In this document: in pieces, positions 1 to 64,000 of the stretch
How positions within the stretch are numbered: position 1 is the stretch's first letter
Layout of the letters: each line of letters opens with the position of its first letter
Assembly: GCA_977017575.1 (NCBI GenBank)
Contig: CDRNVI010000178.1
Coordinates: forward strand, 62,001-126,000
Length of the DNA stretch: 64,000 nucleotides
Source: Paramoeba atlantica
Taxonomy: Eukaryota > Protista > Discosea
Reading direction: 5' to 3'
Program-made: the position numbers and the translations under genes
Notes under the pieces: generated by a model
Seen by the model: only the letters and a program-made list of their open reading frames with translations
Told to the model about the DNA's origin: nothing
Database searches by the model: none

Positions 1-619
1 AGGTGATTCTGATGTTTATGGAAGTTCTAATGAGATGTCCAAATTACTTGACACCAAGAAGTTTAAGCCGTCTCGTGATTTTGACGGGGTTGATCGTTCT
101 CAACACACCGAGAGATCTGGTCCTGTTCAATTTGAAAAAGTTTCCTCTGGTGGTGGTGGTGGTGGTGCAGCTGAACCTGATGTTGATGATCCCTTTGGAT
201 TGGATGAGTTTATCAGTGAAGCAAAAGCAAAACCTCTCGATCATATTGGACAACGAGGACAACTCCACGCTGGTGCTGCTGGGGGGGAAGGTCAATCAGG
301 GGCAAAAAGAAGTCGAGTGGAATTTGAGGAAGAAAAGGTTCAACCCAATGAGAGGGAACGAGATCGAGGAGGGCGTGGAAGAGACAGGGATCGAGATAGA
401 GATCGAGGTAGAGACAGCAGAGACAGAGACAGAGACAGAGACAGAGACAGAGACAGAGACAGAGACAGAGACAGAGACAGAGACAGAGACAGAGATCGAA
501 ACAGGGACAAAGATAGAGACAGATACAGAGATAGAGACAGAGATCAAGATAGGGAGAGAAGTCGTGGATCTTATGATTATGATGATCGAAAAAAAAGGAG
601 GCGTCGAGATGATTATTAA
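1..619 (+). CDS. SNW1: SNW1/SKIP (Prp45) C-terminal exon, 5'-truncated by the window edge, with a long RD-dipeptide tail
   Basis: ORF 35-619 reads FKPSRDFDGVDR..RSGPVQFEK..DDPFGLDEFISEAK, matching the SKIP C-terminus (GPVQFE..DPFGLDKFLEEAK). Stop TAA at 617-619. Confidence 0.85.
   Translation, partial: GDSDVYGSSNEMSKLLDTKKFKPSRDFDGVDRSQHTERSGPVQFEKVSSGGGGGGAAEPDVDDPFGLDEFISEAKAKPLDHIGQRGQLHAGAAGGEGQSGAKRSRVEFEEEKVQPNERERDRGGRGRDRDRDRDRGRDSRDRDRDRDRDRDRDRDRDRDRDRDRDRNRDKDRDRYRDRDRDQDRERSRGSYDYDDRKKRRRRDDY
410..495 (+). repeat. (GACAGA)n hexanucleotide repeat encoding (RD)n
   Basis: Directly visible run of agagac units. Confidence 0.95.
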
Positions 620-634
620 TGTGAATTGAAATGA

Positions 635-1171
635 TCAGTACCCCTCATTGAGCCAATGAAGAAGTTCCTTTCGGTGTTGTTCCCTCTCTTTCATTTCTTT
701 TGTTTTCTTTCTCTTGAGTTGGAGTTTTTTCCCTGAAATTGCGCTTCTTTGATGATTTTCGTCTTCTGATTCGTCGTCAGTTCCATGTTGCGAGTGAAAT
801 TCCGATAACTTCATTGATCCCTTCTTCTTCTTGTCCTTCATGTCCTTCTTTTTCTTTCTTGCTTTCTTTTCCTTCTTTTCTTTCTTCTTCCTCTTTCTAT
901 ATTCTTCCTCACTATCTGATGACGATGACAGAGTCTTCTTTCTTCTTTTCTCCGCTGACCCGCTTTTTCTCTCATCCCTCTTTCTCTTTCTGTGGGAGGA
1001 AGAATGTCTTTTGGAAGAAGAACGATCATCATCATCAGCTGACGAAAGCTCAGAATCAGAAGAGTCGGAGACATACTTTGTTGTTTTTGTTTTTTTTCTT
1101 TTCTTATGACTTTCTTGGACTTCTTCAGAATGATTTCCACTCGAGAATCGACGTTCCTTTGAATGGCTCAT
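635..1171 (-). CDS. Small Lys/Ser/Arg-rich, probably nuclear protein with a structured C-terminal motif (RSAISGKKLQLK..RKELLHWLN)
   Basis: Uninterrupted 178-aa ATG ORF. Low-complexity body followed by a non-repetitive amphipathic C-terminus. Confidence 0.7.
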   Translation of the reverse strand: MSHSKERRFSSGNHSEEVQESHKKRKKTKTTKYVSDSSDSELSSADDDDRSSSKRHSSSHRKRKRDERKSGSAEKRRKKTLSSSSDSEEEYRKRKKKEKKEKKARKKKKDMKDKKKKGSMKLSEFHSQHGTDDESEDENHQRSAISGKKLQLKRKKTKEMKEREQHRKELLHWLNEGY

Positions 1172-1506
1172 TTTTTTTGTTTTTTGTTTTTTGTTTTTTG
1201 TTTTTTGTTTTTCTTTTCGAACTTTTTGAAGGAAAGAAAATGGTCGCTTTTTTAGAGCTCTTCTTTTAAGATAAAAACACCCCCAAATTTTTATGTATTA
1301 GCCCCGCTGAGGTACTGGTCTTTTTTGATTTTTTTAAAGCGGAGAAAAGTAAACAAAAAGGAAATGTAGCTTATTCGGTGAATCTGATGAAACGGTTAAA
1401 AAGACCGCTTTTTTCCTTGTTCGTCTCTCTTTTTCTGAACGCAAACCTTTTTTTTGTGTGGTGTGCATTTCGGTGATTGAAACAAAAATCAAAAGAACGA
1501 AAAAAG

Positions 1507-1818
1507 ATGGCCGGAGGACAACAAACTATGGTTGAGTTGACAGTTGGTGATGAGGGAGATAAACAACCAAACTTGGTTGAACAACAAATTGATCTTTCAA
1601 ACCTCTCGGAGGCGGATCAAGAATTTTACCGAAAGTATGGGCGGCTCCCAAACAGTGCCGCTCTTATGAAACGAAGGGAGGTGAACAAGAACCAGTTCGA
1701 TTCTGCTGACTATTTTATGGCTGCTGAGAAAGCCAAATCTGGTCAATCTGGTGAAAAAGCTCCCCCAAAATCTCTCCCACCTCACATGCGCAAGAAAGTC
1801 CCTCCTCATCTCCGATGA
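1507..1818 (+). CDS. ENSA: Endosulfine / ARPP19 / Igo1 family (PP2A-B55 inhibitor, Greatwall substrate)
   Basis: KYGRLP and FDSADYFM motifs (canonical KYG-L and FDSGDY). First ATG at 1507. Confidence 0.9.
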   Translation: MAGGQQTMVELTVGDEGDKQPNLVEQQIDLSNLSEADQEFYRKYGRLPNSAALMKRREVNKNQFDSADYFMAAEKAKSGQSGEKAPPKSLPPHMRKKVPPHLR

Positions 1819-2129
1819 AGCTCTTCTCTCTCTCTCTCTTTCTATTCCCCTCTTTTTTCTTTTCCCCCTCTTTCGCCAACTCTCCCTTTCTCCTCACTCT
1901 TCATTTCTCTCTCGATTCGTTTGCCCTTCCTCAGCGAGATGACCGATTTTTCTCGATTTGGGGGAGCGATTCCTCCGGGATGTGATTTGTGTGTGTTTGG
2001 GGGGTTTGAGAAAGTTGATTGTTTAACAACCTAATCTAATTCTTCTTTCACAATAAATTATGTATCTCTTTATATTCCCCCCCCCCCCCTCCTCTCCTCT
2101 TTTTTTGTTTTTCAAAAAAAAAGTTTTTC

Positions 2130-4801
2130 TCATTTTCTGGAAAAATTAACATAAGTTAAATAACTGGACTCAAAAGGCCCATTTGAGGATGATAGTTTTT
2201 CGGTTGTTTTGATCCTCGAAGATCGTCTGACAACTGATTCCCCAATCGCTTCTCGGAGAGCCTCCTGCTCTTTCCGTCCAAGATTTGCTAAGATCTTGTG
2301 GTAACACGGAGTGAGATTGTTCAGCAGTTTCTTTTCTCTGACCCCTTTCTCGTTTAAGGATTGGTACACTTGATCCAGTTGTTGTTTTGTTGAGAAATAG
2401 ATTAAATTCGATTCTAATTTCTCCACATCATCACCAGGGAATTCATACTCGGTTTCAAGTACAGACGGATTTTTCTCTTTCACTGGTCCTTTCTCCATCA
2501 TTGATTTCTGAGTCTCCGGACAATAGTAAGGGGAAGTCTCCATGAAAAGCATTTCAGGAATCTCGGGGAAATACCAATAACGATTGTACCAACTAGAGAA
2601 TGAAAAAGTTAAACCAAAAAAAAAACCAAGTTTTGAAAAAAAGGAAAAAGAAAAAAAATCAAAGGAATGAAAAGAAAAGAAAAGATAAAAAGATACCGAT
2701 CATAGCCCAAAGGCTGCTCTCGAATGTGAAACTTCTCGATTTGTCGAGTAAGAGATTCTGTCTAAAAAAAAAGTTTTTTTTGAAAAACATTAGTTAAAAA
2801 GAAGACTGAAAGAGGAAAAAGAGAACCAAAAAAAAAATTACACACCTTCTTAGTCTTCAATTCTTGGTGTTGTTTTTTTGCGAGTTCCAATTTTCTGATT
2901 TTCTTCGGATCTTTCAATTCTTCAGAAGAAGAGGAAGAAGCTTCACACCCATTCCCATTCTTACTTTGAAAAGTGTCTTCGAGTTCCCTTACTTTTTGAT
3001 TCATTTCTCGACTCGTTAACCATTTCTCTTTCTGAAGCGAACTTTTTTTTTCGATTGCAACCTCAAGAGATTTTCTACAACAAAAATTAATATCTCATTG
3101 AAAGATCAAAATAGGGGAAAGAATTAAAAGCATTCTCAAACCTGAGACTTGATTCTGATAAATAGTTCAGAGAATCATCGCAGAGAAGTCTGAGTATTAA
3201 GATTCGATCCGCAGTGGAAAGGATTCTCCACGTCGATTTATTGAGTACTTCACCCAATTCAACACGTTCTTTCCTTCGAGAAGAATCAATTGGCTCAGAA
3301 GACTCAATTATCATCCCATTTAATTTCGGACTCATCGTCAAGTCTTCTTCTTCGCAAGCAAGAGTGGCATCAGGATCATCATCATCATCGTCATCATCTG
3401 TTTGAAGAGGAGACGAAGAGCTTTCTGATGAAGAGGAAATATGATGACCATTGGTCATCTTCACTCCGTTCGTTGGCACTTCCACTTCCCGATCATTTGC
3501 CTCTCGAAAATACTTTCGAAGAGAAGCTTCCCAATTATCAGCGGTGAGTGGCTTTGCTGTCTTGAAATCTAATGACTCCAACAAGCAAATAATCGTTTGA
3601 TCAATTATCGTAACGGCATCAGGATTAATAAGTGACTTTAAAAAATCTTCAAAAGAAAACGGATAGAGAGAGAGTGATCGAGAGAAGAAAGTCAAGAATC
3701 TCCAGATTACCAAAGCATCCAAAAAATAGACCTTGGGGTATCAAAAAAACAAAAGGAGAAAAAAAAACATCTTTAATTCATTTTACAAAAAGGAGAGAGA
3801 CACAGCAAAAAAAATGAAGAAAAAAAGAGACAACAACAACAACAAAAATATCTAAAATCAAGGGAAAAAAAGAGAACCTCTTCGATTGGATAATCAAAAG
3901 GTGTTGGATCTGGAAGACTTGGCGTAGAAGATCCTTCTAAATGAAGAAGAGTCAAGTCTTCAAGAGGAAACATTCGTTCTAATTTCGTCTGGTACTCTTT
4001 TTTCATTTCATCTTGAGGATCCGGTTGTATTTTTCTCCTCTTTGAATCATTCCCCAAGTCCTCGGTAACAATTGGTCGGCGTTTTACTTTCTTTGACTTT
4101 CCTCCTTCGTGGTGTTTGACGAGGTTGGCGACCTCTTCTGTTAAATTCACATTCACTTCATATTTTTGGAGAATTTCATCGTCAACTAACCAAGGGGCGG
4201 ACTTGTATTTCTTCCGATTAGCAACTTCACGAATTTTGTGACGAACGTTCGCCACGGTAATTGAGAAGTCTTTCCGTATCATTCCAGAACTTGACGCGGT
4301 ATCAACAAATTGTTCCCCACGTTTATCTTTCCAAGTCACAGTGTATTTTGTTTGTGTTGTGTTTTCTGTTGTGTTCTCTTCATCGACAGGACCAACAACT
4401 TCAACAGTTTTCCCTTTCCATCGAACAACATCATCTGGTTCAAATATTTGTTGGAGTTTTTTGCAAATTTTGTTTGACAAAACATCAAGATGCTCTTGAT
4501 TTCCATGGACCATTTCCAAGAGAAGTTTCAGATGGGTTTTCGGAAAACCTTGCAAGGATTCGGTCATATCCCTTTCGCTCGCAAGAGCTTCTTGATAAGT
4601 TAAAGATGATTTTCCAGTAATTCGACATGACCAGACACGAGAATTATAAAGTTCCACACGTCGAGTGAATTGATCAAAACACGAAAAGGCTTCACCAGTG
4701 TACGGGATAAACCAGTAAAGTTCAGTGTCGTGAACTTCAGGCAAATCTTGAAGAACCCATGGCCCTTTAAAAGGGTTGTGTGCTTCGACAATGAGGGGCA
4801 T
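2130..4801 (-). CDS. ISWI-complex subunit, Acf1/BAZ1/Itc1-like (WAC + DDT + WHIM1 + WHIM3/WSD), multi-exon, no PHD or bromodomain seen
   Basis: WAC: WFIPYTGEAF..YNSRVWSCRITGKSSLTYQEALASE. DDT: ALVIWRFLTFFSRSLSLYPFSFEDFLKSL. WHIM1: LSTADRILILRLLCD. WHIM3: YFSTKQQLDQVYQSLNEKGVREKKL. ATG at 4801. Confidence 0.88.
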
Positions 4802-5255
4802 TCGAGAAGGATTTTCGGAAAACAAAATGAAAAAAAAGACTTTCGCCAAAACACCACCCAGACAACAAAACAACAACCACAAAAAGAAGAAAAAGAACAA
4901 AACAAAGAGTCACGGGTCCCTCCTCTCTGGTGTTTCGTGGGAAGTGTCCACTAGCGCCTTCTTCCCCCTTTTTTTCCTGACGAAAAAAAAAATAAAAAAA
5001 CTGAAAAACACACAAAAACAACCACAAAAAAAACGGCCATCGAAAAAAGAAAAAATTGCTTTGCTGACGTCAGCTCTCGTGTTTTTTTTTTTGTTTGTTT
5101 TTTTAGTTTGTTGTTTTGTCAATTTTCTTTTTTTTTTTGTTTTTGTTTTTTGTTTTGGGGGTGGCGATTCATTCCCTTTCGATTGTTGATTCATTTCGTT
5201 GGGATTTTTTTCTTTTTTTCGTATACGTTTGTGGTGTATGTGTGTAGTATGAGAA

Positions 5256-8200
5256 ATGGAACAATCTCATGGAGCAAAGCAGTTTGTTGGTTTGTTTGAC
5301 TGTGAGGCAGATGAGGAAGATGAGCTTGGGTTTATGGAAGGTGATGTCATTTACGTTCTCCAAGTGATTTCGGATGAGTGGTTTTTTGGTCGATTAAAGA
5401 AAGATGGGAGTGAGGGACTTGTACCTTTCAATTATGTTGAACCTTTGCAAGAGGAACTTCTGAACACTCACACGCCAGATCGGTTCACAGATGTCGACCG
5501 ATATGCCGATTGGCGACAGTCGTTTGATTGTCGAAATAAGGGGGCTTCAACATTAAGTCCACCTGTTGGTTCAACTCCTTTCCCTCCAACTGGTATTTCT
5601 CCTCCTTCAATTTCTCTCTCCTCTCGTCCAACTCCTGTTGTTACCGATGAAGATTCGACCTCCTCATCTGCCCCAAATGTTGCCAGTCCTGCCCCAACAG
5701 CCTCCACTTCTCCTTCCCAACAATCTTCTTCAAATGGACCGAGTCTCCTAGAATCTACCCCTCCTTCTTCAACTGGACTATTTCCTCTATTTTCTTCAGG
5801 CTCTTCTTCTTCTTTGTCTGCCCCATCAGGATTGATACCTTTTTCTGAACCCCCACCAGTGGAACTTCCGATTTCAGGAACCCCACCAAATGGAAAGCGA
5901 ATTACAAGAGTTTCTCCATCACCACTGAATCCATCTTCTCCAATCCCAGCACCACTCACAACATCAACATCAACATCAACACCACCTGGTTTAATTCCGA
6001 AGGGTCAAGCGCCTCGATTCAGCAGGAAACGGTCCTTGAAAGGAATCGATTCCATGACGCAATCTTTTGATGAAAGAGCTTCTTCTGTTGAAATTTTATC
6101 TTTAACTTCTTTTGAGAAAGAAGACCTTTTCAGTTTATCTCTTAAAAACGTACGACAGACATCAATGATGGGCGATGAAAAAATTATTGAGCTTCTTCGA
6201 AATTCGAGAAACAAAGAAGTATTCAGAATCCTTGAAAAATGGTGGACCCCACCTGTATTTCCATTTTCTGATCTTATCCCAGAACGAAAGCAGTTACGAA
6301 GCGAGGTTCCAATGATGAATAAGGAAACAATAGAATTGATTGTGAGTGGGAAATCCAAAGTCGAAGAAGGAGTATTGGAGTGTTTGATTTTGAACCATAC
6401 TTTAGTAATGTCATCAGTCGATTTAATGGACTTAATTGTCTCTTCTTATCGACAGTCGATCGTTTCTGATGATCTTGAGACAAGAACACAGTTATGTTTG
6501 ATTGTCAGGATTTGGATTGTTTACTTTCGACCGGAATTTAATGATGCATCCCTTTTTCTCATTCTCGATCAATTTGTTAAAGAATTGGATTCAAGTATCT
6601 CTTGTGATGTTGAACTTCGAAATTCCCTTCTTAAATTCGAGTCATTCTGGATCACACGAGAATCTTGGCGTCGAAGGATTGTATCCGCCTTTTCTTCTCA
6701 GAGTGGGATGAAATCCAAGAGACCTCTTGAAGAATTTAATGCTGATGAAGTTGCTGGGCACTTGACAGTGTGGGAATGGGGTCTTCAAATGGGAGTAACT
6801 TCGCAAGATCTTGCAAAAGGTCAGTATCGACCATGCAAAGCCCATTTCCGAGTGCTTTCAGAATGGGTCCATCAACGGCTCGTCGATTCCACAAATGTGG
6901 CTTTGACAATCAAATTTTATCTGGACGTTTTGGTTAGATGTTTTCAAATGATGAATTTGGCGAGTGTTCATTCCATTCTCCATGGATTCCATTTGAGTGG
7001 TTTCGGTCGGGTCCATTTCGAAGAACGATATGAGTATGTGATTCAACCATTAAACCAGATATTCCAGAGCGAAGATCCAATGTATTATCATTCTTTTGTT
7101 TCATCTCTTCGAGGAACAGCTTTTCTTCCAAGTTTGCCAATGCTATTTGCCAATGACACTACAATGATCAAGAAGAAGGGGAAAAAAGGGAAGGCGCTTG
7201 AAGGTCAAAACCTGAATGAGATGTTTTCCACTATCTTTCGGGAATATTATTCTGCTGTCATCCTCCCTGAGCGACTAAAATATTTTGAAGAAAATGAATC
7301 CAATTTCCTCTATCCCCTCAACCCACCGATTTGCTATGAACTGGGTCTTATCCGAGTTGGGCAAGGAACTCCTCGACGAAGAGGAAGTACAAAGAATTCT
7401 TTGACAGATCCACACAGTTTGTTTTGGTGTTCATCTGGATTTGATCTTGAGATGCCACGAGATAATGCAAAAGACCCCTCTTCTTTTTGGCCTTCGTTGT
7501 TAGTAGATATAGAGCACAATGACGCTATTTTTAAAAGGGAATTCTACAATACAACCCCTCCTCCTCTTTGTCTTCTTGCGCTGGACAATCTTGGACGTCC
7601 GTTTTTAATTATTCTTGGAGTTTACACCGATTCTGAGTCACTCGAAAAGCGTGCAATGGCTGTTATTTTTACCGTGTTATCTATTGGGGAAGGAGATTGT
7701 GTAAATCGAGTTCTTAAGGGGTTAGATCCGAATGTTTTTGAGAGTGATAAGAAATTAGCAAGCGCGCTGATTGTTGCCTTATCGGGTGTCTTGCCTTTTG
7801 ATTCAAAACCAAAACACGGCTTTAAACAAGTAAATTTGTCTCGTAATTTGCAAGAGCGTCTTCTAAGGTTGGAAGCCGTTTCGATGTGCCAGCAACCCCA
7901 TCTTTTTGGTGTGGTTCACCATCGCAAAGGATCATCCAGGTTATTAAAAGAAAGTATGGGTGGGAATGAACTGTATGGTGATGGGCAATCAGCAACCTTT
8001 CAATATTTTTTGAGAGGATTGGCGAAAGGTGAGACACCAGGTGCTGTTATTGATTCAAGGTACCGAGAGTTGGAAGTTCAGTACCAGATTGCCCCATTGA
8101 TGACAGGTGATGATCCTGTCCGTGCTCTTGATCGGACAAGAGTGGTCATTGTGTTTTCTGAACCAGGAAGTTCTCCATTTTCTCCAGCTGATTTTCCACA

Positions 8201-10394
8201 TGCCACTTTTCTGTTTATTATCGTCTCTCCTTGTGCTGAAGAAGGGGAAGAAAGTCACCACTACAAAGTAGCTGTAGCCTCCAAAGATAACATCAACTCG
8301 CCAATTCCAGCCCTCAAATCAAAATTTTTATCTCTTGATGAATTAATTCTTTTCGTTGTCACAAAGGCAATCAATGCGGATCGAAGAAGCTTTCGAATTG
8401 TACCTCAACTATGGCGGTCAGCTGATGAAGAGCGATTATCGATTATCAAGAGTGTAGCTGAACTGGCTGTTCATACATCAGAGGTGTATGTTTCGAAGGC
8501 TAGAAAGAGAGCATCCACTGCACTTCAAGGTGCTCTTGACCTGGGGCACAAGGGTCGTCATGCTGTTGTTGGTAGCGGTGGAGGCTCTTCTCATTTGGAA
8601 ATTCCAGGAGGAGGAAGGGGGAGCTCTGGTGGTGCAGGATCGGGTGGAGCAGGAAATTCTGCAAGTGCAGGATCTGTTGCATGGGAAGGAGTTCCTGTTG
8701 AACTGAATGACAAAGATAAAATCCTTCCAACCTTGAAATCTTGCTTTGTTCAAAGGTCAGCGGGTTCTTCCTCCACAACACCACGAAAGAAGATGAAAAA
8801 GTTTATCTTTTCACTAAACCCTGTTCTCTCGTCGCCTTTGATTTCCCTCCAGACAGAAACCGATTTTCCTGACCATCCTGGAATGACTTTTTCAGTTTTG
8901 GATCGGATCTGCTCGTTCTTGGAAGGAAAGAAAAATTCCAAGGTGCTTCAAATTAACCCCTTTGTGAGTGTTGTGAATGATGCATTGGCTGCTTTGGACA
9001 AGCATGCAGGACAAGAACACACATCTTTTCTTAATGATCGGTTCATGCAAATTTTTCCTGTTGAAGCTTGGGGAGGAGTGATATGGCTATGGCTGATTCA
9101 CAACAAAGGATCTGTGATGCCACAGAAATCCTATGATGAGATGATTAATCTTGTTGTTGATGGACGCATGCCCTTCAACTCGGTCGCAAAATTGATTGTT
9201 TTATTTCAGGGACTTCCATCGGGTAACTACTTCACAATTGAGCGGATCCTTCGAATGTGCGCATTTTTATCTGCAGGAAGTTACAGTCAGAGCGATGCGT
9301 TGGCGGAACTTGTTTCTGTGATCTTGTTTGCACCAAAAGAGGTGCGGTTGGATATTTTATTCAAGATCAAAATCCAGAAGCAGTTGATCAAATATTGTAT
9401 TGAGCATCATTCATCCATTTTTGTTGGTCCATTCCCTCCGCTTTCAGCAACTCCTATTTCTCTTGTTACTTCCTTATCAAGTAGCTCGAAACCTGAAACT
9501 CCGAGTACACCGAAGGACAGAGCACAATCTATGAAAGATAGGAGAAAATCGTTTAAGAAAACTCTGAGCGTTTCGTTAGTAAATCACAAAAAGGTCAAGA
9601 AGATTGAGGGTGAATATGCAAGGGTTTTCTCTCTTCGGGATAGTGGAGGGACAAAAGTAAGTCTTACAGACCTTGTTACTGCTGGTGGGAGAACTATTTT
9701 GTTCTTTTTTTCTCGAGATACAGTTTCGCGGTCGACTCTGAAGCTTTTCAAAGCGAATCATGATCTTTTTTCTTCTGCTCGATGTTCGGTTCTTGGGATT
9801 TGTCCCAGTAAGATGTCTTCATTAGCTGATGATGCTGCTTCTTTACGACTTCCTTTTACTCTTTTGACTGATCCCTCTGGAAAAGTTCGCCAAAAGTACA
9901 GTGTAACAAGCGGGAAAAATGCCACTTTTGTTTTGAATGAATGTGGAGAAATGATTCACTCTTTTGAGAGTTCTGATGCGACAACTGATCATGTTCTTCA
10001 TGCTCTTTATGGTCTCATCTTGCAGATTGCTGGATTTTATCTCTTCTCTTCTCGTACTTTTGCTCATCATTTTGAATATTTTTATTCAATTCAGATTGCA
10101 GGGGCAGATGGGGCGATCGATAGGTCCAATTCTTTTGAAAATGAAACGATTCCTGGTGTGGCGAAATGGGATGAACTTGAAGTTGGAAATTGGCTTGATG
10201 AAGTTGGTTTGGCCGAACTTTCTGATCTTTTTGAAGAGAATCAATTGAAAGGGTTGGATTTGTTGGATATGGAGATGGTTGATTTGGAGGATGATCTTGG
10301 TTTGAAGGGGCATTCTCTTCTTCCTGTTTTGATTTCGGAGTTGAATTTGCTTCGTGTTTCTGATGCAAAGAGAAAGTTTCAAGTTGGGGGTTGA
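5256..10394 (+). CDS. 1712-aa multidomain signalling protein: SH3 - Pro/Ser linker - REM/RasGEF(CDC25)-like - RapGAP-like - RhoGAP-like - peroxiredoxin(BCP)-like - SAM
   Basis: Single ORF. SH3: GLFDCEADEEDELGFMEGDVIYVLQVISDEWFFG..GLVPFNYVE. RasGEF-like: EFNADEVAGHLTVWEW, LPSLPMLF. RapGAP-like: SATFQYFL..ELEVQYQIAPLM..VVIVFSE..YKVAVASKD..VVTKAINAD. RhoGAP-like: LPSGNYFTIERIL..LIKYCIEHHSSIF. Prx-like: FSLRDSGGTKVSLTDL..LPFTLLTDPSGKVRQKYSV. SAM: WDELEVGNWLDEVGLAELSDLFEENQLKGLDLL. Confidence 0.85.
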   Translation: MEQSHGAKQFVGLFDCEADEEDELGFMEGDVIYVLQVISDEWFFGRLKKDGSEGLVPFNYVEPLQEELLNTHTPDRFTDVDRYADWRQSFDCRNKGASTLSPPVGSTPFPPTGISPPSISLSSRPTPVVTDEDSTSSSAPNVASPAPTASTSPSQQSSSNGPSLLESTPPSSTGLFPLFSSGSSSSLSAPSGLIPFSEPPPVELPISGTPPNGKRITRVSPSPLNPSSPIPAPLTTSTSTSTPPGLIPKGQAPRFSRKRSLKGIDSMTQSFDERASSVEILSLTSFEKEDLFSLSLKNVRQTSMMGDEKIIELLRNSRNKEVFRILEKWWTPPVFPFSDLIPERKQLRSEVPMMNKETIELIVSGKSKVEEGVLECLILNHTLVMSSVDLMDLIVSSYRQSIVSDDLETRTQLCLIVRIWIVYFRPEFNDASLFLILDQFVKELDSSISCDVELRNSLLKFESFWITRESWRRRIVSAFSSQSGMKSKRPLEEFNADEVAGHLTVWEWGLQMGVTSQDLAKGQYRPCKAHFRVLSEWVHQRLVDSTNVALTIKFYLDVLVRCFQMMNLASVHSILHGFHLSGFGRVHFEERYEYVIQPLNQIFQSEDPMYYHSFVSSLRGTAFLPSLPMLFANDTTMIKKKGKKGKALEGQNLNEMFSTIFREYYSAVILPERLKYFEENESNFLYPLNPPICYELGLIRVGQGTPRRRGSTKNSLTDPHSLFWCSSGFDLEMPRDNAKDPSSFWPSLLVDIEHNDAIFKREFYNTTPPPLCLLALDNLGRPFLIILGVYTDSESLEKRAMAVIFTVLSIGEGDCVNRVLKGLDPNVFESDKKLASALIVALSGVLPFDSKPKHGFKQVNLSRNLQERLLRLEAVSMCQQPHLFGVVHHRKGSSRLLKESMGGNELYGDGQSATFQYFLRGLAKGETPGAVIDSRYRELEVQYQIAPLMTGDDPVRALDRTRVVIVFSEPGSSPFSPADFPHATFLFIIVSPCAEEGEESHHYKVAVASKDNINSPIPALKSKFLSLDELILFVVTKAINADRRSFRIVPQLWRSADEERLSIIKSVAELAVHTSEVYVSKARKRASTALQGALDLGHKGRHAVVGSGGGSSHLEIPGGGRGSSGGAGSGGAGNSASAGSVAWEGVPVELNDKDKILPTLKSCFVQRSAGSSSTTPRKKMKKFIFSLNPVLSSPLISLQTETDFPDHPGMTFSVLDRICSFLEGKKNSKVLQINPFVSVVNDALAALDKHAGQEHTSFLNDRFMQIFPVEAWGGVIWLWLIHNKGSVMPQKSYDEMINLVVDGRMPFNSVAKLIVLFQGLPSGNYFTIERILRMCAFLSAGSYSQSDALAELVSVILFAPKEVRLDILFKIKIQKQLIKYCIEHHSSIFVGPFPPLSATPISLVTSLSSSSKPETPSTPKDRAQSMKDRRKSFKKTLSVSLVNHKKVKKIEGEYARVFSLRDSGGTKVSLTDLVTAGGRTILFFFSRDTVSRSTLKLFKANHDLFSSARCSVLGICPSKMSSLADDAASLRLPFTLLTDPSGKVRQKYSVTSGKNATFVLNECGEMIHSFESSDATTDHVLHALYGLILQIAGFYLFSSRTFAHHFEYFYSIQIAGADGAIDRSNSFENETIPGVAKWDELEVGNWLDEVGLAELSDLFEENQLKGLDLLDMEMVDLEDDLGLKGHSLLPVLISELNLLRVSDAKRKFQVGG

Positions 10395-10704
10395 AACAGA
10401 AAAAAAATGAATTGAAACAAAAGATGGTTTTATTTAAAAAAATCTTGGGTTATATTTATAAAATGAAAAGATAGATTAAAAATTGAGAGACAAGAAGAAT
10501 GAAATGTTTATTTTTTTCTTTCTTTTTCAGTTTTCCAAACCTTTTCAAAATCTTTTCGCAACACTCCTTTTTTGAAGTGGGAGTGATGGGAACACGTTTT
10601 GCCTTTTTTTCAAAGACGGGTTCCTTTTCTTTCTTTTTCTTTCTTTTTCTTTTGTTTGATTTTTGTTTGTGTTGTTTCATTTAAAAAGAAACTTGTTGTT
10701 CAAA

Positions 10705-11877
10705 ATGTCCAATTGGTCTGACTGGTTTTGGGATTCTCTCTCTTCCTTGGGTTTGTATTTGTGTTCAATTGCAGTTTTCTTGACAAAAACAAATTGTTTT
10801 ATCTTTTCTTCTTCTCTTTTTTCTTTCTTTTGTGGGAAAGGTTTGGTTTCGAAAAAGGGAAGGCTCTTGGTATTGGGAGTGGACAATGGTGGTAAAACAA
10901 CTTTGTCATATCTCATCAATGAAAGTCAAGTTCCTCTTCATCAACCGAGTTGTGGGTCAAAACTCAGTTCTTTTTTTCTTGTTCTTCATTTCTTTCAAAT
11001 AATTGTTTTTGAAAGTTTGGAAGCAGATGAGTTTCAGTTTGGTTCCTTTCACTGTTCAGTTATTGATCTTGGAGGACTTCAAGCATGTTCAAATTTCTCT
11101 TTCATTTTCTCCTTTCTTTGATCTTGCAAAATCCTTCGAGAAGTTTAAAGACAAGTTTGTACTAAAGAGCTCTCTCTCTCTTTACCAGCAAGAAAGTGGT
11201 GGCATGATTATTTTTCAGATGTCCAAGGTATTTGCTTTGTAGTTGACGCCTCTGACCATGCACGTTTTGAAGAAGCAAAAGTGGTTCTCTTTTCCTTCTG
11301 CTTTGTAGAAACCTTTTTTCTTTTCTTGTTCAATCGATTTGAAAACTAAAAACAATCTCAGGAATTGAATCTTCTTTTGTCAAATCCAGAACTCCAAAAA
11401 GTCCCTTTTCTTATCCTTGGATCCAAAATTGATTTGCCATCAGTATCTTTTTTTGATTCTTTCTTTCTTTGTTTTATTGATCTGAAGCTTTTTTAAATCA
11501 GGCAGCAAGCGAAGAAGAACTCTGTTTTCATTTTGATCTTTATCATAATTTATCTGGCAAGGTTCAACAAGAAAGAGAGAAGCGGAAAAGAGAGAGAAAT
11601 AACAAGGAGAGAACAGTTGATTGAAATGAAAATAGGGAAAGTATTGTCCAACAGAGGAAAGAAGACAAATAGAAGTTTTTATGTGTTCTTTTGTTCGTCG
11701 TCAGGGTTCTTTTTCTTTCCTCTTTCCTCTTTCCTCTTCTCTCGCTTTCCTCCTTATTTCTTTTTGACAGGATATCGTCGAGGGTTCGAGTGGTTGTGGG
11801 AAAGAATGGAAACAAACAAAAATGAAGAAACTTGCTGGAATGAAAAAGAGCTTTCGAATTTAGAACGCTTTTGGTGA
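10705..11877 (+). CDS. SAR1: Divergent Sar1-family small GTPase (multi-exon) with a C-terminal extension
   Basis: Spliced by eye: [107 protein letters not shown]. Sar1 signatures: N-terminal amphipathic helix, EVFMCS and GY..GF.WL. Confidence 0.9.
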
Positions 11878-12559
11878 GAACAAAATGGTCTTCAATCCAG
11901 ACCCTTCCTTGAGAAGCGAGACTTTCCTCCACTTTTTCGAAGGAAAAGAGTCCCCAGCGAGATCTATGGTTCAAGGCTTATTCTAAAAGTGAAAAACTGA
12001 TTTTTGTTCATCAAATTTTGTTTTCGACTTTTGTCTTGGTTATCGGATGCAATTCACTCGAATTGGACAACCTCAACAAAAAGTTTTGAATCAACCTATT
12101 GCTCCTGTTGCTCCTCTGGGGATGGAAGTGCCATCATGACAATCTTATGTCCCTTCTTATGTTGCAACCCCCAAACCCTTTGCTGAATATGCATTTTGTG
12201 GGATTTATGGGACAGCTTTTTGAAGAACTCTCTTTTCCTCTTTCATTGTTTCTCCTTTCAAATTTAAACTCATGAAAAGGAACTGAACTTTAAAACGAAT
12301 AATTAAAATAAATTAAAAGCAAAGCATTCTCTTTTCTCATGACGAAGTCTTCAGCCAAATTAGTCTTTTTACAAAAAATGGTTGGTTGTTGGAAGAGATA
12401 GCAAGGTAAAAGAAATCCACAAACACCCTTTTTAAGATGCCGTCTCTAATTTCCTCATTTGAATTGAGAATAAAACGCCTCCTTCATCCCCAATTCTTTC
12501 ACCATAATAAAATCCAAACAGAGAGAAAAGAAGTTCCTCGGCATGATCAATCTTTTCTT

Positions 12560-13990
12560 TCAAAGAAAGTATTGATTGGCAAGATGCAATTCGACAACCC
12601 GGCCCATCAGTTCTTGGATTCCAACTAAAGAAAGGGTCGAAGTCTCAAAGTATTGTGAATTAGCAAAGGGACCGACGGTCTCTCTGACTATTTGTGTGGA
12701 GGTTTTTATCTTATTAACAAAGATCATTTCGTGTGTATGTTTGTCTATCTTATTTCCACAGAGAACCTTTTCAAAAAGAAAACAAATAAATCAACAAATT
12801 AAAAAAAGAATAAGGAAAAATGAAAAGAAAGTCAAACAAAAGGGCTTGGTTGCTTCAAGGGATTGGATTTGTTAAAGTGTTGAACAGCAGGTTGCCATTT
12901 TTCTGTCAAATAAAAGAGACTTGGGAACTCACTTTCCTCTCGATTTTCGCCAATAGCCCAACTAAACACTCCAATGAATACATCTGGTCGACTTGGGAGC
13001 TCATGTATTCTGAAAAAAAAAAACCAAAAAAATTATTAAACAAAAATCAACAAGAAAAAAAGAGAAAGAAAAAATGAATCCCGAACCGATCAACAGGGAA
13101 TTCAGAGCCAATATCAAGAAAGGTAAAAGAGAGATCATACATCCAATCTTCTGTCCCAGTCAATTTTGGAGGTGGTCTGTACAAAAATCGAGCCTTTTTT
13201 TCCTGTTAATTCGCTTTGTTAGAAGAAGAAAAAATATAATAATAATGAGAAAGAGGATCAAATGAAAGGAAAGAGAACTTCGAGTTTGAGAGTCTCTGGA
13301 GGTTTCTTGACACGGGCAGGTTTCCCAGTTAAAATACTGTGCAGAAGCGATGTTTTTCCGACCTAATATCCCACAGTTCAACTCATATCTTTTTCTTTAT
13401 CTCGTCTTTCTATTTCTCTTTCTTTTCTTTCTCTTACTATCTATGACAAACAAACCTTTGGAGCACCAACAAGAGCAACAGTAATATCAAGAGAGCGAAG
13501 AGGAGGGACATTCGAAATAGAATGATAAGGAACAAGAAGATTCGGTAAATCTTTATCTAATGTTCCACGAGGAACTCGAGGATTTAAAACAATTCGTCTT
13601 GTATGTCCAAGCAAATAAAATAACAAGAGTGGCGCCCTCTCAACCTCCCATTCTTCGTCTCTCTCTCCTTTATATTTGAAACACTGTCCACCTTTTTGGG
13701 CTCGACCGCCTTGTTCAAAGAAAACCTCTCCGTTTACTGTTTGTTTTCTCTCTAATTTTATTTGTGAACTCTAGAGATAAACAGAGAAAGTTAGATTCAT
13801 TTAGTTGGAATAAAATATTTTTTTTAAAAGTGAGTTGGTGAGAAAAAAAAACCACAATCGATGGGACAGCAAGGAGCCGAAAGAAAAAACAGGACAGAGA
13901 AGAAGGACAGGGAGCTCGAAATGCGCTAAAAAGATCAAGAAAGAGACGGTGCGATTTGATTTCAGGGATTGAAACTTCTGCACCCATTTC
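12560..13990 (-). CDS. Rho/Ras-superfamily small GTPase with an N-terminal extension (start uncertain)
   Basis: P-loop ALVGAPK|VGKTS split by an intron (13455-13363). Also PDVFIGVFS, KWQPAVQHF, G4 VLCGNKID, G5 YFETS and stop TGA at 12562-12560. No clear DxxG (G3) exon was resolved. Confidence 0.7.
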
Positions 13991-14063
13991 ATCATGATGC
14001 TTTCTCCAAACCTTTTTTAAATAAAGTAAGTTAGTTTTTAGATTTCCAATTTTGGGAATTGTA

Positions 14064-16077
14064 TTAAACCTGAGAGAGAAGCCGACTACTCACAGAAAGG
14101 GGTTCGACAATCTTTCCAACTGAAATCACAGTTGAGATAGTCACACTTCCAGTCACAGCCAGTGATGTCCCAGGCGCAGGTCTTAAACTTAAATTTTGCT
14201 TCTTCTTTGAGATCACTTGCCCAACCACAGGAGAGCCAATACAAAGATCCAACGGAGGGAAAACCTTCTCCCTTGCCTGCCCAAGAAACGTTCGAAAAAC
14301 CTTTGTTTTTCGACACACCTCAAACACAATTTCCTTTGTTGGATCAACCGCAGGAATCTCCCAAACTTCATCCCAATCAGGATCGCAAGTCTCCTTTACA
14401 GTGCGGGTTGTGTATGAATCAGTTCCCACCCGTCCAACACAATACACATCGCCGAGCTTGGCAAGAGCTCGTGCCTTCGAGATTGTGACTTGGGCCTTCA
14501 AAACAATCCCTGACAATTCTGTTGTGTTTGTTCGAACATTCAAACATTTCGAGGCCGATTTATCAACAGTCAGAGAATTTGCAACACAGACATCATTTAG
14601 CAAATTTCCAACTTTACGCATAACCTTCAGAGCTGCAGCGAGACTTTGGAGATCAGGGTGTGTCTCTGGAGTCTTTTTTAACAAATCATCCAAAAGGAGA
14701 CCGTATCTTGGGATTCGTTGAATAGGGGTAATTAAAATCGATTCTAAAAACATTGCTGTGTTTTTTTTGAACTTCGCTTCGACTTTGCTTTGAAAGAATC
14801 GATTGACTTCGGGATTTCCTTCTTCCATCTGTTTGACAACTTTGATACAATTATCGTAATCCTGATGATTTATTTACAAATTAAAAAATGAACAAAAAAA
14901 AATATCAAAAAGAAAAGAAAAGAAAAGAAAAACTAACTTGACCATATTGAGCATATGGAATACATTTGGGACCAAACTCAATAAAAAGCTTCCCGATTTG
15001 AGCATTCGCTAATGGTTCAACCTTGAATTGTTCTTTCAAACTATTCAAAAGTTCCAAATGAATGGTATAAAGAGCATCCACGTTTGAAAACATCGACAGA
15101 ATTTGAGCTTGTGAGAGAACAGGAATTGCATTCCCTTTTCTCTTTAATTCAGATTGCTCCAACAAGGGGAGTTGAAAAGATTTAGCGAGGGTTCGCAGTC
15201 CAGAGACATAAGATTCTTCTGTAGATAAAACCTCTTTCAGAATATAAGCTCTTTTTTTCTGCCAGTCTCCTTCTGAACTTGGAGAAGAAGGTGGTTCTTC
15301 TTTCATTTCTTTCACTCCTTGTTTCTCTTTTTTCTGCGATTTGAAATCAACATCAACTTGAATGAGAGAAACTGAGAGTCGTTTTGAAAGTGCTTCAACT
15401 TCATCTCCAAGTTGGTTATATCCTAAAGTTTTGACTTCTTTTTTCCCTTCTTCTAACAATTCTAAAAGTGATGCTGCTTCTCGTTTGGCATTCTCGATTC
15501 GAATAGATGTTTCGCTGTCAAGTTCCTTTCCTTGGGAAAGCTCTTCAAAGATGGAAACAAGAGCTTGGACTTGAGAATGATATTCCCTCAGGCTATATCT
15601 GATTTCTTCCAGACTCACATCATCACCAGGAACCGCTCTTCGATCGTCTTTTCTCCTGCTTTTTGGGCTCAGCGATTCCAATGATCCCATTACCTCATTC
15701 GTTCCTTCAATTCTCCCTAATCTTTCCCTCTTCTTATCAGAGACTCGTTTTTTTTTCTCCTCTTCTTTATCTTCCTGAAGGCTCACAAACATTAACTGAT
15801 GAGTTTTCAAAGCATCCTGAACACAATCCTCGTTCTCTAAATATATTTCTTGACCCCCAAGTAAAACATAGGCAAGAAGGTGATTCCCAGTTAACAGAAC
15901 TGGCGCTTTCTTTTGTATCTGAACAGAGAATTGCTGAAGAAACTCCGTTATTCGCTCGGACGGCGCCACTCCCATCGGAAATGAAAGAGAAGGAGGAGGG
16001 TTTTCAAAGGTACAATCAACCATAACTTTGTCACCAATTTCGCGAAAAACTCGAACCGAGAACTTGAGTTGAGACAT
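14064..16077 (-). CDS. RhoGEF: N-terminal ubiquitin/PB1-like region + DH domain + C2 domain (no PH domain)
   Basis: DH: KRAYILKEVLSTEESYVSGL..MFSNVDALYTIHLELL..LITPIQRIPRYGLLLDDLLKKTPETHPD. C2: VTISKARAL..DVYCV..TRTVKETCDPDWDE..FLGQA. ATG at 16077, one intron at about 14940-14880. Confidence 0.88.
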
Positions 16078-16341
16078 GGTTTCCCCTCCAACAAACTTGG
16101 ATGGATGGAGAGAGGGGTGGGGGAAGAGAGAGAGAGAGAGGTTGTGGCTGACTGAACTCACTGGAAAACAAAAAAGAAAATTTCTCTCGGGTAAAAAAGA
16201 AGGGTCCAAAACAACAAAAAAAGGTCATTTAGAACAGAGAAAAAAAGGTATCCCTTTTTTGGCAAGAAAGCAAGTTTTCGGTTTGGCTTGTGCACACGGT
16301 TTTTCTCACTTGTTCAAAAAACTTTTTTGCGCCAAGGCTTC

Positions 16342-17542
<1,201 letters not shown>

Positions 17543-17711
17543 AAACCTTACAATATTACTTGAATGAAAAAAAAATGAGCGAAGGGGATCTTTCATCAAC
17601 CTTTGAGGAAACGAGCACAATTGATTTGAACAAGTGACTTTTTAAAGATGAAAAGATGCTCAATCAATAAATAATTAAAAATCATCCATGATTTTCGTCC
17701 ATGATGATGTG

Positions 17712-19064
17712 TCATTTGGACACCAATTTATAGATCGATAAGGATGGACTTGTGTCTGCAATACAAACAACTGACCCACAACTGGCTAACCAGTTGATAT
17801 TATTTCCATGTTGAATCTCATAAATAGGTTCTGTCTTTTCCTCTTCTTTGGAAAGAGACCAAAATTTGATCATTCCGTCACTACTCGCGGACAAAAGTTT
17901 TTCTGATAATTTTTTTGGAGGAGGAGATGGTTCTATGGAAGGAGAGGAAGATGAGGAAGATGAAGATGATGAAGACGAAAGCGAGGAAGATGAGGAAGAC
18001 GAGGAAGACGAAGATGATGATGAAGACGAGGAAGACGAAGATGATGATGAAGATGATGAAGATGAGGACGATGAGGAAGACGAGGAAGGGGAAGACGATG
18101 ATGAAGATAGAGAGGGAGAAGAGGGAGAAGGGGAAGAAGGGGAAGAAGGGGAAGGAGAGGAAGAGGAAGAAGTTGATGACAACAAAGAAGGAGTTTTTAC
18201 AAAAGCAAATTGAACAACAGGAGCAAGATGAGATTCAATTTGACGAAGCAATACAGGACTCTTTTTCGAAAGTCGAAAGAGGCGGATCTGATAATCTCCC
18301 GCTCCAATCGCAAAAAGATTTCCAGAAGGAGAATATGCAATAGTATGAACAAGAGGTGGGTTATAGAGACAACGAGCGGCAGATTGACCATCTTGTAAAT
18401 CAAAACGGTGATACAATTTCCCGGTTGAAAAGTCTTGACAGGCAGCCGTTTGGTCCATACTTCCTGATGCAAGTTCCCAACTTCCTTTTTGTGAATTAGA
18501 AGGGCGAAATTGAACTGAAGTACAAATGTTTGTGTGCCGCTTGATTGTTTTGAAAGGAGATGATCTTTCGAGGTCCCAAACACGAATCTCTCCACAGTCA
18601 TCACCCGCAGCCAAATATTTTCCGGTTTGGTGAATGGCTAAATGATTGATCTCATCTTTGAATCCTCGAAACCATTGGACAATTTTCATTCCAAAGTGTC
18701 GATCATCTGAATCAGTTTTCTTTTTTTTCTCACTCAGACCAATTTGGCAAATGGCCTGCCCACATGATGCAAAGAGTCGAGACGAAAGAAATGGATGGAA
18801 GACAATAGAGGTTACCTCATCTGGTAGATTGAGATATCCAACTTGTTTTTGTGATTTAAGATCCCACAAACGAATGGTTTTGTCCTCCGACCCAGAACAA
18901 GCGAGTGGAAAATCGTTTGCTTTCGAGCAGTCAGGTTTCGGGGGAGAAGATACCCCTTTGGTTTTTTTCTTTTGGGAGGGGTTGTCTTGTGGCGATTGGA
19001 GATGTTGAATTGCAACACAAAGAACACTCTCACGGTGCCCTGTAAGTTTTCCAACCAACTCCAT
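17712..19064 (-). CDS. WDR53: WD40 protein, WDR53-like, intronless, with a long poly-Ser insertion
   Basis: GHRESVLCVA, SGSEDKTIRLWD, DEINHLAIHQTGKYLAAGDDCGEIRVWD, HTNICTSVQFRP, SGSMD, LYNPPLVHTIA; resembles WDR53. Confidence 0.75.
   Translation of the reverse strand: MELVGKLTGHRESVLCVAIQHLQSPQDNPSQKKKTKGVSSPPKPDCSKANDFPLACSGSEDKTIRLWDLKSQKQVGYLNLPDEVTSIVFHPFLSSRLFASCGQAICQIGLSEKKKKTDSDDRHFGMKIVQWFRGFKDEINHLAIHQTGKYLAAGDDCGEIRVWDLERSSPFKTIKRHTNICTSVQFRPSNSQKGSWELASGSMDQTAACQDFSTGKLYHRFDLQDGQSAARCLYNPPLVHTIAYSPSGNLFAIGAGDYQIRLFRLSKKSPVLLRQIESHLAPVVQFAFVKTPSLLSSTSSSSSPSPSSPSSPSPSSPSLSSSSSSPSSSSSSSSSSSSSSSSSSSSSSSSSSSSSSSSSSSLSSSSSSSSSSSSPSIEPSPPPKKLSEKLLSASSDGMIKFWSLSKEEEKTEPIYEIQHGNNINWLASCGSVVCIADTSPSLSIYKLVSK
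17945..18180. repeat. GAN trinucleotide low-complexity tract (poly-Ser on the coding strand)
   Basis: Visible gat/gaa/gag/gac run. Confidence 0.9.
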
Positions 19065-19308
19065 CAAAGGGTGAAAGGCTGGGAAGAGCCAAAAAGAGAG
19101 AAAGAGAGGCGAAAAGAGAAAAAAAAATTTAGGTGTCTAAAAAAAAGAGGGCCGTTTCTTTTTTTGAGATTATTTTTCAGTTGTTTTTTTTCAAATCACG
19201 GCGAAGAGGTTCAAAAAACGGGGAAAGAAAAGAAAAAGAAAAAGAAAAAGAAAAAGAAAAAGAAAAGAGAGAAGAGAGACAGAGGAAAAGAAAAAGAAAA
19301 GAAGAATC

Positions 19309-22300
19309 ATGAATCGTAGTCGAGGGAAGGTTGGGTCGTTACCTCGTCGTAAAAGAGAAGGAGGACAAACTCCCTCTACACCCCGGATCTACTATTACCG
19401 ATCTCGGCTCTCTCCAGCGGGGAAACATCTGGTTTTTCTTCCTTTTTCTGTTTCGATAATTTTGGCCCATACAATTTTCCCTTTCACTCTTTGTTTGTTA
19501 ACAATTCCTTTTCGAATTGTAGGATGGATCACCACAAACACACCAAACGACAGATCCTCCACGCGAGCCGAGTCAAATGAAACTTGAACACTGTCTCAAT
19601 GAATCTACTCTTCCTTCTTTCAATCCTCATGACCTCAACACTAGCAATCAATCACACTCAAACAGTAACGTCAACTGGAATGATCCAATGTCAACTTCTT
19701 CAAGTCGAATCGCAACTTCTTCAAGAGAAAACCAAACCAATGAATCTCTTTTACGAACTCCAACACAAGCACGAACTGACACAAACACTTTGCAGAGTAA
19801 CTTGACAGATTACTTCAGTTCACCAACCAAAACAAATCATCCGTCAAACAAAGGGAGACCAAGGCGAAGTTTGCTTGAAAATCTTTTGACTCCTCTCACA
19901 GAATTCGTCTTTTTGATTTTGTATTTTCTTTCTTGTGGTTATTTTACGAGAACCCCTCTTCGTGCGATGTGGATCAAGGTTGTTCTTTTTTTCCCTCCTT
20001 CTTCTTGCTAGAAATGATTGAAACTTTTAAGGAGTTGGTTCAAAAATTAACTTTAATTTTTTGGATTAATCTCGTTTTTGATTGATTTTTAGAGAAGTCT
20101 GGTAGTATTTGGAGCAACTTTGTTCCTCTGGTGGTTGTTTGGTGGTGGTTTTTCTTCTCTTCAGAGAGGTTTGAAGTTTGTGAAATTCAAATATTTTTTT
20201 TTTGAAATTAAGTTTTTCTTTTTCCAGCTGCTTGGGCCGAAGAAGATATCGCGTTTCGAGTATCTTTTTTATTTTTGAATCTTCTTTTTCTCCATGAGAT
20301 GTAATTGATTTTGTTCTTCAGGCTCGAGTGAATGAACTTGCAAGAGAAGTTACGAAACTTGAAAATGATTTGTTCCTCCGACAGGTTTTTTTTGCAACAA
20401 TTTTTCCCTTCCTCAAAAATGGGATTAAGTCTCTTTTATTTTACAGGATGCGATTTCCAAATCGGAGTTGAATATGATTCTTGAACACAAAGAATCACAA
20501 ATCCTTCACAACCTTCATGTAAGTTTCCCCCTTTCCTCTCTTGGTTAGAAAAAAGAGCTGATCGAACAAATAATCATAGGGCGCAATGAGACAAATGGTT
20601 GAACAATCCCCGGACGGACTGAAACCGGAAAAAACCAACTCAGAGGATCTGAGTCAGTTGGCATCAGTTGTTCTCCAAATGAGTAAAAAAGTCGACACAG
20701 TTCAAAAAGATTCTTTGAAAACGAGCGACCGCATCAACTCAATGAATGAAAAGGTTACTACTGCCAATGGACGGCTTGATAGTGTTCAGAAAGAGGTTGA
20801 AAAAGTTACAAAAGATGTTAATGTTGTCGCTCAATTAGCAGAAGGGACACTGGAACAACTTGAAAATGATCCAACGAAAAAGAAGGTTCAAAATGTTCAA
20901 TCAGATCTTAGTTCAGTGAAAAAGCAATTGGACCAACTGCAGAGCCTTCTTTCTGATTCCTCTGATACTTCTTCATCTCATGTGAAAACTGCAATGGTTT
21001 TTTTTTTTTTAATTTTTTTTGACAAATTATTTCAATTCTTACCTGATATTGCTCTTCTCAGAATCAACTTGTCCAGATGGAAAAAGAAATGAGTGAATTA
21101 CTGGCAACTGTTAATTCTCTTCAGGTTAATTAATCTCTCTTTGTTATGGTTAAAAATAGTCAAAAAGCAAGACAAAATCGCTGTGATTTTCTAATCATTC
21201 AAAAATAGAAAGTTGTGGATTCTGAGCAAGGGTCAAAACAACTTGTTGAAGATTTGTCAAATAACTTAAATGGAGTTTTCCATCGTTTAGAAACTGCAGA
21301 AGAGACAGACCGCAAGCAAGCAAGTCTTCTCAAAGAAATTCCGAATCGTTTAAAAGAAATGGAACAATTCGATCAAAAAACACAATCAGAAGTGGCTGAT
21401 TTGGAAAACAAACTGAAAGATGTACACCAAGTGGGAAGGACTGTGCAGGCTGATTTGGTCGCGCTTCGAGAATCAGTCTCTGCAAAAGAGGATCTTCTTC
21501 AAAAAGTGGATAATCTCTCACAGAGAACTGAACAAATCTCACGATTGATGGAGACAGTCCAGTCTCTTCAGGATTCTACCTCTCATCATGATCAATCTCT
21601 TTCTGTTTTATCCCAACGATTGAATGTTTGTTTCTATTTTCTTTTTTTTTTTTTTTCTGATTCGTTCGATGGAATATCCCTTTTATTGATCAATATCCAC
21701 AACAGGGGATTGAAAAAATGACATCAGAAGTTGAGAATCTGAGCGACCGTATTACCTCTCTTCAATCAAATGTATTTTCTCTTCTTTTGTCTTGTGTTAT
21801 GTGAAAATTAGTTCAACTAAATCCATTTTTAGGTTCTTTCTGAGACAGAGAGAGCGGAGCAGCGAGAGGAGATCCAACAAATTATTCAGGTTTGTTTTCT
21901 TTAATGAAAGGTATGATCGCTGGAACTTTTTTTTTTATTTTCTTTTCCATCATTAGAAATCCACCCAAGATATGAAGTCTGATTTTGAAACACTCCAAAA
22001 TGATCTCTCGTTTCTTTCTTCTCTTGTGGTTTGTGTTCCATCTTTTTTTTTTCAATTTTTTTCACAACTCATTTTTTCTCACAATAAATTACAGAGCCAA
22101 GGAGATGGAAAGGGTGATAATGAAGGGGCTCTTTTGGAGCTTCGAAAGTTGGATAAGAAAATTTTAGAATTGGGTCAATCTTTGGAATTGATGAATGCAG
22201 ATGGGACTGGATATGCTGATTGGGCACTTCGTTCTGCTGGTTCAACTGTTTGGAAAGCCTCCCCGTCCTATCTGTCAGGTGTTTTGGATTCTTCAGTGGA

Positions 22301-22824
22301 CCATCTCATCACGGTATTTTCTCTCTCTTTTTCTTTTCTTTTTCTTCCCTTTTTTTTTGCTGACGAAGCTGTAAAAATAGGCAGGAACAAATATTGGGGA
22401 ATGTTGGCCCATGAAAGGAACCAAAGGAAGTGCAATTATCAAATTAGGACAAGTCATTCGCCCGACAGCCTTTTCAATCGATCACACCCGAATGGTGCCA
22501 AAAGATCTTTTGTTCAGTGCCCCAAAGGAAGTGACCGTTTCGGTAAGTTTTTTTTTTGTGAAAAAAAGAAGAAGAATCAATCAATAATTTTATTGAAAAA
22601 AATGTGAATAGGGAGTAAGGAGTTCGGAGGGAGGAGCGCCAGTCTTTGATACTCTTGCCAAGTACACATATGACATTGAGAGTCCCAACATCATCCAAAC
22701 ATTTGAAACAGACACCCAAGAAGGGTACAGTTTAATTCGATTGACTGTGGAATCAAATTATGGTGATCCTGATTTTACTTGTATTTATCGCTTTCGGGTT
22801 CATGGTGTTCCGGTTTTTGGATGA
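19309..22824 (+). CDS. SUN-domain (Sad1/UNC-84) inner nuclear membrane protein, many exons
   Basis: Basic N-terminus, hydrophobic segment, coiled-coil exons, then GYADWALRSAGS, GECWPMKGTKGSAIIKL..PTAFSIDH..SAPKEV and SNYGDPDFTCIYRFRVHG. Stop at 22822-22824. Start codon tentative. Confidence 0.88.
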
Positions 22825-22907
22825 TGAGAGATTTTAAAGTGTGTTGGAAGGTAAAAGTGTGTGTATTATTATAAAAAAACAAGTCAAAAGATAAATAAAG
22901 ACATATT

Positions 22908-23906
22908 TCATTTGTTCTTCTTTTTCTTCTCTCCTCTGACTGACCTATCTTTCTTCTTCCCCTTCAACTTATCTGAGATCTTTCCTTTCTTCTCGGGAGG
23001 GTCCTTTTTCTCGTCAGAAATAACGCACCAGTCATACACACAGTCAAACTCGAATCCCTCACGAATGAACAAGTCACGAAACATCTTTCGAAGATAGGAA
23101 TAATCAGGTTTGTCGAAAAAACGAAGGGATCTCGCATACTTCAAGAAGTTGGTAAATTCGATGGGAAGATTCTTGCAAAGAACTTCGAGAGGTGTTGATA
23201 ATTTTTTGTCAGAGATTTCTTGGTATCTTTGCTTCTTCGTAGCAGCTTGGATCCCTTGCCATGGAAGCCAACCTTTGAAGAGATAAACTAAAATATAACC
23301 CAAGGATTCCAAATCATCCCTACGACTCTGTTCGATTCCAAGATGGGTATAAACGCTGGCATAACGGGCAGTTCCAGTCAAACTCTTGTTCTCACGATAA
23401 GGAATATGTTTTCGGTCTGAATCGCAGTAATATTTTGCCAATCCAAAATCGATCAAATAAATAATTCCACTTGTCTTTTTGACCCCCACAAGCATATTAT
23501 CAGGTTTCATATCACGATGAATAATTCCTTTTGTGTGGACGTACTCCAACCGCCGAATCATTTGATCAGCGATCATTAAAACTGTCTTCAGACTGAAGGA
23601 ACGATTGCAGTAAGTCAAGAGATCTTCCAAATTCGGGCCAAGAAGATCCATTGCCATCAAGTTTTGATTCCCTTGATGTCCAAAGAAGTCAACTTGAGGG
23701 ATTCCAATGCCATATCGCAGTTCACGGAGAATAAGGTATTCATACTGGAGTTGTGGATAAGCGATCTTTGCGTTCTCGACTTTTAATGCCACTTTCTTTT
23801 TGTTTCCTGTATGAACAGCAACATAAATCGCTCCAAAAGAACCTTCTCCTGTTTTTTTAAAGAGTTGATAGTCTCCCCATCGTGTGTGAGCCAGACTTTC
23901 GGCCAT
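22908..23906 (-). CDS. CSNK1: Casein kinase I, intronless, short basic tail
   Basis: GEGSFGAIY, MDLLGPNLEDL, HRDMKPDN, IDFGLAK, TGTARYAS, IEQSRRDDLES, KPDYSYLR. Confidence 0.97.
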   Translation of the reverse strand: MAESLAHTRWGDYQLFKKTGEGSFGAIYVAVHTGNKKKVALKVENAKIAYPQLQYEYLILRELRYGIGIPQVDFFGHQGNQNLMAMDLLGPNLEDLLTYCNRSFSLKTVLMIADQMIRRLEYVHTKGIIHRDMKPDNMLVGVKKTSGIIYLIDFGLAKYYCDSDRKHIPYRENKSLTGTARYASVYTHLGIEQSRRDDLESLGYILVYLFKGWLPWQGIQAATKKQRYQEISDKKLSTPLEVLCKNLPIEFTNFLKYARSLRFFDKPDYSYLRKMFRDLFIREGFEFDCVYDWCVISDEKKDPPEKKGKISDKLKGKKKDRSVRGEKKKKNK

Positions 23907-24123
23907 GACGTTTTCCCTCCCTCGTTGACCAAGGGGTCTCTTTTTTCCAACAAAAAAACAAAAGAAAAGGAAAAAACGAAAAAAAAAAGAAAAGAGGGAC
24001 TAAATTTGGGGCGCTATTTATTTTTTCCTTTTTTCGCGAATTTTGTTTGTTTTTGGTGTGTTGGTTTTTTTTTTTTCGTTTTTCTTCTTTTTGTTTCCTT
24101 TTTCCGTTTCTTTTTTTCTTGTG

Positions 24124-27100
24124 ATGGATGGAACCTGGGACAGAAGAGAAAGAGGACGGAGTCTTAGTCGAAGCCCGAGTCGTAGCCCATCACGAAGTTT
24201 AAGTCGAAGTCCAAGTCGAAGTCGGAGTCCAAGCCGAAGTTTGAGTCGAAGTCCGAGCCGAAGTCGGAGCCTGAGTCCTCGTAGCCGGAGCAGGAGCAGA
24301 AGTAGAAGCAATAGTTTGAGCCCTTCAAAGAGAAATGACGACAATCGTTCCTTCAGAAGAGGGAGAAGTCGCAGCCCAACAAATGAGAGAGAATGGAACC
24401 CACGAATAGAGCAACAACAACACCAACAACACCAACAACAACAACAACAACAACATCATCAATACCATCATCGTGGAAGGGGTCCTTCACCAGGTTATCA
24501 CCATCATGGCGCTCAAGATCGAGGATATTTTGATGATCGAAGTGGTTCTCATTCTTCTTCTTCTTCACATCATCCTCCCTCTTCTTATCAAGATCATCGA
24601 TCGAGAAAACGATTTCGTGATGGGGATCAGCACTCCCATTTTGAGAATCCAGACAAACGCTCTCGCCGTTTTGATTCAGAACGTTCGAGGTATCTCAAAA
24701 ACTCTCTCTTTTTCTTTCATTTTGTTGGAACATTTTCATTTTAGTCTTATTTTGAACCAAAATTTTCTATTTTTTATTTTATTTATTAACTCAAAAAAAA
24801 AAACCAAATAGACAAGGATCTGGTGGAGGACATTGGCATAATGGTGGAGGAAGAAAGAGAGAATTATCTCCTCGTCAAATCCCAGAAAGTCTTTATGATG
24901 CACCTCAGATGACACTTCCTGCATTTTGTCAATACTTTAATGTTCGGGCTGATTTGGCAACACGTTCTTTCCAAGTGTATATTGAGGAACATCAACGTCG
25001 ACGAGACCGATCCTTCTTTAAATCACATGGAGACGAAGAATGGTTCAAAGAAAAATATCAGCCTGATTACCTTGAAACCTTTTCTAAAATTCGCTATGAA
25101 AAATCTCGAAAAGGAGTGGCAGAACTCATTTCAAATCCAACTTTGATTAAACAATGGCCTTCCTTGAACTTTGCTCCAAATGTAGCCATGGAAGAAAATT
25201 TTTCACCCAAAAGACAACCAAAGTCTCCTGATTCACCCCAACTTCCCTCAAAGGAGCCATCTCCTTCTGACCCTTCGACGAATTTGGAAGAAAAAACTTC
25301 TTCTTCTTTATCAGAAGGTGCGAAGAGTTCCTCTCCCACTCCTCCAGACCAAAGTGAAACCAAAGAAAAGGACTCGACAATGGAAGATAGTGATGATGTT
25401 CTCGATGCTCCTCTTCCAATGGATTCAAATACAATGGCAACTGACGAAGATGCGAAAAGAGAGAAGGAGGAGGAGGAGGAGGAGGAGAGAGAAGAGCTAC
25501 CAACAGCAAAACCAGATGCTGAAAAGAAGGAAGTGACTGAAGGATCTCTCTCTTTATCAGCATTGTATGCAACAAATGTCGGAGTGGATATCAAAGAGAG
25601 TGATCTCAGAGAAGCTTTTATCAATGCTGATGGTTGTCAATTGCTTCATCTTGTCATCTCTGATCCAATTCCACAGAAAGGATTTTCAAGGATTGTGTGG
25701 GCGGTATATCGATCACCAGAAGAACGCGATACTGCTCTCTCTCTTCTACAATCCAAATCTCTAAAGTTTGGTGAAGGAGAGGAGCAGTTGGATTTGCGAG
25801 TTCACAAAAATACAGGAAAACAAAGTCTCTTTAAAGAGAATCACAACATCTGTCCTCCTTTAGCTGGAAAACCACAACGCCTCCAACATGATCTTGATAT
25901 TGCTCTCCAAATAATTAAAAAGGTATTCAATTTTTTTTTTAAAATTATCTTTTTTTTTTCTCAGAACGAATTTGATAACTTTTTGTGATTAACGAGATTT
26001 TTCTTTTTTTCCTTTTTAAAAAACAGTTGGATGCTGAAGTGGAAATCAAAGAAAATCCTTTGGATGAGATCAAAGATGATGAAGAAGAAGAGATCTCAGT
26101 TCGGTTGGACCGGCTGTTGAACTATCTTCGAATTATTCATTGCTTTTGTTATTACTGTGGCATTTGGTTCGTCTTTTTTTCTTCTCTTTTTTCTCTTTTT
26201 TCTTCTTTTTTTCTCGAATCAAAAAAAATTTCCTTTTTTTTTTTTTAACCACCCCAAACAATAAACAGGTACCCTAATGAAACTGAGATGTTGAGAAAGT
26301 GTGGAAAGTGTCATGTTCGTCCTTTGTATGAAGAAGGTTCAGAAGTCGTGTCGGATATCGATCAAGACTGGGCTTCGACGTTGAATGATCGTTTGGCGGA
26401 ATTTACATCAAATTCATTTAACCCAGCTTTGAAATTTGGTTCACGGGTTGAAGAACGAGTTTTCCAAGAGTTTTCTGAACAGCACACAGGGCAAGAAGCT
26501 GATAACAAATTTCGATGCAGAGCGACTGATTCATGTAACAAGCTATTTAAGGGAGAAGATTTTCTCCATAAACATTTTCGATTAAAGCACCCTGATTTGT
26601 TAGACGAAACATTCCGCCATGCCAAGAGCGAAGAATCATTCGAAAATTATCACACAGACCCCAAAAAAGTAATTTCTCCTCATCAAACGAAAGATGGAGA
26701 AATTATACATGGAGGAGGAGGTGGTGGTGGTGGGGGAAGAAATCAAGAGTTTGGGACAACACACAGAAACTATCCAATGCGTCCACCAGGTCGATTTGGT
26801 CCTCCTCAACCTGATGCAATGGTCCCTCTTCCATTTCCTCCTTATGGCGGAGGGATGCAACCTTTTCGAAATCATCCTTACCAACAACAACGTGGCGGTG
26901 GTGGTGGTGGTGGTGGTGGTGGTGGTGGTGGTCATCGACGAGATTATCCTGACCCTTCTTTTGAACCTCCTCCCCCTTTTTATCCACCAATGGTTTGGAT
27001 TGTTTTTTTTTGATTTCTTTTGAAACAAGCCAAAGATTCTTTGTTTTGTCTTTTTTTTTTTTAATACCTTTGGCTTTTGTCTGTGGCACAATTTTTTTTT

Positions 27101-27293
27101 TTGATTCAATTTCTTTCTTTTTACTGACTATTCAACTCAGGGAGTGCGAGCAGCAGGGTTTGGTGCAATGGGAGGGCATCCAATGATGCCACCAGTTGAC
27201 CCCCGTGGGATTCGACAATACGTGGATTTGGATGCTCCTTCTGAAGAGACCCCGATTGATTATCGAACTTCCATTGATTACTCCGATCTTTGA
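24124..27293 (+). CDS. SRRT: SERRATE/ARS2 RNA effector (multi-exon) with an N-terminal RS-rich tract
   Basis: FFKSHGDEEWFKEKYQP; LDRLLNYLRIIHCFCYYCG; zinc finger KFRCRATDSCNKLFKGEDFLHKHFRLKH; C-terminal DPRGIRQYVDLDAP..IDYR. Confidence 0.93.
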
Positions 27294-27559
27294 AGAAGAA
27301 GAAAAAAAGATTGTCTCCTCTTCTCTCTCTCTCTCTCTCTCTCTCTTCTTCTTCTTCTTCTAATGTGTGGGTGTGTCTCTTGTGAAGTTTGTGTGCTCCT
27401 CTTCTCTCAAAGGATGGTGATTTTGATAAGATTGGATTTGATAAATTTTTATGGGAATTGAGAAAGAGGGAGTAAAGATTCCCCCCCCACCAAAAAAAAA
27501 AACAGTTCTTTGAGAGTATTATTGGGTAAAGAACTCTTGGTTGTTGGGGTCAGGAGGAT

Positions 27560-28114
27560 TTATTGTCCCCTTTTCTTCTGTGTACTGATATAAAGCACTG
27601 AGAATTTTTTTTTTTGTCAGAAAATAAAAATCATAACAAACTTTTTTGTAAACAAAAATGGGGAAAAAGGAGAAAAAGAAAGAAAAAGAAAGAGACCATT
27701 GTTCCCACGAATAAAAGCATCACCAATGTATTTGTTCTTTTTTCCTCCCATGTACTCCTCAGTTTGTTCCATAGCAATGTTCATATATCTGTTTTTTGTT
27801 TGGAGTCAAAAAAGTTTTAAAAAGACTTTTCGCTTTTTTTTGAAGAATCAAAAAACATACCCATCCAAACTGTTTTGAAAAAAATCAGAACTTTCAAGAG
27901 AAGAGAGAGAGAGAGAGAGAAAAAAAAAACGAGAGAAAAAAAGGGAAAAAGAAAAAGAAAAAGAAAAGAAGAAAGAGAAGAAACAAAACCAGGCCAGAAT
28001 TCCATGATAAGTAATCCCAGAAAGGAGTTTGACAATGACTGGGCGTCCAATTACATGTCTTAAAAAATCAGAGGGACTTTTTCTCTCCACTTCTCCTCCT
28101 GCGCTTGTTTCCAT
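27560..28114 (-). CDS. LSM6: U6 snRNA-associated Sm-like protein LSm6, 4 exons
   Basis: Spliced: KSPSDFLRHVIGRPVIVKLLSGITYHGILAC|LDG|YMNIAMEQTEEY..GDAFIRGNN|VLYISTQK. Includes a 9-nt exon at 27861-27869. Confidence 0.93.
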
Positions 28115-28458
28115 CTCTCTTTCTCTCTTTCTCTCTCTTTCTCTCTTCGAACAAAAGAGAAAAAGCAAAAAACAAAAAAAAAACGTCAAAGTCAAAAACC
28201 GCCCCGTTTTTTCTCCTGTTCTTTTTCTCTAATTTTTCTTTTTTCTGCTCTCTTGATTTTTCTCTCTTGACTTTTCTCTTCTTTGTTTTTCTTCTCTCTC
28301 TCTTGACTTTCTTATTTAGAGGATTTTGTGTTTATTGTCCATTTAAAAAATTGAAAACAGGGTTCTCTTTGTCTCTACATTTTGTTATTTGTTATGAACT
28401 TCTCCCCTCCCTCTCCCCTTCACAATCATTCTCTTTCTATTCCCAAACTCTCAAAACT

Positions 28459-30251
28459 TTAATTTTCTTGTTTTGTTCGAGCTGGTTTTATCGTTCGTCC
28501 CTACAAACCAAAGAAAAACAATATGAGATAACATTCATTTCCACACTTCATTATTATTCAACTTTCACCCAAAAAAAGAAAATAAAAAATTTGAAGAAAA
28601 GAGAAAAATGTCAAAAAAAAGAGAAGAGAGAAATAAATAAATAAAACCTTTAATCGAATGATCAATTCAACAATGTTCTGATTTTTTGCAACATCAAGAA
28701 CTGTTTTACCATTCTAACAAAAAGAAAAGAAAAGAAAAAGAAAGTTTGAGAAAAGAATCCCCATTCCCCCATTCCCCCACAAATCAACAAGTAAAATTTT
28801 CAATCAATATCAAGAAAGAAAATCAAAACTTGATTTTGAAGATGAATGTTCGATCCATACTCAACAAGAATTTTCACAATTTCTTTAAAACCATTGGAAG
28901 CAGCACAGTGAAGAGCGGTCCAGCCATCCTTAAACAAAAAGAAATTGTTAAAAGAATAAAAACAAAATAAAGATCACACAAACCAACTAAACAACATCAT
29001 GAACAACCAAGAATTTAACCGCACAAATAAAAATGAAATCAAAAAAAAAAGAAAATCAAAACTTTGGTTTGAAGATCAACATTGGATCCATGTTCAAGAA
29101 GAATCTTCACAATTTCTTCAAAACCATAGAAAGTAGCACGGTGAAGAGCGGTCCAGCCATTCTTAACAAAAAGAAGTTGTTAAAAGAATAAAAACAAAAC
29201 AAAAGATCACACAACCACCACATAACATGAACAAGAATGAACATGAGAAATCAAATGAAAAAGAAAGAAAATCAAAACATTGTTTTTAAGATGAACATTG
29301 GATCCATGTTCAAGAAGAATCTTCACAATTTCTTCAGAACCAGAGGAAGCAGCATCGTGAAGAGCGGTCCAGCCATCCTTAAACAAAAAGAAATTTGTTA
29401 AAAGAATAAAACAAATGATCACACCAACACGAACAACAGGAATCATCAAATGAGAAAACAAGTAAAAAAGAAAGAAAATCAAAACTTGATCTTGAAGATG
29501 AACATTGGATCCATGTTCAAGAAGAATCTTCACAATTTCTTCAGAACCATTGGAAGCAGCATAGTGAAGAGCGATCTTTCCAATCTTAACAAAAAAAAGG
29601 TTGTTAAAGATAAAACAAAACAAAAGATCACACAACCACCACATAACATGAACAAGAATGAACATGAGAAATCAAATGAAAAAGAAAGAAAATCAAAACA
29701 TTGTTTTGAAGATGAACATTGGATCCATGCTCAAGAAGAATCTTCACAATTTCTTTAGAACCAGAGGAAGCAGCATAGTGAAGAGCGGTCCAGCCATCCT
29801 TAAACAAAAAGAAATTTGTTAAAAGAATAAAACAAATGATCACACCAACACAAACAACAGGAATCATCAAATGAGAAAACAAGTAAAAAAGAAAAAAATC
29901 AAAACTTCCTCTTGAAGATCAACATTGGATCCATGTTCAAGAAGAATCTTCACAATTTCTTCAAAACCATTGAAAGCAGCAGAGTGAAGAGCGGTCTCTC
30001 CATTCTTAACAAAAAGAGTAGTTGTTAAAAGAAAAAAATGAAAAGAGAGAGAGAGAAAAGAAACAAAAGACAGAAGAAAGAAAATTGTTTTTGAAATAAA
30101 CCTTGTCAGTGAACTTGAAGTTGATATCAAGTTTGAATTGTTTGTTTTCTTTTCCAAGAAGAAGAGCTTTGACAACTTCTTCATCTCCATTCTCAACACC
30201 TTCAAAAAGATTCTTTGTTTCTTTGTTTGGACCTTCTTCTTCTTCGTCCAT
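28459..30251 (-). CDS. Ankyrin-repeat cassette gene A (N-cap exon + 6 single-repeat exons + C-cap + tail)
   Basis: MDEEEEGPNKETKNLFEGVENGDEEVVKALL exon, six 99-nt AG/GT-bounded exons of pattern xGxTALHxAAxxGxEEIVKILLEHGSNVxLQxx, NGKTVLDVAKNQ cap, tail GRTIKPARTKQEN*. Confidence 0.88.
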
Positions 30252-30657
30252 CTTTCTTCTTTGATGTTTTTTTGTGAGACCAAGAGAGAGAGATGGAAAG
30301 GGAAAGAGGGGAAAGGGGGGGAAAAGGAAAGAGGGAAAAAGAAAAAGAGAGAGGGACACCGTGAAAATGATGTCCCCTTTTTCTCTTTTGAACTTTTTCG
30401 AAAAAGTTGAGAAGTTTTGACTTTTCAACTTCAAAAATCTCAAACCTCAAATGATTGAGAGGAGAAAAAAGAAGGAAAAGAATCAAAAAGAAAAATGATG
30501 GTGAAAGGAGTTTTTTTCCATGTTTTTTTCCATTTCAAAAATTTGAAAAATGGTTCTATTTTGTGTCTCTCTGTTTCTTTCTCCCTCTCTCTGTCTTTTT
30601 CCCCTCTTCTCCCCTCCTTCTCCCTTTCTCGATTTCTATTCTCAAACTCTCAAATAT

Positions 30658-32660
30658 TTAATTTTCTTGTTTTGTTCGAGCTGGTTTTATTGTTCGTCCC
30701 TACAAACCAAAGAAAACAATATGAGATAACATTCATTTCCACACTTCATTATTATTCAACTTTCACCCAAAAAAAGAAAATAAAAAATTTGAGAAAAGAA
30801 AAATGTCAAAAAAAAGAGAAGAGAGAAATAAATAAATAAAACCTTTAGTTGAATGATCAATTCAACAATGTTCTGATTTTTTGCAACATCAAGAACTGTT
30901 TTACCATTCTAACAAAAAGAAAAGAAAGGAAAAAAAAAGTTTGAGAAAAGAATCCCTCCAATCCCCTCCCAACTCCCATCCCTCTTTTCCCCCCTTCCCC
31001 CCTTCCCCCATTCCCCCCACTCCCCCACCACACAATCCAACAAATCAACAAGTAAAATTTTAAGTCAATATCAAGAAAGAAAATCAAAACTTGATTTTGA
31101 AGATGAATGTTGGATCCATACTCAACAAGAATTTTTACAATTTCTTCAAAAGCATAGGAAGCAGCAAGGTGAAGAGCGGTCAAGCCATCCTTAACAAAAA
31201 GAAGTTGTTAAAAGAATAAAAACAAAAGAAAGATCACAACCAATAAAACAACATGAACATCCAAGAATTTAACCACAACACAAAGAAAATCAAAACTTCA
31301 GTTTGAAGATCAACATTGGATCCATGTTCAACAAGAATTTTCACAATTTCTTCAAAACCATTGGAAGCAGCTTTGTGAAGAGCGGTTAAGCCATACTTAA
31401 CAAAAAAAGGTTATTAAAAGAATAAAAACAAAATAAAGATCACACAGCCAACAAGAATTTAACCACAACAAATAAAATGAGAAATCAAAAAGAAAGAAAA
31501 TCAAAACATAATTTTGAAGATCAACATTGGATCCATGTTTAAGAAGAATCTTCACAATTTCTTCAAAACCATTCTCAGTGGCAAGGTGAAGAGCAGAGCC
31601 ATACTTAACAAAAAGAAATTGTTAAAAAAATAAAAACAAAATAAAGATCACACAACCAATAAAACAACATGAACATCCAAGAATTTAACCACAACACAAA
31701 GAAAATCAAAACTTCAGTTTGAAGATCAACATTGGATCCATGTTCAACAAGAATTTTCACAATTTCTTCAAAACCATTGGAAGCAGCAAGGTGAAGAGCG
31801 GTCAAGCCATACTTAACAAAAAAAGGTTATTAAAAGAATAAAAACAAAATAAATATCACACAACCAACAAGAATTTAATCACAACAAATAAAAGAGAAAT
31901 CAAAAAGAAAGAAAATCAAAACATAATTTTGAAGATCAACATTGGATCCATGTTTAAGAAGAATCTTCACAATTTCTTCAAAACCATTCTCAGCAGCAAG
32001 GTGAAGAGCAGAGCCATCCTTAACAAAAAGAAATTGTTAAAAAAATAAAAACAAAATAAAGATCACACAACCAACAAAACAACATGAACATCCAAGAATT
32101 TAACCACAACACAAAGAAAATCAAAACATAATTTTGAAGATCAACATTGGATCCATGTTTAAGAAGAATCTTCACAATTTCTTCAAAACCATAGGAAGCA
32201 GCAAGGTGAAGAGCAGAGCCATCCTTAACAAAAAGAAATTGTTAAAAAAATAAAAACAAAAGAAAGATCACACAACCAATAAAACAACATGAACATCCAA
32301 GAATTTAACCACAACACAAAGAAAATCAAAACTTCAGTTTGAAGATCAACATTGGATCCATGTTCAACAAGAAGCTTCACAATTGCTTCAGAACCTTTCT
32401 CAGCAGCTTTGTGAAGAGCGGTTATTCCATACTTTAAGAAAAAAAGAAGTTGTTAAAAAAAAGAAACAAAGAACCAAGAGAGAACAGAAGAAAGAAAGGT
32501 TTTGAAAAACCTTGTCATCAAACTTGAAGTTGATATCAAGTTTGAATTGTTTGTTTTCTTTTCCAAGAAGAAGAGCTTTGACAACCTCTTCATCTCCATT
32601 CTCAACACCTTCAAAAAGATTCTTTGTTTCTTTGTTTGGACCTTCTTCTTCTTCGTCCAT
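30658..32660 (-). CDS. Ankyrin-repeat cassette gene B (7 repeat exons)
   Basis: Same architecture. Three exons are 96 nt (one codon deleted, xG-SALH). Repeats 3-4 and 5-6 look like a duplicated pair. Confidence 0.88.
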
Positions 32661-32845
32661 CTTTCTTCTTTGATGTTTTTTTGTGAGACCAAGAGAGAGA
32701 GAGAGAGAGAAAAGAGAGAGACAAGGTGTTGATATTTTGTTTTTTTTGGATGAGAAGAGAAAATGGACAAATGGTTTGGAGGGACACATCAATAATGGTG
32801 TCCCCTCTTCTTTTTCTTTTTCTCTTTCACAAAAACGCAAGAAAG

Positions 32846-34263
32846 ATGGACAAAGAAGAAGAAGGTCCAAACAAAGAAACAAAGAATCTTTTTGAAGGTG
32901 TTGAGAATGGAGATGAAGAAGTTGTCAAAGCTCTTCTTCTTGGAAAAGAAAACAAACAATTCAAACTTGATATCAACTTCAAGTTTGATGACAAGGTTTA
33001 TTTCAAAAACAATTTTCTTTTTCCTTTTTTTTCTCTCTCTCTCTCTTTTCATTTTTTTTTTAACAACTTCTTTTTGTTAAGTATGGAGAGACCACTCTTC
33101 ACAAAGCTGCTGAGTATGGTTTTGAAGAAATTGTGAAGATTCTTCTTGAACATGGATCCAATGTTGATCTTCAAACTGAAGTTTTGATTTTCTTTCATAT
33201 TGATTTTCATTTCTCATTTGATTTGTTGTTGTTCATTCTTGGTTGTTCATGTTGTGTGATGGTTGGGTGATCATTTGTTTTTTCTTTTTTCTTTTCACAA
33301 CTTCTTTTTGTTAAGTTTGGCTGGATCGCTCTTCACTCTGCTGCTTACGGTGGCTTTGAAGAAATTGTGAAGATTCTTCTTAAACATGGATCCAATGTTG
33401 ATCTTCGAACCGAAGTTTTGATTTTCTTTCTTGATTTTTCATTTCTTATTTGATTTGTTGTTGTTAATTCTTGGATGTCCATGTTGTCCTGATGGTTTGT
33501 GTGATCTTTTGTTTTGTTTTATTCTTTTAACAACTTTCTTTTTGTTAAGTTTGGCTTGACCGCTCTTCACTTTGCTGTTTCCAATGGTTTTGAAGAAATT
33601 GTGAAGATTCTTCTTGAACATGGAGCGAACATTCATCTTCAAAATCAAGTTTTGATTTTCTTTGTGTTGTGGTTAAATTCTTGGATGTTCATGATGTTGT
33701 TCTGATGGTTGTGTGATATTTATTTTGTTTTATTCTTTTAACAATTTCTTTTTGTTTAAGTATGGAGAGACCGCTCTTCACTATGCTGCTTCCAATGGTT
33801 TTGAAGAAATTGTGAAAATTCTTGTTGAGTATGGATCGAACATCCATCTTCAAAATCAAGTTTTGATTTTCTTTCTTGATATTGATTGAAAATTTTACTT
33901 GTTGATTTGTTGGATTGTGGGTTAGGGGAATGGGGGAATGGGGGAATGGGGATTGGAGGGATTCTTTTCTCAAACTTTCTTTTTCTTTTCTTTTCTTTTT
34001 GTTAGGATGGTGAAACGGTTCTTGATGTTGCAAAAAATCAGAACATTGTTGAATTGATCATTCAACTCAAGGTTTTATTTATTTATTTATTTCTCTCTTC
34101 TCTTTTTTTTGACATTTTTCTCTTTTCTTCAAATTTTTTATTTTCTTTTTTGGGTGAAAGTTGAATAATAATGAAGTGTGGAAATGAATGTTATCTCATA
34201 TTGTTTTTCTTTGATTTGTAGGGACGAACAATCAAACCAGCTCGAACAAAACAAAAAAATTAA
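32846..34263 (+). CDS. Ankyrin-repeat cassette gene C (4 repeat exons)
   Basis: MDKEEEGP start; repeats YGETTLHKAAEYG, FGWIALHSAAYGG, FGLTALHFAVSNG, YGETALHYAASNG; tail GRTIKPARTKQKN*. Confidence 0.88.
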
Positions 34264-34598
34264 AGATATAAAATTTTGAGAATAGAAATAGAGAAAGGGA
34301 GAAGGAGGGGAGAAAAACGGAGAGACACGAAATAGAACCATTTTTCAAATTGTTTCAAAAAACGGAAAAAAAACATGGAAAAAAACTCCTTTCACCATCA
34401 TTTTTCTTTTTGATTCTTTTCTCCTCTCAACCATTTGAGGTTTGAGATTTTTGAAATTGAAAAGTCAAACTTCTCAACTTCAAAAAAGTTCAAAAGAGAA
34501 AAAGGGGACAGCCTTTTTCTGGTGTCCCTCTCTCTTTTTCTTTTTCCCTCTTTCCCTTTCCATCTCTTGGTCTCACAAAAAAACATCAAAGAAGAAAG

Positions 34599-36121
34599 AT
34601 GGACGAAGAAGAAGGTCCAAACAAAGAAACAAAGAATCTTTTTGAAGGTGTTGAGAATGGAGATGAAGAAGTTGTCAAAGCTCTTCTTCTTGGAAAAGAA
34701 AACAAACAATTCAAACTTGATATCGACTTCAAGTTCACTGACAAGGTTTATTTCAAAAACAATTTTCGTTTTCCTTTTTTTCTTTCTCTCTCTCTTTTTT
34801 CATTTTTCTTTCTTTCTTTCTTTCCTTTTCTCTCTTGGTTCTTTGTTTCTTTTTTTTAAATTTCTTTTTGTGAAGGAGGAAGTGACTGCTCTTTACTGTG
34901 CTGTGAGCAAAGGTTTGAAACAAATTGTGAAGATTCTTCTTGAACATGGATCCAATGTTGATCTTCAAACTGAAGTTTTAATTTTCTTTGTGTTGTGGTT
35001 AAATTCTTGGATGTTCATGATGTTTTGTTGGTTGTGTGATCTTTATTTTGTTTTTATTCTTTTAACAATTTCTTTTTGTTAAGTTTGGCTGGACTGCTCT
35101 TCACTATGCTGCTTCCTATGGTTTTGAAGAAATTGTGAAGATTCTTCTTGAACATAGATCCCATGTTGATCTTCAAGAGGAAGTTTTGATTTTCTTTCTT
35201 TTTGATTTCTCATTTTATTTGTTGTGGTTAAATTCTTGTTGGTTGTGTGATCTTTATTTTATTTTTACTCTTTTAACAACTTCTTTTTGTTAAGTATGGC
35301 TTGACCGCTCTTCACTATGCTGCTTCCAATGGTTTTGAACAAATTGTGAAGATTCTTCTTAAACATGGATCCAATGTTGATCTTCAAACCGAAGTTTGAT
35401 TTCTTTTTTTTTGATTTTTGATTTTTCATTTCTCATTTGATTTGTTGTTAAATCTTGGATGCTCATGTTGTTCTGATGGTTTGTGATATTTATTTTGTTT
35501 TATTCTTTTAACCACTTCTTTTTGTTAAGGCTGGAAAGACCGCTCTTCACTATGCTGCTTCCTCTGGTTCTAAAGAAATTGTGAAGATTCTTCTTAAACA
35601 TGGAGCCAATGTTGATCTTCAAAATTATGTTTTGATTTTCTTTCTTTTTCATTTGATTTCTCATGTTCATTCTTGTTCATGTTATGTGGTGGTTGTGATC
35701 TTTTGTTTTGTTTTTTCTTTAACAACCTTTTTTTTGTTAAGATTGGAAAGACCGCTCTTCACAAGGCTGCTTCCAATGGTTTTGAAGAAATTGTAAAAAT
35801 TCTTGTTGAGTATGGATCCAACATTAATATCCAAACCACAGTTTTGATTTCTTTTTTGATTTTTTAAAGAAATATTTTTGTTCCCACTTTTTACTTGTTG
35901 GTTCTTTTTCAAACTTTCTTTTCTTTTTGTTAGGGTGGGAAAACAGTCCTTGATGTTGCACAAAATCAGGACATTGTTGAATTGATCATCCAATTGAAGG
36001 TTTCATTTTTTTTTTGGTTGAAGTTGACGATTAATCAAGTGTGGAAATGAATGTTTTTTCTCATATTTTTCTTTGATTGTAGGGACGAACGATAAAACCA
36101 GCTCGAACAAAAGGAAAATAA
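34599..36121 (+). CDS. Ankyrin-repeat cassette gene D (5 repeat exons)
   Basis: Repeats EEVTALYCAVSKG, FGWTALHYAASYG, YGLTALHYAASNG, AGKTALHYAASSG, IGKTALHKAASNG; tail GRTIKPARTKGK*. Confidence 0.88.
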
Positions 36122-36336
36122 AGTTTTGAGAGTTTGAGAAAAAAAATAGAATTAGGATGGGAGGGATAAGTTCACAACAAATGTAGAGACACAAAGAAGA
36201 AAATAAAGAATCAAAAAACAAATGACAAAAGGAGGTTTCTCATTTGTGGTTCCCAAATATTAATAATAAAAAGAAAAATAAAGTGTTCTGCTTCTCAAGA
36301 GAAGAAGACATTGTTGTTGTTGCGAGTTGGTTTGAA

Positions 36337-36774
36337 TCAATTTCTTTCTCTTTTTGCGGGTTTGAGAAAAACTCTCAAATTTTCTTTGAAAAATTGGTCA
36401 ATTTGTGGGATCATCTCAGAATTCTCCGAAGAACCAAACCCCCAAACACATCCCCTTTCTTTCAATTTCAATCTTTCAATGATTTGATCTTTCATAAAAT
36501 GATCAGAAGAATAAACCCAAACAAAAACAAACATTCCATCAATTCCTCCATCAATTTGAGAAACAGCTTCTTCAAAAGAGTTGATCGAATCTTCAAAGAG
36601 CTCTTCGGTCCGAAAAATATTCCTTGGATAGAAAAGAATTCCTTGGCTGTCGTGTTCCGAAATCTGATCTGAAGCAATAAAACTAATTTTTTCTGAATTC
36701 AATATTCCAACAATCATCACAGAACCTCCAAGAACTAAAATGGTTGGCTTTGTTTCTTTTGAATCAGAAGCCAT
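36337..36774 (-). CDS. Hypothetical ~145-aa alpha/beta protein ending in FLKPAKRERN
   Basis: Uninterrupted ATG ORF with protein-like composition. No family recognised. Confidence 0.55.
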   Translation of the reverse strand: MASDSKETKPTILVLGGSVMIVGILNSEKISFIASDQISEHDSQGILFYPRNIFRTEELFEDSINSFEEAVSQIDGGIDGMFVFVWVYSSDHFMKDQIIERLKLKERGCVWGFGSSENSEMIPQIDQFFKENLRVFLKPAKRERN

Positions 36775-37021
36775 CAATCATCAAAAGCAAACCTCTCTCT
36801 CGGAATTGGGTTTCACAAAAAAAACAGAAAAACAGGTGTCCTGTATGGTGTCCCCTTCCAATTACCAAAAACAGACATTGGTGTCCTATTTTTTGGGTGT
36901 CCCCTTCTTTTTTGTTTTTCTCTTTCCTCTTTTTCTCTTTCCCTCTCTTTCCTTTTGTCCTTGTTTTCTCCTCTTTTGCCGAACTTTTTTTTGGTTTGGA
37001 AGAGTGGGAGGGATTTAAACC

Positions 37022-38227
37022 ATGTCATCAGAAGACTCACCAAAAATGAAGTTGTCAAACATTCACAGAGAGAAATTAATTTCCCTCTTGAAGAGAATGA
37101 TGGACCAAGAACGAGCAACGGTCGCAATCTCCCCATACCAACAACAAGAAGGATTTTGGTTTGGAGGTGGAAATGTCGTTGTTGAAGATGATTGTCTTTG
37201 GCTTGTTGGTCGTTTTCGAAACTTTGGTGACTCAAGAACAGGATTGAAAGCGGGTCTTCGTGGATTGGAGTGCGCTCTCTTTCGTTCTGATAATCAAGGC
37301 AAGTCATGGGAAAAAGTTCATAGTTGGACGAAAACTCAATTGTCACAATTTTCTGAATCAAAGATACTCTCTATTGAAGGGACTGATCTCCATCGATTAA
37401 AAGATGGGAATTGGGAGTTATTCATCTCATCTGAAAAAGAGGTGAAATATCCTGTAGACCTTGCTTCTTACCAAAAACCTGGAACAGGGATTTGGTCTCT
37501 TGACTCACTGAGAGCACCTTCTGTGTTAGAACTTCACCCTCGAACTTTGACTCCCCTTCATTTGAGAGGCCATCCTGATCTTCAAGGAGAAGCGGAAAAT
37601 GAAGAGCGTGAAGCAGTCCATCTTCATCTGAAAGATCCAGTTTTGTTTGACATTGAATCAAAAAGTCACGTGACTGCTCTCTTCTTCTGTACTCACCCTT
37701 ATTCTTGGACATCAAGTAATACTGCAATGGCAATCCGAACAACCTTACCCACAAAACCCACTCCAACAAAAGAAGATTTTCGAGTGGATACATGGCAAGT
37801 GGTCGGGCGAGGAAGTGCATGGGATGTGGCAGTGACTCGCATAACATGCAGAATTCCAATCCCGCATTTGGGAATTTTTGCTTCATTACCACCTTGTTCT
37901 GTTTATCTGTATGATGGAGCAGAGTGTGTTCGAGAACACCAACAAAGTCAAAAAGGACATCATCGTGCAAGGGGGTATTCTTGTGAAGAAATAGGAGGAG
38001 CTTTTTTTGGTTGGGATCATGAATTTCCTTCCTTAACTCGTTTATCAGATCTCTCTCCTTTCTTTGAATCACATCAAGGAACTGGGTGTAGCCGATATGC
38101 GAGTGGAACTTTTCTCCCTTCAGGTTTCTTGATGACATGGCAACAGAGCCAAAATGACAAATCACAACCTTTAGTATCACATTTTCTCCCAATGGCAGAA
38201 ATTGAAACAATACTTTCAAAAGACTGA
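37022..38227 (+). CDS. Intronless Asp-box (BNR) beta-propeller, sialidase/glycoside-hydrolase-like, resembling prokaryotic conserved hypotheticals
   Basis: Asp-box FRSDNQGKSW; GFWFGGGNVV; SIEG; HLKDPV; YDGAECVREH; GTGCSRY; TWQQSQ. 401 aa. Confidence 0.7.
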   Translation: MSSEDSPKMKLSNIHREKLISLLKRMMDQERATVAISPYQQQEGFWFGGGNVVVEDDCLWLVGRFRNFGDSRTGLKAGLRGLECALFRSDNQGKSWEKVHSWTKTQLSQFSESKILSIEGTDLHRLKDGNWELFISSEKEVKYPVDLASYQKPGTGIWSLDSLRAPSVLELHPRTLTPLHLRGHPDLQGEAENEEREAVHLHLKDPVLFDIESKSHVTALFFCTHPYSWTSSNTAMAIRTTLPTKPTPTKEDFRVDTWQVVGRGSAWDVAVTRITCRIPIPHLGIFASLPPCSVYLYDGAECVREHQQSQKGHHRARGYSCEEIGGAFFGWDHEFPSLTRLSDLSPFFESHQGTGCSRYASGTFLPSGFLMTWQQSQNDKSQPLVSHFLPMAEIETILSKD

Positions 38228-38288
38228 AAAAAAATTATTGTTCATGATGATTGGATTTTTATTTTTGTTTTGGTTTTTTTGGGAATTG

Positions 38289-40519
38289 TTATTTAGGATT
38301 AATGAGGGAAAAAATAGCGCGAAGGCGAGTGGAAAAGTCAAGACCATAGATAAGTGAGACCAACCCAGTTCCAAATGTTAAACTGCCACTTTGGAGGGGA
38401 TATTGCATAATTTTTGGGATAGTTGTTCGAATAAATGATGTCTGTCCACTCATTTTAATTTTGTGTCATCAAAAAAGTTTTAAAATCAAAAGAAAAAAAG
38501 GTAAATAACCTGATCAAGAACAACTGATTTTTGCAAACACAGCGCTTGTAAGCCTTCTGGTCCTGCAAAACGGCCAAATCCTGAGTGTTTCACTCCTCCA
38601 AAAGGCAATGATTGAACAAGATAATCTGGAATTAAAAAAAAAAATTAAATTTAAAAAAAGGGTTTCTTTTTGATAAAATCTTCCTTCAAAAAAAAAAAAG
38701 CAAACTTGTTGCAAAGTCATTGACACAAGTCATACCAGCTCGAATGCGTTGTCCTAATTGTTCACCTCTAGAATCACTTTTACAAAATACACACGACCCC
38801 AACCCAAAATCGGAGTCATTTACGATACGGAGAGCCTCTTCAGCATCTTTTACACGAAAGATAGTCATCACAGGTCCAAACACCTCTTCTTTGGCAATCC
38901 TCATGTCTGGGGTAACATCCGCAAGAACTGTTGGGAGATAAAATAATCCATTTGGGAGAGTCTCATTTCTTTTTCCTCCTGCCAGAAGCTTTGCACCTCG
39001 TTCAACCGCATCATTGACTAATGATTGGATAATATCTAATTGTTGAGGAGTTACCATGGCACTGACGTCCACATTACCGCTGCCACCAGCGCCTTCACTG
39101 AGAGCGGGTCCTTGACGAAGTGCTTTCACCTTCTCAGCCACTTTACGAACAAATTCATCATATAGGCGCTCATGTATAATAATTCTCTCGATTCCACAAC
39201 AATTTTGGCCTGAATTTTGAAAAGTGCCTCTCATAGCAATTGGAATACACGCATCAACTTCAGCATCTTCTAGTATCACCATCGGGTCTTTTCCTCCAAG
39301 TTCCAAAACAACTGGTTTTAAGTGCTAGGGGGGCAGGGGTGAGAAAAGAAAAAGAGAAACTCTTCGAAGAATAAAAATGAAAAGAATTTAGACAGACAAC
39401 AACCTTTGATGCCCCTTCCATCACAAGTTTTCCAATTTGAGGAGAACCAGTGAAAAGAATTTTATCAATATCAGGACAGTCCACGAGAGCAGCTCCTGTT
39501 CCACCAAAACCAGTCACAACCTGTGTGTTTAAACAACATTGGGAAAATCAGACATGTCTCCCCTTTCAAAAAAAATAAAAAAAATGGCTCTTTCTTTTCG
39601 CAAAAAAAAAATATACCTGAACAAGGGAAGGATCATGTCCTTCTACACGAAGAGCTTCATGGACAATTCGGAGGAAGTAAGATGAACTCCAACTCGTATA
39701 TTCACTCACTTTGACAACCACTCCATTTCCAGCAAAGATTCCTGAAATGATGTGGTTATACCTAAAAATAACTATGAATAAGGGAACATTTTTTTGTCAT
39801 TCAAAAAGAAGAGGGGGAGGTGCAAACAAGTTATGAAAGGGATAATTCCAAGGAGCGATGACCCCAATTACACCGAGCGGATGATATTCCACAAAAGCTT
39901 TCTTGTGAATTGTCATCAGACTTGTTGGTCTTTCCTGTCTCTGGAGAGCCTCTTCTCCGTGTTTGACAACATAGGAGATTTTTTCACTATTTTTTGGGGG
40001 GATTAGCCTTTCATCTCAAACAAAAAGAGAGTCAAGTTGGTGGTGGTCAAACCAAGTGGTGATAATTTCTCCAAGTAAAGCATCAACAAGAGGTTTTCCA
40101 GAATCACGAGAGTCGACACGACAAATTTCTTTTTGGTGTTGGAGGATATACTTTTGAAGAATGAGAAGGACTTGACGACGCTGTTCAAAAGAAGTCGTGG
40201 CCCAAGTTTTTTGAGCCACTTTGGCTTCTGCTGCGATCCGATACACTTCCTCTCGATCCATTGCCTTGACCACTCCGAGAGAACAACCAGTTGCAGGGTC
40301 ATAACAATGGACCACGTTTGGATCCTCCTCTTTATGAATGGCCATCGAATCTGATCTTTCTTTTGACACATGGACCTCTTCAGAAGCTTCAAGGTCGTTC
40401 AACGGAACCTGGATTGTTGGGACTGTTTTCTTCCTTAAAATGGAAACTGTAAAAGCAATCACCAGAAATGTGACAGCAATCCCAATGGACATACCCATTG
40501 AAAGAAAAATTTCCACCAT
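38289..40519 (-). CDS. ALDH22A1: Aldehyde dehydrogenase family 22 (ALDH22A1/Msc7-like) with an N-terminal membrane anchor, multi-exon
   Basis: N-terminal TM; VHCYDPATG; [17 protein letters not shown]; FTGSPQIG; ELGGKDP; catalytic GQNCCGIER; EEVFGPV. Confidence 0.88.
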
Positions 40520-40689
40520 CTTGAATGCCCAAAACCAACAGGGAGAAGAAGAAGGAAGGGGTGTGGGAGGGTGAACACCGAACCAAAACGGAAAAAGGAG
40601 GGTTCGACAAAAAACGCGTGGTGAAAAATCAAGAGCTCTAATTTTAGAGCGCGACTCCCAAAACTCTTTTCTTGCTTTTCGAGAAATTT

Positions 40690-42652
40690 TTATTTTGGTT
40701 GGAAGGGGGCTGTTGCTTGGCTGTGGATTCTTGAATTGAGTTCTGATAAGTGGGCCATGAACTCCTTTGCTCTTTCATTTTGACCCAATTCTCGGAGCGC
40801 ATTGACCATCAAAGAGTAGCACCTCATTAAACCAACGTGATCCTGAATTTTGTGATTGTAATCGATTGCCTCTTGTAAAAGTTCGGTCGCTCTTTGAGGC
40901 TCTGAGGAAATTTTTAAGGCACCAAGATCACAAAGAGCCGACTTATAGATTTCTAGATCTCGATCTTGGCTCAATTCAAGAGCTTTCTGAAAATGACTTT
41001 CAGCATCTGACTCATTTCCAAGATCAAAATTGAGTTTTCCGAGATATAAGCGCCCCATTCCTTCGAGCTCGGTCATTTGAGTAATTTCTGCCTTCTTTGT
41101 GAAAAAATCATGAGCTAGTTGAAGATGGGCACTTGCAATATCGAAATTCTTCAAAATTCGGTGGAGATTCCCAACAAAGAGGAGGCACTTTGTTTGGAGA
41201 ACAACCAATTCAAATTTTCGAGAAATCTTTTTTGTATGTGTCAGGGTGAGAACAATGATGGGATCCAAAAAAAGAACAAAAAAAGTCTCTTAACTGCTAA
41301 TCCTTCTTGGTAATGGCGTAAGGCTTCGTCTTTAAGATTTAAGAATTCTTTGATCTGACCCATTTTACAATGCGATTCAATTTGACAAGAAGCGAGTTGA
41401 CATTTGATCACAAAATCCAACGCCTTCTGATGTTGTTCAATCGCAGTTTCAAACTGATCTGTATGGTTTTTTTTTGTTGAGAGAGAGATAAAAATCAAAT
41501 TTGAGAAAAAAGAGATAAACTTAATTTGACTGAACAGTCAGCAACGAGAGTCATTCCTTCCCAGCAGGGTCGATTTTGGAAGAATCTTTTGCTTTCTGCA
41601 GCATACTTCTCAAACTCGCTTTTGGCGCTCTTGTATCGTTTTCTTTTCATCACCTAAAAAAATTATAGATTAAAATCTTTTTTCATTTCTTTCTATTTTC
41701 TTTTCTTTCTTCTCAGCATCGTCATACCACATCCCCAAGAACACGAAGAGTGTGCAAGTATTCCTCCAAATAATTTTGGCCAGTGACAACGTTTTTGTAG
41801 TGCTGAGCTGCTACTCTTAAATGCTCTTCAGCCTATTCGAAAAAAAAGGGGTTTTAAGAGATAAAAATTCCTCCAATTGCAAGAACAAAGAAAAAGAAAC
41901 TTGGTCAAAATCACCAATACTCCCAAGAATAATTCCGTATTGTGAATTGATTTTTCCAGAGAGCCCGTGATCGACTGGCTCAACCTGGTCTGCCAATTGT
42001 AAACATGAGATAAACACTCTCTTTGCTTCCGGAATATTATTCTCTGCTGCGTATCTCTATTATGACAGGGGAGCATAATTTTGTGTCAATAACCATCCTG
42101 GAACAAAAAAAAAAGAGAAGAAGGAGGAATTCAAACCCTTCCTTGAATTTGAAGCTCATAAGCCTTCGTCAATTGCTCAAAGGTTTTTTTTCTCTGTTTT
42201 TCTATTTCTTGTTTCTCAACCTCAGACTGCTTTTGCGTGTGTTTTGCTTTTTTTTCTTTCATCCTACAGGAAAAAAAAAAACTCAATGCCTGCAACCAAA
42301 AAATTATGAAAAAAAAAGAAAAAAAACCAAAAATCCTTTACCTCAACATGAATTTCGCTTCATCTTCTTTCAATCCACCTTTTTGGCAAACCAACATAAT
42401 AAGTGGACCAACAACCATTTGGTGCTCAGTATCACCAAGACTTTCATAAATATCGAAAGCTTTGGAGAGACATTTCAAGGAACCCTGATAATTCTGTGAT
42501 TGAAAATGAAGCCGCCCTTCTTCACAAAGCTCTTTTGCTCGATCATTTTCAGGTGAAGTTGCAGAAGAAAGAAAGCGATTAATTGACCCAACCCTTGATT
42601 GGGAAGCGAAAACTCTTGCTGATCGGGAGACTAAACAAGGGAGACGGGACAT
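40690..42652 (-). CDS. TPR-repeat protein with a putative mitochondrial presequence, multi-exon
   Basis: Arg/Ser-rich, acid-free N-terminus (MSRLPCLVSRSARVFASQSRVGSINRFLSS). TPR-like helices such as ARLYLGKLNFDLGNESDAESHFQKALEL and ALRHYQEGL. Confidence 0.75.
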
Positions 42653-43991
42653 GGCCTGAGGAATTCCGTTTCCGTTTCACTCGAAAAAAAAAAAGGGAAC
42701 AAAACCACTCCAACCCTAATTTGGTGTTCTTTTGGTTCTCCTCTTTTGGTTTTTGGGCTTCCTTGGAGGCAACAAACGGAGATGCTGCAGGAGCAGCAGT
42801 TTCTTTTCTTTTCAAAGATGGTTCCCCATCATGTCCAAGAAACAACAAAAAAGAAACAAAACAAAACAAGGTCATTTTTTTCCCAAAGAAGAGGGTTGAG
42901 AATCTGTCATCTTCACCGCAGAGTCTGCCGCTCAGGTGACTCAACCTCCTGCTTGATTGGTGCTGGTCAATCCCTGTGCGAGAAGAAGACCGAGAAAACA
43001 GCAGTATGAACTTTGGGAGTTTCTTTTGACGCCTTTTGACTTGTGCAATGCCCACCACCAATAACAGTTTATTGAAACAGCCTTGAACAGCCTGCTTTGG
43101 CAATGTTGCTTTGCTTATTGATGGATCTTGTACTTTTATACAAGAATTTAAGTCACATCTTTGGCTCAGCGGTTTATATCTGTCTCTTGACCCTCACGAC
43201 CCACCTACAGAAAGCAAAAAGGTAAGATAAGTCAAATTTGTTCTCTCAAGAAGCTCTGATGAAGCAAAACTTCTCAAAAGACATTTTGATGAGTGATACT
43301 TGGATGCCTCATCTGATTTTTCTAAGACTTTCTGTATTCATGTTGGCATGAGTCAACATGAGTTGGGTGTGGTCCTCTGGACATTGAAGAACTTTAAACA
43401 TAAACTCTGTGAGTGTGACCCAATTATCTTTTGTGATTGTGACCCAATTGTCTTTTGTGATTGTGAGGCTTTAAAGACATTGTTTTTGTGTGGATCACAA
43501 AAAGGTTGCTTGAAGAAATCTTTGTTGAACAATGAGGAAAGAGAACAAGGTTGAGGTTGTTGGCCAACAACCTCAACATCTTTGTTGGTGTTGCAAGCAC
43601 CCAGATGTGTACAACTTGTTGAAAAACATGCTTTGTTTTATTTTTGAGATTATGTCAAATTCAAATTCCTCTGGAGCTCTGGAAATTGGTGGAAATGGAA
43701 ATATATTGAATAGTTGGTGTGATGTTTTGGGAGGTGAGGAAGAGAAGGAGTGTTGGATTGAATATTTTGATAGAAAGTGTTTGAGATGTCATGAACACAC
43801 TCAATTCAGTGATTTTGGAGGGGAGCTTTTTGAAAGTTGAAGAGAAAAGGGGAGAGAATTTCTCTCAAGAGAACAGCCCAATACTTTCTAATGATTTGGT
43901 TGATAGTATTGGTCACAGAAATAGATTTGAGCTGGGGGGGTAGGGGGGTGTTGTCAAAGAACAAATGGTTCACTGCATTCTTGAATAAAGG

Positions 43992-44129
43992 AGTTGAGTC
44001 TTCTATGGAATAGTATGGAGATAAAGACAAGAACAGAGAACAAGAACAAAGAACAAAGAAAGAACAAGCTTGATTCAATGTCTTTTATCAAATGTGTTCC
44101 AAAAGCCAAAAAGAACAAAAGAAAGTTTA
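43992..44129 (-). mobile_element. Truncated copy of the 307-bp gypsy LTR (3' part)
   Basis: Reverse-complement match to the 3' end of the LTRs at 52646 and 57905. Ends ..CTCAACT; broken at 44129. Confidence 0.85.
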
Positions 44130-44848
44130 CATTACAGAATTTTTATATGGAGCTTATGTGTCAGCTTTTGCACAGGAGCTCTGTGCTCCTTGTGGATTGC
44201 AACAAAACAACAAAGTTGATTTTAGTGCTTCAAATTTAGCATGCTTGTCCAAGTTGCACTTTTGCCAAACCAACACACATTGATTCCTCTTCTTGGAAAT
44301 TTCATATTTGTGAAACACCTTTTCCCTTTCCTTTTCACAATTTCCTTTTCAATTTCCTTTCCAATTTCCTTTCTGATTTCCTTTTCCCAAATTGTTCTCC
44401 CAATTCCTTTTCCCCAACAAACATGCTTCCAAACCAAAGAGAATAAAACACAAACCAAGAGCAGATAACAACAATCACCCTTGTGCACCTGACAACACTG
44501 CAATTCAAACTCATATGCTCCCACCCACCACATTACAGAATTTTTGTATGGTCTGATGTGCCAAAAGATGATTGATTCTTTTCAAATATAAAACTTCAAA
44601 GTCCTTTTGTTTTCTAATAAAGAGAATACAAACTGATGTTCTATAAAACTTTTAGACTTCAAAAAGGTGTAGTACAGTTAGAAAATTTAGAGAAAAATGA
44701 CTTTTCACAAACTTTTTGACTTACCAAAAAGATTTTGCAGATGATTTTTTTACCTCTCTTTCACCATAGTTTTTTCAAACAAATAGTTCTTCTCACTGAT
44801 CACCAATGAAAAGCTGACATATAAGCTCTATATAAAAATTCCATAATG
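44130..44848. mobile_element. Putative non-autonomous DNA transposon (MITE-like) with ~40-bp imperfect terminal inverted repeats
   Basis: cattacagaatttttatatggagcttatgtgtcagctttt at 44130 vs the reverse complement of 44809-44848 (cattatggaatttttatatagagcttatatgtcagctttt). A third direct copy starts at 44531. No TSD found. Confidence 0.5.
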
Positions 44849-45240
44849 ACTCCCACCAACCATAACCACCACTCCCATAAAACTGCTGCTCTTAGAAACC
44901 CACCACCACCCCATCCATTGTTGATTTTTATCACCAGTCTGCAATGCTTATCATTTCCTAAAAGCTTACTTTTTTTCTTTCTTTCTTTTTTTTATCCTAA
45001 TCTAAATTCTTTTATTTTCACACTTTTTAACATAAATTTTTTCTTTTTTAGAGATTTAAGTTTTACAAACCTTGATCCTATCAAATAATTCTGGTTTCAC
45101 ACCAATGGACTTTTACAGTCGCTAATCAATGCTCTCCTCAGCTGAGAAAGTTGTACACATGCAAACAAATTGAAACACTGCTTTCCATCTTGAGATGTTC
45201 AAAACATTCAAAAAAAAAAAAAGACAAATCACAACAGTGA

Positions 45241-45420
45241 TTACCACTTACTTTGAATAAAACCAGTTGGATTCCTCAACCCAACATTCTGCTTGAACAA
45301 CAAACCATTGCAACAACTCAATTCATATTCATGGGCAATGAAATGTATCAGGTTGTGAGAGTGTTTCAACTCTTGAAGATGCTTCTTGATTTGGTATTGT
45401 TTTGTTGTTTCCTCTGTGTT
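45241..45420 (-). pseudogene. Possible degenerate hAT-type transposase fragment
   Basis: IHFIAHEYELSC resembles the hAT HCxAHxLxL motif. Single weak motif only. Confidence 0.25.
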
Positions 45421-45573
45421 TTCCCAATTGAGGGTTTCTAAAAAACCTGAAAAAACCAACTTTTTTGTGTTTTTTTTTTTTTCACAAAACTTTGGGCCCA
45501 GAGTTTTGGGTGAGGGTGAAACCCAGAGTTTTTTTGTTTTAAAAAAAAATTCAAAATTTTGAAAATGAGATTG

Positions 45574-45879
45574 AGTTGAGTCCTCTACAGAATAGTATGG
45601 AGATAGAGACAAGAACAGAGAACAAGAACAAAGAACAAAGAAAGAACAAGCTTGGTTCAATGTCTTTTATCAAATGCATTCCAAAAGCCAAAAAGAACAA
45701 AAGAAAGTTATGCTCTTTCACCCACAAATGGGTCCAAAGAACAAAACCTCTTTTGTACAAAAAAGGGCAACAAATAATTTACAATTATTCACAATCAGAA
45801 AACACACACAAAACAGTTTAGTGTTCCTGCTCACCAACAAAATGACAAAGTCAACAAAACCAACTATAACAACCCAACA
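45574..45879 (-). mobile_element. Solo LTR (306 bp) of the gypsy family, 5-bp TSD GATTG
   Basis: Matches the LTRs at 52646 and 57905. GATTG at 45569-45573 and 45880-45884. Confidence 0.92.
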
Positions 45880-46166
45880 GATTGAAATGGAAAATGAAAG
45901 TTTATTTCAAACAAAAAAAAGAGAAAAATGGAAATAAAAAGGTTGCTGAAATTGAACTGGAGGGAGGTTTATGGTGGAATAATCTTTTATATTATCAACT
46001 CCACAAATATCTTCCTTCTAAGAATGGTGCATGTTTTAAACAAAATTTTTAAGTGGAATCTTGAAGGCAAACAATAGCAAAAAGCTAATAAAAAAATTCC
46101 ACACTCAGTTGCATTTTGCTTCTCATTCATAAGATGGAAAGAAAAACAATCAAAGAAATGTAAAAA

Positions 46167-46233
46167 CCTCTTGGCTGGAACATATTACCTCTTGATTGGG
46201 ACATATTACCTCTTGGCTGGGACATATTACCTC
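46167..46233. repeat. 21-bp tandem repeat, about 3 copies
   Basis: cctcttggctggaacatatta / cctcttgattgggacatatta / cctcttggctgggacatatta. Confidence 0.9.
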
Positions 46234-46902
46234 AACACAGGTTGCCTTCTCCAGTTTCTTCCATTTTGAGAACATCTTTTTGATTTTCTAAAAAGATGTT
46301 TCAGTTTGAAAAGAAAGAAAAAAGAGAAAGGGAGAGAGAGGAGAAATTGAAAAAAAAAAGAAACCTCAAAAGCAGAAACTTCACAACCCCCAAGAGAGTC
46401 ATAAAATAACAATTCATTCAACTAAAAACAAAAAAAAAACAAACCAACAGGAAAAAAAAAAGAACAAAAAAACCAAGAAGGGGAATGTGAATGTGAACAG
46501 AAAAAGCAAAAAAAAAAACAAGGCTCTGTCACACAAAAATATTATGATTTTTTTCTTGCTGTCTTTCTTTGAAAAGAAAAAAATGAAAAGACTTGGTACC
46601 TTACTTTGGTGTGGAGCACATTTTTTTTTGTTTTTTCTGTTTGGTTTTATTCTTTCAGTTTTTCTTTTGTTTTTGTTTGTTTGTTCTTTTGTTTGATTGT
46701 TTTTTTTTTTGGTTTCTCTTTTGTTTTGTTTTTGTTTGTGTGTTTGCTTTTGTTTGTTTGTTCTTTTGTTTAATTGTTTTTTTTTTGTTTCTCTTTTGTT
46801 TTGTTTTTTGTTTGTGTGTGTTTGCTTTTGTGTTTTTTTGTTTTGTTTTTTGTTTTGTTTTTTCTTTCAGTTCCTTGATGTGTTTGTTTTGAAAGGATGA
46901 TT

Positions 46903-48991
46903 CATTGAAGTCTCACAATTCATTGAATATTCCATATGATGAACAATGCATACATTCCTTTTTGACATTCACATCTTCACTGAACTTACAATGCAGTCAT
47001 CTTATTGTGAGGGTTGTCGCAAAGCAATCTCTTCACAATAATAAATCATTCTCTGTTTTCCCAGTTTATTTGGCCTTGAGGAATTAACGGATTAGAAGTC
47101 AGCCTTCTTCATTTCATTCCAAAGTCTCGACAAGTCATGGGTAAAGAAGATTCAATCCCAAAGTTCAAACCAGACAACTATCCAGACTGGTCCTTCAAAA
47201 TGGCAGGACATCTCCTAGCAAAAGGCATCTTTGGATCAATTGATCTTGTATCAAACAAATGGGAAACCAAAACCGACCCCCAAAAACAAGCCATGAGACT
47301 GAAAGCCTTCAATGAGATTTTAAAATCTCTTGTTGAACACAGCAGCATAGCCCGAACATTCCAACACCACCAAGCACAACAACTCTGGAACCACATATGA
47401 ACCGAGTTTGATCGAAACACACTTTCTAACCAACTTGATCTCAATGAGGAGTTTATCAATTTTAAACACAAGGGAGGTGAAGATGTAGAATCATTTCTCA
47501 TTCGCTTTGATGATCTTGTGAACCACCTTCGTGCTATTGGACTGCCCCAAGACAACAACATCTGTTTCCTTCGTCTCCTCAAAGCTTTCCCTGATTCCCT
47601 CGAAGGTGTTCGCCAAAATTTGATTGTAAACAGACAATACGATATCACAAATGCAAGAAGACTCGCCAGACGATTTTCATCCTCCTTCTCTCAACCTTCT
47701 GACTCTATTCTTCGAATTGGTGGGAAAAATCGAGACAAACTCAACAAACATGTCTGCCAATATTGTCGTAAATCAGGACACTCTCAATTCAAATGCAGTA
47801 TCTGATTAGCTGATGAAAAACTTGGTCTCCATCTTCCTAACCGTGATGCACCCTGGAGAGCCCAAATGGAAGAAACAATTCAAAAAAGGATTGACAAAGC
47901 TTTTAGAAAGGGTCTTGCAGAAGGCAAACAAGAAAAACAAGAAGAAGAACCTGAAACTGAGAACGAAACAATGAATCTTATTCAAGAAGCATACGATGAA
48001 GCATACGATGAAAATGACAGCTTCTCTTTTCTTTGAATTCATAAACTTGTCTTGTCTCCTTCTTTTGCCTTCTCTCCCTGAGCCTGAATGCGAAAACACT
48101 CTCTTCTTCTCCTCCAAAAACGGATAACCACAACAAATAAGGAACTTTTTGCCTCCTTCCTTCTTGAACTCGGTCGGCTTCTGGAAAAAGAATTGAGTAG
48201 GGGGGAGAAACAACTCTTCTTCAGCTGCCAATAGAATTCCTCTTCCTCTTTTTCTCTGCACCCTTGATACCAAAACCTCCCAACACCTAAAATAGGTTAT
48301 TTCCTTCCATCTTTTTCAAACTAACCAACTGCATCTCAGAAATCCCCATGGAAAAGATGAAACCCCATCAGAGACGATAGGAACTTCATTTTCTCACCTA
48401 AATTTCTTGATCTCTTCTCTCCTGAGGGTTTTTCGCGCCATGCTCGTCCCGGTTTTCCCTCGAACAAGGGTTTTCCCCACTTTTGTGGTTTTTCCCTTTT
48501 TACCAATGGATTTTTCACACAACTTCCTTCTCCTTGTGACCAAGTGAATAATGTTTCAAAATATATCAAATCAGTGAATGAAGTCAATGAGAACAAACCC
48601 CCAGGCTGGAGGGATGATTCCGACCCAAGGCCACCTGTTGACATGGAGTGCATAGAGGCATTGACCCAGTGCAGGAAACAAAGGCAGGAAAGTTATAAGT
48701 CCATTTCTGAACAGATGGCATCTCTTAGCTGGATAAAGACATGAAATTATCCTTCCGCACGTGTGACTCCGAACACATTGTTCAATCACAGGAATAGGGG
48801 GGAGCGTTGAAGTCTCACAATTCACTGAATATTCCATATGACGAACAATGCATACATTCCTTTTTGACATTCACATCTTCACTGAACTTACAATGCAGTC
48901 ATCTTATTGCGAGGATTGTCACAAAGCAATCTCTTCACAATAATAAATCATTCTCTGTTTTCCCAGTTTATTTGGCCTTGAGGAATTAACG
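46903..48991 (+). mobile_element. Gag-only (TR-GAG-like) LTR retroelement, 2089 bp, 187-bp LTRs (46903-47089, 48805-48991), TSD TGATT
   Basis: Direct repeats differ at 6 positions. TGATT at 46898-46902 and 48992-48996. PBS at 47090-47102; PPT ggaataggggggag before the 3' LTR. Copia-type gag from 47137 (NYPDWSFKM.., CCHC CQYCRKSGHSQFKC) with in-frame TGAs. No pol motifs. Confidence 0.92.
47090..47102 (+). promoter_or_regulatory. Primer-binding site complementary to the tRNA-Arg(UCU) anticodon arm
   Basis: GATTAGAAGTCAG directly after the 5' LTR; reverse complement CTGACTTCTAATC. Confidence 0.8.
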
Positions 48992-50009
48992 TGATTGCTA
49001 TAATTAATAATACAAAAATAATACTAAATGTGATGCTTTATTCCACTCAAACCATGAGTTCTCACTCATCTTTCCTTATTGGATTTGAATTTGAAAATTG
49101 CCATTGTGATTGAAATTCACTGCCTAGGCTACCCCTTTGAATTCCTTTGTAATGAGATAGCACTGTCTATGATTACTTAACTGTTGAGTTAAAACCTTGT
49201 ACTTGCCTTTGCATCTTTGCAAAATAAAACCACTTTTGGATTCAATCCCCTGGTCTGTTGAAAAGAAAATTTCAAGAAAAGAAAGTATTCAACAATCTTT
49301 TTTTATTTTATCTTTTCTCTTTGAAACTTTCCTTCCCTTTTTAACAAACAACTGTCCAAATACAAACCTATCAAGCAAATGGTCCACTGGTTTGCACCCC
49401 TCTGAAACCACTTACACTGGTCAAGTGGGGGGGGGGACACCAGTTCTTCAACAAATTCAATTTGTCTTCCCAATGGTTGTATGCCAACCAACACATCTCA
49501 ACACATCAATCATCTCAATGCTTGAGATCATGAGGTTTTTGCCTGAATGCTTCTGGTTTTCTCACAATCTTGTCTTTTCTCCTTCCAAGGTTTTTGACAA
49601 ATGACAACCCTAAAGAACAACAAATCAAAAAAACAATGGTTTCCCACTGGGTTTTCCATCTGCTTCAAACTGCAATTATTCCTTATCCTCCTGAACACAT
49701 CTACTTTGGTACAAACTAAAGAAGGCATGTCAGAAATATGTTGAATGGACAACTGAAGAGCAGTCCTCAGAAGTTTCACAAAAAAGTGAGAAACTTTCTG
49801 ATGACATCATCAATGGTGTTCTCTATTTAGATTCACAGAAGGTCAACTTGGAGGAGACCAAGGGTCAACTTGAAGGAGATTGGGAATTGACTTGGAGGAG
49901 ATCAAGAGTCAGATCAAACAAATAGAGCAGAGAGCCAAGTGTCTTCAAAGTAGTGCACATTGCTCATGTGCACTCTCCCTGCCTGAGAAGTCCTTCATTT
50001 AGGAGAAAC

Positions 50010-50665
50010 AGAGGTGATCAAAGAAGAGCTCAAGGAGCTTGAAGAGCTTGAGGACTTGGAAGAGGAAGAAGACTTCTTGGTCAATTTAGAGGTTGAAGAT
50101 TTGGAGGTTTTCAATGACTTAGAGGAAGAGAAAGAGGAAGAAGACTTCTTGGATGACTTGGAAGTCAATGATTTGGAGGATGATGACTTAGAGGAAGATG
50201 ATTTAAAAGGAGGTGGATTCAGAGGGTGTTTCTGATGATATCTTTTGATTTGTTCTGAAGCATCAATTTGTGAAACATGGATCCATTCAGCATTGGCCTT
50301 TCAGTAGTGTTTGAAATGCACTTGATAATAAAGTTCTCCATTTGAATACTTATGCTTAAGGATTTCCTTCACTTCAAAATCATAACCATCATCATCTTCA
50401 ACAATCTCTTTGGGTGCTGGCTCTGAATTAACAATAGATATTTTGTTTGATTCAGGATGCAGAGTAATCTCATACCAAACATGGAGTTTCTTTAAGTTCT
50501 GGACATTTTGGATTTCTGAATTCTTCTCTTGTTTGAGTTCTTGAATCTGGTAACTTCCATTCTTAAGATCCTCCACAACCACATAAATCTCTTGGTAATA
50601 ATAGGATCTGTACTTCTTCACAATTTCTTTTCCTTTTGATTTGTTTCTCTTCAACACTTGATCAC
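50010..50665 (-). mobile_element. 3' remnant of a second chromovirus-type pol (integrase C-terminus + chromodomain + Ser/Lys tail), interrupted by the copia
   Basis: VVVEDLKNGSYQIQEL; YDFEVKEILKHKYSNGELYYQVHFKHY*KANAEWIHVSQID. Confidence 0.7.
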
Positions 50666-52645
50666 TGTCAAGTGGCAGAGTTTGGTGGAAGAAGATTGCT
50701 GAGAAAAGAAAAGAAAGATGCAAACTTCATTCCATGGCAAAAACTGGGAACATGAAAAACAAAGTCTCTCACACGTTTATTTATGAACAGGTTTCAAGCA
50801 CATATTTATCAATGTGACACCAAGTGCAAAAACAGAGAAACACACACAAATAAAAGCACATGTAAGAGACACAAAGACACAACAAGTTTAAGGAAGGGAA
50901 CAACAGATGATGTCAGCACAAATAAATTCACAGGCTGAAAGATCAGAATATGGAGAATAAACTATGCAATCAAATTGGGTCTGAAATAGAGCAAAGGTAT
51001 TCTTGAAGGCACAATTCAATGATTGATCAATATCTCGGTGTGTAGTTGTTAGATTCAGATGGAACTAGCACCATTCGAAAGAGGAAGGTGAGACGCTTCA
51101 GGATAGCACATCTTGTGATCATAGAATTCACAAATGATGTTCTCCATTAAGTCAAACATTCTTTGTCAGGCTTAGGCATAAGCAAAACTTTACTCACAGC
51201 AGGAGTATCACTCTTTCTTATTTTGTGGCAGTCAAAACTCTCCAATAAATTGTTGAGGAAGGCATGCTGATTGAGAGAAATTTCTTTGTGATTTTGTTTC
51301 ATACCACAACCAAGGAACCAGGAGCATTTTCCACTGGGCTTCCACTTGAATCTTTCAATCAGTTTGGAGTAAATCTCTTCACAGAGCTTTGGACAAGTAC
51401 AAACATCCAAATTATCATCAACAACAGTTGGAAATAAACAGAAGTTTCCATCAGGTTCAACACAAATGTAGAGATTGGGGTCAGCAGTCAGACAATGGAA
51501 TTGCAACTCTTCAATAAGAAATTTTCGAAAAGTTAGATTCCAACATTGTCCAGCAATTGGCACACCATAGAGAGCTTTGTTCAATCAACAGAGATATTCA
51601 GGATGTTCAGGATCTTCGAAACCTTCGGGTTGAGTGACATAATAAACAATATCGCCATCAGAAATGTCAGCTTGGATATAGGCACTTGGGACATCTCCAG
51701 AATTTACATTAAGGTCAAACATAGCAGCAATAGCAAATGTCAAATTGAGAGATTCAGTGGTTGCAGTTCCAGCATAATTATCTTCTTGGTCAAAATTGGG
51801 ATCTTTTGCAAGACTATGTTTTACACAAGAACCATTTGCACAAAATCAAGCTTTGAACTTGGATATTACACCATTTTCAGTCTTAATTCAAAATCACCAC
51901 AGGCCTTGCATAATAATGTGTTTCTTTCCATCCTTGGGGAACTTCAGGGGAGGAGGCACCAATTCTCAAGTTTTATTTTCAATATGAGCATCATATTCTC
52001 TTTTGCAGGCTTGTTTCCATTCTTCTTTTTCATTTGAACAAGCGGCTTGCTTGTAGGATCAAGGGGTAACTTTGTCATTAACAACTTGGTCAGCATGGAA
52101 GGCATAGTCAAGGAAATCAAGATCTTTGTAACCATGGCCAGGTTCACCAAACATATTCCAAGGTATTTTCAGGGCACTGAATGCTTTTCCAATGGCACTA
52201 TGTTGGTAGTCAGGGTCTTGGAAGTGAGCAGAGTGTCTTACTTCTTTGGCTGCATCATCAGATTCATTTGGTTCAGAGATGTTAATTTCATCATCAGGTT
52301 GAGGTTGAGTAACAAGATTAAAATCAACTTCAGGATCAGTTTCAGAGTTGTATGTAGAGAAAGAGTAAGGAGATGCAGATTGGTCTGCAGGGGTATAAGG
52401 GTCAGGATCATGATCATTTGGTGAGTAAATGAACATTTTATAATTATCAAGGTCAATCAGCAATTCAGGTTCATTTTCATCAGCAGAGTTATTTTCAGTT
52501 CCTTCGCTTTCTTCATCCTTCATATCTAATTCTGTCATTTGAGGGAGAATTTCAGAATCAGGGGCAGCAACAGCTTGAACAGTATCAGCAATTGGAGAAG
52601 AAGAGGAACTAAAAGAGGAACAAGAGGAAGATGTAGGTGTGTAAG

Positions 52646-55600
52646 TGTTGGGTTGTCATAGTTGGTTTTGTTGACTTTGTCGTTTTGTTGGTGAGTGGAA
52701 ACACTGAACTGTTTTGTGTGTGTTTTCTGATTGTGAATAATTGTAAATTATTTGTTGCCCTTTTTTGTACAAAAGAGGTTTTGTTCTTTGGACCCATTTG
52801 TGGGCGAAAGAGCGTAAACTTTCTTTTGTTCTTTTTGGCTTTTGGAATGCATTTGATAAAAGACATTGAACCAAGCTTGTTCTTTCTTTGTTCTTTGTTC
52901 TTGTTCTCTGTTCTTGTCTCTATCTCCATACTATTCTGTAGAGGACTCAACTTTTTTTTGGTCTTTTCCTCATGTGCATTGAGTTTAATCGGTTGTAAAT
53001 CCATTTTTTTTTGGAAAACTTTTTCTCTATGGAGTCAGCAAAGGAGAAGGCCCATGAAACACCCCTTAGTTTGGAACAAGAGGATCAAGATGCGGAAAGT
53101 GAAATTGAACAGATGTCATCATCTGAGTTGTCATTATCAGTCTTGTCAGGGTCACTGGAGTCTGAAGTTGTCCAGCATTATGACAAACTGAGGAAACTTG
53201 AACTCACATTAATGGATCAGGTGATTAATCTCAATCTAGATGAGAGTGAGTTTCATGAAGAGGCCATTGTGAGTTTGCAGAAGCGAATTTCTACGATCCA
53301 AGTTACGTTGAAGCTCTTGAAACAAACATTGGCTCGTGAGACAAAATTCAAGACATCAGAACCTGAGTACTCAGACATAAGAAGTTGAGTAGGACCTTCA
53401 GGTGTTCCAGGGAATTTGAGAATTCCTGGAAGAAGAATGACAAAGTTGGAAGAGAAGGAAGCCACTTCTTCAACTGAGTTGGAATCAGATTTTCACATGA
53501 TGAAGAGGGAGCAGTCTGCATCAGATTGTTCTTCCTCAAGTGGGAGTGATTCAAGGAGGTGAGCCAGAATACCAAGGGGAGTAGCTAATCCTTCAGTTGG
53601 TTTGTTTGAATCATCTACGGGCTCAGGAGATTGGTTAAAGAAACTTGACAATCTACCAAAATTAAAAACCCCAACGAAGGACATCATGAAAGTCCTTGAG
53701 TTTCAGTTTTTGTTTAAGATTTTGATGAAGGCTGAAGGTTTGCAAGAGGGGGTGCAGAAGAAGTATCTCTTGCGGGCAGTATCTGGAACAATGAAGTCTG
53801 ATTTTGTACAGTCAGATACCTCAGATTGGACAGTGAACCAGATGTTTAAGTTTTTGAAAAAATCGAATTTGGGAGCCAACTTCAGTCAGAAGGTGGAGGG
53901 ACTCTTGGGTTCGGTGGTTCAGGAGGAGTCAGAATGTATAAAGAAATTTGCAGAGCGACTCTCTTGGTTTCTGTTGGAGCTTCGGTTGGATTTGAATTTG
54001 AAAGAAGCAAAATTAAAGCTCTGAGAGAATTCTCACACAGAATATGAATTACTTTGGGCGAGGAATTTTGGTCAAGTGTTTGAGTGTGACCAGGAGGTTC
54101 ATTGGAGAGTTTTAGTGGACCATGCCTTTGAGGTTGAAGACACAGACCAGTTTGTTTTGTTGAAGGAGGATGCAAAGGTGCTAAAGAAAAAGGCAACTTG
54201 TGCGTTTTGTAAGAAAACTGGCCATTCAGAAAGTCAGTGTTACAAGAAGAAACCGCTGCCTTCATCAATGTCTTCGAACAAAAATGGGAATGAGAGTGCG
54301 AAGGAGAAAAAAATTTCTTGGAAAGAGATCAAAGGAAAAAATTTGTGTATCAAATGTTTGCAACCTGGTCACAAGAAGAAAGACTGTCCTGAACGCTCAA
54401 CTCCCAAAGATGGTTGTTTTCTGCTACTGGAGGAAGGAGCCAGTGCTGATGCCAGTGCTTCATCTTCAATGGAAGAAGACAAGATGTATAAACAATTTTG
54501 AGAGATGTTAATTCACCTCTCAGTGTGAGTGAGGAGAATGCTCTTGGCCCAATTTCACCACCTCCAGATTTGACGAAATTGTATGTTCCAATTACATGGG
54601 GTGATTCGAAATTGCTGGATATTTGGACTATCCATGATTCAGCAGTTACAGTGACAATGGCTGATTCGAGATTATGGAATCAGTTGGAAGGTGAAGAAGG
54701 TCAAGGGAAGCATCAGTCTGGTGGCATTGGTGCTGCAGTACAGACACTTACTTGTTTTAAGATGGTTGCTGCATATACTTTGTTTTATGCAACTGTAGTT
54801 AAGGTTTGGAGAAATCCAGCCTTGACTGGTAATTGTTTGTTGATTCATCATGAAGATGCAAAGCAGTTGGGGGTGACTGTTCAAGGAATCGAAGCGGTCT
54901 TCCCAAGTATTGCTCATCAAGTCCAAGTTGATGATCGGCAGTGGTTGGATGATGATGAGGATCAGAGTCAAGAGGAGCAATGGGATGATGAGTCAGTCAA
55001 GTTGTTTATTCAGAGTATTGATGATGCTTTGAAGGAAAACCAGAGACTGCAGGAAAATTCTCATTGTGTGCTCCCAGGTTCTGAGTTTAAAATTTCTTTG
55101 AAAGAAGACACTCCGAAGTTTGTGCCACAGTATCCAATCCCTGAGAAATTGAAAGGAAAGGTTATGGAGCAAGTGAACGAGTGGGTGAAAAAAGGATTTG
55201 TTAAGAAGTGGGACAAGGACAAGAAGAACTTGTGGAATTCCCCTCTTTTAGCAGTCCTTAAGAAGTCTGGTGGTCGGGTGGATCCTGATGATATCAGAGT
55301 TTGTTTGGATTTGAGAGCAGTAAATGCTTTAACAAAGGATCCAAGTAATATTTTGCCATCTCCTGCAGAATTGTTTGAACGTGTTCAGGGTGCGAAATAT
55401 TTTACCAAAATCAATCTCACGGAGGCTTATCATCATATTGTGGTGTCAGAAAAGAGTCAGCCATTGTTGGGTTTTCTGACACCTGATAAGAGTCAGTATG
55501 TGTATGTGAGGATGCCATTTGGGCCGAAAGGTGTGGTTACGCATTTTCAAGTCCAAGGAGAACGAGTTATCGGTGTTTCAGATAAAGCTGCAAGTTATTT

Positions 55601-58211
55601 GGATAATTTTCTAGTTTTTTCTAAAGAGCTGGAAAATCATTCTAATGAAGCTCACAGAGTCATCCAAAAGTTGACAAGAGCAGGATTTCAGATTAAGATG
55701 AAGAAATCAAAATTCTGCATGAAGAGGATTCAATTCATGGGTCATTTGATTGATGGTTTTACTCGAGAGATCGATTCATTCAAGAAAGAAATGGCTCAGA
55801 AGATGGTGAAACCTCAGACTGGAAAGCAAGTTGAAAGTCTTCTTGGTTTTCTGAATTTTTTGAGGGATTTTGTCCCAAATTATGCAACTATTGCGGCTCT
55901 GTTGGACAAGTTGTGAAAGATGAGGTGTCTTGGTAAGGTGTGGGGCAAGGAGCAAGACAAGTCTTTTGATTTTTTCAAAGAGGTTATCTCGAATGCTCTG
56001 GTGTTGTCTCAGCCAGATTGGGATTGAGAATTTCGTATTGCAACTGATGCTTCACAATATGCAGTTGGTGCAGTATTGTACCAAGTTGATGCAAATGACA
56101 AGAAATGTTATATTGTATTTGCATCAAAAACTCTTCAAGTGGGGCAACGAAATTATCCTGCACCGAAGAGGGAACTTTTGGCAATTATTTTTGTGATTAG
56201 GAAGTTCTGTTTATATGTTTTTGGGCGGAAGTTTAGAGTGGAGACGGATCATAAGGTGCTTGTGTATTTGAATTCAAGTACAAAGTTTATGATTTTGGAC
56301 TGGTTGGATTTTCTGTTGAATTACAACTTCTACATTGTTTATCAAAAAGGGATCCATAATGTTTTACCAGACTATCTCTCTTGATTGTATCAAGAAAAAT
56401 ACCCAGTTACAGACAATTCTACTGAACCAGCAATTGATGCTTGCGATGTTGCTGTGCTTGAGTGTGAGGATGAGCCTGTTGAAGGAACTAAGAGATATCT
56501 CGAAGAGTTTATTGGGAATGTACTTGGTAAGAAAGAGCTGGAGAAAGAAGAGAAACTGCCTTTGGTGAAAGAAAAGCATGAGGAAAGTCATGCTGGTGTT
56601 TCAGGAACAGTTCAGAAACTATTTCGTACAGGCTACTACTGGCCATCAATGAGAAGGATGGTAATTACAGTCTGTCGAGGTTGTGTGGTGTGTCTGAAAT
56701 ACAATCATGGGAGAATTGGATTTCATCCGATTACCCCAGTTACTTCAGCACTGCCTATGGATATAATTGGTATGGATTTTATTTGTGGGTTGCCTCAGTC
56801 AAATGAGGGCTATACAATTGTCCTTATTGTAATAGATATTGCAAGTCGTTTTGTGATACTGTGTAAATTAATCTCCAAGGAAGTGGAGTCAGTTGTGGAA
56901 GCTTTGCTATCTGTTTTTGCGAATTTTGGTGTCCCAAAGGAGATTCAAAGTGATCAAGACCCATTGTTTTTCAACAAAGTTATGGAGGCTTTTTGTAATG
57001 CTTCAACTGCAAAATCAAGAAAGGTGATGAGATATTACCCTGCTCAAAATGGTGCAGTTGAGAGATACATGAGAGAAGTTTCAGGTTTGGTTGTAAAATT
57101 GCTGGAAGGAGATATGACAAATTGAGTGAAATTTTTGCTAGTTGTTCAAATGTCATTGAATGATCGCTATATCTCGAGACATAAGTCTACTCCCTTTGTG
57201 GTGATGTTTGCGAGAGAGAGGAACCAAGCAGCAAATTATGAGGGGTTGGAATTGGAAGTTGCAACTCCTGAAAAATTGTTAGAGAGAAATCAGAAGATGG
57301 TCTATTCAGTTTATCCAGCACTTGCAAAATTATCCAAAGAAGCAGGTAAGAAAGGCTGTGATGATGTGAATGAAATGAGACAGAAAAAAAGATCTTTGCA
57401 ACCTAAACCTCTGGCAATTGGCACTTCAGTTATGAAAGAAGTGGATAAAAGAACTACAAAATGGCAGCAATGCTGGGAAGGCCCTTTTCGTATTGCTAAA
57501 TATAACAATGAGACAAAAGGTTATTCGCTGGAATGTATTGATGGGAAAGTTCTTGAAGCAGAAGTTCCTATTGCACAATTGAAAGTGATTCCAGGAGAAA
57601 TGAATTTATCTGATATCTATGAATTTGTGAAAATTTTGGATGATCGGGGCAAAGATGACAAGAAGGAGTACCTTGTCAAATGGAAATATTATGATGAGAC
57701 ATTTTGGCAACCTGCAAGTGATTTTTTGGTAGATGATGCAATTTGAGAATACAATGCAAAACAGAGAAAATCAACATGGCGTGTAAAGAAGAAATGAGGA
57801 ACTATTTCTGTTGTGATGCTTGTTGTGTTGGTTGTTTTGTTCTTTTTGTTTTGTTTTGTTTTTATTGTGTGTTGTGAATTGCGAGCAAGTGCACTTGCAG
57901 GGGGTGTTGGGTTGTCATAGTTGGTTTTGTTGACTTTGTTGTTTTGTTGGTGAGTGGAAACACTGAACTGTTTTGTGTGTGTTTTCTGATTGTGAATAAT
58001 TGTAAATTATTTGTTGCCCTTTTTTGTACAAAAGAGGTTTTGTTCTTTGGACCCATTTGTGGGCGAAAGAGCATAAACTTTCTTTTGTTCTTTTTAGCTT
58101 TTGGAACACATTTGATAAAAGACATTGAACCAAGCTTGTTCTTTCTTTGTTCTTTGTTCTTGTTCTCTGTTCTTGTCTCTATCTCCATACTATTCCATAG
58201 AGGACTCAACT
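52646..58211 (+). mobile_element. Full-length Ty3/gypsy chromovirus-type element, 5566 bp, 307-bp LTRs (52646-52952, 57905-58211), TSD GTAAG, inactivated by stops
   Basis: GTAAG at 52641-52645 and 58212-58216. PPT aggggg at 57899-57904. Two CCHC knuckles. RT (RVCLDLRAVN, RMPFG, YLDN), RH (TDASQYAVGAVL), IN (HEESHAG..CRGC, MDFI, IQSDQ, NGAVER) and chromodomain (YEFVKILDDRG..EYLVKWKYY). Confidence 0.95.
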
Positions 58212-59967
58212 GTAAGAACCATCGCTCTGAGTAAAATCAAGAGGAGGCATACTAAGAAGCACCATCTCATCATCATCATCATCACTGTACACATTTGTAC
58301 TGTGGGTTTTCTCATTCAAAGCAGTATGTTTTGAATGTAAGTTTACAGGAGCAGGAGTGGAATGGCCTATTCTGTTCTCCCTTTCAACATCAACAGGGTA
58401 ATCATTAATTACAATTTCAGCAGAATCATCAGGATTCTCATGTACACAATCCACAGGATTTGTGTTTGTACTCAGAATGTTGTCACAGTCTGATAATTTC
58501 GAAAAATCAACAAATTTTTCATTCAAATAAGTGTCAAAATAGTGTGGGATATTCCCTCTATCAATACACTTCAACAGGTTTGAAACACCAAAAACATATT
58601 CATCAAATACCACACTTGAACTTTCAAAAATAGTTTTCTTTACAGGGTCATACAAAATATAACCATTAATTTTCTCTGAGGGGCCAAGATAGATCGCAGG
58701 GTGTGCTTTAGGCATCAGTTTGGTTCTATTCTTTCAGGGAATGTGCATGAAAGCATGACAACCAAAAGGGCGGATCAACTCAATATTGGGTTTGTGACCA
58801 TACAGCTTCTGGAAGGGGGAAATCTCTTCACCTTCTTTCACAATGTAGGAGCTTACAACACTTGCAAGTTTTTCAGCATAATCCCAAAATTGTTCAGGCA
58901 ATCCAGCATGGATTTGAATCGCTTGAGCAGTGTTCCATTGAGTCTCATTTGCACATTCAGCAACACTATTTTCAGCAGAATCATCTCTACTAGAAAATCT
59001 GATATGAATTCCTTTCTCAGGGCAATATTGTCCAATTTTCATTGCAGGACCAACAAATTCTTGAGCACCATCACATTGAATGATTTTGACCTTCACATCC
59101 AATTGTCTTTGAAGCTTTGCAATCAGATTGATCAGCACTTTGCCAGCATCACTCTTCTTCTTGAGGAATTCAGATAAATCCATCTTGGAATAGTCTTCAA
59201 CAACTGAGAGAGAGTATTTGTTCTTCTGATAAGAAAGTATATTTTTCTCATGGTTGTCAATGTGCAACATTTCACTGAGTTTTCGTTTTGTTCTCATACC
59301 AGGGGTATGACTCTTCTTTTTTGCTTTGGCCAACTCACAAGCAGTACAAACATTTTGATCCATTCTCAATCTGTGATATTGCAGGGACAAACCATCAACC
59401 ACACAAGCATTAATGGTCCTTTTCAAACCAGAAAAGTGACACAATCTATTATGCCAATATTTCCATTCTTTCTCATGGGTAGGACAGAGGGTTCTATGGA
59501 TTCTTTTCTTGCAGAGAGGTTGAGATGAAGAAGCATCCTTGGGGGTTTCATTTTTGGAGTGAGTAACTTCTTCAGCAGCATAAGATTGTTGATGGTTGGT
59601 TCAACTGGGTAAAGCCAAATAATACAAGCCATTGTTCTGTGGACCACTCAAAATCGTCTGGGAATCGCTCAAATTGATCTTTTTTTTCATCACACAAATT
59701 TGGTCAGAATCCAAAACAACAGAAGCATCCCAAGTTTCACACATGTGGGCCACAGAGAGAAGATTTATTTCACAATTGGGGACTACAGAGACATCTTGAA
59801 GAGGTGGCAAATCAGAATGAATTGCCAAGTCCCCTTGCATTGTAACAGGAATCAGATCACCATTCACTTGCTTGATGCTTATGGACATTGCGGGTGGAGT
59901 GTTTCTTGTTGTGAGATTTGGATCATTCACAATTGTGTTTGAACAAGCTGAATCAGCAAGAGCAGTT

Positions 59968-62052
59968 GAACGTGGCTAAATCCAAATGGGGCTTTTGCTT
60001 TTTTGCGTTTTTTTTTTGATTTTTTTGTATTTTCTTTTTTTTTTTTTTTTTTTTTGTTTGTGTTTGACCTGACTGTGAACTGTTTTGATGAGTGAACTAC
60101 CGAGAAAACACACAAAGTGTCTTGTCTGTTTGGGTGACTGGAGTGATCGTCATTATCAGTTGGAAAAACAGAAATTTGATGACTTGAACCCTGATCAGGT
60201 ATGAAAAAGTAAAGCTCACCTAAACCCTGTCCAAACTGCTTTTTTAGTCCACCATTTTATCTTGAGAAGTGGTGGACTGAGAGACCTTTGTCAAAGGCAC
60301 ATTAAGGAGTTTGCAGCAATTGGAAAGAGTGCACTCCAGAGGATCGAACAAAAGCACAGAAAACCTGTCAATTTTACACTGCCTGTCTTTGACCACCCAC
60401 CAGCCCTGAAACCACATAGAATTACTCCACCTTCAGTGGTCAACCATGTCAAGGAGTGGTTAGAGGAGATAAGTGCTCCTGATCCCCAAAGTGATGGTGG
60501 GAGAGTGATTTTTGCAAACCTCCCTTCCTATAAAAAGATATATCGACAGTATCAAAGAGATAACCCAAAAGATTCCGAGAACTACATCTGTTGGGAAACC
60601 TGGTGAACAATACGCCTCAACTTTTTCCCTTCCATCAGGGTTTTTGTTTCTGAGATTTTTCATTTTTTTTTTGATTCACTTTTTTTATTTTTGAATCATA
60701 TCTCCAGAAACAAAAACCAACAAAGGCTGTTTGTGACATTTGTTGCAAGTATTGGGTGGAAGAAGACTCTTACCATCAATGGCTTGGCCATACTGTGGAT
60801 CAGGACTCTGGCGATAGTCAAAGGAGGATTGGAGAGTTTGCAGCCCTCACAGAATCCTGGAAACAACACTGCCAACAAGCAATGGAGGAGTATTCCTATT
60901 ACATGCTAGTGAAGAGTACTTCATTAGGAGGTGGTATGTCACATTACCTCATGATTTCCATCGATGCGATGGAGCAAATCCAGCTCCCACAATTCCGAAA
61001 CCGAATGCCAAAAGTTTTTTCTTTTTTTTCCTCTTTGCCAAACGAAAGATTATTATTTCCCTTTTTGGTAATATCAAAAGAATCTTATCAGATATTCTTA
61101 TAAGAATCTTTACAGACTGCCTATTTTAGGTGAAAGTTTGCTGTCACACCTTTGGGAATTCTGAATGAAGAAAAGAAAACTGGTGTTGTTTATCTCTTTG
61201 ATGGACGTTGTGGACCCACATCATCAAACCACATCATCTCGATCCTTGACCTCTACATTCAATCTCAAGATTTAAGTCAAAAGAAATGTCTCTATATCAC
61301 CTTTGATAACTGTGTGGTCAATAAGAATCAGTGGGTTGTTGCTTATTTTGCTTTTTTGATCGAGAGACAGATTTTTCAGCAGGTCCAGTGGGGTTTTCCA
61401 GTTGCTGGTCATACAAAATTTGGACCTGATACAATGTTTGGGTGGCTTTCCAATCATCTCCGCCAATATGATTTGTACAAGGTTGAAGATATTGTCTTGA
61501 GAATCAATCAACCCAACACCCCAACCAGGTACACTGGGAAAATTGCCTATCCTCAACATCTTTATGACTGGCAGTCCTTTCTAAATCCTTTAGTAAAAGC
61601 GATTTCTGGGATAACAAAATTGCACCAGATGTGAACTTATCAATCACCCTCAAATTTTACGAATTTTCAATCAGTTGTTGTGGAAGCAAAAGATTGGTCG
61701 GGTGATCACAACTGGAAAAGATTGAACATCCAAAAGAGTCCCTTTCCTCCAATTGAGACCCTTCTTCCTTTATAGCTTGTCCCCCTATCAAAAAAGAAGC
61801 ATGATGATTTGATTTTCCTTGAAAACTATGTTCCATCCCACCACCTCACTTACACACACAATTGATAACTTTTTTCATTCTTTATTTTTGATTCTTCTTC
61901 TCTTCTCTTTCCTTTCCTTTCTTCTCTTGAGAGAGCCTGTGATCTTCGTCTCTTGTCCCACAAACTTTTTCAGAATAAAAACATTTTCCCCAAACCCAAC
62001 CAGATTTTTAGCACTCTTTTTCGAAAAGCCCCATTTGGATTTAGCCACATTC
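59968..62052 (+). mobile_element. Sola-like DDE DNA transposon, 2085 bp, 29-bp TIRs, 4-bp TSD AGTT, intron-containing transposase (about 60100-61800)
   Basis: TIR GAA(C/T)GTGGCTAAATCCAAATGGGGCTTTT at both ends. AGTT at 59964-59967 and 62053-62056. Transposase motifs ISIDAMEQ, ITFDNC..NKN and PVAGHTKFGPDTMFG. Superfamily assignment is inference. Confidence 0.85.
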
Positions 62053-63651
62053 AGTTGCTCCATTTGATTGTTTTGCAACAAAAGCAGATTGAATCAAGGA
62101 CTGAGAAGAAGAAATGAGAGCAGAAACACAACAAGAGTAAACAGAAATATTGATTTTATTCATTTTCATCTTCCAAGCATTGATTTTTTGAACAAAAGTG
62201 TTGAAATTCACCTTGGCTTGTTGTCCCACAGCACTTTGGTTCGCCGGGTTTGTATTGCAACCTTTCACAATGTGATTGGTGGCACCACAACAAAAACAGG
62301 CTTTAGCCAGAGGGGTGGGAGGATCTTCCCATCCAGGGTAATTTCAAAATTGGTTGCACGTTTGAGGAGAAGGAATTAGGGGACTATAGCAAGGAGGGCC
62401 ATTTCCTTGTCTTCCTTGGCGAGGAGGGACAACATTTCCTTGTTGATTAGGATTGGTAGCAGGGTTATTCTTCTTCTGAAAAGCAACATAAGCAGCAGCA
62501 TTCTCCTTCATCTTCAAGGCTTGTTTCTTCTTATTGGCACTTGAGCGACTACCTTTGATTTGTTTTAATTTCAAGAAAGCAGATTCCACAGTCCACTCTC
62601 CCACTCTAAGCAATCCTTGAAAGGCTTCCCAACATTGTTGCAGCATGGAATCTCAAATGTAATCCAATTTCTTGTTCATTGGTATTGGTTTCCCTTTCAA
62701 CGCTTCAACGTGAAGAAATAACTTCTTCAGTCTCAACTCAAAACTAGAAATTGTTTCATTTTCTCTGATACAACAATCCTCTAACTTACTTTTCACTTCC
62801 TTTACATTGTGAACAATCACAGTACTCAGATTTAAGATTAATGTGTCCCAAATAAGTTTTGGTGTTCTTCTCTTCAAATCACTGAGATACCCCTTTGCTT
62901 GACCAACACACACCTTATTCAGTAAGTTTGTGAGATTCATTTGATTGTCCATATGGTCATTGAAACATCTTTGGTTGATTTGCTGTTTGTACTCCAATTT
63001 CTCTTTATGTCTCACCTCCAACTCCTTTCTTTCTGCCAAGATTCTTTTCTTCTCAGCTTCTTCCATTTTTTCTGTAACCTCCTCCAGCTCTTCCTCAAAC
63101 TTGATTAGAACAGGTTCACCTGTAGGAACTTTGTCAAGGAATAGATGATGCACAAGGTTCTGAGTGCTGAGCCAAATGAGTGTTTCTTTCTGCCAGAGCA
63201 TGAATTCAATGGTGGATTCACCTTTGAGTTCATTAATCTCAAGTGCACCCTTCCACATCTTGTTCTTTGGTTCAAACTCTGGCCAATCTACTACTCTGTA
63301 ATCATCTTCCATAGTTGAGGATGTGGTGAACATAAAAGAGTGAGAAAGAAAAGCAAGAAACAGTGACAGGAGAAGACAGGCAAGAAAAACTGAGAAAACC
63401 ACACAGAATCATGAAAACACATGATTAAAACAAACAGAAAGACAGGCAAAAGGAATGAGAGAGCAAGAGCAATAAAAAGGAAATTGAGTGAAGTTGTTGA
63501 ATGAATGAGAGAATGGGTGTGAACAAGCAAAAACAAAAAAACAAAAATGAAAAACAAAAAACAGAAAATAAAACAAAAATAAAACAAAAAATAAAACAAA
63601 AAAAGGTGTAAAACACTGAAGTTCTACTGATGACAAGATCAGGCAGAGAGC

Positions 63652-63665
63652 CTAGACTCTTAATC
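63652..63665 (-). promoter_or_regulatory. Primer-binding site complementary to the tRNA-Lys(CUU) anticodon arm
   Basis: + strand reads CTAGACTCTTAATC, directly abutting the 5' LTR end at 63666. Confidence 0.8.
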
Positions 63666-64000
63666 TGTCAAGTGGTGGGGTTTGGTGAAAGAAGATTGCT
63701 GAGAAAAGAAAAGAAAGATGCAAACTTCATTCCATGGTGAGAGCCAGGAACGTGAAAAAAACAAAGTCTCTCACACGTTTATTTATGAACAGGTTTCAAG
63801 CACATATTTATCAATGTAACACCAAGTGCAAAAACAGAGAAACACACACAAATAAAAGCACATGTAAGAGACACAAAGACACAACAAGTTTAAGGAAGGG
63901 AACAACAGATGATGTCAGCACAAATAAATTCACAGGCTGAAAGATCAGAAAATGGAGAATAAACTATGCAATCAAATTGGGTCTGAAATAGAGCAAAGGT

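Follow-up and report, generated by a model that had tools for sequence, protein, structure and literature searches.

Lamprey and hagfish VLRs, which are made of LRR cassettes, are assembled somatically from an incomplete germline gene and promoter-less donor cassettes. Vertebrate ankyrin genes show an exon-per-repeat organization. The DARPin library positions used for comparison below are reportedly those of the Binz design of 2003. Introns at repeat borders, a pattern that fits growth by exon duplication, are described for repeat-protein genes by Street, Rose and Barrick (2006, J Mol Biol 360:258), according to the account of that work in PMC5100051. In the fungal NOD-like receptors (NLRs; Podospora nwd/het-e), ANK, TPR and WD repeats show near-identity and concerted evolution, their number is polymorphic among isolates, and copies move both inside a gene and from one family member to another (Dyrka et al. 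2014, PMC4986451; Paoletti et al. 2007).

Here we analyze a 64-kb stretch of Paramoeba atlantica DNA (hereinafter designated the window) containing four ankyrin genes, A to D, whose evolutionary regime matches the one already described for the ANK/WD/TPR repeats of fungal NLRs. Unlike those receptors, genes A-D contain neither a NACHT or NB-ARC domain nor an N-terminal effector domain and leave no room for a NOD; the internal amino-acid identity of 64-76% lies under the >85% criterion of the fungal set; each repeat occupies one exon with a homologous intron; and the host is a protist rather than a fungus.

Architecture of the cluster and its proteins

The four genes are intact neighbors arranged as an imperfect palindrome (<A <B C> D>; Table 1), in which the N-cap exons of B and C are 99% complementary over 161 nt and flank a 185-nt head-to-head spacer. 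Around the cluster lie ordinary genes (Ars2/SERRATE, a kinase, a WD40 protein, an aldehyde dehydrogenase and a TPR protein), and a database look-up of the left-flank ORFs at 24909-25985 and 26288-27010 recorded no match. The palindromic motif GGGACA-N12-TGTCCC has three matches in the 64 kb against none expected, all three in promoter regions of the cluster. The same motif precedes gene D' on a second version of the locus described below (contig L002, 1771-1794).

Table 1 Coordinates of the ankyrin genes, their exons and the palindromic motifs in the window.
Feature	Position	Strand	Remark
Gene A	28459..30251	-	6 internal exons
A N-cap	30102-30251		
A1	29906-30004		
A2	29700-29798		
A3	29486-29584		
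A4	29279-29377		
A5	29063-29161		
A6	28830-28928		
A C-cap	28648-28713		
A tail	28459-28500		GRTIKPARTKQEN*
Motif	30353..30376	.	about 100-125 nt upstream of the ATG of A
Gene B	30658..32660	-	7 internal exons
B N-cap	32511-32660		
B1	32333-32431		
B2	32128-32223		96 nt
B3	31923-32018		96 nt
B4	31713-31811		
B5	31508-31603		96 nt
B6	31297-31395		
B7	31091-31189		
B C-cap	30843-30908		
B tail	30658-30699		
Motif	32781..32804	.	single one in the common 185-nt spacer of B and C
Gene C	32846..34263	+	4 internal exons
C N-cap	32846-32995		
C1	33082-33180		
C2	33316-33414		
C3	33550-33648		
C4	33761-33859		
C C-cap	34006-34071		
C tail	34222-34263		
Motif	34505..34528	.	upstream of D
Gene D	34599..36121	+	5 internal exons
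D N-cap	34599-34745		
D1	34876-34974		
D2	35084-35182		
D3	35295-35393		
D4	35530-35628		
D5	35742-35840		
D C-cap	35934-35999		
D tail	36083-36121		

The 22 internal exons (6, 7, 4 and 5 in A, B, C and D) are 99 nt long in 19 cases and 96 nt in three, and each is bordered by AG upstream and GT downstream with whole codons inside. Codon boundaries also mark the ends of the N-cap exons (150 or 147 nt) and C-cap exons (66 nt), which places all introns in phase 0; their donor and acceptor sequences are nearly invariant (GTTTTGATTTTC ... TTTTTGTTAAG). Each internal exon hits the PF00023 Ank profile above the curated cut-off of 21.1 bits, from position 1 (or 2-4) to position 31-32 of 33, with scores of 29.6-39.6 bits for five of them. 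Because these matches span nearly the whole profile in each exon, exon borders are repeat borders. All the countable claims hold of an earlier note on this DNA, which described four paralogues with one repeat per phase-0 internal exon, and the N-cap and C-cap peptides that it quoted are present in genes A-D.

Intron positions coincide with repeat borders as in other exon-per-repeat genes, but here the introns are still homologous across repeats (mean identity 82%, range 64-99%) and a single culture contains two versions with different arrays, which argues that the duplication process is current and not ancient. This intron homology makes a ~210-bp cassette, an exon with its following intron, the unit that evolves. 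Nucleotide identity (79-86%) exceeds amino-acid identity (64-76% as within-gene mean, range 52-97%; framework alone 81%). The pairs B3/B5 and B4/B6 are 96-97% identical, indicating that a two-cassette unit has been tandemly duplicated in B.

The best PDB matches include ankyrin-1/2, DARPins and designed ankyrins. The N-cap exon can be aligned over its residues 13-32 with residues 6-24 of two designed ankyrins, 4gpm and 4hb5 (E about 4e-5), a segment that we take to be the N-terminal cap. A Pfam search of the N-cap and C-cap gave no match for either, nor did a PDB search with the 22-residue C-cap, which may represent a truncated repeat, judging by its GxTxLDxA motif. The proteins appear to have a genuine cap-repeats-cap organization, resembling that of DARPins, with an N-cap, n near-consensus 33-residue modules and a C-cap. 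Unlike the man-made proteins, the amoeba family has an extra conserved tail exon, a fifth exon type absent from the earlier note (GRTIKPARTK.., 12-13 codons), which is the final exon in all four genes and is conserved across the whole family.

From ATG to stop, the coding exons reveal no signal peptide and no domain besides the N-cap, repeats, C-cap and tail, which suggests that these ankyrin-only proteins are cytosolic. With neither a signalling nor an effector domain in the proteins, no output arm is visible for an 'immune' role.

A second version of the locus and cassette exchange

A second version of the locus was found on two ENA contigs, L002 and L008 (genes hereinafter designated A', C' and D'). 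Both versions are represented in the same read sets: the variants specific to L002 are exactly the 'other letters' of X1-X3, at similar depth. Between the window and the second version, collinear flanks of at least 8.7 kb and 15 kb are 99-99.5% identical (0.5-1% different), whereas the arrays differ by 17-20%. Gene A' (L008) has eight cassettes compared with six in A; by best cassette match (94-98%) they read A1-B1-B2-B2-B3-B4-A5-A6, with a B1-B4-like block in place of A2-A4. Gene C' (L002) has five cassettes compared with four in C, with no recognizable correspondence between the two outside the last cassette (93% identical) and the C-cap. In the comparison of D with L002, D1-D3 are replaced: identity is 73-87% over 34750-35550 and about 100% from 36050 onward, and the D'4 cassette is 98.1% identical to A4 and only 93% to D4. 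In both versions, no damage is seen to any of the 22 exons, the caps or the splice sites.

A PHI-type recombination test on the cassettes was significant, none of 2000 permutations being as extreme as the observed value. Together with the differences in cassette number, whole blocks and short patches, this result supports reassortment at the DNA level by gene conversion or unequal crossover. The earlier note had proposed this very route, in agreement with what the two versions show. Repeat-number polymorphism and inter-locus exchange, seen in the B-like block of A' and the A4-like cassette of D', are features shared with fungal NLRs. As in VLRs, a repeat-protein binder is diversified by gene-conversion copying of cassettes between constant caps; unlike VLR genes, the genes here are complete in the germline, with their own promoter region and caps, and the differences seen are inherited. 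The last cassette (..VEYGSNI..) holds a fixed position in all genes and both versions, so cassettes are not freely interchangeable. The interpretation put forward in the earlier note stands in part, as to surface diversification and reassortment.

The contigs L002 and L008 could represent an allele or a recent segmental duplicate, the depth pattern being compatible with both. We consider it unlikely that the second version is a paralogue created by recent duplication of the segment, or an assembly chimera, in which case no allelic turnover would be shown. The two contigs do end at the same base within the repeated N-cap exon, and unitigs specific to the window reach roughly half the shared-flank depth, which fits duplication and heterozygosity equally. 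Moreover, the C'-D' spacer is 92.6% identical to the window C-D spacer, which the paralogous A-B spacer resembles just as closely (93.0%), and it is equally far from the two paralogous spacers, so that old balanced haplotypes and recent conversion are inseparable. By contrast, the window has no second copy of the flanks, the flanks are collinear at near-identity over many kilobases, and short contigs restricted to divergent stretches are, we infer, typical of second-haplotype contigs. Even a duplicate with such flanks and 20% divergent arrays would still demand recombinational replacement. A second candidate allelic pair, L004 and L007, was dropped because these are paralogous arrays without unique flanks.

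Diversification of the predicted binding face

Per-column entropy over the 22 exons is highest at positions 8, 3, 1, 33, 12, 32 and 11 (2.7 to 1.3 bits) and does not exceed 1 bit in most framework columns, in agreement with the description in the earlier note of positions 1, 3, 8, 11-12 and 32-33 as hypervariable within a near-constant framework. The accompanying statement that these are mostly DARPin library positions holds for five of the seven natural hot spots. Unlike DARPins, the family varies positions 8 and 32, which lie outside the reported DARPin library, and keeps a conserved Q at exon position 31, which corresponds to library position 33. The predicted placement of variable sites on a concave face comes from alignment to the DARPin module and from helix periodicity (positions 8, 11 and 12 correspond to i, i+3 and i+4).

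Among the 22 cassettes, dN at the DARPin-mapped sites is 0.56 compared with a dS of 0.18, an intron K of 0.20 (intron alignments contain indels) and a framework dN of 0.09. For 94 cassettes from eight loci, the ratio of dN to global dS is 3.8-5.2 at positions 1, 3, 8 and 11, 2.2-2.7 at positions 12, 32 and 33, and mostly <1 in the framework; tree-based substitution counts ignore recombination. Ten independent near-identical cassette pairs display 0.174 surface non-synonymous differences per site, compared with 0.031 for synonymous, 0.078 for intron and 0.025 for framework sites (Fisher p = 2.5e-5 for the seven sites of the earlier note, picked from these very sequences, and p = 0.006 for six DARPin sites fixed in advance). 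Between B3 and its counterpart, 1 of 159 intron sites and no synonymous site has changed, yet codons 11-12 carry 4 base differences. Codons of the binding face change 2-5 times faster than synonymous and intron sites, while the framework is constrained. As judged from codon sequence, selection is shown to favor change at the beta-turn and inner-helix residues of a predicted concave binding face and to keep the framework, so that, as in fungal NLRs, predicted concave-face positions appear to be under positive selection.

Neutral concerted evolution, in which conversion homogenizes the cassettes and the surface is merely unconstrained and has no adaptive meaning, would accommodate the evident recombination among cassettes and their higher identity at the nucleotide than at the amino-acid level, and homogenization may account for part of the framework identity. 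However, relaxed constraint would bring dN at most to about dS, whereas the surface excess over synonymous and intron rates is found in tree-free pairwise estimates and near-identical pairs alike, and exons, caps and splice sites remain intact in both versions. We thus consider this explanation very unlikely.

Family, expression and predicted role

Eight family loci (L001-L008) were retrieved, with genes that are complete with caps and splice sites; their number, together with very high unitig depth summed over the framework, suggests a large family. Summed unitig depth, which is not equivalent to copy number, hints at tens to about 100 genes with several hundred cassettes. Neither JGI metagenomes nor IMG/VR yielded a relative of the N-cap, and its derivation from a giant virus or a metagenomic source gained no support. 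A literature search returned no paper connecting ankyrin families with Paramoeba-like amoebae, and phrase searches on one-repeat-per-exon ankyrin genes were blank.

A probable RNA run (X5, 43-64-nt unitigs) covers exon bins only and includes one spliced exon-exon junction, of a paralogue. One exact 51-nt unitig match to D5 or D'5 weakly shows transcription of genes A-D. A JGI transcriptome assembly of the same strain yielded no family transcript with the N-cap peptide or a 38-nt degenerate framework pattern; a spliced contig of this transcriptome (L009) is 99.5-100% identical to exons at window positions 19236-23954. Family transcripts may be missing from the assembly through low expression or assembly failure on repeats, and we do not read their absence as silence.

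Cassettes might also be skipped or chosen in splicing to give many binders per gene, as the symmetric (phase 0-0) internal exons and almost invariant donor and acceptor sequences would allow. This has little probability, given that none of the X5 unitig joints listed falls on exon borders of non-adjacent cassettes of the same gene and that the diversity observed sits in DNA. A housekeeping adaptor or scaffold (e.g. cytoskeletal or trafficking), in which surface differences are long-fixed repeat specialization, is hardly credible, common as adaptors are among ankyrin-only proteins and ordinary as the surrounding genes are, since repeat number and content differ between versions with 99-99.5% identical flanks, the family seems large, and the searched metagenome and virus collections hold no N-cap relative.

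Our favored reading, which we hold to be probable, is a large lineage-specific family of small ankyrin-only proteins in which cassette recombination and surface selection yield a highly polymorphic germline binder repertoire with a putative role in foreign-molecule recognition. Each protein comprises an N-cap, 4-8 internal repeats, a C-cap and a constant basic tail. With phase-0 exons and cassettes that are 80-98% alike, misaligned recombination or gene conversion would add, delete, swap and patch repeats in frame, presumably inside single genes, among genes A-D and from one palindrome arm to the other. Diverse targets would be bound by the variable face, one common partner or location may be contacted through the invariant caps and GRTIKPA tail, and the functional role would be to recognize changing, probably foreign molecules; endosymbionts, viruses or prey as targets are speculation. 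Differences at the block level and on the binding face between the two versions mark a fast-diversifying inherited binder set. It is doubtful that the cluster is, beyond this, a dedicated diversity generator, in which frequent, possibly mitotic block and micro-conversion, perhaps multiplied by frame-neutral exon skipping, would let clonal lineages keep making new intracellular binders, an ankyrin-based, NOD-less counterpart in a protist of VLR or chicken-Ig conversion.

The two versions provide a concrete, testable picture of cassette exchange in ~1-kb blocks and few-base patches. If the favored reading is true, an amoeba has independently reached the DARPin layout of constant caps, consensus modules and few variable surface sites, and the regime of fungal immune-like receptors (concerted evolution, diversifying selection and repeat shuffling) operates in free-standing binders without a signalling domain. 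The family would then offer stable binder scaffolds from nature and an entry point to an unexplored question, molecular discrimination by endosymbiont-bearing, microbe-eating amoebae.

Architecture of the four ankyrin genes

Four complete ankyrin genes, A to D, are arranged in the order <A <B C> D>. Each begins with an N-cap exon, 49 codons long in D and 50 in the others, followed by a series of internal exons (6 in A, 7 in B, 4 in C and 5 in D), one C-cap exon of 22 codons and one tail exon of 12-13 codons (GRTIKPARTK..), the last absent from the list in the earlier note. Nineteen internal exons are 99 nt long and three (B2, B3 and B5) are 96 nt; all have AG and GT at their borders and an integral number of codons, which places every intron in phase 0. 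Pfam Ank (PF00023) recognises every one of the internal exons above its curated threshold, the match running from approximately position 1 to 32 of the 33-position profile, and the top solved-structure matches are ankyrin-1/2 and DARPins. [quoted passage not shown] Exon mapping, together with the Pfam and structure matches, thus confirms the earlier description of the genes (their number, exon numbers, exon lengths, phase and caps) on all countable points.

Between internal exons lie 18 introns of 107-136 nt, which are mutually homologous, with a mean identity of 82% (range 64-99%), indicating that the repeated unit is an exon-plus-intron cassette of ~210 bp. Clustering of the cassettes does not follow gene of origin. 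The last cassettes of all genes (..VEYGSNI..) form a separate group, so the last cassette keeps its position, and certain first cassettes likewise group together. In gene B a unit of two cassettes has recently been duplicated, B3/B5 and B4/B6 being 96-97% identical. The last intron, preceding the C-cap exon, contains a G-rich (GGGGAAT)n-like coding-strand tract in C, A and B, not in D.

B and C stand head to head with 185 nt between their start codons, their N-cap exons are 99% complementary across 161 nt, and the A-B spacer is 93% identical to the inverted C-D spacer; the locus is an imperfect palindrome. The exact palindrome GGGACA-N12-TGTCCC occurs in three copies in the 64-kb window versus 0 expected, each placed 65-145 nt upstream of the start codon of an ankyrin gene; B and C have one of them in common. 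A further copy lies upstream of D', the counterpart of D in a second version of the locus, and none was found upstream of more distant family members on contigs L001 and L003-L007. The motif is a candidate shared promoter element of the A-D sub-cluster.

Coordinates of features in the window and on related ENA contigs
Feature	Sequence	Positions	Strand or remark
Ankyrin genes A-D	window	28459-36121	
401-residue ORF	window	37022-38227	directly right of D
Kinase gene	window	22911-23906	- strand
G-rich tract, gene C	window	33913-33950	+ strand
G-rich tract, gene A	window	28755-28785	complement
G-rich tract, gene B	window	30940-31030	complement; expanded
GGGACA-N12-TGTCCC	window	30353-30376	
GGGACA-N12-TGTCCC	window	32781-32804	
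GGGACA-N12-TGTCCC	window	34505-34528	
GGGACA-N12-TGTCCC	L002	1771-1794	
TRIM-like gene and F-box ORF	L004	2648-4511 and 12021-12206	
Five-cassette family member	L003	14439-15193	

Cassette exchange seen in two versions of the locus

The second version lies on two contigs of ENA assembly ERZ24900291, L002 (12 kb) and L008 (65 kb). The 401-residue ORF, which has no Pfam match, is unchanged on L002, and the left-flank kinase ORF is found on L008. Window and second version differ at ~45 positions in 8.7 kb of right flank (36000-44760) and at 147 positions in 15.4 kb of left flank, compared with 204 positions in 1 kb inside 34750-35750 and ~170 per kb in the internal cassettes of A; the last cassette, C-cap and tail of A and D are 97-100% alike. 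Both contigs start at the identical base within an N-cap exon (CTTGGAAAAG..), corresponding to ~32939 (L002) and ~30158 (L008) in the window. The cassette count of each gene is therefore complete, and the 5' N-cap half plus promoter seems to be a repeat that breaks the assembly. B' and the palindrome centre are missing from the contigs.

A has 6 cassettes in the window and 8 in A', and C has 4 versus 5 in C', where nothing but the last cassette (93%) and the C-cap can still be recognised as the same. D and D' have 5 each, the first three without a counterpart above 89%, and D' includes an exon of 102 nt. When each cassette is assigned to its best match with introns included, the order in A' is A1(96%)-B1(95%)-B2(96%)-B2(96%)-B3(98%)-B4(96%)-A5(96%)-A6(98%), indicating replacement of A2-A4 by a ~1-kb block of B-type cassettes. 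The fourth cassette of D' is of the A2/A4 type, 98.1% identical to A4 across 259 nt and 93% to D4. Between B3 and its counterpart in A', 1 of 159 intron sites and no synonymous or framework site is different, against four bases in codons 11-12 (EN to SY); the SY motif occurs in neighbouring cassettes. Mosaicism is supported by a PHI-type test of 28 local cassettes, in which none of 2000 permutations was as extreme as the real data. Block replacement, the A4-type cassette in D' and this test together bear out, at the DNA level, the repeat reassortment suggested in the earlier note.

Read sets X1-X3 cover introns and spacers and hence behave as DNA, and the 'other letters' on their unitigs are exactly those by which L002 departs from the window (35848 +T, 35883 C>A, 35887 C>T, 36037 A>G, 34146 +T, 34202 and 34214). 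These read sets also contain intron unitigs specific to the window, their depth being about half that of the shared flank, so both versions coexist in the same samples. We read them as two haplotypes; the second version may instead be a recent segmental duplicate. The C'-D' spacer is as distant from the window C-D spacer (92.6% identity) as is the paralogous A-B spacer (93.0%), making old balanced haplotypes and recent arm-to-arm conversion both possible. With 99-99.5% identity in the flanks, an array difference of 20% cannot be due to point mutation: whether the haplotypes are old or the conversion recent, cassettes were exchanged.

Diversification of the predicted binding face

Entropy among the 22 exons is highest at positions 8, 3, 1, 33, 12, 32 and 11. 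The equation of such sites with those randomised in DARPin libraries holds for exon positions 33, 1, 3, 11 and 12, which we take to be library positions 2, 3, 5, 13 and 14 (Binz et al. 2003 design); positions 3, 11 and 12 align to sites that differ between DARPin modules. It fails for positions 8 and 32, which vary here though fixed in DARPins, and for library position 33 (exon position 31), a conserved Q in this family. Positions 8, 11 and 12 (i, i+3, i+4 on helix 1) would have one helical face in common.

Nei-Gojobori estimates, pooled over pairwise comparisons of the 22 exons, give a dN of 0.77 at the seven sites named in the earlier note and 0.56 at six DARPin-mapped sites, with a dS of 0.18 over all sites, an intron K of 0.20 (from alignments containing indels) and a framework dN of 0.09. 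In line with the check proposed in that note (high dN/dS at surface sites), surface dN exceeds dS; it also exceeds intron K, and framework dN falls below both. In a larger set of 94 cassettes of 99 nt, from the window and seven same-family ENA loci, changes were counted by parsimony on a single tree, an assumption violated by recombination; the ratio of dN to global dS is 4.5, 3.8, 5.2, 5.1, 2.7, 2.6 and 2.2 at positions 1, 3, 8, 11, 12, 32 and 33, respectively, and below 1 at most framework positions. The cleanest test uses ten independent near-identical cassette pairs, mostly counterparts between the two locus versions, in which differences per site are 0.174 for surface non-synonymous, 0.031 for synonymous, 0.078 for intron and 0.025 for framework non-synonymous changes. 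Surface versus pooled neutral differences give a Fisher p of 2.5e-5 for the seven sites, chosen from these very sequences, and of 0.006 for the six DARPin sites fixed beforehand. Between cassettes, nucleotide identity (79-86%) is higher than amino-acid identity (64-76%). Relaxed constraint alone cannot yield the observed ratios, which show, at the sequence level, diversifying selection on the predicted binding face. With this selection and the reassortment of cassettes, the proposal of a modular, diversifying recognition system is partly supported.

Transcription, relatives and known repeat systems

X5, a probable RNA run, covers exon-containing bins, its depth falling to zero where a bin is intergenic or holds intron alone. 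At 33176 a loose end passes directly from the end of one exon to the first bases of another cassette (..CAAAC/CAAATATGGA), which is a spliced junction from a paralogue; the family is thus transcribed and spliced. A 51-nt unitig exactly matches D5 or D'5 and nothing else among the loci compared; transcription and splicing of D itself are weakly indicated. A spliced JGI transcriptome contig (L009; jgi:3300017035, 3714 bp) is 99.5-100% identical to exons of neighbouring genes (window 19236-23954), so a transcriptome of the same strain is present in the JGI collection. No family transcript was found there with the N-cap peptide or framework DNA pattern, owing either to low expression or to assembly failure on repeats. 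L009 links the kinase gene to a convergent Sad1/UNC gene and shows introns of ~65-70 nt in these neighbouring genes.

Contigs L001 and L003-L007 carry genes of identical architecture, frequently paired, with more divergent caps and the same GRTIKPA tail. On L004, a RING/B-box/NHL (TRIM-like) gene and a small F-box ORF flank another family cluster; the window neighbours are ordinary genes (Ars2/SERRATE, kinase, WD40 protein, aldehyde dehydrogenase and TPR protein). One L003 member, with five near-identical cassettes (..TALHFAAKKGSKEIVEILIEHGASIHL..) and introns of only 65 nt versus the usual 107-136 nt, is a very recent local amplification of a shortened cassette. Searches of JGI metagenomes and IMG/VR found no relative of the N-cap, and a one-cassette word-index search matched only ENA fragments of this assembly and one unrelated ankyrin protein.

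The family shares its architecture with DARPins, which are synthetic. Its cassette conversion between caps resembles that of lamprey VLRs, which are assembled somatically from an incomplete gene, whereas every family gene here is complete. Its evolutionary regime matches that of the WD, ANK and TPR repeats of fungal NOD-like receptors, which are near-identical, polymorphic in number, exchanged within and between loci and under positive selection on the concave face (PMC4986451), but A-D have no NOD or effector domain and their internal identity is below the 85% used in that study. Exon-per-repeat genes are already known, as cited in PMC5100051 (Street et al. 2006); this family is unusual among them in that its introns remain similar and the process can be seen still at work.
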